64,000 nt of DNA from NCBI GenBank assembly GCA_965637545.1, contig OZ281495.1, positions 7,316,001 through 7,380,000 on the forward strand, given 5' to 3'. Numbering within the stretch: the first letter of the stretch is position 1; every line of letters begins with the position of its first letter. Under the pieces are notes generated by a model. It saw only the letters and a program-made list of their open reading frames with translations, did no database searches and was not told where the DNA came from. Position numbers and translations under genes: made by a program. This DNA is from Phallusia mammillata (lineage: Eukaryota). Shown one piece after another: positions 1 through 64,000 of this stretch.

Positions 1-973
1 AAAATTGTACCATATGTACAGTGCTATAGTAATCTATATTTAAATAATTACCACAATCACAATCATTTTATAATTAGACACTTACTTTGTATTGGAAAAT
101 TTAACAAGTTGATTTAATATTATTTTAGCATCTAAAAATAGAGTAAAGTTGAAACTTATTGAACACAATATTACTAAAACTCGCACTAACAATACAACTA
201 CATGTTAAGTGCCTAAAAACTGTCAGAATTTGAATTTGATTGTGCTTCACCAAAAACTTTGCTGATTTCAAAAAACAATTAATTTAACAGAAAAGTTTCA
301 CTATTTTCTTACAAATATGTTTTCTATTTAGGTGACAAACGTAGCGTAAACAATTAGTTATTTTGTATACCTGTCATCTGCGCAAAGAAGTGTGCTTAAC
401 AGAATTTCGAAACGCATTTCTTGCAGCTGCAAAAATAAAATTCATACAAAACTTTTATGTTTCTTACTCGATGGCAAATTGTAGATTTCCGGACTAAAGG
501 AATGGTAAGGTTATGGGTTTCTTGGAGTCGGGCCCAGAAGGGTTTGGAAATGACTGAATATTTCTTTGCTTTTGAACGAACGGAAATATTATATCTTTGT
601 AAGCTTATTGTGACAAGGTAAAACCCTTTTCCTGCCGATCTACGAAAAGTTTTTGCACACGAAGATACAGGTATAAATGTAAACAATGTGCACTAATATG
701 ACGGCCGCTACACTGGAGTATAAAGTTTCGTATCAAGCTTCATTTACCTCATCGAATATATTCAACGAAAACGTCGTTAACATAAGGTTTGCAAGTGTAG
801 CTTGCGAATAGGACGGTCGGTGGAATTTAACAGGTCACGCTTTTCAAGCTGTCCATTATTAGGACAGTGTCATGCAGTGATATCGGAGACAAGTCAGCGG
901 CTGAGAGCGCGGAGAAAGGAAGCGTGGGAGATTTTTACTGCATTCCGCTTTCTCTGTGCAAACGATGTGTCGT

Positions 974-1448
974 TGTAGCAATGTGTATTTTACATTTTTG
1001 TGTGTTATTTAATTTAGCGGCATTTCAGACACTGCAAGGCAATTTTGTGTTACCTTTAAAGTCTAACGCCCTAGCACTTACGTAATCGTAAAAGCGTTTC
1101 TTGTAGCCGCCTTCGTTGTGCAGTAATTATTTCTTTTGTTTCGGAGCGACACTACCTTTGCCCCGAGTTACGATACCACGTTGTCGCTTTGCTATTTAGT
1201 TGCGTTTGCTTTGCTAGTCCTAGGCAAAGGACTTAAATATAGAATTAAAACTAAACTTAGACTCTGTCGCTCACTTCCTTACATAGACTAAGTTATCGCC
1301 AACGCTATACCTTACGTTTGTTGTAGTTTATATATTTTGTTTAATAAACTTGATAATAAACTGTTTTACGTTCTAGTTGTTTTTAGTCAGGTGTCGTCAG
1401 AGTAGGCTACTTTAATTTTGGAGTCAGAATATCTCAATTTTTGCAACA
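974..1448. mobile_element. Probable solo LTR inserted upstream of the zinc-finger ORF
   Basis: TGTAGCAA...TTGCAACA termini (7/8 inverted match); AATAAA motifs near 1343-1360; absent from paralogue B, whose empty site reads GTGTCGTTCGAC; CGT duplicated at the junctions. Confidence 0.65.
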
Positions 1449-2372
1449 CGTTCGACAAACCCTAAAAAAGCCTATTTGTTACGCTGGTAATATGTGTCCT
1501 GTAAAAAAAATCTAATTTTAAGTGCAGTAAAGAGATAGCGAACGGGTACGGTGCACGTGGTTGCATTTCGTGCTGAACTAGCAGTCTCGTCAGTGCGTTA
1601 TAAGTAATTTATGGTTATTGCGGCAAGTGATTTGCTGATAGGTTGGAGTAACAACGATTAGGATCTTTCGATTGGGCTTTGAATGCGCAAAACGCGTTTA
1701 GTTGTATTTTTGAACCGGGTGAGTAGGCGACCCTTTTCGGTGACCTACTTTTCAACAAAATTGCCCCCGGCGGGTGTAGAAGCAAAGTTGCTCAGTTTAT
1801 CTCTTATCACTCGCGTGGGAATATGTTCAGGTCTAAACGACATAAATAGTGTGTCGAGAAACAATTAATCCGACAAGGCGCGTGCTATGGAAATTAAATG
1901 TTGCTAAGTTTTTGGTAAAGTTTAATTGAAATCTTGTACTTCCCAGAAATACTGGTCAGTATATTATTTTTTTGTACAGCTTCGTGATTAAAAGGGGGTG
2001 CTGACCTTAACTTTAAAACAATTGGCAGGAAAAAGGTTGTTGGCACCATCGTGTATAAAATTTATGCTAAAGTTTAAAAAAATAAAAAAAAAGTTTTATT
2101 TTGCGTTCACAAACATAGTTAGATCGGATCAGATATATTTTGTTTTAGTAGCGACATTAACATCTGAAATGAGTTAACACGTATATGCTAGGCTGTTCAA
2201 GACGTTGCTTTTCCATAGTTGTAAAGACGTATGTGCGGCACGATTATTGCATGTGATAAAACAGTTTGAATATAAGTCCAAAGTCCGATACACTCTAAAG
2301 CAACAAACTCATTTATCTTATTTTACAGGGTATCTGCAACAAAAATCCTTGCTGTGTAAGATCAATAAACGT

Positions 2373-3512
2373 ATGATGGACCAAGACATGTTAGAAAGTT
2401 TTTCGTGCAAGTTTTGTGAACAAACATTTGTGAAAAGAAAATCTCTTGAAGATCACATCAGGACACATAAGGAAGCGAGTTATTCCAAGAATGATGATAA
2501 TAATTGTACAGAGAAGGCATCACTAAGTAATCAAGATCAAATGTTTGTGCTGGTCGACTCCGAACAAAATCAAGTTGAAGTTCAAGGGCACCGTTTCAAA
2601 TGTGATATTTGTGAAAAGTCATTTACTCGAGAATGGAATCGCAAAAGACACATGGTGCAACATTTTGATGACAAATCTTTTCAGTGTGAAATATGTGAAA
2701 CTAGGTTTAAAACAAAATTTTCCATGACATCACACATGTTAGTTCATTCAAAAGAAAAACCATTTAAATGCGAAACTTGCGAAAAACACTTCAAAACTCT
2801 TTTCTTGTTAAAAAGCCACTTGTTAATTCATGCACACATTAAATCTTACAAGTGTAAGGTGTGTGAAAAACGTTTCGTCAACGAAAAACGTTTAATCAGG
2901 CATAGCTTAATTCATACTGATGAAAAGCCGTTTAGGTGTGATTACTGTGAAAAGACATTTTGTTTCAAAAGTGAATTAAAAATCCACATTATGAGCCACA
3001 CTGGAGAAAAACCTCATCGATGTGATGTTTGTGAAAAGCGATTTCATACTCTTGGCAAGTTAAATGAACATAAACGGATCCACACAGAAGAAAAGCTTCA
3101 TCGATGTGATGTTTGTGAAAAGCGATTTTATAATCTTACCGGGTTAAATCGACACAAAATGATTCACACAGGAGAAAAGCCGTTTAGGTGTAATTACTGT
3201 AAAAAGAAACTTTGTTCCAAAAGTGAATTACAAACTCACATTATGAGCCACACTGGAGAAAAACCTCATCGATGTGATGTTTGTGAAAAGCGATTTTATA
3301 ATCTTACCGGGTTAAATCGACATAAACTGATTCACACAGGAGAAAAACTGTTTGCATGTGATATTTGTGACAAACGATTTCAGAGGAAAGAAAATCTCAA
3401 CATACACATGGTAATTCACAGCAACAAGATGCCGTACAAGTGTGATATTTGCGAAAAACAATTCAAAAGGAAACAGGAAGTGAAACGACACATGAAAAGC
3501 AACCACATTTAG
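2373..3512 (+). CDS. C2H2 zinc-finger protein, 12 fingers, about 379 aa, no recognisable effector domain
   Basis: ORF-track translation shows 12 CxxC...HxxxH units, mostly with TGEKP-type linkers. First ATG at 2373 follows a plausible acceptor (TTTTACAG, about 2328); the track's start at 2205 is an upstream TTG. Confidence 0.9.
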   Translation: MMDQDMLESFSCKFCEQTFVKRKSLEDHIRTHKEASYSKNDDNNCTEKASLSNQDQMFVLVDSEQNQVEVQGHRFKCDICEKSFTREWNRKRHMVQHFDDKSFQCEICETRFKTKFSMTSHMLVHSKEKPFKCETCEKHFKTLFLLKSHLLIHAHIKSYKCKVCEKRFVNEKRLIRHSLIHTDEKPFRCDYCEKTFCFKSELKIHIMSHTGEKPHRCDVCEKRFHTLGKLNEHKRIHTEEKLHRCDVCEKRFYNLTGLNRHKMIHTGEKPFRCNYCKKKLCSKSELQTHIMSHTGEKPHRCDVCEKRFYNLTGLNRHKLIHTGEKLFACDICDKRFQRKENLNIHMVIHSNKMPYKCDICEKQFKRKQEVKRHMKSNHI

Positions 3513-4236
3513 AAAGTCCTAATTGTGAGATTTTGCAAAGACGTATGAATGTGTTACCAATAAAAGCTACCATTTACAGTTTGTCGTCTGCAGCAAAGTT
3601 TTGTTGTGTTTTGATACGGGATTATAACTCTGATTGTGTTTCAAATTGATTTTTAAGTATGACTTTGCGTGGTGTTGTTAAGATTGAAATTCACAATGAA
3701 ATACAGTGATGTTAAAAACTCACTGATTCTGAAATTATGGTGATTTCGTTGATTGTTGAATTTCGAACGATATGTTAGCAAGCATTTTTGTTATCGTGTA
3801 TACAGAACATACAACAATTAAATGGTTTGCATGCATTTTGCCATTTATTTGTTCGTTTGTAAAATGACAATAGTTTCTTTAGCTTCATGACGATGTTATT
3901 TCATGTAAACTCTGTCGCAATATTTAATTAGAAACAATTCCTATGACGTAACAATGCGTTTGGTTGCGATCATTACGTCAATTTTGTGCTATATTAATCT
4001 GTGAAATTTGTGTTATGGGGTGATATTGTGATGTATTCTACTTGGAAGAGCGTGTATTATGTAGTTCTCGGTGTGCCAAAATACAGTTTTGCATACAAAT
4101 TATCACGGTTTGGAGTATGTATTCAAACTAGTTTGCGCTGATTATTTCTAGAAAAAAAAAATAAAAGGTCTCCAATCATTACGCAGATTTAAAATCAACA
4201 CCGGCTTCTACGGATTTTTTTGATTTATGTATAGCC

Positions 4237-5144
4237 CAGGGGTGTCAAACTCAAACTGCCTTGAGGGCCAAAACCAACCTTTTAAGTAAGTCGAGGGCCA
4301 CACTATCGAAACGTTTGTTACAGTGTAACATGAAAATTTGCATGACTAAAAAGGTAAAAGTATTGTTGTAAATAACAAACAGGTTTTTAGTGTAGCAGAG
4401 TGAAAAATAAACAACTAAGCTTTATTGCTTTGTGTGCAAACAATGGTATACAATGACGTAACAATCGTCATTGCTGATTCTATCGGCTATTTCGATCATC
4501 TAATCCGGGCCGCCTCCGGCCCTGGAGGTCATTTTATCCGGCCCGCGAACACTTTTTTTGTTTGCCAAACCGTATTGACAATATTGTAACATTCAAAAAT
4601 TAATCTGGTCCTTACAAAAGTTTACCTGTCGCATTAATATTACCTAGTGTCACAGGATTACAACGCCCAGAATTGATCCAAAGCCAGATTGTTACGTCAC
4701 AGACAAGACTACAAGTGTCCATTGTGCGCAAAGAATTCCCTTATTCTTTTAGTTTTGATGTAATATACAGCATTGCTCTTAAGGCGTGACTAACTATACA
4801 ATTTAACAGTCGCATCACCAATCTTTAAATAGGATTGTAGAAAGACCATATCTTGGCGCACCTACAAAAATCTCCGCGCGGGATAAGTTTGGAAAGACGG
4901 CGCTAGGACATTTAAATTATGCGGCCCGCTCAAATCATTTTTAAACTTATCCGGCCGCAGTAAAAAAAGTTTGGTGACCCCTGATCTAATCAAAACGCTG
5001 CATATGCCACCAATAGAGAAGGATTGTATCATGTGAACTCATTGGTATGACAGGGTATTCCGCCTGAGTAAAACACATTACTTTGCAAAGGTACTTCGCG
5101 GACCGCACAAAAGCTCTTGGAGGGCCACATGTTTGACACCCGTG
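4237..5144. mobile_element. Non-autonomous hAT (Charlie/Buster-type) MITE
   Basis: TIRs CAGGGGTGTCAAAC / GTTTGACACCCGTG; degenerate 8-bp flanks GTATAGCC / ATGTAGCC. Confidence 0.8.
4506..4983. mobile_element. Nested hAT MITE lacking its left TIR
   Basis: Right end GTTTGGTGACCCCTG; perfect 8-bp TSD ATCTAATC at 4498-4505 and 4984-4991; left side begins in GGGCCG/GGCCC subterminal motifs. Confidence 0.75.
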
Positions 5145-5656
5145 ATGTAGCCAGTTACATACATCATTAACACATCCAAAAGAAAAAAAATGAGTTTTTC
5201 TTCGGCTGGGGCAAATCGTAGTATTGTATTTGTACTTTATTCATTTGGTCAGGAGTCATTATTCTGCATGGAAGCATAGGTAATTGTGTAACTCTTTTTT
5301 TTCACGGCGAATATTTCGCAAAATGGCGTTTTTAAAAAGGCCTGTATAATTGTGACGTCATTATGTGTGTGACGTATCCGGGTGATGACGTAGTTTATTA
5401 TGTATCAATATCGTCAGGTTACGTCATGGGTTAGGAAGTTATTGCGTTTGGTCAAGAAAGTACACCACACCCCTAGTAATCTATATTTAAATAATTACCA
5501 CAATCGCCATCATTATATAATTAGACACTTGCTTTGTATTGGTAACTTGAAAAAGTTGATTTAATATTATTTTAGCACCTAAAATAGAATAAAGTTGAAA
5601 CTTATTCAACACAATATTAGTAAAATTCGCACTAACAATACAACAACATTTTATGG

Positions 5657-5970
5657 GGTCACGTCTAAAACTGCGGGGCCACTTGACCCGCCTTATGCAA
5701 TAGAAAAAAACTGCGGGCCCACTTTATCCCGTTCTTGGCCCGCTTCTGGCAAGTATAAAAACTGCTGACCCAGCACTTTATCCCGTGCTTGACCCGCCTC
5801 TCGCAGGGAAAAACTGCGGGCCGGCTTGATCAAGCCGTGGACACGACTGTCACATGTCATTAAAATTTGATTTTGACCAGATCTGAACGGCAATAATTGT
5901 TTGAGGCGGGCCAAGTGCTGGGCCAAGCGGGCCAAGTGATCCAAGTGGGCCATCAGTTTTAGACGTGACC
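5657..5970. mobile_element. MITE-like insertion with 17-bp perfect TIRs
   Basis: GGTCACGTCTAAAACTG / CAGTTTTAGACGTGACC; GC-rich internal repeats (CTGCGGGCC, GGGCCAAG); absent from unit A; no clear TSD. Confidence 0.7.
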
Positions 5971-7039
5971 GCTGTCAGAATTTAAATTTGGTTACGCTTG
6001 ACCGAAAACTTCGCGCTCTGCTGATTTCAAAAAAGCAATTATTTTGATAGAAAAGTTTCACTATTTTCTTCACTGACAAATATATTTTCTATTAAGTGAC
6101 AAACGCAACGTACAAATTTAGTTTTTTTATACTTGTTATCTGCGCAAGGAAGTGTGCTCAACACAACTTCGAAACGCTTTTCTAGCAGCTGCAAAAAAAT
6201 CATGTAAAACTTTTATGTTTTCTACTCGATGGCGAAGTGTAGATTTCCGATTTTTTTTCCGAGGTATTTTCCGAGATTTCCGAGGTTATGGATTTCTTGG
6301 AGTCGTCCCAAAAGGGTTTGGAACTGACTAAATATTTCTTAGCTTTTGAAAGAACGGAAATATTATATTTTTGAAAACTTATTGTGACAAGGTAAGACTC
6401 TTTTCCTGCCGATCTATGAAAAGTTTTTGCACACGAAGATACAGGCATAAATGAAAACAATGTGCACTAATATGACGGCCGCTGCACTGGAGTATAAAGC
6501 TTCGTATCAAGCTTCATTTACCTCATCGAATATATTCTACGAAAACGTCGTTTACATAAGGTTTGAAAAGTCTAGTTTCCAAGTTGCAAATACCACGGTC
6601 GGTGGAATTCTACCGACCCTCGTATTCACAAGCTAGCTAGACAGGTAGCGCTTTTCAAGCTGTGCGGACAGAATCATGCAGTGACATCGGAGTCCAGTCA
6701 GCGGCTGAGAGCGCGGACGACGAAGAGTGGAAGATTTCTCCTGCATTCTACTTTCTCTGTACCAACGATGTGTCGTTCGACTGCAGTAAGCGTTAAAAAA
6801 ATCTACTTGTTACGCTGGTAATGTGTGTAATGTAAAAAAAAATCGAATTTTATGTGCAGTACGGTGCCACGTGGTTACATTTCGTGCTGAATTAGTAGTC
6901 TCTTTAGTACACTATAAGTTATTTGTGGTTATGGCAGCAATTGATTTGATTATAGGTGGCAGTAATAACGATTAGGATGTTTTGATTGGGGTTTCAATAC
7001 ACAAAACGCCACGTTCTTGTTGTGTAAGATCAGTAAACG

Positions 7040-7555
7040 TAAGATTGACCCAGACATGTTAGACAAAGATTGACCCAGACAAAGTTTTTTAAGTTTTTTG
7101 AGCAAACATTTGTGAACAGAAAATCTCTTGAAGATCACATCAGGACACATAAGGAAGCGAGTTTTTCCGAAAATGATGGTGATATTTGCACAGAGAAGAA
7201 ATCAACAAGTAATCAATAAAAAAATTTGTGCTGGCCGACCCCGAAAAAAATCAAGTTGAAATTCAAGAGCACCGTTTCAAATGTGATATTTGTGGAAAGT
7301 CTTTTACTCGAGAATGGAATCGCAAAAGACACATGGTGCAACATGTTGATGACAAACCTTTTCAGTGTGAAACATGCGAAAAACACTTCAAAACGTATGT
7401 TTTGTTAAAAAGCCACTAGTTAATTCATGCACACATTGAATCTTACAAGTGTGGTAGTTCACAGCGACAAGATGCGCTACAAGTGTGATGTTTGTGAAAA
7501 ACCGTTCAAGGGGAAACAGTATGTGAAACTACACAGTAGAAGAAACCACATTTAG
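7040..7555 (+). pseudogene. C2H2 zinc-finger pseudogene (copy of 2373-3512)
   Basis: Start codons mutated (AAGATTGACC versus ATGATGGACC), premature TAG at about 7417, finger 3 and fingers 5-11 deleted. Confidence 0.85.
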
Positions 7556-7624
7556 AAAGAGTCTTAATTGTGAGATTTTGGCAATAAGTATGAATGTGTT
7601 ACCAACAAAATCTACCATTTACAG

Positions 7625-7700
7625 CAGGGGTGTCCAACCTATTTGGCCAAAGGGCCAAATGCGGTTTAGAAATGTTTGCGCGGGCCACATGACTGTCTAC
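7625..7700. mobile_element. hAT MITE left-end fragment
   Basis: CAGGGGTGTCCAACCT followed by GGGCCA motifs; similarity to unit A stops exactly here; no right end found. Confidence 0.6.
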
Positions 7701-8039
7701 TGCTAATTTGTAATCTTACAAATAGATGTCTTATAATATCTAATTGAAACACTCAGGCCGAAACTCTAATCTTAGGAATGTGTATTATCCTCGTTTGCAG
7801 TTATAAAGACAATAAACATACCAAGATTTATAGTAAAGTCAACAAAGTTTTTACCACACGTCGACATTTCAATGTGAAGTTTAGCACTGTTTTCATCTAA
7901 CAAGTTTGGCAATATTCGGTGAGATGGAGTTAGTGCATTCAACTCGTGAACCTGTTTTATGAATTGTTTTCGCAATTTTAAGTTCACTGGGCTGTTCCCC
8001 ATGTCGTATAAACCAAAGCAAACGGTGAAACAATACCTT

Positions 8040-8677
8040 TGACCATTTTGATGCACAGTATTTAAGGAATTTCGTGACTGGGCACAGATTTACGACTGTC
8101 AAGAGTGGATATATATGTTTCCACCAAGCCAGTTATTCTAAGATTGATGACAACGACTGTACACAGGGTAACAACAACAAACAAACTAACATTTTCTGTA
8201 TCGGCGGACAGTGCGCAAAATCAAGCAGAGAATGTAACAAAACGTTACAAATGTGATATTAGTGAAAAGTGATTTGCTTATAAATACGAACGCAAAAAGC
8301 ACATGGTAATAATGCATTTCGACGAAAGGCCATTTCAGTGCGAAAGGTGTCATAGCAGATTTAAAACGAAAGGCACCGTGAGAAACCACATGCTGGTTCA
8401 CTCTGCTATAAAACGTTTTAAATGTGTGGTGTGTGACAAACATTTCGTCAAAACTAAAGATTCAAAAGTACATCAGTTCATTCATACCGATGAGAAACCT
8501 TGCGAATGTGTTTATTGCAAAAGAAGATTTAGTGCACCTTCAAGCAGAAGACTGCATCTGAAGATTCTCACCGGTGAAAGAAAACACAAGTGTAAAGTGT
8601 GTGAGAAATCATTTACGCAACCTCGTACACTCGATAACCATATAATCACACACACAGAAGAAAAATCGAGTCAATAG
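8040..8677 (+). pseudogene. C2H2 zinc-finger pseudogene (third paralogue)
   Basis: QASYSKIDDNDCTQ matches EASYSKNDDNNCTE of the intact gene; frameshift and stop near 8200-8270; about four fingers in ORF 8303-8677. Confidence 0.8.
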
Positions 8678-10149
8678 CGCAGAAACCAATAAATTTCGAA
8701 TTAACATTAAAATGAAATATGGAATCAACAGAGAGACTAAATGGCAAACACACATAGACGGTGTTTGCACGAAAAAGAATTTATTATTTAGTGGGAAACC
8801 GTTTTCTCTATGTTTATGATGTTGCTATATTTATTTTATGATGTGCTAGCGTCCTCCAATTAACGTGAAAACTCACAGTAACCAGGTTTGCTAACATTGA
8901 AACTGGGGTCAAGGGTGCTGGACCATTTGCCTGCCCGGTAAGCATTTTTACGTAAATTGCATTCAAAATTATGCTTGCGCCACCTACCGGAAATTAGCAA
9001 GACTGGCTACTGTGAGTTCTTACGTCATTAGCTCCACCTTGCCCAGGTTTCACATGACTGCACCCTTATTTCGAGCTACGCAAGAAACAACAGTTTTTCA
9101 TGGTGTTAACATGTGCATTGATGAGAAATAAGTTATTAGATGTTTTGGGAACTACATTTTTACGTACAGATTCGTAGACATCGAAGCATCAGAACGTTTT
9201 TTTTCTTTAATAGTTATTATGACGACGCCGAAATGAAGTGCTTCGCACCCAGAAATACCGGCTTTAATGTAAACATTGTGCAATATTGTTACGTTGGCTG
9301 GTACTTCGGTTTAAATCGCAGGTTCTAGGCCTTTTTGTCTCGAAAGTCACTGTCACGAAACCATGAAAGGAGAGAATAACAACATAAACTCGAATTTATT
9401 GGTAGACCATAGATATATGCCCGGAAATATACAAAAAGGGCGATACTAAGAAGTAAATTCGAACGGTAAAAACTTTAGCTGGTGGAAGGCTTATGATGCA
9501 AAGTTTTCTGACATTTGGAAAAAGGAAACTGAGATAATCTCAGACACTGACAAAACGCAACAACAAATATATAGCTTTGCGTTTTATCCACTTATCACTA
9601 GTCGATTTTCAGGCTTGTTTAAAATTTAGAAAACATTTGACCACCAAAACCACAAACAAAACAAATTTCTGCGATGATTTATTGTGTAGTGAAACCACAT
9701 TCACAAATAACTGCGGCAAATTGATTCAGCGCTTATACACAGGGATCGAAAATGTTTCATGTTATGCAAGCTGTAAAATCCTAATATCAACTCAGAACAT
9801 TGTCAACCCAGACCAATATTATCTAGCAAGGGGTATGACATTTTACATGCCTATTTCCAAAGTAGGCTTGTCTTTCCAGAGGAAAATTACAAGAAATCGC
9901 TGGCGAAAGTTTAAATTGCAAACAAAAAACAGAAACGGGCATTTCACTATGGAAACCACATAAAGTGTTTGTCTCAAAAAATATTAGTTTAAAGGTTTTT
10001 AAAGTTTGCCATAAATATCACATAACTTACAAAGGTTTATTTTCTTTTGTATGAATCACAACTTTAGCGATTAACGAACGCTTGTTTGTTTTGAAAAACA
10101 TTACATCGAATGGGTTTCACCATTGTGGTATATCATATGTTTTTGTAAT

Positions 10150-10950
10150 TCACGTTTGGAACGATACGTTTTTTTCACAAGTATCACGCTTGAACGGTTT
10201 TTCACCTGTGTGAGTCATCCAATGAGTTTTAAGCGCCCCAGATTGAATGAATGATTTTTCACAAACGTCACATTTATATTTTCTTTCTCCAGTGTGAATA
10301 CTCAAATGTTTACTTCTGTTTGAAGTCAAATTAATTTTTTTGTCACAGTAACTACAAGGGTAAGGTTTCTCACCAGTATGAATCAACTCGTGTCTTTTTA
10401 AATCTCTTTTTTCGATGAAACGTTTAGCACACATCTTACACGTGTAACGTTTAAAGTCGGTATGAATCAACAAGTGTCTTTGTAGTTGGTAGCTGATTTT
10501 AAACCGCTTTTCGCAAATTTCACACTTAAAGGTCTTTCATCATTGTGTACTAACAAATGGGTGTGAAGGGCTCCTTCAAATTTAAAACTTTTCTCACTTT
10601 TTTCTCATCTGAATGAACCAACACATGTGATTTCAAATTTTGCTTGCTTTTGAACTTCATGTCGCAATTTTCGCACTGAAAAGGTCTATCATCAGAATGC
10701 ACGAACAGCATGTGCGATCTGCGGCCTCGCTGGTGAGCAAAAGACTTTTCACAAACATCACATTTGAAAGGTTTTTCTTTCAGCATATGTTTAAAGTTTG
10801 TTGCATTTTTGAGTTGAACTTTGGTCATTAGTCTGAATGTGGTCAACGGATGCAATTACTTTTTTTGGTTGACCTCTTGTAGCGCCACCTTGCTTTGAAA
10901 GTTGTACATTTGGCTTACACAAAATATATTTTGAATACACCATTTAACAT
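10150..10950 (-). pseudogene. C2H2 zinc-finger pseudogene (fourth paralogue)
   Basis: Finger arrays in ORFs 10550-10855 and 10150-10473, linked by frameshifted finger remnants (HTHLLVHNDERP; CEICEKRFKISYQLQRH). Confidence 0.8.
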
Positions 10951-11739
10951 CATGATATGATTGAACACAAGAAAAAAACATGTTTTTGTCTATATTCCTA
11001 AAGCAAACATAGTACTCAAACCCTACATAAAGATATTTAACCATCACATTTTAATTTTTAATAGATTAACATCCAAAGTGAACAGTTCTTTGAAAACATC
11101 GATGAAAGTATATGTTTACTTCTTTGGACCAACAGAAGATTTCTAAAGCACGAAAGTTGGGCAAACGAGGGTGTCCTGCAACCGTAAAAAATTTACATTC
11201 CGTACACTTTCTTCTGTTAGTAAACTTGCATAATGAAAAACTATGTGACACCTGGTTTTAACGTTTTCGTTCATTTTCAGATCAAATTTATGTCGGGTTG
11301 AAAAGCAAAAATACTGTTTTGTAAACCTAAATAGCTTAACAGGCAGACATGTTTTAAAATCAAATTATAGGCTACCAACCGAAACTGAACTTAACTGGCG
11401 TGACATATACCCATTCGCCACTCTTTGACTCTGAATAGCACACTGTGCCTGCCTGATGTTTAGCGTACAGCCATCAAGTACGTTACGCTGGGTTTTTCAA
11501 GCAATATATTATCCGCCAGGCTGTGTGACCAACCAGCAATCAAGTAAATTGCTAATACATGGGCACTTGTTTTGGGTTTGCTAACTTCAATATCCCACAA
11601 GCAAAATGAAACTGGTGTGACCTAATGCCCACCCTCCTCTAAAACTTATTGTTTACACCATTGTCTACTATTGTTCATCGTGTTTGTTGTCTTTCTCTTT
11701 TTTCTTTCTCATCCTTTGTTGCAAGGCTTTCTTGGATAG

Positions 11740-11850
11740 GCCAGTCAATCAAATTTCGGGCCTAAACGGGCTTTGCAAAAACGTTTCGGGTTTGGGTCGG
11801 GCTTATACTTTCGGGTTCGGGCTCAGATTTTGGGCCTGCTTGCAACTCTG
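11740..11850. mobile_element. Right-end fragment of the CAGAGTTG hAT MITE family
   Basis: CGGGTTCGGGCTC...TGCAACTCTG resembles 45760-45822. Confidence 0.55.
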
Positions 11851-12466
11851 GTTTAGCGGCGGCCTCTCTCATTACCGTTATCGTGTGCTTTTATAGTACA
11901 ACGAACTGGACGGATTGCCTGCTGTCTTTAACTCTCGTCTTATGCGGCCTAAACAGGCTATATGCATGTTAATTTGATAAGTATGAATTACATTATTCTG
12001 CAACAGTGGATCCTTATTTCTAGACACTTTATGTTTTGCCCAATAACACAAGCATAACAACTATGTGAACATACACAGTACATGATAGAAAAGTCTTAAT
12101 TGTATCCAGTGCAGCATGCAGTGACCAATGTAACATTGCACAGTGTTTACATTATGGCGCTAGCGTTTCGCGCACAGATAATTTCCTAAAAAGATAAGCC
12201 TGTTGTACCGTGATGCAATAACAATTAAAGAAAAAAACCTTTCCGTACACCTTGCGTGTGCATGCTGTCTTAGAAAATACCACCTCATAACATGTTTTTT
12301 AGCATTTGTGTTTTTTTTGCTTTGCGAAGAAAGAATTAGTTTTGCTGTTTTAATACCATGTTTCATAAATGATACCATGTTTAATTCGACATTTGAGTCT
12401 AAATTTCACTTCATTTTCCATTCGATTCCTCGTTTGGTTTCAATAGTATAAATCAACTCTGCCTTT

Positions 12467-13000
12467 CTAAATCGCTTTCTTCGCTAAAATATTGTTACAC
12501 ACGTCACACTTGTAAGGCCTAATGCCAGCACGAAGTATCAAGTGACTTCTTAAGGTTTCATGACGTTTATCGCAAATGTTACACCTACACCTCAAATGTT
12601 CTTTATTACTATATACCAACATATGACCTTTTGTTACAGACGTTGCATTCACAAGTTTTGTGTCAAAGAGAACCAATTCAAATGCCTTTTCAAGCTGCTT
12701 ATTTTTTAATCTGACTTTCTTTTCGCATTGCAATACAGAATGTTTCTATGCTGTTGTTGGCGAGTGACTTTTTACAAACATCAGATTTGTAATGTCAACA
12801 CAAAAGAACATGGAAACAATCAATCTTGCGTAAACTAAATAACATTCATCCTATTTTCATGACAACCAAATTGGCCCTGCAACAAAATTCTGAATCAAAC
12901 AACGGATGACTTAATATCGCATGTTTTTTTACACATGTGAATTGAAAGCTGTTTTGTGGAAAGAGCTTCCCCTTGTCCAGAATGATATGAATCGACGGTT
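12467..13000 (-). pseudogene. Highly decayed C2H2 zinc-finger pseudogene (fifth paralogue)
   Basis: ORF 12467-12733 holds degenerate fingers (CNICDKRH...SHLILRAGIRPYKCDVC); upstream boundary approximate. Confidence 0.6.
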
Positions 13001-13296
13001 GCTTTTTCTGCGATTCAAATTTGATTAAAAAGTTGCACTGACCAAAGAAAATGGTGGTTCCATAAAGTTATGGCGAAAAGTTCAAAAGCTTGTTTTGTTT
13101 GCCGTTCAGGAATTAAGCAGAAGATATTTAATCTGATTTTCTACAAAGGCAATACGTGTGTTTGCACCACGAGTGATAAAAACAACAATAATTTATGATA
13201 GAAGATTTTTTACATAATTTTAAAACATAGTAAGCGGTTGACTGCACAATTTTTTTGTCTGAAACCAATGGAAAGAAATTTAAACACAAGAGTCTT

Positions 13297-13378
13297 TTCA
13301 CGGGGTTCGAACCCAGGGCGCTCCTGGAGACGAAACCGGATCAGGGTTTTTATGTCTGACCATTCGACCAAGTTTAAT
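13297..13378 (-). repeat. tRNA-derived SINE-like repeat (partial copy)
   Basis: The reverse complement reads TTGGTCGAATGGTC...CAGACATAAAAACCCTG...GGGTTCGAACCCCGTGAAAA, the same family as 62977-63186. Confidence 0.65.
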
Positions 13379-15130
13379 ATCCTAGCCATCGCCATATCAC
13401 GTTTTGTGGCGGTGATGGTTTAGGTCTACGGTAGCACATCATAACAGCTACAGCCGTGATAGCAACTGACGCTAAAATCACAACACCAACTGTCTTTCCC
13501 TCATTCACAATTCGTTTCATAAACGTATTTTCTCTCATGTACATATCAAGTACTTTGCCTCCCACGTTCTTGTGAGGAAATGGTTGATCGGGAATAGGAA
13601 CTTGAAGAAATGGGCAAAGTGGCGCCCAACCTTCTTCCACATTGTACAGTAACAGTTGACTTGATGGGGCATGCTAAAACAATACAAAATATGTATAATA
13701 TAAAAACAGAGCGCATCTTTTATACGGCGAGTCATATTTTAGCAAAACATGACGAGACAAAAGTGTTTCTTACAGAACAACAGGCCTGTATAAGGCGTTG
13801 TACCGCATCAACTTGATATGATAGACGTTTACCTGCGGCAGACGCTCCAAGAACAGAACTTATAGGCATTCTCGTTACTAACAGAGACCGTCATAATTAA
13901 CGTATGCATCTTATAGATATTTCGAAGCACAAACTAAGTTACATGCACGTCCATTTGTTTCATGGTCACCATTTAAAAACCTCACTGTATAGCTGGGTTG
14001 TTGCTTTAGAACCAATTAAAGTCAAGAAAGACATTAGTAAAAGCTAGACGACATAGTTTTGTTAAATTCTGTTCTAACTAACATTCACAATTTACCTTCA
14101 GTACATCAGCTGTATGCTGTCGATAAATTTTACGTAGAACTGTTTCGTTGAAGTAAATGTGAGTCCAAGGCGTGAAAACTCGAGCACCATAGACCAAGTG
14201 CACTAAAAACGTTAAAAACTACTAAAATCTCATGACACCAAACACACAAAAAAAAACGATTTAATACAGCGATAAGTTTCACCAAACTTACCAAATCTGG
14301 CTGAGTGACGAAAGAATAAAATTCCACTGGGTGTTACAGTTTGCAACACTTTGAAAAAGTAATTTTGGTTGATTTCTTTTATTTGTTTTCTTGTGTTTTT
14401 CAGCCAGGCTTCTTCGTCGCGAGTTGTAAGAATAACCTGAATTAAGATTTGGAACATCAGTTATATTGCAATGTAAGATGCTAGACTGAACAATATTTAC
14501 TAATAGGCTTTTCAGTAACACATATATTGGACTAAAACTGACAATTTTTTACAATAATGTTTGCTCGAAGTTGTCCTCTTCCTCAACAGCGCACCCTGTG
14601 GCCACGCAATGCACATTTCATGTTGCACACAGTAGTCCACAGCGCACTTTAAAAAGTCTATGCCAAGAAATCTACATCAAAACCTATGGTACACACAAGG
14701 TAGTGTGTGGCCACAGTACGCACATCTAATGCTGTTCATATTTGTGCATAATACACTAAGGAAGTTTAAGCCCAGAATAACATGAACAATTACAGAGAAA
14801 AAAAGCTTGTATAAAGGTCCTGTGCCAAGACGTATTAAAATATACAGATAAATGTCAGTAAAAGACAAGCTCCCATACCTTAGCATCCGGAAACGCCTCG
14901 AGAATTTCTTTCCAAAAGTAAAAACTCGGGGCATCGACAACTGCATCCACGTCATGGTACATATTTCGAAAATCATCAACACTTCCACCTGCGGTCAGGA
15001 TTTTTTGCCATTCCGCGTAATGGTAATTGACATGCTCCAGAGCATCGTATACAGTGAATCCAAGCAGCTCTAGTGCTGCTGTCATCGACTTTGTACCAGT
15101 TTTCGAAAAACTTGCTACTATGACTTTCAT
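13374..15130 (-). CDS. Sulfotransferase family 4-like protein with C-terminal transmembrane anchor, about 266 aa, 4 exons
   Basis: Exons 15130-14879, 14436-14292, 13877-13774, 13673-13374 (801 nt, in frame, GT-AG). P-loop-like SFSKTGTKS, DAPSFYFWKEILEAFPDAKVILTTRD, EGWAPLCPFL..P..PFPHKN, hydrophobic tail VGVVILASVAITAVAVMMC. Exon 3 is least certain. Confidence 0.8.
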
Positions 15131-16859
15131 TATTTAATTTGGACCCATTCGCTTTTTGACCTCATTAGCAGTTATGGGTTTTATCACTGGTTCTTTATCA
15201 TAGCAAATATTGACTTTATTAATACAAAGTTGTTAATATGTTGCTACAGCAGACATCCAAAAACACCAATCAACATGAAGATACGATTTAAGCTTATCCA
15301 ATATTCAGACCACTGAACCGTGTCCAACAACAGCTTTTTTTCATAAATCACGTCGAGAAGCCAGTCAGCTGTTTGTATACTGCTGCACTGGTTTAACAAA
15401 CCATAAAGTGACCAACCACGCGCAAGGCTTGCCTTTTCAAACATGACATACAAAACCCAGCAAGTACGATGTGAACTTAACCAAATATTCAGACAACTTA
15501 ACAGTCTTAAACAACAGCCATTTTAACAAAACGCGTCGACAACCAGTCACAACATACAAGGCAGCATGCTTTGAACTTCAACTGAGTGAGAAAATCAATA
15601 CCTGGCACGTAACACAAACAATATAAAGGTCGTTTTCAATAACCCGACCACATATCACACACATGTGTGCAGCACAATAGCCAAACTATTATGCAAAACT
15701 TCAAAACATGACAACCCTGCACTAACATAACAATTCACACACTGGGCAGACATGAGTTAATATTTCCCTTTTTTCTTTTTTCGACACGTTTGAATAACTC
15801 CATAAAGTGTGTCGACCACGATATTGTTGTTAACTATGTTTACATTAATGTGTGTATTTTCGTGTGCAAGAGCATTTCATACAACAACAGAAATGTGTTC
15901 GTTCTCGTCATAAAAAGTTTTCTAAAGATATAACATTACCGTTTTGTTCGATGCCAAAGAAATTTTGAGTCATTTTGTTCTTGTAGAATGTTCTGCAGTC
16001 TGCACAAACATAGGGTGTTTGTTTATCATTGCGCATACTTCCTTCTGTTCATACCGTCGTTTCCGGTTCAAGTTTCAGGTAGAACACAGCCGCTTGTACC
16101 TGAGAAAAAGCATAGCAGCTCGGTTAGAGGGCGCTGTGAATTCATAAAATTGCACATTTGCCATAAAAATATTTTTTATGACTTAAAAGGAAAAAGGTTC
16201 ACTTTAAACGGAAGAATTTTGGGATATGTTTGTGAAAGAGTCTATGAACTTGATCCTTTAATTACGAATAATGAAATATACTGGGCAACGCAAAAGCTAA
16301 TGCTTTACTAAATAACTTGCTGGCGCGATTAACAAATGTACATCTATCCAAAACCCTGAAGCTTGTTGTTGAAAGACTCTCATTTCAATCTTATTATTAA
16401 GTAGCTTTTTTCATATCTTGCTTGTTTTCAAGTAAGCAGTTTCACAACATATGTTGAAACCACCTGACACAGCCATTCCGAATACAAATCCATGTAAATG
16501 AAAAAGCTGTGTTCGCACAAACTTATCTGCAATGCCTCACAGAGTGTTTTGCTGATTTCGGCAAATCCGAACAGAAAAATCTCGGTATCAAAAACGCAAC
16601 CTTGCAACTGGACGGCTTTAGATTTAGACAGTCAAGCAATGTAGCCGCACTTCAAAGCTTTCTAAAAGTCGTAAAAAGCATTGTATTTTTATTTGTTATT
16701 CGAAACAAAATGCAAAATATATTGTATGGACTGACTGCTTTTTGCAACTCATGTTAAAGTAATGTTGCTTCCATTTGACATTTTTAGTTTCGTTTCATAA
16801 CGTTTATGCTGTTTATTACGTGTGCATCAACCAAACGTTAGAAAACAAGAAAAACAAAT

Positions 16860-18682
16860 ATGCTGCTGATCAACGTCTTGCGGATCAGCTTTATTTCTTT
16901 TCTGGTGTGGCTTGTACCATGCGCTGTTGCCCAAATGCACCAAGGGTGTACTCTTACCTGTGGAAACCCCATTGACCCAGCTGAAGGTCCCGCGCGTGGA
17001 CCCCCCGGACCCCCCGGACCCCCCGGAAAGGTGGGGCCACCGGGTGATGTTCTTCAATGCAACTGCTCATCAATGCATTCAGCAACAAGAAGAATTTCAG
17101 AACTGGAGGATACAATAAGTAAGTTTTCAAGTTCAACTTAAATGAAGTAAAATAAACTAGAGTTGCTCGATTTGCTTATTGCGTGTTAATCTTGTTGACA
17201 TACAAATCAAATAAACAGTGCATGGAGCAATTCAAATGTACACAAAAGTTGCGCAACATGCTGGTAAACTAGGTTTTCTTTAAAATTTTCAATCGGTTTT
17301 AAAAGAAATTTGGAGATGAATATAGATAATTGTTTTTTACTTTGTGTAGGAAACCTGGCAAGTTTTAAACAAGCTCCAAATCCGTTAAGATCGGATTGCA
17401 GAAGCTGCAAAGACATAAAGCTTGCGGATCCAAGTTCCAGCGATGGGGTTTACGAGTTACGAAGTGAGAGTGGCTACAAGTACCAGGTGTACTGCGACAT
17501 GCAAACTGAAGGTGGTGGTTGGACTCTAGTAGCCTCCGTCCATGAAAACAACATGAGAGAGGGTGGGGGAAGATGCACTAGAGGAGATCGCTGGTCGACC
17601 GAGCAGGGCTGGAAAAAGAAGGGTAACCACGGCGACGGGAATTGGGAGAACTGGAACACCTTTGGCCACTTCGCTTCGGCAACCAGTGATGATTACAAGA
17701 GTCCAGCCTACTTCGAGTTACAAGCGGAAAATCTGATGATTTGGCATACGCCTAATGGTACCCCATTAGTGCAGTATAACACATCGTCGTATCTTAAATA
17801 CCGAACGACAAATGGATTTCTATCTCAGTATGGGGGCAACCTACGGAGTCTGTACGCTGATCGTTATCCGATTGTGTCACAAACTTACAGCTATCCTGCA
17901 GACAACGGACCAAGCCCTCCTGTGGTTTTCGATCGCGGTTCTTCTGCTGAACTCTCCCAACTGCTTCCGCCTAATCTCAAAGTGCATGTTGACGTAGGAT
18001 ATATTCAGGTATTTTCAAAAAAAGTTTATTCCTAAAGTAAAGTGATAACATTTAAAATCCGTAATCATTGAAGACAGTGGTTCCAAGCGTTTTATCGTTT
18101 TTTTTATGGGGTTTAAACTGGGGAGAAAGCCGATTATATAGCATTCAGATTTGAAAGTTCAAAATAAAGGAAACCTTGATAAAACTAGGTTAATTAAGAT
18201 CTTCACCTAACTTAGATTAAACTTGGGGTACAGATAATTGGTCGTGGAGAAGTCTTTAACTAATAGACATCGGATCATCGCCTAATCCGGATAGATTTTT
18301 GGTTCGAACGGGTCCGGATCAATTGAAGTTTACTGTAACTTTTACAATCTGATCACGATCTAAAATCAGGTATCACCCAGGTTTACTACGTAATGTATGA
18401 TCTCCAAGCCTATAATTGAATAATTATTAACTACTTTATTGAAACATGCAGGTCAGGCCCATAAGCTATAATCAAAATGCTTACGCGATTTGCCCCGGAA
18501 CTCGCATGAAGTCAACCTTCGGGTATCCCTCTCAAGCTTGCCTAGGTTCGTCCGGATATACTTTTTTCGAAACCTACTGCGGAGATTTCTCTGGCCTTCT
18601 TCACGATGGAAACGTGCCAGGCGAGGGATGGAGTGCTCAAAAAAAGCTGCTTGAATCGACGTTTTTATTTTTTTACAAATAA
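16860..18682 (+). CDS. ITLN: Secreted intelectin (fibrinogen-related X-lectin) with short N-terminal collagen stalk, about 382 aa, 3 exons
   Basis: Exons 16860-17118, 17350-18008, 18452-18682 (1149 nt, in frame). Signal peptide; GPPGPPGPPGKVGPPG; RSCKDIK; YCDMQTEGGGWTLVASVHENN; GDRWS; GDGNWENWNTFG; ATSDDYKSPAY; CGDFSG; C-terminal FLFFYK. Confidence 0.92.
18290..18338. mobile_element. Possible Tc1/pogo-type MITE end in intelectin intron 2
   Basis: CCGGATCAATTGAAGTTTACTG followed by TA resembles a CAGTA..-type TIR with a TA target; no partner end found. Confidence 0.35.
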
Positions 18683-20028
18683 ATCGGTAGATTCAAGCAT
18701 AAATTCAAAACTTTATGGTCAATTTATCCGTTTTTATTTGATACACCACTCAAAACTGCAATTTCAAACGCTGACTTCGTTAAACTTTTTCTTGTAACAA
18801 CCGCATTTTTGGCTCGCAAAATCGTTTTGTGAATAATAATTTTTAAAAAATGACAATACCAAATTACTTTAATCGTGTCCTGCCAAAGTTTTGCTCGCAA
18901 GTTCTAAATAACTTGTTTTATCGTGTTGTAAATATGTGCTGTTTGTTTTACATAATTTTATTACAACCCTTTACCGAAAATTCGCCCATTCGCATGTTTA
19001 AATGACATATTTTTAAGCATCTATGTGGGTTTGCTATACATGAAATGGTGTACTATAATTTTTAAACGATTTACAAATAAAAAAAATAGTTTCCGTCCAA
19101 AATTGTCTCCTTTTTATGAACAGTTCGTGGTTTCCGCCTTGCAATGGAACAACATAGCAAAATTTAGTGGTCTAAGAACCCTTTCAATACATTTGGTTAA
19201 GAATCACACCTGCGACAATATTTTTTGGTCTAGTATTGTGGGGTAGGTAGGCCTGCCTACATACTGTATGAGCGAAAGATGGGCAATTTAAGAACACCTA
19301 GCATTTTGTATGCTTTAAAAAGAAAACAAATTTCAAAGAACTTGCGACGTGGGTTCTTGAAAACCTTTCACGAAATCACGAAAACGTTTCACAGACCCAT
19401 TTGAATCACGGGTTCGGGCTGTGAAACAGTGGGCCGAACTATAAAACCTAACCAAGATATAATGTGTCTAATGAGGTTGGCAGCAAAATATGTTGAGTTA
19501 TTCCGAGAATAGGCCCCTACATATATGTAGGCTGTTGTAATATCAATAAAAACATGCAGCTTATAGTGACTTAATTGTATGTCCATGCTTGCACTGTACT
19601 CCGTAGACTGCAATCATCTGAGCATTTTAGCAAAGCAAGACATTGGAAACTTGCTATGCAGAGTTGACAAAAAATCAATAAAAAATAGACAAAAAACACT
19701 GCTAACAGAAAAAATACTGTTTAAATAAATGGAAAGTCACCCCAATGGGCATTCGTGTGAAAAGCAGTTACTTAACGTTTACATTATAAGCACATCGTGT
19801 ACAACATAAAAATGCAATGTACACTGTACGATGTACGTACGAGATTACAAACAAATGCATTTACCCTGTAATCACGGTTACCTAACCGTCTGCTCAACCA
19901 TAAAGAGGACCACACGAAGATACCAAATATCACAACAACGATAATTCTGTAAACTTTGATATAACTATAAAATACTCTTTAACAGCAGCAGGGATATAAA
20001 ACCAAAAACTCTTGGGGCCACTTTATTT

Positions 20029-23000
20029 TCACACTGGTCGGTTGCTGTTGACATGGATGCGCCTCACTCGGTGTGAACGTGACGACTCATCTAAATCGTC
20101 ATCGCTCTGGCAATGGTGTGTGATTCGGGTGTTGTCGGAGTTGTTCTCTGTGTGTGCTATGATAAGGCCTGGACTTGGACGGTCGGGTTCAAATAATAAA
20201 ACATTTAAGGTTTCTTCGTATATACGCGCCTCAGGAAAATCAACCTGGTAACAGTAAATAGTTATTTGAAAATCACGCAACCTTGGACTAACATAACCAC
20301 AACGACTTATACATCCACAAAACAACAAAGAAATACTGGTATCCAACATGAATTCAAGCATTAAATTTTTTTGTGCTGTTCTTTTTGTTTGGTATCCAAC
20401 ATTACAACAATAATAAATGCGGCCGTATACAGTGATGATACGAATCAAACTGTCTGCTAATGTATAAAGAATCAAAGAGCGAAAAATCAAATTTCTTTCC
20501 ATGCAGCAGCAAAACTGTGTATCAGAAAATGCATCGATATTAATTATACACGAAGATACGACAATATACACGAAGATATGATAAATTCTGTAAAACTGTG
20601 CAGAAATACAACATACTAAACCATTATCCATTATGCTACTTTTTCCAAAAAAAAAATGTTTTGTATGTTTTAGCAAACTTTCCAACACAATCTTCCACAA
20701 ATTGTGCTACTACTACTATTTTTTTTTTTTAGGACTCGATTTAACCTGTGTAAAAGAAAACACATTACCTTTGTTTGTTTCTTTTCTGTCGCATAAACAA
20801 TGGAGGTGCAGCAAATTTCAGCTACTTTTCGATGATTTCCATAATATGACCATTCACAAATGTCATCACCAATAATGTTTTTCATGAACAAAATACGACC
20901 ATTGAAACGCAGCGACAGCTTATCAAACAATTCCAGGTTTTTCAACATGTTATCATCAGATGAACTGCAAAAACAAACAACTATAAACTATGTGGTGAAA
21001 TCATTTCTGGATCTAAGGATTTAAAACAGGAAGCACAATTGCCCTGTCAGCAAGAAGTTTTAGATTAACTTAAGGCCCTACAGTGAAAAAAGTTGTATGC
21101 TTAGAGTAGTGATTCTCAACCTTGGCTCTCAGGGTTATATGTATCTCTCAACTACTTATTTTGTGGCTCGCACCAGACCTCAGAAAACCACGAAAGATTG
21201 CTATTTTTTGATTTCAAGGTAATCATCTTTAGTGATTTTCTGGGATCTTGTTTTTTTGTGGCTCCTAACACACTTAAAAAACTACCATTTGGACCAACAA
21301 TAAAAAAGATGAGAACCACTGGCTTAGAGTTTTAGACAATAAGGTATCTATTTATTCAGCATTCATTGTTTCACAAACCCACAATGCATATTCAATTTTT
21401 GCATCTTTTACACCTATTGTTGGCTAAATTGAACCAATGAGCACTGCCTCACAATTAGTATGCTGTATTACTTTGTGTATGAATATTTGTTGTTTCCACG
21501 GTTGTACATGAACTTGACAATAGGTCGCCTTGTGTTTCGAACCAATTCTTGTTCCTCCTTGAGGCATGTAATGATTGGAACCCGACAAATAGGATCAATT
21601 TCATCACTTTTTCTTTCCAATGCTGATTCACATTGCAGAACCAAACCTACAAGTACATACTTTCATTAGTGGATTTCTGCAAATGCCTCACCATACACTT
21701 TTGTTTTGAATTTTTTGAACGTGGGTATGTTTATTAAAATTACTGTTGCAGATTTAAAAGGTAAATGGGCACATTCCAACTCATAGGAATTTTCTCTTAC
21801 TCCATTGATTTCTTAGACTAAAACTACTAAACCAAACCAAGAGGGTAAGTAAATGACTTTTGACAAATTAGCAAAAAATGTTAAACATAGTTAAAAAGTG
21901 TAAATGCCCTTGATTTATAATGACATTAAGCTTGTTAAGTAACCTGCCATGTTCATGGAAAAAAATATAAGTTATTGTTACCTTGAATTAGATAATACTT
22001 GGCCTCAGCAAGAAGCTCAGCTATTTCATATCGATTATCTGGCAGGAAAATGGAGCCATCTCTAAGGTAATTGAGTATTGCACTGAAGTGTTTTCCACAT
22101 CGATCGATAAGTATCCAGCCTTAAAAGCAATGCCACAAGTTTATTCGTCGACAGAACTTTACTGCCCAGCAATTCACCATGAAACTAGCACCAAAACTTG
22201 TATTCAAAATCAGGCTAAAAACTAGAGTAATGTATGATAGTGTTGGTGGCCAATAACATGCCTGGTTGTAAATCGTACATAGTTACTGTTGACATAAAAT
22301 TGACACTGATTGATCAATTTTGCCCTTTAGGTGTACACTTTCTTGTGGCAAAATTGATGAATATCAAAATTGCTGCTGATCACTTTGTTATTAACAAGAA
22401 TCAAACATATCCTTATCCAAATTTCTGCAAAATTATCACATTCTACCTTCACTGTCAGATAGGACAACCATTCTTCCGCTGAACATGGCTCTCAGCATGT
22501 TATCTTCCTTGGTCAGTGTCCCCATAGTTGTGTAGTGAAGCGACCCACCAACATTTAGTTTCACATACTTGTTTGAGCTTATAGCTGCTGCTACAGCACT
22601 TTCTGTTCGAACAACATTTAGTTTTTTTAACAATTGATTAGTCCAATTTTTTTACTGTGGCACGTTACATTATACTAAGACAAAAAAACAAAAGGTAGTT
22701 ATAAAAGTTAGTAATAGTGACCAATAATCATACTTTTATACAAAAACAAGATTACCATTATTCATTTATATCTATAGATTCTGAACTTGAATATCGTGCT
22801 GCACACCTATAATGATTCATTAAGACATAAAAGTAACACTATAATTTAATCTCAGATACCCCTTATGGGCTTAATATTCTTATACAGTTTGAGGGTGGTA
22901 CTAAACACCATATGGTATGCCATGTTAACACTTGTAGGGGTATTAAGCCCAAATAGGTATCTGTGATTGAATTATAATTTTATTTTTAATGCAAACCCAC

Positions 23001-23352
23001 ACCCCGACCCTAATAGCCCTAACCATCAACATCTACATTATGTTTTTAGTAGATTGCCTATAAATTGTGTATTTTAGGGTAGACCCATATCTGGACTTTT
23101 TGTCCATTATACACATACTACCAAAAGTATTGAAACTAGGCTACCTGCTGCTTTGTTTGGTGATAAACTGTGTTCGACAAAATTTTTGTCAAGAGCATTT
23201 GAAGTGACTGCAGTTGCAGAGGTGCATGCAATGTGATGAACGGTGTTAGCAGGTGGAGGCAGTGCTGCAGTTGATTCTTTCACCAAGTTTACGGAGGCAT
23301 TGGGTACATTGGCTGGATAGGTAGTGATTGATGGCGATTCATGTGAAGCCAT
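20029..23352 (-). CDS. KCTD10: BTB/POZ domain protein of the KCTD10/KCTD13/TNFAIP1 (BACURD) family, about 362 aa, 6 exons
   Basis: Exons 23352-23145, 22602-22447, 22119-21982, 21646-21472, 20964-20769, 20244-20029 (1089 nt, phases consistent). [76 protein letters not shown]. Confidence 0.93.
21107..21321. mobile_element. hAT (Charlie/Buster-type) MITE in a KCTD10 intron
   Basis: TIRs TAGTGATTCTCAAC / GATGAGAACCACTG; perfect 8-bp TSD GCTTAGAG. Confidence 0.85.
22848..22968. repeat. Imperfect inverted repeat / mini-MITE in a KCTD10 intron
   Basis: AATCTCAGATACC...GGGCTTAATA pairs with TATTAAGCCC...GGTATCTGTGATT. Confidence 0.6.
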
Positions 23353-24753
23353 ATCTCATGTGACCAAACAATCACAAATCAATATTAGTCTAAATTGAAA
23401 CCAACTATTTATCATGAACAAAATCACCAACAAAGCAATAATAATAATAAATATAAAGGTTATATTCCTGACAACTTTAAGAAACATTAAGCAAATAACA
23501 AAATAAACAAGTTTATTCACAAACACAATAAGACTATATTGTTTACATAGTTCAAAAATGGGATGAACTTTTAATATTTGCTGCTACAAAAACAGGACAG
23601 TCTAATTTCTAGTTTAGCACTTGCATTGACTTGGTAAATTCGCTAAGGTTTGATAGAACTCTTATCGCCTGTAAATAGGGCTAAGTTTGAATTGTTTGAT
23701 GTATTGCACAATAACATTGCTGACATGTGACAGTAAACACTGTGATAAGCCTCTTTTTATCGTAGCATTTTAAAGAATTTAACAAAACAAAAGTTAAATG
23801 AACTTTCGCATTGTTTTGTCATCATTCAATGTTTACCATTGAAAAACAAACAACACTGCGACCATGAACTTTTTTATAGGCTGTTTCTGTATTTGTAGGC
23901 GCAAATACAAAAACATATAACCTTTCTGATAATACATCTAACGCAAAAATGCTTCACTTTTATCAGGAATATTAACACAAACCCAAAAAGCGCTGAAGAC
24001 TCGGACTGTACATTTTGACACAGCACTATAGATATCATACAAAAATTTTGTGCCAAGAATAGTAACATTTTTGGGAGATTAAACCAAAGATACTACATAC
24101 ACGTAGTATCTGTGATTAAACGGAAACAACAAAACTAAAACAAGTGTGTTTAGTAAAGAAAATCAATTTCTCGTGAATTGGGTATAATTTTTGAAAATAT
24201 TTGTTTCAATTCAAATTTGTTGGCCTTGGTCCAATTTTGTTCTACGCCACGTTACAGTGTAGTGACTTACTGGTGCTTTTCATTGTTACTTGCTTTTATT
24301 TTTTAGGACCATTGCCACAGGAAAACTTATTTGTAAGTACGCAAACAAAACGTATTTTTTGTACAGTCACACTTGTTTGCCTATCACCAAGCGCAGTAAA
24401 CTAAACTAAACGGTTTGCAAATATTTAAAATTAAAGGAAAACCTAAAACACAACATTCAGAAATTTAACAGCAAAATACTATTTATGGGGATATTTCAAT
24501 TGAAAGATAAAAAGGGCATATCAGGTTATTTGACGTACCAAACTCCAAAGGATATATTTTAGCTTCACGGTTGTGAACATGTTTGCACGTTGAATGTGTC
24601 GCCCTGTTGACACTAACTCTCAGGTGACAGTTCCCAACCAGGAACAAAAGGCGCCCGGTTTATTCAAGCCAGTTAAAGGTTTACCAAGTAATGAACGAAA
24701 CAAATGAGTTCTGAGTTACTGTAGCCGCTATACGTACTGTACCATCTCACAAA

Positions 24754-27187
24754 ATGGCAAAGAAAATTGAAGTAAGTTATCGAAGGCATATCAGTTAGTG
24801 CATTTTTGCCTAGTTTTGCGAGCCTAAGTTGTTATTTTGCTATTGTCAGTTGCAAAAGTACGACGCAGAAGAATTTCAGTGTTTTACTGGAAGTGCTGGT
24901 AATCTTGGATCGGGTACTTATGCTGTAGTGATACTTGCAACTCATCAAGTTTTAGGTCAAGTTGCATTAAAGTGTTTTCCTGCTAGGGGTGGCCAAGCTA
25001 TGGAGGAACAGTAAGTAGCATTCTACTTTGTCAAACCTTAAAACTTTTACCTTTGTAAAATTTCCCTACTACACTAGAAATTAATAGCAAAATCAATCGT
25101 TCTATGCTGCTGGTCCGTTTGGAAACGATTTTTAGATTTACCTTGGTTAGTAACGTTTTAACTAGCTGCTGTCACACAGGGTTAAAAGCGAACTTGCCTG
25201 TCTTCAAAGATCAAACAACGAATATATTGTTCGTGTATTTGGCTGGACAGAATGGTCGGGTGGAAATGCTATTATCATGGAGTGTTGCGACTATGGCAAT
25301 CTCACGACTGTATTGTTGAACTCAAACATTGAACTGTCGGTGCCACTTCTTTTGCAAATGTGCACGGAAATGGCAAAAGGCCTGGCACACGTCCATAACT
25401 TTAGCAAGGAAAAACGCATGGTACATACTGATGTGAAGCCAGGCAATGTCCTTCTGGCAAAAGAGTTGCATTGTAGATTATCTGACTTCGGTGGGGCAAA
25501 AATATGTAACTACACAACTGCAGTTACGTCAGCTCCCAATCCCAAACGTGATCAATACACTTTAGCTTATACTGCTCCAGAGGTACTATGCCAACCCAGT
25601 TTGCCTTTGAGAAAAGAGCAAGACACTTATGGTTTTGGAATTACTACCCATATGCTTTTGACCCGACGTTTCCCATTCAATACAGCTAAAGATGTCTTTG
25701 TGGAAGCAGTTAAGTCAGGAATTCGACCTGACACTGCAGAGATTGAGCTCCTGAAGAAAAAATCAAGTGGTAAAGATCTAGAAAGTATTCAGGTGATGGA
25801 AGACGTGATGAAAAAGTGCTGGGAACAAAACCCGGAAGATAGGCCTAATATGTTGGAAGTCGCGAAGCGATTAAGTGAGCAACTGGCCAAATATCAACGT
25901 TTTGAGATTATCAGTAGTGTCATGAAAGCCATGAAACATATGACTCCTGTAGACGATGCTTCAAACCTCACAGGACAATGGGTTTCGCTTGACAGATTTA
26001 TGCCGGAAAGCCGTACTTTCATAGGTGTTCGAGTGCAAGATGACCAACCTTTAGTTGTTGCATCAGAAGGTATGTTCAAAATTCCATATTTAAGTCTGTT
26101 TATCATATAGTGGGCAAAGTCTTTGCTGGTGAGGCGTCTCATAAGCATTTCCATGCTGCAAGGAAAAAGTCAATCATATGGGCAACGCGTTGTTTTCCAG
26201 TTCGTTATTGCTAAATCCCTGGTATAACTATAAATCCCTGGTATATAACTATAAGACATACGTTTACTAATCCTTGTTTCCTAATCTTTCAGATGCAGTG
26301 TTGAAACAACTGCAAGAAGATCCATCTTTTAGAGAAATATTTCATAACGATTGTAAGACGTGTTTCTAGTCTCAAAAACATAGTTTTAAAAGTGTCTAGA
26401 TATTTGACAAGTTTTTGTTTATGTTGTAGTCAAAACGGCTTCATCGCTGATGCAGCGCTACGTGGACTTCGCGACCAACGGCCAATTTAACAACAACTTT
26501 ACTGTGGCATCCGAACTGCTGAGGATCATCGAATCTAGTCCAATATCTGCGGCCGACAGTGCCGAAGTGTACGCCGCAAAGCTTACAAAGAAAAATAAGT
26601 TCCTCCTTGCATTGTTGTTTTACTATATAGCTGGAACTTTGTACAGAAATAAGCGAAACAAATCGTACGCTTTGGACGGAATTGTTCGCTGCTGTGAGGG
26701 GCTTTTTGATGTCAGCGAAATGATGATGGCCCAAGATCCAGCAAACACAAATATACTGTCTAACCTCAGTATCAAATGCATTTACCAGTTGTGTAACATT
26801 GTTGCAAAGCTATCGTCTGTTGACAAGAAAAACAGATGCTTGACTTGGTCTTGGTGCATGTTCTACATGGAGTGCACCTACCATAGCACAAAGGACTGGA
26901 AAAGTATGGAAGCAACGCTGAATGAGGCATTACGAGGTTTAAACACGGTTTTCGGTGGAGAAGTTAAAAGGCAGTTGATCTACGCTCATTGCCTAAACGG
27001 GCTTGGCGTGACATATAAGCACCAGAAAAATTACCAAGCAGCTTGTCAACACTACAAGCAAGCGATAGAAGCGTACAGGCATCTTATTGAGGAAGGCAAC
27101 AAGTCTGAAATGGCAAATTACATTGAATTGGTGCAAAACAATCATCGCAAAGCCGAGCTTAAACTCGTTAAATCTCCACCAACATAA
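24754..27187 (+). CDS. RIPK-like (TKL group) Ser/Thr kinase with C-terminal TPR-like helical domain, about 628 aa, 5 exons
   Basis: Exons 24754-24771, 24850-25010, 25180-26069, 26293-26352, 26430-27187 (1887 nt, in frame). GSGTY, VALK, alphaC Glu (KSELAC), HTDVKPGN, DFG, YTAPE, CWEQNPEDRP; TPR-like YAHCLNGLGVTYKHQKNYQAACQHYKQAI. Confidence 0.85.
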
Positions 27188-27670
27188 ATGAATTTCCGAT
27201 TTTCATATCAATGCGTAAATAAACTTCTAAGTCATTTCTTAATCTGAAATGCACAGTATTTTTTCTTCATTGCAGTTAAACTGCTAAGTTTCACTTTTTA
27301 CATGGTGTTCGTTTAATCACACTTTTGTTAGTTTTTCTTCCATTTTAAAAACACTCACAAAACAGATTTAGCATACACAATAATAAAAGCATGAAAACAA
27401 TTAAATTGTGGTGTGAATTTGAAGCAATCTGGTGCATGCTTTGCTTCGTATATTTGGTAAACGTGTGGTATTCATTATGTAAATCAGACTTGTGTTTGTT
27501 GTTAAAAGTGAGAAATTAGGTCAACCAAAATATCTTGAGAAACACACAACAGTGTTAACAATAAAAAGGGCACTGTTACGATATTTTCTAAAAGCAAAAG
27601 AATGGCACAACTTGGAAACCTGAATGATATGAGTAGTAGTGGTTCGTCCCGGGGCTCCCTCCACCTGTTT

Positions 27671-27788
27671 GGTCCAGTCACCCCCAAGTGGCTACCGCCA
27701 CCTGGTCCCGTCACCCAAGTGGCTACCGCCACCTATTTTGGTCCCGTCACCCAAGTGGCTACCGCCACCTATTTTAGTACAGTCACCT
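27671..27788 (+). repeat. Subterminal 33-36-bp tandem repeats of the Polinton end (mirrored at 38173-38290)
   Basis: GGTCCCGTCACCCAAGTGGCTACCGCCACCT(ATTTT) three times plus a partial copy. Confidence 0.9.
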
Positions 27789-27927
27789 GTTGGTTGATTA
27801 TGTCATGCGGGTATTAATGTGGTCGTATCACCATTGTTCTGTGAGATCGCGACCGGTCGCGAGAGAGAGAGAGGACTAGAGCCGGCGGCGGTTTTTGTCG
27901 CCGTTCGCAAAAGTCGGAACTTGGTTG

Positions 27928-27935
27928 TATATAAA
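27928..27935 (+). promoter_or_regulatory. TATA box upstream of the Polinton ATPase
   Basis: TATATAAA about 45 nt before the ATG at 27979. Confidence 0.5.
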
Positions 27936-27978
27936 GCGTGTGCGTTGATTATTTTGTTAGTCTAGTTTTCATTTGAGA

Positions 27979-28261
27979 ATGGAGTTTATTCATCCATTTA
28001 CGTGTGTTGTTGCGGGTCCGACGGGTTGTGGAAAGACTTTTTTCGTTTCGCGTTTGATAAGTGAGAACTTGGTTACACCGCCTGCGGAGCGTGTGGTTTG
28101 GTGTTACGGTGTAGAATTTGTTCGCGGTCTTTCAACTGAATTTGACTCTTCGAAGAGAACACTTTTGATCATTGACGACTTGATGAGTGAATGCGACAAA
28201 AGCGTGACGAATCTATTTACAAAGGGAAGTCATCATAAGAATATAAGCGTGATTTACATTG
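27979..28261 (+). pseudogene. Truncated Polinton/adintovirus A32/FtsK-like DNA-packaging ATPase, left arm
   Basis: MEFIHPFTCVVAGPTGCGKT (Walker A), LLIIDDLM (Walker B), LFTKGSHHKNISVIYIV; cut by the LTR at 28262. Confidence 0.8.
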
Positions 28262-28828
28262 TGTCACAAATGTGCTATAGACCGACCTCCGATAGTACAT
28301 GACCTAATTCACAGGCGACGTTATCTTGCAATCACCGGACGTTCATTGTGCGTGCCAAGTCTTTTGTTGCAGGCTGCAGCCTCACACTGTCTTTTCCTTT
28401 GTTTTCGCCCAATGTATCAGTCTTATTGTGTCGCCCGTCACTCGCCGCAGCCGTTATTGTTGTAAATGTTCAAGTCCAGCAGAGTTAACGTTTTGACCCT
28501 AGCCATTGTGACTCGAACGATATAAATAGGCCTGTTTTGTAAAACGAGTCATTATAATACAAACTCGCGCTGGTAGAAGTTTATACGGTAGGGCGTTTAG
28601 CGTATGTGTGTTTATACAATTGTAATTTGATATAGTGGTTTAACTTACAATCGTTTACTGTGTCTGTAAGTAATCATATTTCTTGTATGTTGATTCTATT
28701 TGAATAAGGCAATAAAGGTGTAGGAAAAGTGGTTATTGCTGATCAGAGTACACGAGCGTTAGTTGTTAAAGAACTTCCGATAGTCAGTCCCAAATCTTTT
28801 GCGTAACCGTGCAAACGGGAACGTGACA
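28262..28828 (+). mobile_element. Gypsy 5' LTR, 567 bp
   Basis: TGTCAC...GTGACA inverted termini; TATAAA 28521-28526; AATAAA 28711-28716; PBS follows; first 215 bp match 33511-33725. Confidence 0.92.
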
Positions 28829-28830
28829 TC

Positions 28831-28848
28831 TGGGGGCTCGTCCGGGAT
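28831..28848 (+). promoter_or_regulatory. Primer-binding site complementary to the tRNA-Pro 3' end (mirrored at 37113-37130)
   Basis: TGGGGGCTCGTCCGGGAT is the complement of the eukaryotic tRNA-Pro 3' end ATCCCGGACGAGCCCCCA; it starts 2 nt after the LTR. Confidence 0.9.
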
Positions 28849-28896
28849 ACTGACTTAAAAACGCGAAGTTGAACACTAACCCCTGTAAGATCGGCA

Positions 28897-31800
28897 ATGA
28901 TGTCTATAAACCGTTATGTGGAGGCGGAAAAACAGATGGGACTGGTTGACCAAGACTTGCGTCAATACGTCGATGAGCAAATAAATAAGGAAGAAGAACG
29001 TGAGGAAAGGAGACTTAACCGTGAAGCCGAGACTGAGCGAAAGAGACTTGAGATCGAGCTGAGGAAACTTGAGGCCGACGCTGAACAGAAAAGACGTGAA
29101 GATGAGCAAAGAAAACAAGAAAGGGAAGAGCGGCAACAAGTCCGCGAGCACGAACTGGCTATGAAAAAGCTTGAGGTGGAAGATAGACAAAGCCGCGAAG
29201 AGACCAGAAGCACTTCGACAACGTGCAGCAGTAACGCTGGTGCCGGCAAGTGTCCAGAGCTTCCCAAATTTGTGGACGATGTGGATGACATGGACGGATA
29301 TTTGCTGCGGTTTGAGAGATACGCAGAGAATAGCGGTTGGGAGAGAAGCCAATGGGCGCCATGGCTCAGTGCACTGCTGACGGGAAAAGCGATGGGAGTA
29401 TACTCTCGACTGTCAGCAGAAGAGGCCAGGGACTACGAGGTGCTGAAACGTGCGTTGCGGGAACGGTATGGATTACGCGAGGACGGATACCGCCACAAGT
29501 TTAATAATGAAACCCAACAGCAAGGCGAAACGGTTTCCCAGTATTTCGTGCGGTTTGAAAATTACTTGGATAGTTGGGTGGAAATGGCCGGCATCGAAAA
29601 GACCTACAAAGGGCTTAAGGAACTTTTCCTTCGCGAAAAGTTCCACAAAGACAGTTACAAGGAACTGTCGCTGTACATGAGGCAGCACTCATCAAACGAT
29701 TTAAAGGAGTTCGCGGAAAAGGCCGATAGGTTTATTGGGCCGTTAAAAAAGACGATTAGCGGGCACAGCTGCGACACGAAACATCCCCGAGCTGCTGTGT
29801 ATTATTCCAACTGTGGTAGACCAATGCAACCAGGCGCGAGTCATCCTTTGTTGGGCCCCACTGACCGCCGATGCTTTATCTGCAACGCTCAAGGACATAT
29901 TGCAAGAGACTGTCGTTTGAGGAGAACCGAAGAGGGGCCACATCACCAAACAGACAGAGCAGAGAACGCCTTGGTTGTTCAGGTTCGGAACCAGAACCTT
30001 AAGGCGACAATGGGTCGAGTAGGACAGAGATCGGTGGAAACGATTCGCGATACGGGATGTACCTCAGTAGTGATTCGTAGGTCCTTAGTCTCAGATCACC
30101 AACTAACGGGAAAAGTGCAATACGTCCAGGGTTTCAAAGGGAAGGCTGAACCTGCACCGGTGGCGCTCAATACAGTCGACACGCCCTATTACTCAGGTAC
30201 GGTTGAGGCAATTTGCGTGACCGACTTAAACGTCGACCTAATCATTGGCAACGTACCTGGGACCAGAAATTGGGGCTCACCAGATCCAAACTGGAGTGCC
30301 GCACCCGTGGAAACCTGTGCAGTTGTCACACGATCCGCAGCACGTGAGCGGGGCCAAACGAAACCCTTAAGAATATCTGGCTGCAAAGGATTCGACGTTA
30401 TAAATCGGGAGTCTTTTCTACAAGCCCAAAATGAAGATGCATCATTGGATAAGTTTCGGGACAAGTCAGGGACAAGGTCACAGGGCGACGGTCATGTGAA
30501 GTTTGTTCGAAAGGGGAACCTCCTGTACAGAGAGTTCTGGCATCCTAAGTTCAACTATGGAAAGCCAATTCAACAGCTGATGGTTCCTATGGCTTATCGA
30601 TGCAAGATAATGGAGGTAGCTCATGACTCCATGATGAGTGGCCATATGGGTATAAAGAAAACGCTAGACCGCATTCTTAGAAATTTTTACTGGCCTGGTG
30701 TAAGAGGAGATGTTCAACGATTTTGCAAATCCTGCGATGTCTGCCAGAAGACGATTTGCAAGGGGAGAGTTGCAAAAGTTCCACTTCAGAGAATGCCAGC
30801 AGTCGATGAACCATTTAAAAGAGTTGCAGTAGACTTGGTCGGCCCAATTCACCCACCAAGTGAAGAGGGGCATCGCTATTTACTGACTTTGGTCGATTAC
30901 GCCACCCGGTATCCTGAGGCAGTGCCGTTGAAGAACATCACTACAGAGGATGTGGCGGAAGCGTTGGTTGATATTTACAGCAGGGTGGGCATTCCATACG
31001 AGGTGCTATCGGACCAAGGAACCCAGTTCATCTCCAGCTGCATGAGGGAGGTCGAACGGCTTTTAAAGGTGCGCCATCTAAAGACTACTCCGTATTCTCC
31101 GCAATGCAATGGGTTAGTTGAAAAATTTAATGGTACTTTAAAGACAATGCTGAAGCGACTGTGCAACGAGCAGCCGAAGCAATGGCATCGGTATGTAAAT
31201 CCCTTACTGTTTGCTTATCGTGAAGTACCCCAGGAATCCACTGGGTTTGCGCCGTTTGAGCTTCTGTATGGTCGAACGGTCAGAGGACCGCTTCACATCC
31301 TCAAGGACATGTTCACCAACGAGACAACAGATCCAGAAACCATGTGCAGCTACCAATATGTGTTTGAGCTTCGAGAGAGACTGGAAAATACCATGCAAAT
31401 CGCCAAAGAAGCAAGTGTGAGGGCACAAACCAGGTACAAGAAGAATTTTGACCGCAAGGCAAGAAGGCGGACGCTTAAGGAAGGTGATCAGGTTTTAGTT
31501 CTGCTCCCTACCGATAGCAACAAGTTGCTCATGCAATGGAAGGGACCGTTTCAAGTCGAAGGGAAAGTTGGAATCAATGACTACCGCGTAAACGTCAAAG
31601 GTAGTACTAAGCTTTACCACATTAACTTATTAAAGGAATACGTCCAACGAGGATCAACAGAAGAAAATGGATCGACGACAAGCGACGCGCTGGTAATGAG
31701 TGCTTTGTGCCATAATGAAATTCCCGACTCGGTGGACGACGACGAATTGCTGGAGTTAAACTTGGGAACCCACCATGAAACAACCGATGACCTGGTCGTC

Positions 31801-33419
31801 AGTGATTCTCTCACCGACTCACAGAAGCAAGAAGTCAGGAAGATTGTCGAAGCACATGTAGAGGTATTTTCTGAAAAGCCCGGATGCATGAACTTGGTTG
31901 AACACAGTATTCAACTTACCAACGAAAAGCCCATACGATCGAAGCCCTACGCAGTACCTTTTAACGTGCGCGAATCATTACGAAAAGATATTCGCGAAAT
32001 GTTAGACACAGGAGTGATAAGACCTTCAACGTCATCATATGCGTCACCGGTGGTTATTGTTCGAAAGAAGGATGGATCAAACAGGATTTGCATCGATTAT
32101 CGAAAACTTAACAAGGTAACGGTGTTTGATCCTGAACCTATGACAACGGCCCAGGATGTTTTCCACGACTTGAGAGACGACAAGTACTTTTCGACGATCG
32201 ATTTGACTAAAGGATACTGGCAAGTAAAAGTCACTGACTCAGACGTACACAAGACAGCTTTTGTGACACCGGATGGATGCTACGAATTTTGCAAGATACC
32301 ATTTGGGATNNNNNNNNNNNNNNNNNNNNNNNNNNNNNNNNNNNNNNNNNNNNNNNNNNNNNNNNNNNNNNNNNNNNNNNNNNNNNNNNNNNNNNNNNNN
32401 NNNNNNNNNNNNNNNNNNNNNNNNNNNNNNNNNNNNNNNNNNNNNNNNNNNNNNNNNNNNNNNNNNNNNNNNNNNNNNNNNNNNNNNNNNNNNNNNNNNN
32501 NNNNNNNNNGGATGGATGCTACGAATTTTGCAAGATGCCATTTGGGATGAAAAACTCCAGTGCAACGTTTGTACGCGGGATGCGAAAGTTGTTGAAAGGT
32601 ATGAGGAACGTGGAACATTACATAGACGACGTCATTGTACATACGAAAACTTGGGAAGAGCACCTTACGACGCTGCAAGAGTTGTTTAAGCGACTGGCGC
32701 AAGCCCACATAACTGCACGACCAACCAAATGTCTCCTGGGTGCAGGTGATGTTAATTTTCTGGGGCATCACATCGGGAAAAATGTCATTGGCTTGCATCA
32801 GGATAACGTGGAGAAAATAAAAGACGCATCAAGGCCAAGAACCAAAACGGAGGTCAGATCGTTCCTGGGGTTAACCGGCTACTATCGGGACTACATTCCA
32901 AACTATGCCTCTATAGCTGTGCCGCTAACGGATCTTACCAGAAAGGGTCACCCGGATACCGTCGATTGGGGCGACGAACAACAAACAGCCTTTGACAACC
33001 TTAAATCAGTATTGTCAAGCAAGCCAATTCTACATCTACCGGACACTACACGTGAATTTGTTTTACGGACCGACGCCTCATGCGAGGGTATTGGGGCCGT
33101 TCTGCTCCAAATGCACGATGAACAATACTTTCCAATAAGCTATGCGAGTAAAAGGTTATCGAGTGCAGAGCGACGATACTCCACCATCGAGCGCGAATGC
33201 CTAGCAGTCGTATGGGGGGTTAAAAAATTCATGGTATACCTATACGGACGGAAGTTTATCTTGCAAACAGATCATCAACCATTGTCCTTTTTGCAAAACG
33301 CCAAATTTGACAATGACAGAATCATGCGCTGGGCAATGTACCTTCAAAACTTTGACATTCGCTGCGAGTATATTAAAGGATGCGAAAATGTTGGGGCAGA
33401 TTATCTCAGCCGAATGTAA
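28897..33419 (+). CDS. Gmr1-like Ty3/Gypsy gag-pol polyprotein (Gag-PR-IN-RT-RNase H), about 1427 aa if the gap overlap is merged
   Basis: CCHC knuckle CFICNAQGHIARDC; protease DTG; IN HHCC and D,D(35)E (VAVDLVGP, LSDQG, GLVEKFN); GPF; RT CIDYRKLN, MPFG, YIDD; RNase H TDAS, ERECLA, TDHQPL. Merging the 39-bp overlap across the gap gives 4284 nt in frame. Confidence 0.9.
32310..32509. other. Assembly gap (200 N) inside the RT region
   Basis: Flanks overlap: 32271-32309 equals 32510-32548 except one base (A32298 versus G32537). Confidence 0.97.
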
Positions 33420-33510
33420 TTGGGTTTGGATTGCTTGTTATTGTCGCCACATTTGTGTTTGTTTAACGTAAATTTTCTCGAAAGAAACATTTCTTTTAAA
33501 AACGGGTTTG

Positions 33511-33725
33511 TGTCACAAATGTGCTATAGACCGACCTCCGATAGTACATGACCTAATTCACAGGCGACGTTATCTTGCAATCACCGGACGTTCATTGTGC
33601 GTGCCAAGTCTTTTGTTGCAGGCTGCAGCCTCACACTGTCTTTTCCTTTGTTTTCGCCCAATGTATCAGTCTTATTGTGTCGCCCGTCACTCGCCGCAGC
33701 CGTTATTGTTGTAAATGTTCAAGTC
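33511..33725 (+). mobile_element. Truncated Gypsy 3' LTR (first 215 bp only)
   Basis: Matches 28262-28476, then switches at AGTC into the reverse complement of RT sequence. Confidence 0.92.
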
Positions 33726-36700
33726 AGTGACTTTTACTTGCCAGTATCCTTTAGTCAAATCGATCGTCGAAAAGTACTTGTCGTCTCTCAAGTCGTGGAA
33801 AACATCCTGGGCCGTTGTCATAGGTTCAGGATCAAACACCGTTACCTTGTTAAGTTTTCGATAATCGATGCAAATCCTGTTTGATCCATCCTTCTTTCGA
33901 ACAATAACCACCGGTGACGCATATGATGACGTTGAAGGTCTTATCACTCCTGTGTCTAACATTTCGCGAATATCTTTTCGTAATGATTCGCGCACGTTAA
34001 AAGGTACTGCGTAGGGCTTCGATCGTATGGGCTTTTCGTTGGTAAGTTGAATACTGTGTTCAACCAAGTTCATGCATCCGGGCTTTTCAGAAAATACCTC
34101 TACATGTGCTTCGACAATCTTCCTGACTTCTTGCTTCTGTGAGTCGGTGAGAGAATCACTGACGACCAGGTCATCGGTTGTTTCATGGTGGGTTCCCAAG
34201 TTTAACTCCAGCAATTCGTCGTCGTCCACCGAGTCGGGAATTTCATTATGGCACAAAGCACTCATTACCAGCGCGTCGCTTGTCGTCGATCCATTTTCTT
34301 CTGTTGATCCTCGTTGGACGTATTCCTTTAATAAGTTAATGTGGTAAAGCTTAGTACTACCTTTGACGTTTACGCGGTAGTCATTGATTCCAACTTTCCC
34401 TTCGACTTGAAACGGTCCCTTCCATTGCATGAGCAACTTGTTGCTATCGGTAGGGAGCAGAACTAAAACCTGATCACCTTCCTTAAGCGTCCGCCTTCTT
34501 GCCTTGCGGTCAAAATTCTTCTTGTACCTGGTTTGTGCCCTCACACTTGCTTCTTTGGCGATTTGCATGGTATTTTCCAGTCTCTCTCGAAGCTCAAACA
34601 CATATTGGTAGCTGCACATGGTTTCTGGATCTGTTGTCTCGTTGGTGAACATGTCCTTGAGGATGTGAAGCGGTCCTCTGACCGTTCGACCATACAGAAG
34701 CTCAAACGGCGCAAACCCAGTGGATTCCTGGGGTACTTCACGATAAGCAAACAGTAAGGGATTTACATACCGATGCCATTGCTTCGGCTGCTCGTTGCAC
34801 AGTCGCTTCAGCATTGTCTTTAAAGTACCATTAAATTTTTCAACTAACCCATTGCATTGCGGAGAATACGGAGTAGTCTTTAGATGGCGCACCTTTAAAA
34901 GCCGTTCGACCTCCCTCATGCAGCTGGAGATGAACTGGGTTCCTTGGTCCGATAGCACCTCGTATGGAATGCCCACCCTGCTGTAAATATCAACCAACGC
35001 TTCCGCCACATCCTCTGTAGTGATGTTCTTCAACGGCACTGCCTCAGGATACCGGGTGGCGTAATCGACCAAAGTCAGTAAATAGCGATGCCCCTCTTCA
35101 CTTGGTGGGTGAATTGGGCCGACCAAGTCTACTGCAACTCTTTTAAATGGTTCATCGACTGCTGGCATTCTCTGAAGTGGAACTTTTGCAACTCTCCCCT
35201 TGCAAATCGTCTTCTGGCAGACATCGCAGGATTTGCAAAATCGTTGAACATCTCCTCTTACACCAGGCCAGTAAAAATTTCTAAGAATGCGGTCTAGCGT
35301 TTTCTTTATACCCATATGGCCACTCATCATGGAGTCATGAGCTACCTCCATTATCTTGCATCGATAAGCCATAGGAACCATCAGCTGTTGAATTGGCTTT
35401 CCATAGTTGAACTTAGGATGCCAGAACTCTCTGTACAGGAGGTTCCCCTTTCGAACAAACTTCACATGACCGTCGCCCTGTGACCTTGTCCCTGACTTGT
35501 CCCGAAACTTATCCAATGATGCATCTTCATTTTGGGCTTGTAGAAAAGACTCCCGATTTATAACGTCGAATCCTTTGCAGCCAGATATTCTTAAGGGTTT
35601 CGTTTGGCCCCGCTCACGTGCTGCGGATCGTGTGACAACTGCACAGGTTTCCACGGGTGCGGCACTCCAGTTTGGATCTGGTGAGCCCCAATTTCTGGTC
35701 CCAGGTACGTTGCCAATGATTAGGTCGACGTTTAAGTCGGTCACGCAAATTGCCTCAACCGTACCTGAGTAATAGGGCGTGTCGACTGTATTGAGCGCCA
35801 CCGGTGCAGGTTCAGCCTTCCCTTTGAAACCCTGGACGTATTGCACTTTTCCCGTTAGTTGGTGATCTGAGACTAAGGACCTACGAATCACTACTGAGGT
35901 ACATCCCGTATCGCGAATCGTTTCCACCGATCTCTGTCCTACTCGACCCATTGTCGCCTTAAGGTTCTGGTTCCGAACCTGAACAACCAAGGCGTTCTCT
36001 GCTCTGTCTGTTTGGTGATGTGGCCCCTCTTCGGTTCTCCTCAAACGACAGTCTCTTGCAATATGTCCTTGAGCGTTGCAGATAAAGCATCGGCGGTCAG
36101 TGGGGCCCAACAAAGGATGACTCGCGCCTGGTTGCATTGGTCTACCACAGTTGGAATAATACACAGCAGCTCGGGGATGTTTCGTGTCGCAGCTGTGCCC
36201 GCTAATCGTCTTTTTTAACGGCCCAATAAACCTATCGGCCTTTTCCGCGAACTCCTTTAAATCGTTTGATGAGTGCTGCCTCATGTACAGCGACAGTTCC
36301 TTGTAACTGTCTTTGTGGAACTTTTCGCGAAGGAAAAGTTCCTTAAGCCCTTTGTAGGTCTTTTCGATGCCGGCCATTTCCACCCAACTATCCAAGTAAT
36401 TTTCAAACCGCACGAAATACTGGGAAACCGTTTCGCCTTGCTGTTGGGTTTCATTATTAAACTTGTGGCGGTATCCGTCCTCGCGTAATCCATACCGTTC
36501 CCGCAACGCACGTTTCAGCACCTCGTAGTCCCTGGCCTCTTCTGCTGACAGTCGAGAGTATACTCCCATCGCTTTTCCCGTCAGCAGTGCACTGAGCCAT
36601 GGCGCCCATTGGCTTCTCTCCCAACCGCTATTCTCTGCGTATCTCTCAAACCGCAGCAAATATCCGTCCATGTCATCCACATCGTCCACAAATTTGGGAA

Positions 36701-37064
36701 GCTCTGGACACTTGCCGGCACCAGCGTTACTGCTGCACGTTGTCGAAGTGCTTCTGGTCTCTTCGCGGCTTTGTCTATCTTCCACCTCAAGCTTTTTCAT
36801 AGCCAGTTCGTGCTCGCGGACTTGTTGCCGCTCTTCCCTTTCTTGTTTTCTTTGCTCATCTTCACGTCTTTTCTGTTCAGCGTCGGCCTCAAGTTTCCTC
36901 AGCTCGATCTCAAGTCTCTTTCGCTCAGTCTCGGCTTCACGGTTAAGTCTCCTTTCCTCACGTTCTTCTTCCTTATTTATTTGCTCATCGACGTATTGAC
37001 GCAAGTCTTGGTCAACCAGTCCCATCTGTTTTTCCGCCTCCACATAACGGTTTATAGACATCAT
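33722..37064 (-). pseudogene. Inverted, 3'-truncated copy of the gag-pol ORF (Gag-PR-IN-partial RT), still open for 1125 aa
   Basis: ORF-track translation is identical to the + copy for 1114 aa (to VKVTD), then runs 11 aa into antisense LTR (stop at 33687). Confidence 0.9.
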
Positions 37065-37132
37065 TGCCGATCTTACAGGGGTTAGTGTTCAACTTCGCGT
37101 TTTTAAGTCAGTATCCCGGACGAGCCCCCAGA

Positions 37133-37699
37133 TGTCACGTTCCCGTTTGCACGGTTACGCAAAAGATTTGGGACTGACTATCGGAAGTTCTTTAACAACT
37201 AACGCTCGTGTACTCTGATCAGCAATAACCACTTTTCCTACACCTTTATTGCCTTATTCAAATAGAATCAACATACAAGAAATATGATTACTTACAGACA
37301 CAGTAAACGATTGTAAGTTAAACCACTATATCAAATTACAATTGTATAAACACACATACGCTAAACGCCCTACCGTATAAACTTCTACCAGCGCGAGTTT
37401 GTATTATAATGACTCGTTTTACAAAACAGGCCTATTTATATCGTTCGAGTCACAATGGCTAGGGTCAAAACGTTAACTCTGCTGGACTTGAACATTTACA
37501 ACAATAACGGCTGCGGCGAGTGACGGGCGACACAATAAGACTGATACATTGGGCGAAAACAAAGGAAAAGACAGTGTGAGGCTGCAGCCTGCAACAAAAG
37601 ACTTGGCACGCACAATGAACGTCCGGTGATTGCAAGATAACGTCGCCTGTGAATTAGGTCATGTACTATCGGAGGTCGGTCTATAGCACATTTGTGACA
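37133..37699 (-). mobile_element. Inverted complete Gypsy 5' LTR in the right arm
   Basis: Mirror of 28262-28828. Confidence 0.92.
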
Positions 37700-37982
37700 C
37701 AATGTAAATCACGCTTATATTCTTATGATGACTTCCCTTTGTAAATAGATTCGTCACGCTTTTGTCGCATTCACTCATCAAGTCGTCAATGATCAAAAGT
37801 GTTCTCTTCGAAGAGTCAAATTCAGTTGAAAGACCGCGAACAAATTCTACACCGTAACACCAAACCACACGCTCCGCAGGCGGTGTAACCAAGTTCTCAC
37901 TTATCAAACGCGAAACGAAAAAAGTCTTTCCACAACCCGTCGGACCCGCAACAACACACGTAAATGGATGAATAAACTCCAT
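37700..37982 (-). pseudogene. Truncated Polinton packaging ATPase, right arm
   Basis: Mirror of 27979-28261; identical translation in the ORF track. Confidence 0.8.
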
Positions 37983-38424
37983 TCTCAAATGAAAACTAGA
38001 CTAACAAAATAATCAACGCACACGCTTTATATACAACCAAGTTCCGACTTTTGCGAACGGCGACAAAAACCGCCGCCGGCTCTAGTCCTCTCTCTCTCTC
38101 GCGACCGGTCGCGATCTCACAGAACAATGGTGATACGACCACATTAATACCCGCATGACATAATCAACCAACAGGTGACTGTACTAAAATAGGTGGCGGT
38201 AGCCACTTGGGTGACGGGACCAAAATAGGTGGCGGTAGCCACTTGGGTGACGGGACCAGGTGGCGGTAGCCACTTGGGGGTGACTGGACCAAACAGGTGG
38301 AGGGAGCCCCGGGACGAACCACTACTACTGATATGGTAAACACAAGTACAAAGACAAATTTAAATTCCAAAAGAACAAATGTTCCGATGGTGCGATGGTG
38401 CGATCAAGCATCAACTTGTTGCAA

Positions 38425-41400
38425 TCAGTTCCATCCGCTTCGAAAAGGTTTAGGCTTCTCAAGCGGCGGAGGCGGTAACGGTTTTTTAGGCACTGGAGGG
38501 CGCCTGTGATCCACCTATTTGCACACAACACCGTTACTCATTTTAAATGCTCACAAAGTGGCGTTTTCAAAGATTGAGATCGGACAAATTAACGACTTGC
38601 GGGCGTTTCCACGTAAAATCCTTACTGACTTAAACATAAATTTTAACTAAAACTTATCTTCCAATGTAGATTCTTCATTAGGTATAACTTTTAGAGCAGT
38701 TAAAGTCTTTGTGTATATGCTCGTACTACACACAAAAAAAACTCAGCTCGTTGCAAGGGCGTCCGCAGGTTTTCGGTTAGGGGGGGTCAAGGTGGGTTCA
38801 CTCTGCCCTTTCGGCCGGATGCAAAATTTTCTTGAAAATTTGACCATTACACCATCCAGACAATTTATCATTTTATCAGTGTTTATATTTCTACGGATTT
38901 TTATCAAAATTGGCCAGAGCACAAATTCACAGAGTTATATAATCGTTTTACTGCATACTATTATCGTGCTCAAGTGAACTTTGCGCAAGGTGTAATATAT
39001 ACATTTGGGGTAATAATGCACTTTGTTTTGTCATAACTGTGTGGTTTCCGCAGCGACCGACTGCTAGTAGTAGTAGCTAGTAGTTCCAAGAAGAGATAGT
39101 AAATAAAGGTAAGAACAGAGAAAAAGAAGCATTTCAATTACGCGATGGTATTTGGGAGTCTATAATCTTTAAAACCATACACAGAAAAAAGTTATGAGTT
39201 GTGATTATATCAACAGCAAATTTGAAAATTAGCGATTGTTCAAATAGCTTAGTTTCAATCTGGCAAGGACTGGTAGAAGTGTGGCAAGCTGTAAATGCAG
39301 TTTACCAGTAGCCTATATGTAGTGATTTGAGATTTGCAGTGATGAGCCTAAAAAGATTTGAGCATTCTGCACTAATCCCCAAAATCAATTATTCTGATAT
39401 CTACGAACCACAAATCACCATATAACTGCATTTGTCAGTAAACTAAAGAAATTGAACAGCAAGCGTATGATTATGTGGATATCGATGTATCCACAGAGTA
39501 AAAAGTTTTTCGGTTTAGAACTGTCTCGTTCTTTCGTGGGTATCAACAAAAAAGAAAGTTGCCTATTGGTAACGGAAATAGTTTTATTTTTGGCAAATGT
39601 TTAAAATTACCCCCTCTCCCAATCTTTTGATAGATTTGCGCCACGCTCTGATATATATCAAAAACATTTATTGGAAGTGTATCCAAACTTATTGTTCGAA
39701 TTTTGCTGCAGTTTTTTTTTCATTTTTCATCCAACAATTTTCCAGGGGGGGTCAGCTGACCCCATTTGTCCCTATATGCGGACGCCCATGGCTCGTTGTT
39801 TGATGGTTCAAGGTCATGTTGGGCCTCATATTAGTATGTTTAAGCTTATATTAAGTCACTCGTTTTTAGGATTGTAAAAGTATTAAACATTTCAAAAGTA
39901 AGGTCGAATGACCTGATGTTCTAAAAACTTAAATCCATTTTATTAATTAAAATATTTAACATTATTGCAATAATATTAATCACAAAACATTAAACGATTC
40001 GAACACAGCAAAAAAAGTTTTGTTATCAGTTTAGAAACATACCTGCACTTCATCCATACTCGGTAGTGAAACATTGGTATGTATTGTTGCATTTCTGTTT
40101 GGAGCTGAACGTTTCGGTTCTCTACTCTGGTTCGTCCGCTCATTTTCCTGTATCGTAAGGTCACAATGACTTGCAATTTATGCTGCTCTTCGCAACGTAA
40201 GCCTTTACCATGTATACTCTTAAAAATTTAACTTTGATTGGATTGTGTGGTCAAATAAAGCGTCTGTCGTAACCACCGCTAGACGGGTAGCAATCTTAAG
40301 GGCAATTTAGCCTGAAATGTTATAACAAATCCCTATTTGAATCAATAAAACGAGCTCAAACTTGCATTTTTAATGTATATTTTTATATTAAAATAACTTG
40401 TTTATGTTACTAATTCGCTCGGGACCAGATTTCGAGTTTTGAACAAACATTTTCTTATACTCTTTTCTTATAACCCGTTTGAATTTCTGTACCGTGGCAC
40501 CGTCAGATCCAGTAAGCTTTCGAGGTGGGCCCCTGGACCGAAACAACCTGAGAGTTTTCCCGTATCTTTGGCTAAATGGTTTTGTCCACGCCGAACGAAC
40601 GGATTCTTGTCGCACACAGAATAACACGAAGATGAACAAACCCTTAACATAATTACAGAATAGAGTAAGTATCGATTCAAACAAGTGAATTTGGCATTTA
40701 ATTACAGAAAACATGCTTTTTTGAAATATTACAAGTTTTGGAACGTAAGATATAAAGGCAGACGATAAGTTTTCATGAGTGATGATTAAACGCTTGTGGT
40801 AATAAATATTTGCCACATATGAAACTTTTAGGCAAATTTTTTATGCTCTTCTACTGAAGTTTTTCACGTCTGTCCAAAGAGGTTAAATGCAAAAAAAAAC
40901 TTTAAACAGCAACAACCTAATATGTTATGTTACAACCAAGAAACATGAAAAGAACAAAGTTGTGTTGTAATTAAGCTCACTTAATTTATTTTTAAGTGTT
41001 ATTTGATGCCACATTTAATAAAAATTATTCGAATTAACTGAGAACTTCTTTACCGTAAACAGAAAACGCCATTATTTATAAAACATGACAAGATTACTAC
41101 CTGAAATGCATTGAAGATTGTAAAGAGCAAAGAAAAAGTTGTTTTTGTATCGTCGTCTTTACTTAGCAACATCATAAAACCAAATATCCACGGCAGTCCC
41201 AACACAAAGATCATACACAGAGCTCTGCGGACTGCCACAGAAATCCGTTGCAAATCGATGTTCTGGCGAAAATTCTAAACGGAAAGAATAGCTCTATACC
41301 CTTAACGTATAGTCTAAGGTGCGGTTATTATTTACCCTAACAAAATGGCAAGTCCTTTTTAACAAGCTTACTTTTGAATAAAGAACTATTATTTTACCAA

Positions 41401-44400
41401 TAAAGTCTTATACATATTTTTCTAGTTGAAAAAAGTTCATCCTTTGAAACCCACCTTTGATCGAAACGTAATATTGTACATGATGATGGCAAAAATAATG
41501 AGGTTGGTAAAAAGAATTGCTCCCACAGGAATAACCACTGAATATAAAAGAGGAGCGGAAGTGATCCAACAGTATCTATCGCTTTTGTAATCTGCAAGGT
41601 CCAATGTGTTTGCCAAAACTGCCACAAAACCAGCTGGAACACCTGCATGAAAATGAAGCTTAAATCAAAGAAGACTATTTTAAATTAATTTGTTTTACAG
41701 GACCTATGCAAACAGCTGGGAATGTAACGACTGCTTTTTGACTTAAAAGGGTGGTAATCATAGCAAATTTCTCTTTTTGCACTAAAGCAAACCACATTTA
41801 GAAACCGCCCTAAAGCAATTCTGATAGCCTAACATCAGCGTTTGTTGCTCGTTGCCAATCACAACCTGTACGAATTCATCAGGGGGAAAGTGGCCAACAA
41901 TAGAATCACAAACTATGCATCTCCACACATAACCAAAAACAGTGCCACATAAGTCATGCCTACACACGCTTGGTGAGATGAAATTTTAACAGTTTAGATT
42001 AAAAGTTCCATTTACGTAGAGAGCTTAAAGCAACCTCGTTTACCCTTTATACACCGATTTGTCAAAACGCTGAAAGCCCCTCGCTTGCACCAGTCACGTG
42101 TGTTACGACATCATTGCCTATAGTTTCCTGATTCGTCGATTAATCACCATGTAGCGTGTGACGAATGTCATAGTTTAAAGGGGTGCGTGTAGGTGAAGTA
42201 AAATTAACCCATTTGTCCTGGCTAAAGCGAGTGTTGTATATCTGTGATTCAGACATCAAATTTAATACAAAGTCAATCTAAAGAAGTCAACGCAATATGT
42301 AGTACAAAGTGTAGTTTGGACATGACTGTTGGGAAATATGGTTTGCCAGCATATTACGTTTCGGGTACTGGTTCTAAACAGGTGGTTTTAGGTTGGGCCC
42401 AGGAAGTCGACTATGTAGTTTTTTCGCATAATTTCAGAAAATTCTGTTTTCAGGAAACATACTTCAGGCCAAATGGCACATTGTCTTTGTTTGCTCAAAA
42501 TGTAACTGGTCAACGGTATTCTTTCAGTCGGAATAGTGGTTTATGTGATGGATTGAGAACTACAGGTATCGGGTACCATGACGTTATGAAAACCCACCCA
42601 AGCTTACTGTTAAAACAGCTTTTCAGTAGGTTGCTTGCAATTAAGTAAGCGATACCCGCATATCTATCGGTGTTTTCACATGACATCAATTTCCATACTA
42701 AAGTCTTACCGTAACACAAAACAGATGCAATCCAAATAAATCTATTTTCGTGTCCACTTCCTGTTTTCGCGAGAACCAGGGTTCGAAAGAGCAGTACAGC
42801 TTCTGCCAACATCCATGCCCACGAGAGGAGGACTGCATAATGGAGGATAACAGTAATGACAAAACAAAACGTGGGAAATTCCATCCGCTCGATTCCGATC
42901 AGGAATGCAATGTTGAGGAAAAGAAGAGAGCAACATAGATGGATCAACACTTGTTGGGGCAACTTGCTTCTTAAATGCCTGTAGAATTACAATGGACAAC
43001 AGTTTGAATATATGCGTGCGACTCGGTAAACTTTTAAAGCAAACTATAAGAAATAAAGGTATTTAAATACACACACAAAAATATAAAAATTTGAAATTAT
43101 GTAATTCCCTCTTATTGCATTCTCGAGGTTTTGTTAACTATTTGTTAACCAAGCCTAAATGGTACGCATTCTGATAAGCATTGAAGTATTATTGTACTAG
43201 AAGTGCTTACAAATTAAAAAGTCTCCCATTACAACCGGTGTCACAAAACCTCAATGCAAATGGCAGTATTTAAACTTTGCAAAACTGAAAGGTTGAAGTG
43301 CATAAAAGTGACTTAGAACTTCAAACTCCCTAAATCAGGGGTGGGCAACCTTTTTCACTGTGGGGCCAAATACAATTGCGATGATTAGATCACGGGCCGC
43401 ACCTTTATGTAAAATAAGGTGATTTTACTCCGTTGCATACCAAAAATGCCTTGCTACAAGTAAAATTCGCATTTAATTCAAGCAGCGTATTGTCAGGTCG
43501 TAGAAAATAGCACCTGGCGCACTAATCCGCTCAAAAAAATATAAAGTTGGACTCGTTTGCCATAACATTTGAAATCCAAGTGTCTCTGCGGGCCGCACAA
43601 CTTTAATCAAAGGGCCGCATGTGGCCCGCGGGCCTGCAGGTTGCCCACCCCTGCCCTAAATGATTCGATCAAAATAACAGTCATTGTGTGTTATAGAATA
43701 GCTTGCCATGTGTAATGTTTTATGGTGCTTTTGAGAAACAGGGGTTTTGATTTTCCTAAGCTAGGGATTTGTGACTTACTTGAAATAAAGATAAGTAAAT
43801 ACGGTTGCTAGGAGGCAAGCAATTGAAACTGAACAACCAGCGATGGTAAGGGAAATGAGGTAGGGAGGGTGATAGAATTCATCTATACTCTGTAAAAGAA
43901 AAATGCATTTAATATCTGTATCGCAAAGGGAAATACATTTGTAATTTTAAAACACGCAAGATTGGTAGAAACTGTGATGCATTTATAATAATTACAGGAT
44001 AGCTATACAGGCATTTTAACGTTTCACAGCAGTAAAATTCTACTAAACAGCGCAACACAGCCATTTCCTACTTAATTTACATATAAACAAAAGACAACTC
44101 TTTCGAAACTTGGCAAAGCATAGCCAGTTAAAACTAACTTCAAAACAATTTTGACATTTACTCACCAAAATCACGCCAAACGGTGTCATGTGATTGCACG
44201 AGCACGTGATTAGTTCGTACCCATCCGTGACGTTTTCACGTGATTCCATTTCGCATCCAGCCTCGGACCACAAATCGCTGTTTAAATCCCAATAAACACA
44301 CTTTACAGTGGCTCGTCGCTGCATGACGTCGCTTGACGTGTTTGTGACGTCACTTGAAAAATTCCCGCTTCGTGTTAGCGGCACCACGTGGCGAGTTATC

Positions 44401-47400
44401 ACCGCTGAGCTGAGGTCTTTCATCTCGGCGTTTTTCACCTCGACGGACAAAACGTGACTAATGACGTCGCTTGTCACGTGACGCGTCGGGCCTTCACCAA
44501 ATGTGTTACCGACCACTTGATTTTGCTGCTCCACAAAAAGGGAGTTTTTTCGGTAAAGGACTGCGCCAACTTGAAGTGTATTAAGATTGTACTTGTTGCG
44601 AGCCTCGTGTAGAAGATTGTGGGAGAGATAAACTTCACTGGCTTGTTGTTCTAAGCCACTAACTGGTTCCCCTAAAGTTGTACCTCCTTCTCCAGTATAC
44701 TCAGCTTCATTAGTCAGGTCCTCGATTTCAATACCGACATTTTTGCGATTGATTCTCAAGTTACCCTAACACACAACACAGATTACATTGCATAACTGTA
44801 CACATCAATCTGACTTTTGTCTTAGATTTATTTTAATTAAACTTTTTAATTCTAAGAAGTTCTTGTGCTTGACAATTTTCTTTATTTCCATTGAATAATG
44901 TGACAAGGATTACCCAGTTAAATTATTTTAACTAAACTTTTTAACTTCAAGAAGTACTGGTGCTAGACAATTTTTTTTTTAGTTCCATAATGCTGACTTA
45001 CTTCGTAAACATGAAAATTATCATTGAATATTAAATATCACAAACCTGTGACACGTTATAGTGATTGGTGACGGTTTCGACGGCAACAAGCACGTCATGG
45101 GAAGATTGTTCGTCAAAGTTTTGCGATGAAACGTCAAGAAGTGTGCTTAGTTGACTTGAAAGTAAGCTTACAGTCCCCTGGTTTATGTTTGTTTTGTTCT
45201 GGAGTCCGACTATTGACTGTGTTAGTTCTTTAGCTTGAAGCGGGGTGTAAGTTGTAGGGTCTGAAAAAGTAAGTAAATAAGGCAATGAATTGGTTATTGC
45301 TTTCAAAGTTAATTGGGAAGTCAATTAGAATACTACTTGACGTATCAAAACAACTAGTTTGTACATACTCCCTAAAACCAAAAATGACAACAGCGTTATT
45401 GTGTATTATCTAGGACAGTGTTTATCATTTTTTCCAGCGAACGGAGTATATTCGTAGTATTGGAAAGGCAAAGAAAGCTTTTTTTTATGCCACAAAGTTG
45501 TAAGTCGTGCCAGGCCGGGTTTGAGCTCAGGTTTCTTCAAAAAACGGGCTTGATTCGGGTCTGACTTTACACATTTTTTTAAATAAATTTACTTAGCTAA
45601 GTAGCCAATTGCTTGACCTGATCTAATGTCAAACAGTCCTAAAACGCTTTATTCACGACCAATTGTCTATTGCGTTTGTTGTCTTGGTCTTTCCTGAGGC
45701 TTTAATGTGCATGCCTGTCGATCAAACTTTTGGATCTAAACTGGCTAATTTTCAAAAAATGATTCGGGTTTAAGCCGGGTTTTGGGCTCGTACTTTCAGG
45801 TTCGGACTCGTTTACAACTCTGGTATGCCACAAGACTATCACGAACTTTTCTTCGTTAGAGATAACAAATTAGTCCTATATAATTGTCTACAAAACCCGA
45901 TCGCGGGCACACTAATGTGCGAACCTATCGCTTATAGACACATATAATACATTATAACTAAACGCAATGATCCTTAAATATAAATAATAGACATGAAGGT
46001 AAATGGCCGTGTTGTTTTAAGTTGGGATGAAAACAAATTTCGCTCTTTTTTCTCTTACCCTGGTCTTGGCATATGAAAGCGCTATATGTATCACAGTAAG
46101 TATCATCCCATTTCCAGGTTTTATCTCCCCACAACTGAACACAAAATGCACCGACTGTCCTTGGCTCTGCCCTAGCCCAGTTGCTGTAACTGTGAAAAAA
46201 CAGATATAGTTAATAGTGACAGTAACCAGCGGTGATCTAATACACTTATGTTTTTTTTACGGAAACCGGAATATCAACCTAATCCCAGGCATATTTATCA
46301 AAAAGCTGTTAAAATATATTTCAAAGATGTTACATGCGCCTATAATTCAAAGATGTTACATGAGTTCAAAACTTAAATNNNNNNNNNNNNNNNNNNNNNN
46401 NNNNNNNNNNNNNNNNNNNNNNNNNNNNNNNNNNNNNNNNNNNNNNNNNNNNNNNNNNNNNNNNNNNNNNNNNNNNNNNNNNNNNNNNNNNNNNNNNNNN
46501 NNNNNNNNNNNNNNNNNNNNNNNAGAGTTGTAGGGGCAAGCAATATGTAAATTTTAAAGTCTACAATGACTTCCTGTTATCTCTGTCTGGTTAACATAAA
46601 GATACACCACATTGCCAAAAGTAATAATTTCATCCCCAGCAAAATCGGGTCATTGTGAAAACATTGTGAGCAATTTTATCGCATGGTAATTAGTAATCAC
46701 ATGTCATGAATCTTCACCCTTTAACTCAAGCCCTACGAAAAGGGGTATGTGTTGCACTAGGGCAGTGGTCGTCAACCTATGGGTCGCGACCCCAAGTAGA
46801 GTCGCCTAAACTTTTTCTGGGGTCGCAATAAGTCGCTTTAATTTATTGCATTTTAAAATTGATTGCAGAAAATAAAACTAATATTATGTTCTTTTAGATC
46901 GCAACTTTTGCTCTTGTTTTGTGGTACAGCTTGCTACCTCGTGTTGCAATTAAATCGTGGTAGTGAAAAAAGCACAAAATGCCTTTATCGCGTAACAATG
47001 GGTTTGGACAACGTGAATTATGACTTAACACTATAAGTTTGTATTATTTAAGGTGACACCAGAATGAGTGAATAGTTATTTATGTAACGTACCCTACTAT
47101 GTCAAATTTTTCTAATCCCGTTTTCAACCACGTGGCTGTGTAAAGCAGGATTTAGTGCAACGAGTGTATTAGAAACGAAACATCGTAATCGATTGGAAGT
47201 GGAGCATGACATGCGGTTAAGCTTGTGCAAAGTCAAGCCGCGGCTTCAAAAACTTGCGGACAGTATACAGGCGCAACCATCTCACCAACAGTGCAAACTA
47301 AGTGTTGAACAATTTGACAAGTTTGTGTTCCGAAAATTGGGTTTATGTCTTAAATGAAACGCCTTAAAATTTATTTTCGTAATACTTTTGTATAGCCATT

Positions 47401-48085
47401 TTTTCGGAATACTTTTGTATCGCCATATTTGTTTGTAATTATGTATAGTTTGTGTACTTGTTCTTTCGTTTCAGCATAACTTAAAACATTTTTCTCAGTG
47501 TTGATAAAATGGGGTCGCATGCAAATTCTGATTTCATTTTCCCTTAAATTGGGGTCGCCTATAAAAAAGGTTGAAGACCACTGCACTAGGGTATATTACA
47601 GTGCAACGGGAACACCGGTATTTTCTCTCTACAGGACCTTGTCTTAACTACCCCTATACAACTGATTCTACACCACGTAGTTAAGTGACATTTGATAAAA
47701 TTCATGAATAAAAAGTTAAATGACATATAAAAAAATCAGAGAACAAACAGAAACACTTACTTTGTGTTTGCAAGAGATGTATTATCACTGATCCAAAATT
47801 GATGTTCTCTGTTGGTTCTGTTTAATTTAAGGCCGATCCAAAAGTTAAGATTTCGAGATATATTCCAGGACTCTTTGGATTTGATCAACATATCATACAG
47901 AAACTGTCCTTGTTGAGTTGTTCGAGGTTCGACAAGGATTGATCCCGCCAGTGTGCAAGTGTCCCGAGCTTCGTAATAAGTCATCAGTTTCAGAGAAAGT
48001 CTGTATCTCAAGCCAGCATTGGATCGGCTGAAGTGAAAGATGTTACTCGGCAGCGGTTGAACAGTGTTGTTTTCTTCGCACTTGC
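38425..48085 (-). CDS. Adhesion GPCR with C-type lectin, GAIN/GPS and 7TM domains; N-terminus not resolved
   Basis: In-phase exons 48085-47761 and 46189-46059 (CTL: FWIGL, YSNWARAEPR, CV, WDDTYC, FICQ), 45260-45046, 44765-44166 (GPS CVYWD...WSEAGC...CSCNHMTPFGVIL), 43889-43780 (TM1), 42978-42710, 41642-41455, 41274-41101, 40642 to about 40400. Tail exons near 40160-40040 and 38514-38425 (VDHRRPPVPKKPLPPPPLEKPKPFRSGWN*) are tentative. Confidence 0.85.
38754..39790. mobile_element. Non-autonomous hAT element, 1037 bp
   Basis: TIRs CAAGGGCGTCCGCA / TGCGGACGCCCATG (13/14); perfect 8-bp TSD GCTCGTTG. Confidence 0.88.
43336..43653. mobile_element. hAT (Charlie/Buster-type) MITE
   Basis: Perfect 16-bp TIRs CAGGGGTGGGCAACCT / AGGTTGCCCACCCCTG; perfect TSD CCCTAAAT. 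Confidence 0.92.
45493..45822. mobile_element. hAT MITE (CAGAGTTG family)
   Basis: TIRs CAAAGTTGTAA / TTACAACTCTG; TSD TTATGCCA / GTATGCCA (7/8). Confidence 0.78.
46379..46523. other. Assembly gap (145 N) in a GPCR intron
   Basis: N run; the flanking CTL exons join in phase, so probably no exon is hidden. Confidence 0.95.
46763..47583 (+). mobile_element. Internally deleted hAT Charlie/Buster element retaining the transposase C-terminus
   Basis: TIRs CAGTGGTCGTCAACCT / AGGTTGAAGACCACTG; perfect TSD CACTAGGG; about 47105-47286 encodes FLIPFSTTWLCKAGFSATSVLETKHRNRLEVEHDMRLSLCKVKPRLQKLADSIQAQPSH. Confidence 0.88.
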
Positions 48086-51000
48086 CTACATACAAGAATA
48101 AAGAAAAGTATGTCTACGTGAATGAATTTATTGGCGACTCGCCCGATTTTTGCTTAATGAATAGATTGTAAAACTATTTTGCGCCGGGTGCACATTTTTA
48201 AATGCTTGACTTGCATAGTAACTTATACTAAATATATTCAGAATTAAAACTAAGCAATTAGATACTTTGTTTAATTTTAAGACAAAACGTTTTTACCAAC
48301 CTGATTTTACAAACAGAAAGGCAAGGCAAATAATTTCCGCAAGCTTTGTCATATTTATCACAAAATACCTGCAAATTACCATAAATAGGTCATAAATAAA
48401 CGGACAAAAAAACAACAATATTCAAGTCTTTTCGACGGAAAGAGCGTTTTGGATTTATCTTTTATAAATAAATTTACGATCTTAATATTTTTTTAAATTT
48501 CGTGAAAAATATTTTACTTTAACTGAACTTGTGACAAAACCAATCAAATAATACGAACTAAAGTATCTTGTAACAAAACTGTGTCTATACACACTTATGT
48601 AGCAAGCATGACACTACGAAAAACAATTCCTAACATACAGTTCACTAAAACTTTGGCAAAACACTGCACACCAGTCAAAACGTAAGAGATAAAAATATAC
48701 TTCGAACGCCAGATAAAAATATACTCATATATTTAATGCACAACGTTTCTACCTTAATTAACATCTATGCATCGTGCAGCACACAATAGCAGTAAGTTAC
48801 AAAACGAACGTTACTTAGAAGATCACCTGAGAGTGATGACGTCAACATCCGGGTAACCTCCATTCCACGGGTCACCGATGATTTTTCGTGTGTTGACTCA
48901 GCGTTGCGCAGGACTTCTTAGTTCACCATGTATGACTCGCAACACGTTGGCCACTGGCCTCAAACCAACTTTGTGATGAAATTGCGCTTTTTTGATATGT
49001 GTAATCGTTTTACACTTGATGGTAGGGTGTTGCTAAGTGGGTTCAAGTGGGTTCAAATCGATAAAGTCATATTGAATCAACAGCGTAAACCGACACTACC
49101 TACGATAGACTGTTTTACTTTGTGATGTGTTTTCAAAACTGCAAAATTCTACAAGAGTTATGCGTTGACTATAAAATATATATCGCACATGTAGGCTACT
49201 ATGGCATTGACAGACCGAGTTATGTTTAGCATTGAAATTTAATGATCCCCAAAAATCAATCTCAAAATTAAGGAAACCATCGTTTGTCATCCAACCACAC
49301 AGTTACCCTATATGTGTTTTTAATATATATTTTCACCAACAAACAACAGTTTCTGCCAAAATATTTGCGAGGGTAATAGATCCAAACGCAGATAAAGTTA
49401 ACTAATTTTAAAACTTAAAGCCTAAGTAGGAAAACTGTGTTGGATGTACAATGGGCATTTGGTCTTTCTGAACCCATTATATTTACCATTGCAAAATCTG
49501 TTGTGCTACTTCGTCATCAACTCTTAAAAAGGGTTAATGAGATGAGCTTTGTCGAAGAGATTGGAATATATTTTTGCACACTTGAAAAAATAACAATTGA
49601 AAATACTTCTGCGTCTTGAAAAATAAATCTACAAATACCAATGAAATGCATGTAATGGAGGGTCCCTCAGGTTCGATAGAATCAACATACGATTGCACAT
49701 TGCACGACTAGGGGTGAAGAACAAAGTTACGCAGAAAGTTACCACATTTTCAGGAAACACTGCAAGCAACAAAACCCACGTTCAGACAGTCGTTTCTCGA
49801 TAATTTAACTACTCGTTCAAACTGGATGACAAATTACCAAGATGCTCTATTTCAGTAGGTGCATACACAAAAGTATGTGATTGCGCTAAAAATTAATGCT
49901 TCAATTATAAGTATATGTGTGGTTTATAATAGAGTTAGCTGTTACAAAACAATTAAGCCCACCATAATACAATCAGTATGTCTCATTAGCTGCGAAATTG
50001 ATGTTCTGTCATTGAGTTGACTTATGCATCGCAGCATCCCTGATATTTTTTACCATCAGATCTTTTAAGTGAGCACTTACATTCCGAAGTATCGTGTTAC
50101 AAACCTGTCATTAACGTTTAAAGAATAATTTTCCATCCATCATACAACACTTCAAGTCTATGAAGTGCGTGTGACGTTGTGTAAAAAGAAACTATGGTGG
50201 ATTTTATTATTATTAGTTCAGTGGCTTTTTTGGAAATTATACGTCCCATGCAGGCCGATAGAGATTTTAATTAATCTCTGTGCTTAAATGCAACGATGAC
50301 ATCATTGCAAGTCGCAATCCTGCATTTAGTGACACTCCTGCCAACCATACACGGCACTGAGCCAATCACAAGCCTGCAGTTTTTAACCAATCAGCGACGA
50401 GAACGAACTCACGCCTACAATTTTCACGTCACTGAAAATAGCGTAATTTTGTATGTGACATTTTTGAATGCGTCCTGCGTTTTTTGTGGAAAGTGTCATT
50501 CCTACTATTTTTAAATAGTTATGATACATTTTTTCCATCAGGGTTGGGGCACAAACAAGTACGTACAACCATCATATTTGGTCAATTACTCTTCGCTTTT
50601 GTGTATTTGGTTTCTTGGTGAAATAATGCATATAAGTTGATCTAAATCCTCTTTGATAATAATATTTCTGGCAAAAAATACACGCACAGGTATATTTATC
50701 TGTGCTGTATGTAAGTCAGTGTGCTTTGCCAAAACCAGTGCTAATATACGAGATCAAGAAAACGCGTTCTGCTTTCAAACTATTCTTTAAGTTGCTGTGC
50801 AATCAAAGTCGAACATTTTGAAATCAGCACTCTTGTAATGACTGTGTTCGATCCTAACAAAAGTACCATGAAATAAGTTTTGTGCAGCATCACATGTTGT
50901 ATAACAGTGTATTAAATATTTATGAGCGTCCGGAAATAAAAGAAAAAAAGTATTTTTGCAACAGCTTACGTGTGGTTTGGTGCACTCATAACATACGTAA

Positions 51001-53746
51001 TGATTGCGTGCTTCTTGCTACAAATCCAACAAAATCGTATTTGGTCTTTTTTTAAACGAAACGTTAAGATAAATTAAAAAATGTTTAAAGCAGCAATGAC
51101 GATGCAACATTGCAAATTCGGTGAATTCCCAAGGAGTCACGATCAAATTTACAACAGAAATGCAATTCATGCCACGAAGGTATTTCAATTCAAGACCGTA
51201 ATTACGCGTATATCACCTGCGGCTAAAGGCAAAGGCATTTAAGCGTCAGTCAACGTAAGCTTACGACGTTACATCACAAGTGTGGCAGACTTGTGGTTTG
51301 AGATTCAACGTCATAATATAACAGATGGTAAAAGAAAGGCACTGTAGAGAGGTAGACAAATCTTGTATTTTGTAAGCATTGGGGGTATAAATACAATATT
51401 AAAAATGTTGCATACTGTAACTTGAAAGTGACAAGTTTTGTTTTAAATTTCATATTGATTTGAGTGTATTTCGCCGGTGACACAAATCGTAGCAGCACAA
51501 ATGGGCGAAAATATTCACCAAGCCGGAAATAGCTGCGCAACTTTGGACGTTATAAAGCGCGACACTAGGTAAGGGCACAATTGGTGGAAAGATGATAAAC
51601 GCGCTGCAACTACACCGTTCCTAAAAGCGTTATGTGGCAGGAGGAAGAGGTTGGCGCATTGGGACATTAAGACTGGGGAGGCAACGTTGGTGGAACCAGT
51701 CAGGTTGGACCCAAAAACTAACCACCCGTGTTAGATAAAGAGGGTGGGGTTCAACAGGAAAAGGAATCACCAAAAGAAACCCTGTTGGATAGTTTCCGGT
51801 GCCATAAGAAAGGGCGCAACACAAACATAGTGACGATAGTTGTAAAACATCGTGTACTATCCGTTCAAGTTGGTTTGGCTGTGGTTATGTTTACAGGGAC
51901 GTTTATCTAAAATGGAAAGACAAACCCAAACACGATTGAATAAAGCACTTACTAAAAAGTACTGTCGCTTTAGTATAATACTTCCTTGTTCTGTTACTTA
52001 ATGCGAGTAAAGTCCATAGCTGTAGGCAATTTATTACATTGTCATCGACTTCCACACCGTGACTTGCATATTTACACAACAAACTTCTAGTGTCTTCGTA
52101 TCAACACCACATGGAAGCCAATTCTCTTTAAAAGCCGAACTCCATTCAAGTGAATTCCAGAAGCTATTAATTGGTGCTTGTGTCATTTACACAGCGCCCC
52201 TTAGGTGGTGAACAATAGCGCGCGAGACTGCTGAGTAACGTTACATCACGCGCCCGTTCTGCCGCGTAACGATGACACAGCAAATTTGCGTCGCAATACA
52301 TTTGCGCGAACTCGTAAGTCGCCAGTATCCTGTTGAACGCAGCAATTGAGAACAGGTAGACCGGCTGTAGTGCTTGTATAGGCGACGTGCTATACGCTGA
52401 GGAGTTGTTGCATCATGTCAACTAAAGGCATCAATGCTTATGAAAACATTTACGTTCATGGTTAAATGAACATGTATACACTGCGCGAGTCCGGTTAGGT
52501 TTAATTGCAGAATTCATACAGAGCTTAAAGTATCGGTTTTTGTATTGTGTCCAGCTAGTCTGACGCATTATTATGCATACATAGTCAGTGTAGTGAAATA
52601 TAGCGGTATATTTTTTTAATTATAGGTCAATATTACAATAGCTGTGAATCTGTGATTGTAGGAAGGAATTGCAATTGTTACCACGATCAGAAATAGTACA
52701 GGCTGGAACCCTATTAGCTAATAGATTGTATGTGATTTCAATTTTTGTAAGAGTTTTGGAAGTTTGGCAGTAATAGCCATGAGACGGTACTCAGATTTGT
52801 AAGCCGGTCCATACGAAAAATAAAACTTGACTTGGGCGTGACTTTGCACTCAACATTTATTGTGCCGCAATTTCATCAACTTTTAGACCTAATCCGTGTT
52901 CGTTTTACAAAAAACAATGTGTTTGCACTCCATTTTCAGGCCCATTTACAACTCTGCTCTTAACACAGCTAAACAGTTATGTTATGGCACGAGTAGTTAA
53001 AAAAGTAAAGTGGTCATTGTACGGATTCCAACATTTGTTTAGTTTGCGATCCTAACAAATTTAGGGGGCTCCTAAAGCAAATCCGGGAAGACGCTTCCCT
53101 CTTTGTGTTCACATAAAAGGCATTGAGTGTGATGATAGACAAATAACATTGAGGGTTGGGCCTTTAACGTGCTTTAAATGCTATTGAAACTTCAAAATCG
53201 ATTTGTATTGAGGATAGAAGCGAATAAATACAGATCCTGCGTGCCCTGTTTCATCGATAAAAACCCATACTTAGAAATACTTTTGATCAAAACACAACCG
53301 CCAAAAGGCTTGTATACATGCAAGCATTTCACTAAATGCCTTGTTTAAGTTAAGTATTGTTCAATTTGCGACTTGAAACGTCTTTGTCCGATAGCGATTA
53401 AATCGTTTGAACTAGTACAGACAAGTATGCCTTGTAATTGATACTTTGTCTCTCGAAGACAACAAATGCCAAAACGATTCATTCAGACGCTGTCGGGCCG
53501 GTTGGTCGCGGTTTGTAGTAGTAAGTCGCTGAGCCTTCAGGCAAAGCGCAATCGGATGATGCAATGTGACGTCGCCGAAAGAAGTGCCACATATACAAGT
53601 CGATTGTTTCCTATTTGTAGACACCGGCATCACTTGCTGTGTAGCTGTTATAGGAAACTGTTAGTTGCTATTTTGGTGCTGCTGTTTGATCATCAATTGG
53701 TGCTTCGAAGTTTAAAGGATTTTAAAAGGATTTGTTACTGTGCAGT

Positions 53747-56700
53747 ATGGGAAGCATCGAAGCGGAACGGCCGATTGTAAGGTGTGTGGTGACAGTCCTA
53801 AGGCGATCTTACTGTATATTTTTATTTTGTCCTGCGGGAGCTTTCTAATTCCCAAGTAATGAAGAGCGGTTATATGTGATAAAGTACTGTACTGAAAGTA
53901 TAATTTTCACAGTTTAAGAGCTTGTTTAGTGCTACAAGCATTCAATACAAGTGAAAATGGCAAACATATGTTTCAAGCAGATATGTTAACCAACAATATG
54001 ATACTAAACCTGCATAGTGTCAAAAGTCAGTCTAACTTGCTTTAACGGTGGCTTATACCACAAACAGCCCTTAAGCCACTGTACAGCTATTTAATTTTCA
54101 TCACCATAAGTTATACTTTGCCCTCAGGTTGCTTGAAAGGCATTCCAACATTTTAAACAAATTATAAGCGAGATTTTGTCCCATGGTATTTAAATACCCT
54201 CTTCACGTTGACCATATGTACGCACACAGTTAAGTTACATGAGGCAATTTTAAATCATTTTCAAAGAGCTGTATTAGTATTCGACTGTAGCTAGTGCAAA
54301 AAAGCGGTTAGTTTATTACTGCTGACAAGGAATTCATTGAGATGAAAAACGATACGCACGAGTGATTCTGTCGGGGGGGGCGTGGTAATCGTTGAACCTT
54401 GTTAAGCAAGCATGCAACGGGATATCTCTTCATAGTAAAACACAAACGTGGCAACACTACTACCAACTAATCAACCATATGTTATGACTGTGGTAACCAC
54501 ATGTATATTAATCTTAACAACGTTATTAGTTAACAGTATTCTTATTCTTATGTAACAGCCAACAACCTTTTGGCAAAACGGAAATTTGACTCAGTTATTA
54601 GAGCCAGAACAATGGACTCTACTGCAATAGCATTTTTTTAAAATAATCTGTAAACCATAATGTGTTATCAGTATTAAGTCTCAGACATTTTAGTTAACTT
54701 TTTAACAAAAGCCAATTGATTTTGAAGTGCAGTAAGAAGAAACTCTTGAAAAAAAACTGCAACGTTTTCAAACAATTTGTAATACAAATCCAGTGCCTGT
54801 TTTGTTTTTTAGACTTTTGAACGCTTAAATACGTAAATGGTGACGTTTTTGTGGTCGCTGACTCATAAGTAGAATTCACCGTATTCATTCCTTAAGTGAA
54901 CTCAAGAGACTAACAATTACCACGAATCTTTTGTTTGTTGCACAGAAAGCCAGCGAAAGAAGATGAGCTTACGGTCACCGACTCAAGTAAGTTGATTTTT
55001 AGTGTACTAGCAAATCACTCATCTTCGCTTCTTAAAACACACGTTTTGCGTTTAAATGTAAAACACAAACGCAGCTACAAGTAACGATTTGTGACAAAAT
55101 AGGACAAAAGCATTGCCCTGACACATGTATGACCTTAACCCAACGAACAATATGGTTTAAAATGTCAATTGTTTGCGAATAGCATTTCGTTTCATGCATG
55201 GATTTGCCACATCAAATTTAACACAACGGCTTGAGACGTGACTTGCCACGTGTAAAGCTTATGGTTACTGAAGCGATGAAATACGTTTTGCTAACAAACT
55301 GTTGCTAGCATTCGGTATGGTGTATATAGTTATTGTAAGTCATGCTCTTTTAAGTTAGTTGAAGTTTTTTGCACGCACTTAACGTTTAATAAACAAACAA
55401 ATGTCAGTTTGCCTGCATGAAAAATAACTTTATACCTATTCGAAACAAATTTTGCGTTAATGTATTGTTTTAGTCATAAAGCGATTCGAAACGAGTTAAG
55501 TTAGTTTTGCAGTAAGCGTTGCATGAGATTAAGCCATTTCCGACCTAAAACATTCCAGTACTGGTTAACGAAACACACGGACCTTACTGTTCATGCAACT
55601 TCACAGAAAACAAAGGACACTATTCATTTTACGCAGCAATAACCCGAATTCACCACATTTACTGTGAGGTACAGGAAATGAACGAACATTCATAACATTG
55701 TTTTGCTGATGCAAGCTTCGAATTATGCTAAATGATGTTTTCCATTGTCCTTTTTCATTTCTGGTCTTACTTATAAGGATTTTTTAGTACACTTTTAAAC
55801 TGTTAAGTGATAACATTCACAAGACGTATCATTTTCCTGCTAATTCCTTGTTTTGCTTTAAGGTGTTGCGGAACGAGTTTTAAATATTTAATATAAAATA
55901 TATATATTTCATCTTCACAAGTCCAGTTTTCCCAAATCAATTTATGATTTTGTTTTCAGGCAAAAGTCTTAGACTTCGGCGTGAGGTAAGCTTGGTCGGA
56001 GGGGTCAGTTTGATCGTTGGAACAATGATAGGATCAGGGATTTTCGTGTCACCGAAAGGAGTTATGCGGAACGCTGGAGACGTTGGTACCGGATTATTGG
56101 TAAGTGCTAGTTACCTTTTCTTTTGAGGGTAACACGGTCCAAGCAATAGCTGTAAGGGTTAGAGGTTTTAATGGGGTGTGCTTTCGAGATTGTAAGCGTG
56201 TTGTTGTTTGACAACTACTATTGTACTACTAGTTTTTTTTGATTATTTTATATTTATATTGGCGGTTTTATGGTTGTTAGAAGTAATGACCACCTTAGGC
56301 CTGAGAACATATGTCTGATCTCTGATTGTTAATCACACTAGAAAAAAAATACTTGCAAATGTTGACAAGTTTTTACGATTTCGACACTATAATTTTTAAG
56401 GTTGCTGCACCTGATTTATGTAACAATATTTGTTGTTTGCATGTCTGACTCTCAAAATACCGATACTGGTAAAACGTACACAAAACAATTTAAACCATTT
56501 AGAATTAGCATCAGTTTATGATTGTAACAAATTGTTTTGTAGATTTGGTTTGGCTGTGGTATCCTCGCTACGTTTGGGGCTCTTTCCTATGCGGAAGTGG
56601 GTACAATGATCCCCAAATCAGGAGGGGAATTTCCAGTTTTGCTTGAAGCTTTTGGTCCCATTCCAGCTTATATGTTTGCGTGGACATCAGTGGTCGTTCT

Positions 56701-59700
56701 GAAGCCTTCCGCCTTGGCTTTACTCTCATTGACCTTCGCAAAGTACGCGCTCGCCCCCGCTCAAGTGGGTAAGTGAAACTCTTTGTGGTGAACTAACAGG
56801 CAATTTGGGTAATTCCACTTTACCACTAAACCCAAAAAACGTTATCTTGACTCACTTGAATTTATTGAGAATTGTGGTGTTGTAAACATCGCCCTCGTAA
56901 GTCTAATTTGTGAAGACAAAGAGGTTGTTTACACGAGTTAAAAACGCCCCATCTTTGAAAGGAGTGGTAACCACAATTGCATCCAAGACCTGTATGTTAT
57001 GAACACATCAATGACAAAAGACAATTAACATAAGGTACATTGTAATCTACATCATCTGAATAGAATATCTTACACAAATTTTATTCTTTGGCCATGAACA
57101 CGAGCTTCTAATTAAACATTAAGATTTGTAATCAAAGTTTGAAGCTAAAATATAAAAACAAACTAAAAAAACTAGCTGTAACACTAAAACATTTTCCATG
57201 CTATCTAAGGGCTCGCTCCGATATACAACATGGTTCGTAACCGCACTCGTTTAATATATTTTCCCAATATGCAAAGCAACAGAGGAATACTGTTTGCACA
57301 TGTATGTAAATTTGATGTCCAACCCTCGCTTTATGTTTTGCTAGTGTTCCATTATTCCCCAGTTAAATAAGACGCGGTTGATTTTTGTAAAATACTGGAT
57401 TTCGTCTCGTTCCAGCTGACTGCGGTGACGAATCAACCCTTGCCGTGAAACTCACGGCGCTCGTCGTGATCATGACCGTGGTGTTCGTGAACTGCGCAAG
57501 TGTGAAACTCTCAACACAATTTCTCACCATCTTCAGTATGGGGAAAATTCTCAGTCTTTGCATTATAATTATAGCCGGAATTGTAATGCTCGCTAAAGGT
57601 AATAGTTTACGATTTTATTACGATTGTGAAGTTTTAAGTTCACCATTTTGTAATAGGTAACAGACTTTTCAATAATTTACATCTGTAGCTTTTATTGCAT
57701 TGTTAACGCTCAGGTTTAGGGGCAACGTAATTAGTGCTTGGGTTATAATATGTTTACAACGGTTCACACGCTTTTAAATATGTTGTAAGTTTATCAATCA
57801 TTACTGTGTTCGTTTATTACCTTTTACAAACAATTATTTCGCCCACAAAAATTACTTTACAAGTTTGTCCCAATAATAACATGATTGGTGTTGTTAGTTA
57901 AGGCGGCAGTATCATTTATCACCTTCAAGGTAAAGAATCAAAGCTCTGTAACATATTACTGATAGGGGGCAGCCGCTCCACGGTTACCGGGGGGTACGAA
58001 CTATAAAAGATTGAGAGCCACTAAACGATACGTTGCAAGTAAAGATGCGAAGAGCGATTTGTTTGACTGATTGTTTATTGAAAAATGCCATTCTTCTCCC
58101 ACGCAATCTTCTTATGCGTGGCCGGACATAAAAATTCACTCCCTGAGGCTGGTAAATTTCGCGGTTCTTTCCAATTTAATCATTCACCGATAAATTTAAT
58201 TAAACGACTGACCAAGGTACGCAAATTGAATTGTTCAGGTGTTGTAAATTTGTACGAAACAGAAAACAACATCTTTGTCTAATTATAATTTTCTCTGTAC
58301 GCATAAATGTACGAAGCAAACGAAAGTTTTATGTCATACACTGAAAGGTCCATAACAAAACAAATGGACACTTTTCGAATAGAAAGATATTGTTTCTGGT
58401 GATTTGGGTTTAAATCAACAGGTAATAAGCTTAGGGTAAAGATCCTATTCCCCATTCTGTATAATTTCTGTCGAAAAAAACTATTGTAAAGATGCTGGGA
58501 AAACTATTGTACACAACTGAACCAGTTCACAACGTCAGTGACTTCAAAAACAAGTCTTATATTATACTTGTACTATGTGTTTTCGTAAACAAAACATCGT
58601 TGGAATGGTAGAAGTGATGGCTGAACCTCAAACCGGATAACTTTATCCACAAACCGGATATACCTGTTACGTTAGTGAACTTTACTCAAGATTGCCTTGG
58701 GGTGATAGCAACTACAAAGATCCGCGTTACTCAAACCACAATACTCCATATTGAATCTGAAATACTCATATATTTTCGTTTTAACCTACAGGTCACACGG
58801 AACATTTTCAAGCAGCGTTTACAGGAGAACCACCCGGTGTAAGAGAAGTGGCTCTGGCGTTCTACCAGGGCCTGTGGGCGTTTGACGGGTGGAATCAACT
58901 GAATTATGTTATTGAAGAACTCAAGGTAGGCTCTCGACTGCCATCTAGCGACAACACATTTTGTTTGTAGACTTTACAAAAACTACACCTCAAAAAAAAT
59001 ACAATCCACGAGCTACGTAATTAAAGGCAATGATTTTTTTCATAGAAACTGACAATAATTGATAAATTTTACACATAACAGAATAACGCTTGTAATGTAA
59101 CTACAACACTATTGCAAATATTTTGAGGTTATAGTTAAATTTACTCTTTTCATGTTTTCTAGAATCCTTTTGTAAATCTTCCACGTGCAATCGTAATAGC
59201 AATGCTGCTTGTGACCGGTCTCTACATGTTAACCAACGTTGCCTACCTCAGTGCTATGTCTCTAACCGAGCTCTTGGAATCACCAGCTGTCGGGGCGGTA
59301 AGCAAAATGTTAACGTCTAGTTTCGGCTTTCAAACTTTAACAAAAATCCTAAAGAGATCTGTTTCCGAGAAGCACCAATCTAAAATTTCAAATTTTGAAG
59401 TGTTTTGACGGTTACTTTTATTTCTGCAAACTTTGTTTTTAATAGAAACATTTTGACTTTAACGTCATTGTTAAAGTTTGGTCTTTGCTTCGTATATGCA
59501 TTACTTATAATAAGGTGATGAATCTGCTTCACGGTTCTGCTTACTGTGCTGTAAAATATTTCATGACGTATTGACGTTTTATATCTTGGCTTGCAGACTT
59601 TCGGCGATCGAGTTCTTGGGGTCATGGTGTGGGTGATCCCTGTTGCTGTTACTTGGTCGGTTTTCGGCACTTGCCTTGGTTCCTGTTTCACAGCTGGTAG

Positions 59701-61089
59701 GATTTCATACGTGGCTGCCAGAGAGGGACAGTTCAGCCAAGTACTCGCCATGCTGCATGTTAAGCGATCGACCCCAGCACCAGCAGTTATATTGAATGTA
59801 AGTAAATATAACTTTTTAGATTCAAGCACTTGACTGCTCTATTACTCTGGTTTAAACATCTTTGAGACATTGGGGTTTGTAGGATGATGTAAAGCTGGCA
59901 ATCGGTCAAGTCGTTGTGCTGACAATTTCTGATATTCTGGACGTTTGTTTTGGACGTTTAATTTCTTCGGCATCGGGTTCCCATTACAATTCAAAACTAC
60001 TAACAGTATACCAAACTTTAATCACCATTTTAAATTTATTTTGTTGGGTTGTTTGAACCAATGGTTGATTTTGCGCAGGGAGTTTTCGCTTCTTTGATGG
60101 TAATTCCAAATGACTTCGATACACTGCTAGACTACTTCAGCTTTTCAATGTGGACATTCCATGGCATGACCTGTGCTGCCTTGCTGTACTTCAGATGGAA
60201 GAGGCCTAACCAGCCTCGACCAGTCAAGGTAGATAACATAGCAGAGTCCTGCTCGATTTTGTGTTGATTCTTACATTTTGAGGCACAGAATTTTGTGAAA
60301 CCAGTTTGTTTTAGGATCATTTGCACACCATAACAGTTTTAGGATCATTTGCACATCTTTTGCGTGCTATAGAAGCATCTAATAGCACAATGCATTGTGT
60401 TTTTTTTGGTATAAAAGAAACCAACTATACACTGGCCCTCTTGAAAATTGCTTGATTTCTATACGTGTTATTTTAGGTTCCCATTATAATTCCTATTCTG
60501 GTTTGCATCGCGGCTGTCTGCCTTGTCCTTGCACCGATCATCGACCAACCAGAAATACAATATCTCTTTGCACTTCTTTTTATTCTTTCCGGGTTCGCAT
60601 TCTACCTCCCGTTCGTGCACATGAAAATTCAGAGTCCCGCTATCGGTGAGTTTCTCTTGTTTTCTCCTAGACTGCTACGTGGCACATTTAGAATTCAAAA
60701 GATTTTGCAAAGGCAACGCTGTCAAACCTACAGTTGCAAGTCGACTGATGACTCTGGTTAACTTTGTCAGAAGCACAACACTTAAACTTAGGTTTTCATG
60801 ACTTGCTTGCTAGACGAACACAATGCTAAAAGGATGTTGTTGTTTTTTTAATTTAAAGTGAAATCAATCTTGATAGTGGCATGAGTAACCTACGAGACTT
60901 GTAACAAGTAAATCGCCTTTGTTTAGGGAATAAAAGTCCAGTATAATTACCACACAAATTGTTTTTAAATATACAAGGTTATTCGAATTTGTATTTTTGT
61001 AACTGCAATATTTATATTCTTTTACAGCGCGCTTCAATCGCTTCCTTCAAAAACTTCTCTACGTTTCGCTTCCAGACGAGGAGGAATGA
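53747..61089 (+). CDS. SLC7 heteromeric amino-acid transporter light chain (b0,+AT/SLC7A9-like), about 491 aa, 11 exons
   Basis: Exons 53747-53781, 54946-54986, 55960-56099, 56543-56768, 57416-57598, 58792-58925, 59163-59297, 59597-59797, 60079-60228, 60477-60645, 61028-61089 (1476 nt, in frame). IVGTMIGSGIFVSPKGV, GALSYAEVGTMIPKSGGE, DCG cysteine, AFDGWNQLN, YVAAREG. The first two exons are tentative. Confidence 0.88.
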
Positions 61090-62976
61090 ATCAACTTAAA
61101 AAACCCATAAATATCACTGTAAGCTTCAGAGTCTGGAGCTACAAAAACACAAAACATGCGTTGCTGAGGTTTTAAAGCTATCAATGAATTTGGCTGCATC
61201 GGGTTAGCGTTGCAATGTGCTGATGCTTGTCGTAAGGGTGCCTCGCAGTGAAGTGGTTTTAGAAGATATTCCATTTTGGCTTCGCTTTGTGTCTTGTTGA
61301 ATTTCCTGGGTCTATTCAAAGTACGCAAAGATGCCGTGTGCTTTGAACCACAATTGTTTGAGATATTTAAAAGGTTTGTTTATATGTCCTCGAAGAAACT
61401 AATTTCGTGATGCTTTGGCGAATTTTTAAGCTTCTTGACAAAATTTCATGCAATTTTCCTTTTCCTACTTTCAATTTTTTTAGTGTTTATCTTTGATTTA
61501 AATGTTAACAAATTGTTGTGTTGATTGGTGGCTAATAGATACACAATGTGTTTTTTTCAGTTCTTCGAACGCACATATTTTGCAAATACATGCACAATCC
61601 ACAAAAATACTACTTTTTACACCTTTTGAACAACAAATTACACACCACACAAGCTAATATCACAATCTCAAGTGGAAGTTTATCGCAGAATCCGTCCAAA
61701 TCAAATTTCTATCATTAACATTTAATTGTGGCTACGCTTTATGCGGTGGCCCGTGGTATGTTTGTTGAGGTGGTATTTTAAACAATTTTCTAGTTGCTTG
61801 TGGTTTACTAAATTAGATGTACTGTTTGTTGTGTCTGAGGCAATAATACATATTTTCTATTTTTCATTTATTCAACTGTGGCTATTCGAGACTCAAGGGC
61901 TAATTTTTTACTAATTGTTATATTAGTGGTAACTAAACGGCGTTGTATTTCAATCACGAGAAGAAGTAATTTAAGAAATTTAAAAGTTTGACATGCAAAT
62001 TTTCGTCGTTTGTTTCTGTATAACGCACTTTAAAGAAATGTAAGAGTTAAAACGGCAGGGAAATAACCAAAAATTCCAAACTACTTCTTATTTTGAATTT
62101 GAAAAAAAAATCAAGTGGAAATTTTGAATTTCGGTGCAGTGCATCTGTTTATTGCTTAGTAGTCTATAGCAAAAAAACTTAACGGTTGCCTGTAAATTTT
62201 GGCTTAATAGTTTTCATTTCACCATTGCTATTTTATCTTGGTTGCTGGTGTTTTTATTTGTTTGTTTTTGTACGTTTATATCTATTTATTGTTTGTGCTG
62301 GACGCTGTTGCTGTTATAACGTGCGTTTAAAACCATAACGTTCACCCGCTTGTAGACTTAAAACTACTGTGCGATTTAACTCCATTTACACAAATAGCAT
62401 TTGTTTCACTTTCCTGCTTTCCAAAGTTGTTTAAATTTGTAAAATAAACATAGATTTTTGAATCGTTTCTGTTTTTGAAAAAAAATGTTCTTTTAAATGT
62501 GAAAAGTTCATTGTTCTCCAACAGAGTTGCCGTCGATCTCGAGAAATTGTAATTATTTTTCTTTCTAAGAATTACACAACTGACTTTAAGACACCCATAA
62601 CAAGTACTTTTGGAAATTTACTTATGTGGAGAAAAAATAATGAACCGTCGCAGCAAAATTGGCCTTTACAACTAACCTACCTGACTAAAAAAGGTAAAAC
62701 AGAAGTAAAGATACAGTTCAAAACTAAGGACAAGTCTTAGAAACAAGGACCATATGCTCACTCTTTTAACAGGAAAGCTAAAATGGGCTTTTTTCGGGTA
62801 CTCTATAATACCTCCTATTTAGCAAACTCTTTCTTCACTCAAGTCTGCGCGAGCTGCAAAATTCGGATTGGAGCAACTGCGCCACAAGTGGCAAAAACTG
62901 AAAATAATTTGTTCACTAGGGGGCAGTCACACCACGCCATTAAAAAGTAAGCAAAAACTTGGCCGAATGGGGCAGG

Positions 62977-63186
62977 AACTTGGCCGAATGGTCTGGCGCG
63001 CCTGACCCATATACAGACATAAAAAAAAACTTGATCGGGATTCGTCCCCGGGAGTGTCCTGGGTTCGAACCTCGTGAAAAAAAAAACTTGGCCGAATGGT
63101 CTGGCGCGCCTGACCCATATACAGACATAAAAACCCTGGTCAGGATTCGTTTCCGAGAGCGTCATGGCTTCGAACCACGTGAAAAA
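62977..63186 (+). repeat. Tandemly duplicated (period about 108 bp) tRNA-derived SINE-like repeat
   Basis: Each unit has an A box (TGGCCGAATGG), a B box (GGTTCGAACC / GCTTCGAACC) and a CCTGAC...GTCAGG stem around a long loop; no acceptor stem. Confidence 0.65.
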
Positions 63187-64000
63187 TGGCCCTGGGCTGA
63201 AAATAAACAAAAACACCAATCTACGTTCGCACTCGATATAATTCTGGCGTAAAAAAAGACAGAAAAGTAATCAAGATGTTGAAAAGTAAAAAACCTGTCG
63301 AAATATTTAAACTAGTGGTTCGACCTAAACACACCAGCAAAATTTGATCACAGAACCGACGACCAACTATAACATAATTTAGAAATTCAGGACTATCAAT
63401 GTTAAAAAAAACGTAATTTTAGTTTGCTGGTATCTGTATCAACTGGACTAAATTCATTTCCATTAATTTGCAAAAACATCAAGTATTCAAACACTATAGT
63501 TTGAAAATCTATTCCTGGCACTGTATTCTACAAAGCAAACAACAAGGATCAATTAGTGCGACAAAACCCGCTAAGAAGGATGTGGATTATGACGAACGAC
63601 CATTCATTTGCCATAATTAGAGCCGCAATGTCCCGGCAGAAAGTCGAATAAGTCTTTATCAAGCATCAGAGGCCAACTGTCCGAGTGACATGTATTGTAA
63701 TTTGTTCAGCACCCGACCTTAGCCCCGCTCACCACGAAGCATGAATGCAAAGGGAAGGGAGATTACAAGGCTAAGAGAGGCCAACTCGTTTTGCCAGCCA
63801 ACTTGCATTGCGGCTTTTCGCAGGACATTTCAATTCGTTTGGGAATTTGAAAACGGTTGGCGTGAAATTCGTGTCTTGTCACCGCGGCACCAAAACACGC
63901 TTTAATCCAGACCTGTGGCGTGCGCTCGCGTCAAGGCAAAATACCGGCGGGGCAGCAGTGCACACCCATCGGCCCGTTAGGCTTAATTGAAGCTGCCACA

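Follow-up and report, generated by a model that had tools for sequence, protein, structure and literature searches.

How did a virus-like transposon come to be drawn with two identical ends, each followed by the same retrotransposon? In the assembly of Phallusia mammillata, a 10.7-kb mirror-image element spans positions 27632-38329 of a 64-kb window (the whole stretch of DNA that was analysed). A first-pass annotation had described it as a Polinton that received a Gypsy retrotransposon near one end, was rearranged so that both ends derive from that end, and was then inserted in one piece by a Polinton integrase acting in trans. We examined the ends, the arms, the inner joints and the assembly gap of this element, and we weighed the ways in which its second arm may have arisen.

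The Polinton-type ends and the mirrored arms

The outermost features of the locus are those of a Polinton/Maverick. The element starts at 27632 with AGTAGTAGT, that is (AGT)3, and runs up to 38329, where it ends in ACTACTACT, that is (ACT)3. Both termini, as well as the GATATG target-site duplication (TSD) of 6 bp that brackets them, lie where they had been annotated. A duplication by chance was ruled out, as the same 6-mer at two random places in the window has a probability of 0.0004 (0.04%). Polinton termini follow the pattern 5'-AG...CT-3', commonly as (AGT)n//(ACT)n; in published Mavericks the ends are (AGT)2//(ACT)2 and the 6-bp TSDs are perfect (PMC8097293), and for Polintons in general the TSD is 6 bp, with a range of 5-8 bp (PMC8097293, PMC10748475). 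The features of this part of the element are as follows.

27626..27631, no strand: left copy of the TSD, GATATG, identical to the right copy
27632..28258, plus strand: Polinton/Maverick-type end with the (AGT)3 terminus; end motif and TSD length match the published Maverick norms (PMC8097293)
27979..28257, plus strand: packaging ATPase stub, A32/IVa2-like, 93 codons (Pfam Adeno_IVa2 and Pox_A32)
37703..38329, minus strand: mirror Polinton-type end, including an ATPase stub at 37704-37982; (ACT)3 terminus on the plus strand
38330..38335, no strand: right copy of the TSD, GATATG, identical to the left copy

Subterminal 36/18-nt repeats occupy 27653-27788 of the left Polinton-type end, in which a TATA-like box also lies some 45 nt 5' of the ATPase start. 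In Pfam, the ATPase stub scored 28 bits against Adeno_IVa2 (cut-off 21) and also matched Pox_A32, and 2,233 relatives were found at E<=0.001. Its full-length relatives are 204-260 aa long with 52-63% identity, and the stub corresponds to their N-terminal ~110 residues; one in-frame stretch that is present in 8/8 aligned relatives is missing from it. The stub is broken once, at its end, by the retrotransposon insertion, and a comparison of its 93 aa with solved structures gave generic P-loop matches only. The Polinton/Maverick identity is thus supported by the ends, by the 6-bp duplication and by the ATPase stub. An element of this type was integrated once at the site, which accounts for both the GATATG duplication and the (AGT)3/(ACT)3 ends.

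These first 93 ATPase codons are the sole remaining Polinton gene. No ORF for a protein-primed family B DNA polymerase or for a Polinton rve-type integrase was found in the window, whether inside the element or outside it; the only rve domain is that of the retrotransposon, and the element has no adenain-like protease and no major or minor capsid gene. Since the polymerase and an integrase of its own are missing, the element as assembled is at best a non-autonomous remnant.

Exact alignment of the arms (27632-32239 versus 38329-33722) showed them to be reverse complements at 4,608/4,608 nt with 0 mismatches, in agreement with the two 4,608-bp arms of the first-pass annotation. Profile matches also recovered the contents that it had listed (Polinton end, ATPase stub, LTR and gag-PR-IN-RT): each arm holds the 627-nt Polinton-type end with its ATPase stub, an LTR, gag, a zinc knuckle, protease, integrase and a partial reverse transcriptase (RT) covering profile positions 1-86 of 205. 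As drawn, the ends are inverted repeats over 4,608 nt, compared with terminal inverted repeats (TIRs) of ~50-1,500 bp as the Polinton norm, two identical arms being unable to reveal the true TIR length of the family. Complementarity ends abruptly at offset 4,608. The 1,482-nt middle of the element is not mirrored, the turning point is asymmetric, and the host DNA beyond both element ends is unmirrored; these three features ruled out a fold-back chimeric read or a reversed allelic contig, the host flanks in particular arguing against a simple fold-back read. In the sequence as assembled, one and the same Polinton end accounts for both termini, whereas a real mirror layout in the chromosome, or its movement in one piece, lies beyond the reach of the window.

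The retrotransposon, its joints and the assembly gap

The interior of the element is occupied by retrotransposon sequence in two orientations, with the following features.

28260..28472, plus strand: 5' LTR of the plus-strand copy, TG...CA; the identical block extends to 28259-28476
28897..33419, plus strand: gag-pol ORF of the plus-strand copy, with gag, CCHC knuckle, protease, integrase (H2C2, rve, SH3), RT and RNase H
32310..32509, no strand: assembly gap of 200 N, unfilled, whose flanking 39 nt repeat directly
33509..33721, plus strand: 3' LTR of the plus-strand copy, with a purine-rich tract just 5' of it; its CA end adjoins the right arm
33722..37702, minus strand: inverted 3'-truncated second copy, with its 5' LTR at 37489-37701, then gag up to RT profile position 86/205

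The plus-strand retrotransposon is full length (28260-33721; gag-PR-IN-RT-RH) and belongs to the Gmr1-type Ty3/gypsy elements. Its two LTRs, of 213 nt each, are direct, bounded by TG...CA and 100% identical, and they lie within a 218-nt block (28259-28476) that recurs at 100% at 33508-33725 and is reverse-complementary to 37485-37702. The direct copy at 33508-33725 is a third LTR that had been overlooked, and its presence makes the plus-strand retrotransposon complete. What had been taken for a symmetric two-arm structure is in fact a complete two-LTR retrotransposon, followed by an inverted 3'-truncated copy. The gag-pol frame of the plus-strand copy, in which we saw 0 stops and 0 frameshifts, is open on both sides of the N run. 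The inverted copy has a single truncation, where it meets the plus-strand copy's 3' LTR, and is otherwise open (ORF 33687-37064).

The domain order (Integrase_H2C2 and rve at residues 563-735, RVT_1 from residue 1055, RNase H in the second piece) is that of the Gmr1 type, and the nearest relative is a Ciona intestinalis protein of 1,423 aa (P0003) with which the gag-pol pieces are collinear at 67-81% identity. Elements of this type, in which the integrase lies upstream of RT, have been described in cod and Ciona (PMC8220671). In our copy we recognised neither a tRNA-type nor a self-priming primer site, and the LTR holds no 8-14-nt complement of the post-LTR sequence. Taken together, these results demonstrated that a young Gmr1-type Ty3/gypsy retrotransposon was inserted in the packaging-ATPase gene, 627 nt from one Polinton end, which bears out the Gypsy insertion proposed in the first-pass annotation. 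No TSD surrounds the plus-strand copy: the 4-5 nt before its 5' LTR differ from those after its 3' LTR, and it is flanked by the ATPase stub on one side and by an inverted copy of itself on the other. A single retrotransposon inserted in a small palindromic Polinton derivative was ruled out, since the right ATPase stub adjoins the start of a 5' LTR and not the end of a 3' LTR.

A second joint, at 33721/33722, had also escaped notice. The right arm starts at 33722, the first base past the CA end of the plus-strand copy's 3' LTR, and it is there that this LTR end meets the RT region of the inverted retrotransposon copy. The position of the joint on the LTR CA end is the one finding that holds under every reading of the locus. 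A turning point made by random snap-back or microhomology does not fit: the arm starts right after the LTR CA, a signature of retrotransposon integrase, and the sole "microhomology" is 4 nt shared with the sequence that follows the 5' LTR, beyond which the arms do not extend. As the arm begins exactly at the LTR CA end, we infer an integrase-made rather than a random joint, one that the retrotransposon's own integrase probably produced through either a nested inverted copy or an autointegration-type event. That reactive CA ends can attack the element's own DNA, with inverted products, is well established as a side reaction in retroelements (PMC2644782).

The 200-N run lies inside the plus-strand copy, and its flanks (32271-32309 and 32510-32548) are a direct repeat of 39 nt with 1 mismatch in the same codon register, likewise overlooked before. 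We compared the ORF pieces on either side separately, leaving them unjoined and the N run unfilled. The RT profile is matched at positions 1-122 by the left piece and at 112-205 by the right one; the left piece aligned with P0003 residues 1-1133 (68% identity) and the right piece with 1122-1423 (81%), so that the two cover all 1,423 aa with a 12-residue overlap. Because the flanks overlap in sequence, register, RT profile and P0003 alignment, the gap most likely marks a place where two contig ends overlap but were not joined, and sequence truly missing in the N run was judged unlikely on the same grounds. The run might instead conceal real extra sequence, for example two retrotransposon-bearing Polinton copies placed tail to tail on contigs that are not adjacent. 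The length of an N run is merely an estimate, and the overlapping 39-mers differ at one base and so could come from two different copies; however, with flanks that overlap in sequence, codon register and RT-profile position, pieces that jointly match a full-length relative, and a contig B that carries every retrotransposon position once, we consider concealed sequence very improbable. Another N run in the window is 145 long.

Origin of the second arm

Our leading reading, to which we tentatively assign a probability of roughly 40%, is that the second "same-end" arm is an assembly doubling and that the chromosome differs from the layout as drawn. The locus would hold two pairs of identical inverted repeats, namely the Polinton's own TIRs and the two retrotransposon copies. 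An assembler that leaves the right host flank and passes inward along the terminal repeat could then take a wrong turn and follow the path of the other end, with its ATPase stub, LTR and gag; the same picture would arise if two isomers of the element, allelic or flip-flop, were merged into one sequence. The remaining Polinton, including the polymerase, integrase and capsid genes and the ATPase C-terminus, would sit in unplaced contigs, and a nested-transposon locus would have been drawn as a palindrome, with no movement of a retrotransposon without reverse transcription.

Several observations point in this direction. Identity of the arms over 4,608/4,608 nt, including the 627 nt of Polinton end, is expected from one path used twice, and two contigs end inside the element with a 39-nt overlap holding one variant base, which suggests that the reads held at least two slightly different templates for the retrotransposon region. 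Perfect arm identity together with such a contig break makes an assembly origin of the second arm possible. The right arm starts exactly after the LTR CA, and the plus-strand copy has no matching target duplication (its 4-nt flanks differ), so its flanks are chimeric, as collapsed or nested copies would give. The 4.6-kb mirror "terminal repeat" is more than three times as long as the longest Maverick TIR recorded (46-1,447 bp), and the 10.7 kb of the element are fewer than in any intact Maverick (12.7-24.6 kb), with the core genes gone except for the stub (PMC8097293, PMC10748475). Neither other copies with different 6-bp TSDs nor a parental Polinton were found: the 64-kb window holds no further copy of the composite or of the Polinton, and an exact-protein look-up of the junction-spanning ORFs (33687-37064 and 27979-28302) had nothing on record. 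The same look-up with the host ORFs 26450-27187 and 25277-26110, through which an independent assembly was sought, likewise had nothing on record. A kinase ORF and a zinc-finger ORF also lacked close relatives, their best matches showing 51% and 48% identity.

Against an assembly doubling, a single-copy segment of 627 nt is hard to draw twice for assemblers that place each read once, and the collinear overlap of the contig ends with a continuous ORF makes for a coherent middle. If gap sizes are mate-pair estimates, as the differing length of the other N run would allow, a compact element of ~10.5 kb is in keeping with the 200 N. Coverage breaks of this kind are also known to occur at large palindromes, and a gap near the centre is equally expected from a real palindrome.

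A mirror image that is real and was made by rearrangement in place is, in our view, possible but somewhat doubtful. It would have begun with an ordinary Polinton integration, followed by retrotransposon insertion in the ATPase gene. An integrase-made inverted joint, from a nested inverted copy or from one LTR end joining the ATPase gene while the other attacked the element's own DNA, would then have set an inverted retrotransposon repeat of ~4 kb beside the Polinton's own TIRs. In the repair of a break inside the Polinton, the left end may have served as template in inverted orientation, with retrotransposon homology as the anchor to one side and terminal-repeat homology to the other, such that a copy of the left end replaced the entire Polinton interior while the original 6-bp duplication stayed put. 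Such a course covers every joint without moving the element, including the perfect TSD and the inner joint on the LTR CA end, and it accounts for the lack of a TSD at the plus-strand copy, the identical arms and the loss of the other Polinton genes; self-attack by CA ends is established chemistry for retroelements (PMC2644782), and the contigs overlap with an ORF that is collinear across the gap. However, this multi-step repair pathway is read from its end product only, we found no described precedent for a Polinton remodelled in this way, and the repeats that would drive the rearrangement in a cell also mislead assemblers.

The first-pass annotation had proposed movement as a unit, by a Polinton integrase in trans, on the ground that one TSD brackets everything. 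This step fails, because a single TSD fits equally well an ordinary full-length integration that was later rearranged or mis-drawn. In a refined form, with a copy-back defective genome moved as a unit, we consider the proposal unlikely. The turning point on the LTR CA end means that the parent Polinton would already have needed the retrotransposon and its nested inverted joint while replicating as linear protein-primed DNA. A single strand would fold on the 4-kb inverted retrotransposon repeat and copy its own 5' end, giving a defective genome with two identical "left", origin-bearing ends, and the integrase of a helper Polinton would insert this 10.5-kb molecule, making the 6-bp duplication and carrying an intact-looking LTR retrotransposon along as DNA cargo. 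In its favour, the termini and the 6-bp duplication bracket the whole structure, both ends are copies of one end, down to a promoter-proximal ATPase stub, which a normal right end would lack, and self-copying predicts the arm identity. Daniell reportedly found, in 1976, genomes with left-end inverted duplications in incomplete adenovirus particles. Defective genomes of the copy-back and snap-back kind form a known class (PMC13506859), and in protists there are known cases of retrotransposons nested within endogenous virophages (PMC8547959). On the other hand, the one TSD fits a local origin equally, a free snap-back is not expected to turn on an LTR CA end within one base, and neither the window nor the look-ups gave a parent Polinton, a polymerase or integrase gene, or a second composite. 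Copy-back also requires more separate events than the local models, and all the assembly caveats apply to it too.

The meaning of the locus differs accordingly among these readings. If the second arm is an assembly product, as we favour, this is an ordinary nested-transposon site and a warning that TIRs together with young retrotransposon copies can end up as palindromes in an assembly. Should the mirror image be real but formed in place, a retrotransposon integrase and Polinton TIRs would jointly have gutted and mirrored a virus-like element, which would be of moderate interest for transposon-driven rearrangement. A real mirror image that also moved as a unit would be the first case in animals of a retrotransposon carried as DNA by a defective copy-back Polinton, and also indirect evidence for linear protein-primed replication of Polinton genomes in animals.

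Comparison with known systems

The element resembles animal Polintons/Mavericks, both vertebrate (PMC8097293) and nematode (PMC10748475), in its (AGT)n//(ACT)n motif, its perfect 6-bp TSD and its A32/IVa2-like ATPase. It differs from them in size (10.7 kb versus 12.7-24.6 kb for intact elements), in the absence of polymerase, integrase, protease and capsid genes, and in "terminal repeats" of 4.6 kb that are mostly retrotransposon, compared with TIRs of 46-1,447 bp. The retrotransposon has the TG...CA LTRs, the single gag-pol ORF and the domain order of Gmr1-type elements, as well as a Ciona protein of equal length; unlike the norm for these elements, the complete copy has no TSD and its 3' LTR adjoins its own inverted, truncated copy.

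A retrotransposon nested in an integrated Polinton-related element is also seen in the mavirus-like virophages of Cafeteria, where Ngaro insertions include genes and terminal repeats (PMC8547959). The Cafeteria case differs in its protist host, its tyrosine-recombinase retrotransposons and its otherwise intact virophages, which show no mirror duplication. Copy-back and snap-back defective viral genomes (PMC13506859) likewise have both ends from one end and a non-mirrored middle, but those are free, replicating molecules seen in infections, whereas here there is one chromosomal copy, as assembled, with its turning point at an LTR end. Finally, the inner joint has its counterpart in the autointegration of retroviruses and retrotransposons, with its deletion and inversion circles (PMC2644782), in that an LTR CA end is joined in inverted orientation to an internal site of the same element. 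Autointegration products are known as dead-end extrachromosomal circles, whereas the present joint is chromosomal and lies between two copies of a Polinton end, and a nested second copy would give an equal joint.

Ends, target site and gene content of the insertion

The first-pass annotation had described an insertion with Polinton-like ends, a GATATG target-site duplication and mirror arms of 4,608 nt in which no difference had been noticed, and all of these were confirmed at the sequence level. Extension inward from both ends found complementarity at every one of 4,608 positions and its abrupt loss thereafter; the same arms were recovered by a repeat finder and by BLAST, and comparison of the host flanks found no mirroring beyond either end. 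Because two random places in the window share an identical 6-mer with a chance of 0.04%, the observation lies beyond chance.

Features of the element
27626-27631 and 38330-38335: target-site duplication GATATG, flanking both ends
27632: element start, AGTAGTAGT
38329: element end, ACTACTACT
27632-28258: Polinton-type end with (AGT)3 terminus, subterminal 36/18-nt repeats and TATA-like box
27653-27788, mirror copy 38174-38308: subterminal 36-nt repeats, 3.9 copies, 18-nt sub-period, just inside the Polinton terminus
from 27979: P-loop ATPase stub, 93 codons; Adeno_IVa2 above the Pfam threshold, Pox_A32 also matched
28260-28472 and 33509-33721: LTRs with the usual TG...CA ends, direct pair
32310-32509: N run within the element, 200 N

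A lone AGTAGTAGT also occurs at 39066 and a lone ACTACTACT at 20709, a frequency that chance gives for 9-mers in 64 kb, and the surroundings of these two positions do not resemble the element's ends.

In published Mavericks and Polintons the ends are (AGT)2//(ACT)2 or similar and the target-site duplications are 6 bp long and perfect; these elements are 12.7-24.6 kb in size and carry terminal repeats of 46-1,447 bp (PMC8097293, PMC10748475). The ends and the duplication therefore show that a Polinton-type integration took place at the GATATG site; the nature of the integrated molecule is not given by them. It had been argued that a single duplication bracketing everything means that the whole was integrated in trans. 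This step is not established, since a full-length Polinton that was later rearranged internally, or mis-assembled, leaves the identical duplication.

The subterminal 36-nt repeats could be protein-binding sites of the Polinton end. An exhaustive profile search yielded 2,233 relatives of the ATPase stub (one named relative is from a mayfly genome); full-length relatives measure 204-260 aa, are 52-63% identical and contain the stub as their first ~110 residues. The gene has a single break, where the retrotransposon terminates it, and the stub is without one in-frame stretch that all eight aligned relatives have. A PDB search with the 93-aa stub returned generic P-loop matches only. Genes for a polymerase, a Polinton integrase, a protease or a capsid were found neither inside the element nor in the rest of the 64-kb window. 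Two database proteins, P0123 (2,762 aa) and P0124 (1,866 aa), each match the stub in 22-27 separate stretches and apparently contain many tandem P-loop-like modules.

Features of the host neighbourhood
27-974, 2205-3512, 5474-7381: zinc-finger ORF and diverged tandem paralogous DNA
17310-18035: fibrinogen-C-like ORF
25277-26110 and 26450-27187, + strand: protein-kinase ORF and TPR ORF, just upstream of the insertion
42513-42962 and 44046-44759, - strand: adhesion-GPCR-like gene, exons with 7tm_2 and GPS motif

The TPR stop codon is 445 nt from the target-site duplication, so the element lies in the 3' region of the kinase-TPR gene or downstream of it; the best relative is only 51% identical. 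The C2H2 zinc-finger ORF, which is 435 codons long and has at least 10 fingers, stands beside the diverged tandem paralogous DNA, at 81-91% identity. Protein searches with the kinase and zinc-finger ORFs returned no match at species level, in a collection from which the source species is apparently missing; the sign of a tunicate host is the Ciona protein nearest to the retrotransposon. Exact-protein look-ups of two host ORFs and two junction-spanning element ORFs found none on record.

A retrotransposon crossed by an assembly gap

A 218-nt block at 28259-28476 recurs with 100% identity in direct orientation at 33508-33725 and is also present, inverted, at 37485-37702. The direct LTRs enclose a single gag-pol frame that stays open in both pieces, free of stops and frameshifts, and encodes in order gag, CCHC knuckle, protease, integrase, RT and RNase H. 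Elements of the Gmr1 group of Ty3/gypsy, a group known from Ciona, are recognised by an integrase that lies upstream of RT (PMC8220671). With two direct LTRs and an open gag-pol frame, the + strand retrotransposon is therefore complete. The first-pass annotation had the arm domains right and overlooked this completeness. The right arm repeats in inverted orientation the Polinton end and 5' LTR, together with gag-pol up to position 86 of the 205 in the RT profile. A search for a self-priming complement came back empty.

The 200-N gap seems to conceal nothing, because its flanks overlap in sequence, codon register, RT model and alignment with P0003, the Ciona intestinalis protein (1,423 aa) closest to gag-pol. 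The 39 nt at 32271-32309 are repeated directly at 32510-32548 with one mismatch, and the left and right ORFs share their register across this 39-mer. Positions 1-122 of the Pfam RT model are matched left of the gap and 112-205 right of it; the left piece (28897-32307) aligns with P0003 residues 1-1133 and the right piece (32511-33416) with residues 1122-1423, up to the last residue. The variant base, 32298 versus 32537, alters one codon (Ile versus Met), at which the Ciona relative has Met. The gap looks like two contig ends with a 13-codon overlap, left unmerged because of this one base; a true overlap would shorten the element from 10.70 kb to about 10.46 kb. In the second contig (32510 onward) every retrotransposon position is present just once. 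It is very improbable that the N run conceals real sequence. At 46379-46523 the window has another stretch of 145 N, whose flanks, unlike those of the 200-N run, do not overlap.

Origin of the mirror layout

We put the joint probability of an assembly product and of formation in place at roughly 70%, and neither would involve transposition of the composite as one piece. The mirror layout may well be an assembly product, at somewhat under even odds. The locus has two identical inverted-repeat pairs, the Polinton terminal repeats and two retrotransposon copies, and a path-based or gap-closing assembler entering via the right flank could exit the terminal repeat along the other end's path; merged allelic or flip-flop isomers would yield the same picture. 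The arms are perfectly identical, the element contains a contig break and a variant base there, the retrotransposon flanks are chimeric and every other Polinton gene is absent, all of which fits such an origin, although it is rare for a read-layout assembler to output a single-copy segment twice and the structure hangs together in its middle.

The right arm begins at 33722, the base following the CA of the 3' LTR. A free template switch or break is expected within one base of an LTR end in ~3 of 10,000 cases, and retroelement integrase links precisely the CA of the LTR to target DNA; we therefore infer that the inner joint was probably made by integrase. A second retrotransposon copy nested within the first in opposite orientation would give such a joint, as would reactive CA ends that attacked DNA of their own element; this side reaction is established and yields inverted products (PMC2644782). 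In line with an integrase-made joint, the bases 5' of the 5' LTR and 3' of the 3' LTR are different, so that the complete copy lacks a target-site duplication.

A real mirror image might have arisen in place, through an integrase-made inverted joint followed by a break inside the Polinton. The left end would have served in inverted orientation as the template for its repair, with retrotransposon homology as anchor on one side and terminal-repeat homology on the other. This course of events, possible if doubtful, would account for every joint, with the target-site duplication inherited, but its pathway is read solely from the end product.

Mobilisation of a real mirror image as a unit, as originally proposed, appears unlikely. 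The 4-kb inverted repeat would let a displaced single strand fold back and use its own 5' end as template, and a helper integrase would insert the resulting copy-back genome, which belongs to a described class (PMC13506859). The scheme is coherent if the parent Polinton already had the nested inverted joint, yet it needs the most events of the three explanations, and neither parent, helper nor second copy was found.

Comparison with known systems

The element's parts, a Polinton/Maverick remnant and a Gmr1-type retrotransposon, are both of known kinds, and the mirror layout, if real, would be an unusual variant. Incomplete particles of adenovirus reportedly contain genomes with inverted left-end duplications (described by Daniell in 1976), and these would be the nearest analogue of a mobilised copy-back genome. 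In protists, retrotransposons nested in Polinton-related endogenous virophages are already known (PMC8547959).

Follow-up and report, generated by a model that had tools for sequence, protein, structure and literature searches.

The 64,000-nt window analyzed here, a stretch of the Phallusia mammillata genome, carries a 10.7-kb insertion that is recent and polymorphic between individuals. Its termini, 6-bp target-site duplication and ATPase homology mark it as a probable non-autonomous Maverick/Polinton derivative. We consider it most likely (probability roughly 0.5) to be a copy-back Maverick with two left ends and a retrotransposon as cargo, generated by fold-back during single-strand replication and integrated afterwards.

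A polymorphic palindrome with Maverick ends

Self-comparison of the window revealed one large inverted repeat. Its left arm (27632..32239, plus strand) and right arm (33722..38329, minus strand) each comprise 4,608 nt and, aligned base by base as reverse complements, show 0 mismatches. The right arm contains antisense pol and gag, a full LTR (37133-37699, minus strand), the 5' part of an ATPase gene (37700-37982, minus strand) and a Maverick terminus ending in (ACT)3. A direct 6-mer flanks the whole palindromic unit of 10,698 nt on both sides, the left copy of this target-site duplication (27626..27631) being identical to the right one (38330..38335). An earlier note on this DNA had recognized the mirror repeat, which is present in the assembly, but had drawn it too short; the LTRs do not bound the repeat, as the arms extend 630 nt past them on both sides and reach the Maverick termini at 27632 and 38329. 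This continuation to the Maverick termini also led us to reject a hairpin consisting of the retrotransposon only.

Insertion state and read depth were examined in Logan contigs from four sequencing runs (X1-X4). Two runs (X2 and X4) contained the empty site, represented by a contig that links position 27624 to 38329 and skips 10,704 positions, i.e., the 10,698-nt unit plus one hexamer of 6 nt. The remaining two (the carriers X1 and X3) showed filled junctions at both flanks. The presence of empty and filled sites in different runs demonstrates a genuine insertion polymorphism.

The arms start with (AGT)3 and finish with (ACT)3, in agreement with the Maverick motif (AGT)2//(ACT)2; (AGT)n//(ACT)n termini and a 6-bp target-site duplication are named as Maverick hallmarks in PMC8097293. 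The left terminus (27632..27899, plus strand) spans about 268 nt, which probably correspond to the native terminal inverted repeat of this subfamily. Two other ends of the subfamily in the genome match the element only up to base 268, and one of them continues into a PolB gene. This indicates a native repeat of about 268 nt and, consequently, that the right end of the unit is a second ATPase-side, or left, end. Next to the left terminus lies the 5' part of a Maverick packaging ATPase gene (27979..28261, plus strand; 94 codons), which is interrupted by the LTR. It matches the Pfam families Adeno_IVa2 (E 1e-6, above the cut-off) and Pox_A32 (E 2e-4) and is 78% identical to the ATPases of Mavericks with a full gene set elsewhere in the genome.

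These related Mavericks carry genes for the ATPase and for integrase-chromo as well as an ORF of 1,256 aa with PolB motifs. We take this ORF to be PolB on the basis of these motifs; its Pfam match to DNA_pol_B_2 is weak (E 0.03-0.06). The Pfam search returned no match for their ORFs of 218, 317, 436, and 198 aa, and a PDB search and a phage search were uninformative. PolB, integrase, and capsid genes are absent from the unit in the window. Two Maverick ends and retrotransposon sequence account for all of it, which argues against an autonomous Maverick. The earlier description of the locus as a retrotransposon derivative thus has to be turned around, with the duplicated unit being the Maverick derivative and the retrotransposon its cargo.

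The retrotransposon cargo and the loop

The 5' LTR of the cargo covers 567 nt (28262..28828, plus strand) and contains the TATA-like box TATAAATA at LTR base 260 (position 28521) and AATAAA at base 450 (28711). Directly 3' of the LTR lies a primer-binding site (28831..28848, plus strand), presumably of the tRNA-Pro type. A first frame (28897..32309, plus strand) runs up to an assembly gap and shows the Pfam order gag, zf-CCHC, Asp protease, integrase, RT, the latter being represented by its 5' part. A second frame (32510..33419, plus strand) contains the 3' part of RT and RNase H (Pfam RVT_1 and RT_RNaseH). Integrase is located upstream of RT/RNase H in a Gypsy-type gag-pol. According to PMC8220671, this order defines the Gmr1 clade of Ty3/Gypsy, which is reported there from tunicates, and the domain order thus suggests a Gmr1-type Ty3/Gypsy element. 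Near-identical copies (98-99.5%) are present on C3, C4, and C6, together with many short derivatives in the assembly.

The 3' LTR (33511..33725, plus strand) is truncated at base 215 and identical to the 5' LTR (28262-28476) across all 215 nt retained. When checked in the sequence, the positions agreed with the earlier note, which had placed the break before the TATA (base 260) and AATAAA (base 450). Both signals are found where they had been reported, but the promoter call loses weight. AATAAA is retained in all seven LTR copies that align there, including those of a subfamily that is about 70% diverged. TATA is retained in five of the seven and missing from two diverged LTRs, which weakens the promoter assignment.

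Between the arms lies the loop (32240..33721), comprising the 3' part of RT, RNase H, and the truncated LTR. It is interrupted by an assembly gap of 200 N (32310..32509), and since the contig ends at this gap share 39 nt, one of them mismatched, the loop measures about 1,243 nt rather than 1,482. We ruled out that the N stretch hides additional sequence: contigs of the retrotransposon family span the gap in three of the four runs, and in the C3 copy the spacing across this region is 239 nt shorter. A second 200-N gap is present on C2.

The central junction and the origin of the duplication

The fold-back junction (33722..33725) connects base 215 of the 3' LTR to antisense pol through a 4-nt microhomology, with 11/17 matches upstream. 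The chance probability of at least 4 nt is 0.017 and falls to 0.0005 when the 11/17 match is included, a calculation made post hoc. In the assembly, this junction is unique (one of 12 matches), and no gap interrupts the stretch in which the loop, the junction and the right arm are joined. Among the matches listed, contigs containing the central junction were found in none of the four runs, both carriers included.

The missing junction, the 100% identity of the arms and the 200-N gap in the loop would all be expected if the true allele were an ordinary Maverick with its retrotransposon insert, and if a chimeric read or a haplotype mix-up had led to mis-assembly of the right arm or the centre. 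We regard such an artefact as quite improbable. The microhomology exceeds chance, and the continuity of the right arm, junction and loop also speaks against it. SPAdes-type heuristics discard short connections of low depth where these link deeply covered repeats. Logan contigs are reported to be simplified by heuristics of this type (bioRxiv 2024.07.30.605881), and these contigs indicate presence, not absence. In X1, moreover, the LTR reaches about sixfold single-copy depth, and the absence of the junction from the contigs is therefore not decisive. Judged from the binned depths of X1 and X3, there is no space for a junction-crossing contig.

Contigs containing the Maverick-to-LTR junction were present in two of the four runs (X1 and X3). 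Their depth was 789 in X1, a run of unstated library type that need not come from the assembled animal, while in this run the depth per assembly copy was 248-356 across four intervals outside the duplication. Over ten intervals, a two-arm model places X1 depth at 214-394 per copy and a one-arm model at 248-439 plus the outlier of 789; only one of the ten intervals separates the models, and contig depth is a poor measure of copy number. Window-type depth in X3 was 114 within the ATPase and 75 and 44 in the flanks. At the arm site 32103 in X1 the window allele prevails, whereas at the loop site 32961 it loses against the same two competing copies; this contrast stems from one clean pair, as three of the four arm sites were dropped because neighbouring differences confounded them. 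Both the doubled junction depth and the allele contrast speak against a mis-assembly, and read depth favours two arms. An element that is flipped between haplotypes was also considered and rejected, because it predicts one and not two junction copies per flank, with depth again being a weak measure. Run X7, presumably of RNA, contained contigs of the retrotransposon family. Neither the Maverick-to-LTR nor the central junction was found in it, and the absence of the former suggests that X7 derives from a non-carrier. Word shares of 0.70-0.74 in presumed RNA runs did not enter the analysis.

Older palindromic Maverick derivatives, unrelated to the unit in the window, are present at three loci (C4, C1, and C3). 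These palindromes are homologous, having a loop and arms with PolB fragments in common. In 849 gap-free columns, the two arms of one element differ by 1.1, 1.8, and 8.0% (the last value in C3) and arms of different elements by 8.1-13.1%, so that the value for C3 nears the between-element range. A 6-bp target duplication was seen in one of the three (C4). The greater similarity of arms within than between elements indicates that such palindromic units have spread.

In the reading that we favour, a Gmr1-type element entered the Maverick ATPase before the duplication, an order shown by the LTR, which breaks the ATPase at one identical base in both arms. As the junction suggests, a growing strand may then have halted at base 215 of the 3' LTR, annealed through the 4-nt microhomology to pol 1.24 kb upstream and, folded in this way, copied itself back to the left terminus. 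Polinton replication has been proposed to proceed via a racket-shaped single-strand intermediate (PMC4196379). The resulting molecule with two left ends was probably inserted in trans by a Maverick integrase, as judged from the 6-bp duplication and the older palindromic family at three loci. Strand transfer by reverse transcriptase is probably not the cause of the duplication, because the latter includes DNA outside the LTR.

Alternatively, the palindrome may have formed in place. An ordinary Maverick would have integrated and gained the retrotransposon, and a later break would have been repaired by fold-back that rejoined the right flank via the repeats of about 268 nt. This sequence of events would leave the 6-bp duplication just as intact. 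Both the single-copy junction and the lack of a donor copy in the assembly fit an origin in place, and a move of this particular unit as a palindrome is correspondingly conjectural. A precedent is offered by Galileo, whose terminal repeats were extended by recombination, as described in PMC3573991. However, three events would be required at one still-polymorphic site that shows 0 differences between the arms and between the LTR parts, and the older family has palindromic units at three loci whose arms change together. We therefore consider formation in place unlikely and, because the older palindromic family has spread, prefer an extrachromosomal fold-back whose product was then integrated in trans.

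Direct evidence for the model proposed for Maverick replication is scarce. A fresh fold-back with a readable junction, alongside an older family with co-changing arms, is the footprint expected from a single-strand racket intermediate. A broader proposal goes beyond this structural finding on one young insertion: Mavericks might routinely shed two-left-end copy-back satellites that spread as palindromes and fold their passengers into silencing hairpins, the present locus being a newborn "killer" allele. We find this generalization doubtful; if true, an animal would be segregating a "killer" allele that was produced by a Maverick and is directed at an active Gmr1 family and its abundant short derivatives.

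Predicted double-stranded RNA and comparison with known systems

As the earlier note had stated, the right LTR is convergent, its orientation facing the left LTR. Together with the lost poly(A) signal, the facing LTRs may yield long double-stranded RNA as a by-product. Its predicted stem reaches 3.69 kb at most and encloses a loop of 1.24 kb. Such RNA might feed siRNA or piRNA silencing and be subject to editing, as the earlier note had proposed. The stem length, taken from the predicted start to 32239, agrees with the ~3.7 kb given before, while the loop, 1,482 window positions long and in truth about 1,243 nt, had been put at ~1.3 kb. On the plus strand, two ATTAAA hexamers (34830 and 36456) and two AATAAA hexamers (36225 and 37971) lie within the antisense arm, and owing to them read-through could end 1.1-2.5 kb into the arm. 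Transcription of host exons encoding kinase and TPR domains upstream of the insertion (25166..27187, plus strand; Pfam Pkinase and TPR) is a possible candidate source of read-through into the element; AATAAA hexamers are located between the two at 27382 and 27560, the latter 70 nt before the insertion. In our judgement, the odds that the locus produces some read-through RNA are about even, and a measurable silencing in trans is rather unlikely.

It is a much stronger claim that the locus acts like Mu killer and silences the retrotransposon family in trans, with silencing as its established main role and its effect as the reason for being kept. Such a role would be compatible with either real origin. 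It could draw on the facing LTRs, on a poly(A) signal that is lost here and conserved across the family, and on the 98-99.5% alike copies on C3, C4, and C6 as targets. Besides Mu killer, an antisense-nested EVADE copy has been proposed as a silencing trigger (PMC11624286). Against this stand the unconserved TATA in the diverged subfamily and the poly(A)-like hexamers of the antisense arm, which could shorten the stem. Furthermore, PMC3440606 associates Mu killer silencing with short antisense RNAs, not with a long hairpin. There is also no sign of selective retention, and an insertion that is this young and still polymorphic cannot show selection. We regard an established silencing role as highly improbable. 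The segregating insertion nevertheless offers, in carriers and non-carriers, a natural test of whether, in an animal, a spontaneous inverted duplication can set off the silencing of a retrotransposon family, the effect known from Mu killer in maize.

Non-autonomous Polintons are present in Repbase, adenovirus genomes with two left ends are known, and copy-back or snap-back defective viral genomes arise by a template switch that duplicates one end and makes them dependent on a helper. Unlike such defective genomes, the product in the window forms part of a host chromosome and is passed on to offspring. A literature search, with subscription papers and Repbase outside its scope, returned no description of two-left-end Mavericks. 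The parts of the element are known; what appears new is that one copy combines a junction that can be read, an empty site that has been identified and a retrotransposon as cargo. With Mavericks/Polintons as described in PMC8097293, PMC6431247, and PMC3014272, the unit shares the (AGT)n//(ACT)n termini, the 6-bp duplication and an ATPase adjoining the end, but it has no polymerase, integrase, or capsid genes and both of its ends are ATPase-side. Its inverted repeat of 4,608 nt consists mostly of retrotransposon cargo, compared to repeats of 46-1,447 nt reported there for intact vertebrate Mavericks. The cargo has the integrase upstream of RT in a Gypsy-type gag-pol in common with the Gmr1 elements of PMC8220671, but the greater part of its 3' LTR is gone and a portion of the element is present as an inverted duplicate.

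Galileo copies with two extended or recombinant TIRs and Foldback elements (PMC3573991) are likewise non-autonomous and have recruited internal sequence into their terminal repeats. As presented in that source, Galileo differs in belonging to the cut-and-paste P superfamily, in having repeats of up to ~1.26 kb and in being without viral-type replication or retrotransposon cargo. The likeness to maize Mu killer (PMC3440606) turned out to be closer than the earlier note had claimed, since both loci carry two copies of one transposon end in a partial inverted duplication. Mu killer is a MuDR derivative for which dominant silencing of its own family is shown and a fold-back RNA is proposed in that report; for the unit in the window such an RNA is a prediction from sequence. 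In Mu killer the element silences its own family, whereas here the duplicated ends are those of a Maverick, the potential target is the passenger retrotransposon and the promoters would be its internal, facing LTRs.

Related Maverick subfamilies

Three Mavericks of a neighbouring subfamily, located on contigs C3 (10285523-10302060), C7 (17447352-17464385) and C79 of the genome assembly G000, are near-identical to each other and carry a full gene set; their terminal repeat spans only about 52 nt. Within the terminal repeat of the window Maverick, 36-nt short tandem units occupy positions 27672-27792.

Comparison of window 27746-28262 with sequencing runs X2 and X4, which come from individuals with the empty site, revealed that the window Maverick subfamily is present elsewhere in these individuals. 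X2 contains 514 nt of this subfamily with 0 differences from the window, and X4 a 5,981-nt contig that carries a 33-nt insertion and whose match to the window ends at the LTR insertion point.

Short derivatives of the retrotransposon and other window features

About 30 of the 74 retrotransposon matches are short derivatives sharing R, U5, PBS and the gag start (74-96%). This common region corresponds to retrotransposon bases 450-914 (window 28711-29175), over which contig depth is very high. The short derivatives represent an abundant non-autonomous family of the window retrotransposon.

Elsewhere in the window, duplicated C2H2 zinc-finger genes are clustered in both orientations at 1-11000, and a second run of Ns, 145 letters long (46379-46523), has no relation to the palindromic insertion.

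An older palindromic Maverick family

A small inverted repeat at C2:17462775-17464062, kin to an older family of palindromic Maverick derivatives, directly adjoins another 200-N gap. Elements of this older family lie at C4:11515019-11530127, C1:20931272-20942059 and C3:5771080-5779504, with PolB fragments in both arms. The C4 element has the ATPase start in each of its two arms and a 6-bp duplication. The loop is common to the palindromic elements, its orientation being flipped between C4 and C1, and the two arms of one element resemble each other more closely than they resemble the arms of the other elements.

What the first reader, a model, noticed from the sequence alone, without database searches (positions are those of the whole stretch)
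33715..33735. Single copy-back junction with 4-bp microhomology creates the giant inverted arms
The 3' LTR (..TTCAAGTC|CAGC) switches into the reverse complement of RT (..GAGTCAGTGAC) through shared AGTC at 33722-33725, equal to 32236-32239. One template switch explains the whole structure. It parallels copy-back defective viral genomes and panhandle-mediated ITR copying in adenovirus-type strand-displacement replication (established analogues; applying them here is inference).
Basis: partly seen in the sequence, partly recalled or inferred. Interest (0 to 1): 0.7.

Follow-up and report, generated by a model that had tools for sequence, protein, structure and literature searches.

The report
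Young fold-back Polinton carrying trapped retrotransposon
In this assembly, a virus-like jumping element (Polinton) that had a retrotransposon stuck in it has its right end replaced by an exact 4.6-kb mirror copy of its left end through one four-letter junction, likely a fold-back slip during the element's own copying before it inserted here, which would make it a young example of how mirror-image Polinton parasites arise.

Summary
The junction is as described: a Gmr1-type 3' LTR, cut after 215 of 567 bases, turns through shared AGTC into the reverse complement of RT. The arms (27632-32239, 33722-38329) are 4608/4608 identical. They end in Polinton/Maverick AGTAGT..ACTACT termini with a 6-bp duplication (GATATG) and carry a packaging-ATPase gene start into which the retrotransposon had inserted. 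The family's normal terminal repeat is about 270 bp. So the 10.7-kb unit is a Polinton with two copies of one end. One visible switch suffices, but only because the template ends at a Polinton terminus. Off-chromosome fold-back then integration (0.5) cannot be told from in-place repair returning through the terminal repeat (0.33) by sequence. Artefact 0.15: an N run lies in the spacer, no public contig showed the junction, and raw reads were not seen. Three older, gap-free palindromic Polinton relics of another family occur in this genome. Two public runs likely carry the empty site. The scan noted palindromic Polinton satellites in other genomes before (unchecked). Repeat extension is known for Galileo and Mu killer; new here is a young case with a base-resolved junction.

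The parts
27626..27631 (+). Left copy of 6-bp target-site duplication GATATG
   Evidence: contigs of runs X1 and X2 leave the stretch exactly at 27631
27632..32239 (+). Left arm, 4608 bp, from the Polinton terminus to the fold-back acceptor in RT
27632..27899 (+). Native Polinton terminal inverted repeat, about 268 bp, starts AGTAGTAG (inner end inferred)
   Evidence: two other termini of the family match up to 27899 and then diverge; one of them is followed by pPolB; the X1 contig of a relative starts at 27870
27979..28261 (+). 5' part of Polinton packaging ATPase (94 codons), 33 bp shorter than relatives, interrupted by the LTR
   Evidence: Pfam Adeno_IVa2 E 1e-6, Pox_A32 E 2e-4; 73 of 94 residues identical to the ATPase of the 17-kb Polinton on C7; 33 extra letters in the X1 contig
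28262..28828 (+). 5' LTR, 567 bp, TG..CA; TATAAA at LTR position 260, AATAAA at 450; followed by a primer-binding-site-like TGGGGGCTCGTCCGGGAT (tRNA-Pro type: recalled, not tested)
28873..33419 (+). Gmr1-type gag-pol: gag, zinc knuckle, protease, integrase, RT, RNase H; crossed by the N run
   Evidence: domain order as in PMC8220671
32236..32239 (+). Fold-back acceptor GACT in RT (3' arm of a small palindrome AGTCACTGACT)
   Evidence: 5 such palindromes in 4443 bp
32240..33721 (.). Single-copy spacer (loop), 1482 bp as assembled
32310..32509 (.). 200 N flanked by a 39-bp direct duplication (1 mismatch); looks like a contig join, cannot be told from a withheld stretch
33511..33725 (+). Truncated 3' LTR, first 215 bp only, 215/215 identical to the 5' LTR; lacks the TATAAA and AATAAA motifs
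33722..33725 (+). The fold-back junction, microhomology AGTC
33722..38329 (-). Right arm, exact reverse complement of the left arm (LTR 37133-37699, ATPase fragment 37700-37982, terminal repeat 38062-38329)
38330..38335 (+). Right copy of target-site duplication GATATG

Best explanation
The 10.7-kb unit 27632-38329 is a Polinton/Maverick remnant with two identical copies of its ATPase end and a trapped Gmr1-type retrotransposon; it likely arose when a broken single strand folded back during the Polinton's own protein-primed strand-displacement copying and was then likely inserted here by a Polinton integrase. Shown order: (1) the ATPase gene lost 33 bp and took an LTR retrotransposon, before the duplication, since both arms carry both marks; (2) a strand ending at LTR position 215 joined GACT 1.2-1.5 kb upstream and copied back 4.6 kb to the terminus; (3) the unit lies between Polinton termini and a 6-bp duplication. 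Inferred: the fold-back happened on a linear off-chromosome copy, where running off the terminus ends synthesis and leaves a panhandle with a normal duplex origin; polymerase and integrase came from the parent or a helper Polinton. Predicted: the retrotransposon copy cannot finish a normal RNA, and LTR-driven transcripts would run into the opposite arm and form a hairpin of about 3.7 kb.
For: Termini and duplication; a 17,032-bp Polinton on C7 has AGTAGT..ACTACT, a 6-bp duplication AGGTTT, ATPase, rve integrase and adenovirus-type protease. Native repeat about 270 bp against 4608 bp here; the longest among 134 intact vertebrate Mavericks is 1447 bp (PMC8097293, passages). No integrase, capsid-like, protease or polymerase gene of Polinton type in the window. 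Likely empty site: contigs of X1 and X2 follow the left flank to 27631 and run on 446 and 418 other letters; read as right flank they would end at 38781 and 38753, where a high-copy repeat starts at about 38754; X2 has 0 differences in 1032 bp of flank, so the insertion looks young. X2 also holds the deleted ATPase end unchanged over 514 of 514 bp. X18 runs from flank into terminus with 0 differences, and its contig over the ATPase/LTR joint has depth 788.9 against 335.5 for the flank, 2.35-fold, as two arms predict (may be the source sample). Recurrence: three older palindromic relics of another Polinton family, arms about 3.6-4.9 kb, 89-99% alike, no N, three different inner ends; one has both termini and a 6-bp duplication GAGAAG; their arms group by element in the trees (support 0.92-1.0). 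Adenovirus displaced strands re-initiate from a panhandle (PMC9863843, passage). The phi29 polymerase makes inverted joins with deletions at 2-21 nt matches (PMC1855051, abstract).
Against: No precursor in the assembly: the ATPase-end DNA has no other match above 89% apart from one of 55 bp at 95% and two of about 40 bp at 91-93% (15 matches), and the expected LTR-end/target joint has 0 exact matches; in-place repair predicts this absence directly. The junction was not seen outside the assembly: 0 of 4 contig sets listed it, and X18 contigs 28262-28629 and 31108-32266 cross both breakpoints unbroken. The empty-site reading rests on contig lengths, not on aligned letters, and X2 could be heterozygous for this very allele. 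A duplication was found at only 1 of the 3 older palindromes. Arms grouping by element also fits gene conversion in place. Human fold-back duplications show the same spacer and microhomology sizes without any virus (PMC3907307, passages).
Confidence: 0.5

Rival explanations
1. In-place repair. A full Polinton with the retrotransposon inserted here first and made the duplication. After a break, one end used the ~270-bp terminal repeat to copy the other end 4.6 kb inwards and rejoined by AGTC/GACT microhomology (or folded back and returned through the repeat), deleting the rest. Two switches, one invisible.
For: Gives the same letters. Explains why no precursor is left in the assembly. Proposed for Galileo repeat extension, TIR1-F1-F1-TIR2, with the F1 region repeated in 22 copies of one group (PMC3573991, passages). 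Human fold-backs: spacer 766-70,466 bp, 2-8 bp microhomology. Polinton repeats drive rearrangements in C. elegans (PMC11414722, passages).
Against: Needs arrival of a ~20-kb-plus precursor and its rearrangement at one site while the flank stayed 0 differences from X2 and 3 plus 1 gap from X1 over 1032 bp. No intermediate allele seen in the 3 runs that cover the flank. X2 holds the deleted end although its flank contig leaves at the duplication.
Confidence: 0.33
2. Assembly or library artefact. Two contigs were joined across the N run; they could be opposite-orientation alleles of one Polinton insertion, with the junction from a chimeric read near a contig tip.
For: 200 N with a 39-bp overlap sit 70 bp inside the spacer; the junction is 1.2 kb from that run; arms have 0 differences; no public contig listed the joint; amplified libraries make exactly such inverted joins; an earlier unchecked note on this assembly (e1-9355129) raised a haplotype mix-up for another palindrome.
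Against: Needs an inverted allele and a chimera together. Both outer ends are true termini with a matching duplication. The rest of the supposed full element is not in the assembly. Depth ratio 2.35 in X18 (not decisive if the flank contig is one haplotype). Three gap-free palindromic Polintons with diverged arms show the layout is real in this genome.
Confidence: 0.15
3. The retrotransposon's own reverse transcription made the inversion (a wrong strand transfer).
For: The junction lies inside the retrotransposon, between LTR and RT.
Against: The duplicated arm runs 630 bp beyond the LTR to the Polinton terminus, and the duplication is 6 bp at Polinton ends, whereas this LTR family makes 5-bp duplications (2 copies).
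Confidence: 0.02

Closest known systems
Polinton/Maverick elements (PMC8097293 and PMC6431247, passages read; C7:17447353-17464384 in this genome)
   Same: AGTAGT..ACTACT ends, 6-bp duplication, packaging-ATPase gene next to one terminus
   Different: Both ends are the ATPase end; 4608-bp repeats instead of 46-1447 bp; no polymerase, integrase, protease or capsid gene of its own; 57% of the span is retrotransposon gag-pol and LTR in mirror image or spacer plus more LTR, only 630 bp per arm is Polinton
Copy-back defective viral genomes (PMC13506859, passages read) and adenovirus panhandle replication (PMC9863843, passage read)
   Same: One genome end copied onto the other; long stem with single-copy loop; both ends keep the origin; needs a helper
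   Different: Described mainly for negative-strand RNA viruses; here DNA, integrated and inherited; off-chromosome origin inferred, not shown. Adenovirus genomes with duplicated left ends are recalled only (the 1978 paper was not held)
Galileo extended terminal repeats (PMC3573991, passages read)
   Same: Internal sequence next to one repeat reappears inverted next to the other
   Different: Cut-and-paste P-type transposon; extension explained by repair in the chromosome. The paper says repeat expansion was also reported for Polintons and cites a 2007 review that I did not see
Maize Mu killer (PMC3440606, passages read)
   Same: Both terminal repeats from one end, inverted duplication of coding sequence, centre hard to sequence, proposed hairpin RNA
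   Different: 1.3-kb arms of its own transposase; here the mirrored coding sequence belongs to a passenger retrotransposon; no RNA or silencing shown here, and that paper disputes part of the hairpin model
Gmr1 clade of Ty3/Gypsy retrotransposons (PMC8220671, passages read)
   Same: Integrase upstream of RT with Gypsy-type RT/RNase H domains, TG..CA LTRs
   Different: 3' LTR cut at 215 bp; 5' part duplicated in reverse; no tree was built

Membership tests
Polinton/Maverick (derivative) | AGT-repeat end motifs at both termini | tested here: met
   AGTAGTAG at 27632, CTACTACT at 38329; same start in two other termini
Polinton/Maverick (derivative) | 6-bp target-site duplication | tested here: met
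   GATATG on both sides; the empty site is inferred from contig ends
Polinton/Maverick (derivative) | Packaging ATPase homologue | tested here: met
   5' 94 codons only; Pfam Adeno_IVa2 E 1e-6; 73/94 identical to C7 ATPase
Autonomous Polinton/Maverick | Own pPolB, rve integrase, protease, capsid genes | tested here: not met
   tblastn with six C7 proteins finds only the ATPase fragments and the retrotransposon integrase at 27%
Copy-back defective viral genome | Both ends from one terminus, complementary arms, single-copy loop, one junction | tested here: met
Copy-back defective viral genome | Made by the viral polymerase on a replicating off-chromosome template | not testable with these tools
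   in-place repair gives the same sequence
Copy-back defective viral genome | Propagates with a helper | tested here: inconclusive
   junction single-copy in the assembly; X2 holds the same deleted end; related palindromes of another family at three loci
Gmr1-type Ty3/Gypsy retrotransposon (passenger) | Order gag-PR-IN-RT-RH | tested here: met
   Pfam positions
Gmr1-type Ty3/Gypsy retrotransposon (passenger) | RT phylogeny within the Gmr1 clade | not tested
   no tree built
Mu killer-like silencer | Hairpin or antisense RNA and small RNAs that silence the family in trans | not testable with these tools
   only predicted from the lost AATAAA of the 3' LTR; no raw RNA reads seen

The most novel reading that the evidence does not exclude
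This is a copy-back defective genome of an endogenous DNA virus caught just after birth: made by a Polinton polymerase off the chromosome, integrated by a helper integrase, still polymorphic, one of several independent fold-backs in this genome, and doubling as a Mu killer-like hairpin source against the retrotransposon family it trapped.
Probability: 0.25. Interest if true: 0.78.

Novelty: new variant of a known kind. Interest (0 to 1): 0.55.

Why it matters
Polinton replication has been inferred from adenovirus likeness, not observed. A young two-identical-ends element with a base-resolved junction, and older palindromes at three more loci, is a natural record against which the strand-displacement and panhandle model can be tested: the off-chromosome route predicts the same junction at several sites and no full-length allele here. 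It also shows a route by which gene-less palindromic Polinton parasites start, and by which a Polinton can carry and mirror a retrotransposon into a possible double-stranded RNA source.

Tried and rejected
Raw-read test of the junction: not obtained; the one laying of public data that was answered (left flank and arm, 4 of 20 listed runs, all contigs) lists no strand-change joint, with tables cut (103 loose ends and 607 pieces not shown), so it neither shows nor excludes the junction. Allele vote in X18 at the 14 sites private to the arms: window letter in the contig at 5, other letter at 5, mixed at 1, contig broken at 3; too noisy to count copies. Dating by private changes: 14 (5 synonymous) in 3.3 kb, but other copies carry 8, 12 and 3, so this may be standing family diversity; rejected as a clock. 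Zero differences in 4608 bp only bounds arm divergence below 6.5e-4, and polishing or conversion could hide differences. The small palindrome at the acceptor is 1 of 5 in 4443 bp; noted, not used. X15 covers LTR and gag-pol but not the flank or Polinton part and has the other letter at the private sites shown; its kind is not on record, so nothing on expression is drawn. Segmental duplication of host flank: rejected, the 630 bp outside the LTR are Polinton. DIRS/Ngaro reading of the missing integrase behind RNase H: rejected, the integrase lies upstream of RT. A shared inner junction among the three older palindromes was looked for and not found: their arms end at three different points, which fits separate fold-backs or later central deletions. 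The pPolB search (62 matches) was only read by eye for inverted pairs and not followed. Pfam names the C3 pPolB ORF only weakly (DNA_pol_B_2 E 0.003) and gives no family for the capsid-like ORFs. Paper searches (listings only) showed no title or abstract start on copy-back or palindromic Polintons; the founding Polinton paper, a 2007 review and the 1978 adenovirus paper were not seen, and Repbase entries or supplements may describe such elements.

Full report
Observation. The 3' LTR of a retrotransposon (33511-33725) is identical to the first 215 of 567 bases of the 5' LTR and then turns, through AGTC at 33722-33725, into the reverse complement of RT from 32239 downwards. The arms 27632-32239 and 33722-38329 are 4608 of 4608 identical, with a 1482-bp spacer as assembled. 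The junction occurs once in the 240-Mb assembly. Four shared letters or more are expected at 1.7% of random joins, so the microhomology is modestly above chance.

What the arms are. They run 630 bp beyond the LTR and stop at AGTAGTAG on the left and CTACTACT on the right, each next to GATATG. These are the end motif and 6-bp duplication used to define Mavericks (PMC8097293, passages). The 630 bp hold the first 94 codons of a packaging ATPase (Pfam Adeno_IVa2 E 1e-6), 73 of 94 residues identical to the ATPase of a 17,032-bp Polinton on C7 that has the same end motif, its own 6-bp duplication, an rve integrase and an adenovirus-type protease. Two other termini of the window's family match up to 27899 and then differ; one is followed by pPolB. 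So the native repeat is about 270 bp, and the normal element has two different interiors. Here both ends are the ATPase end, and no other Polinton gene is in the window. The passenger has the order gag, protease, integrase, RT, RNase H, the mark of the Gmr1 clade (PMC8220671, passages); three other copies at 98-99.5% lie on C3, C4 and C6. Because these copies give the native sequence on both sides, the junction is resolved to the base.

Order of events, shown by the sequence. A 33-bp loss in the ATPase and the LTR insertion are in both arms, so they came first; the fold-back came next; the duplication shows an integrase-type insertion at some point. The inversion is not a retrotransposition product: it includes Polinton DNA, and this LTR family makes 5-bp duplications (2 copies).

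Is it real? Against: 200 N with a 39-bp overlap sit in the spacer, and none of 4 public contig sets listed the strand-change joint; X18 contigs cross both breakpoints unbroken (tables were cut and such contigs drop minor branches). For: both outer ends are true termini with a matching duplication; X18 runs from flank into terminus without a difference, and its contig over the ATPase/LTR joint is 2.35 times as deep as the flank (X18 may be the source sample); X1 and X2 leave the stretch exactly at 27631 and run on 446 and 418 letters, which as right flank would end at 38781 and 38753, where a high-copy repeat begins, the pattern of an empty site. And the layout recurs: of 31 ATPase matches, two form inverted same-range pairs, this one and one on C4; the C4 end found two more pairs, on C1 and C3, among 54 matches. 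These three have arms of about 3.6-4.9 kb at 89-99% identity, no N, and different inner ends; the C4 one has both termini and a duplication GAGAAG, the other two show none. Their arms group by element, not by side. I put the chance of an artefact at 0.15.

Mechanism. Inferred from adenovirus-type replication: a protein-primed polymerase copies one strand and displaces the other, which re-initiates from a panhandle (PMC9863843, passage). A displaced strand broken at LTR position 215 can pair its AGTC end with GACT upstream on itself, copy back to the terminus and fall off; the product has a normal duplex end, is copied to a two-ended molecule, and is integrated by a Polinton integrase. The phi29 enzyme makes such inverted joins in vitro (PMC1855051, abstract), which supports the chemistry and the artefact alike. 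The rival is repair in place: a break healed by copying from the other terminal repeat inwards and rejoining at the microhomology, as proposed for Galileo (PMC3573991, passages); human fold-back duplications have the same spacer and microhomology sizes (PMC3907307, passages). The rival explains why no precursor is in the assembly. The young flank, the identical deleted end in X2 and the recurrence in Polintons tip me to the off-chromosome route, 0.5 against 0.33. Neither is shown.

Predicted consequence. The cut 3' LTR lacks the TATAAA (position 260) and AATAAA (450) motifs of the full LTR, so transcripts from either full LTR would run into the opposite arm and could form a stem of about 3.7 kb. 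This is the layout of maize Mu killer, whose two repeats also come from one end (PMC3440606, passages). No RNA evidence was obtained.

Comparison and novelty. It is a non-autonomous Polinton derivative, not an autonomous member; it works like a copy-back defective genome, but membership of that class needs the untested off-chromosome origin. Repeat extension is known for Galileo and Mu killer, and the Galileo paper says it was reported for Polintons, citing a 2007 review I did not see. Searches (listings only) showed no paper on copy-back or palindromic Polintons; the founding paper was not held. This scan has five unchecked notes on palindromic Polinton satellites in other genomes and one on another palindrome in this assembly with a possible haplotype mix-up; an unchecked note calls the host a sea squirt. 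What this case adds is youth, single copy and an exact junction. Verdict: observation confirmed, interpretation partly supported, new variant of a known kind, interest 0.55.

Noticed in passing
G000:C4:11515019-11530127 (L073-L075): Older palindromic Polinton relic: arms about 3.6 kb, 97-99% alike, both termini, duplication GAGAAG, 3532-bp spacer, a 4.4-kb later insertion in the right arm, ATPase and pPolB fragments in both arms.
   Followed up: partly
G000:C1:20931272-20942059 (L086-L087) and G000:C3:5771080-5779506 (L088-L089): Two relatives of the C4 relic with arms of about 4.9 and 4.1 kb and spacers of 1415 and 550 bp; spacer orientation differs between copies; no duplication found (one end truncated or changed). 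A lone end lies at C1:20816141.
   Followed up: partly
G000:C7:17447353-17464384, C3:10285523-10302061, C79: Near-identical (99.5%) Polinton copies of about 17 kb with 52-bp repeats and an internal 258-bp tandem array of variable length.
   Followed up: partly
window 28259 in run X2: The X2 contig of the deleted ATPase end stops at 28259, not 30 letters into the LTR as in X18; unexplained.
   Followed up: no
window 32266 in run X18: An X18 contig ends at 32266, 30 letters behind the start of the acceptor GACT; one letter off what a reciprocal inversion joint would give; unexplained.
   Followed up: no
window 25166-27187: Protein-kinase ORF followed by a TPR ORF; the element lies 445 bp behind the TPR stop codon.
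   Followed up: no
window 2178-3512 and 5474-10800: C2H2 zinc-finger ORF with diverged direct and inverted paralogous stretches nearby.
   Followed up: no
window 42510-44765 (-): Exons of an adhesion-type GPCR (GPS and 7tm_2 domains); a second N run of 145 at 46379-46523 lies behind a short tandem repeat.
   Followed up: no
G000:C4:16500378-16503900 (L035): A copy of the same retrotransposon family is cut at the equivalent of window 31778 by other sequence; another on C6 has two internal deletions.
   Followed up: no
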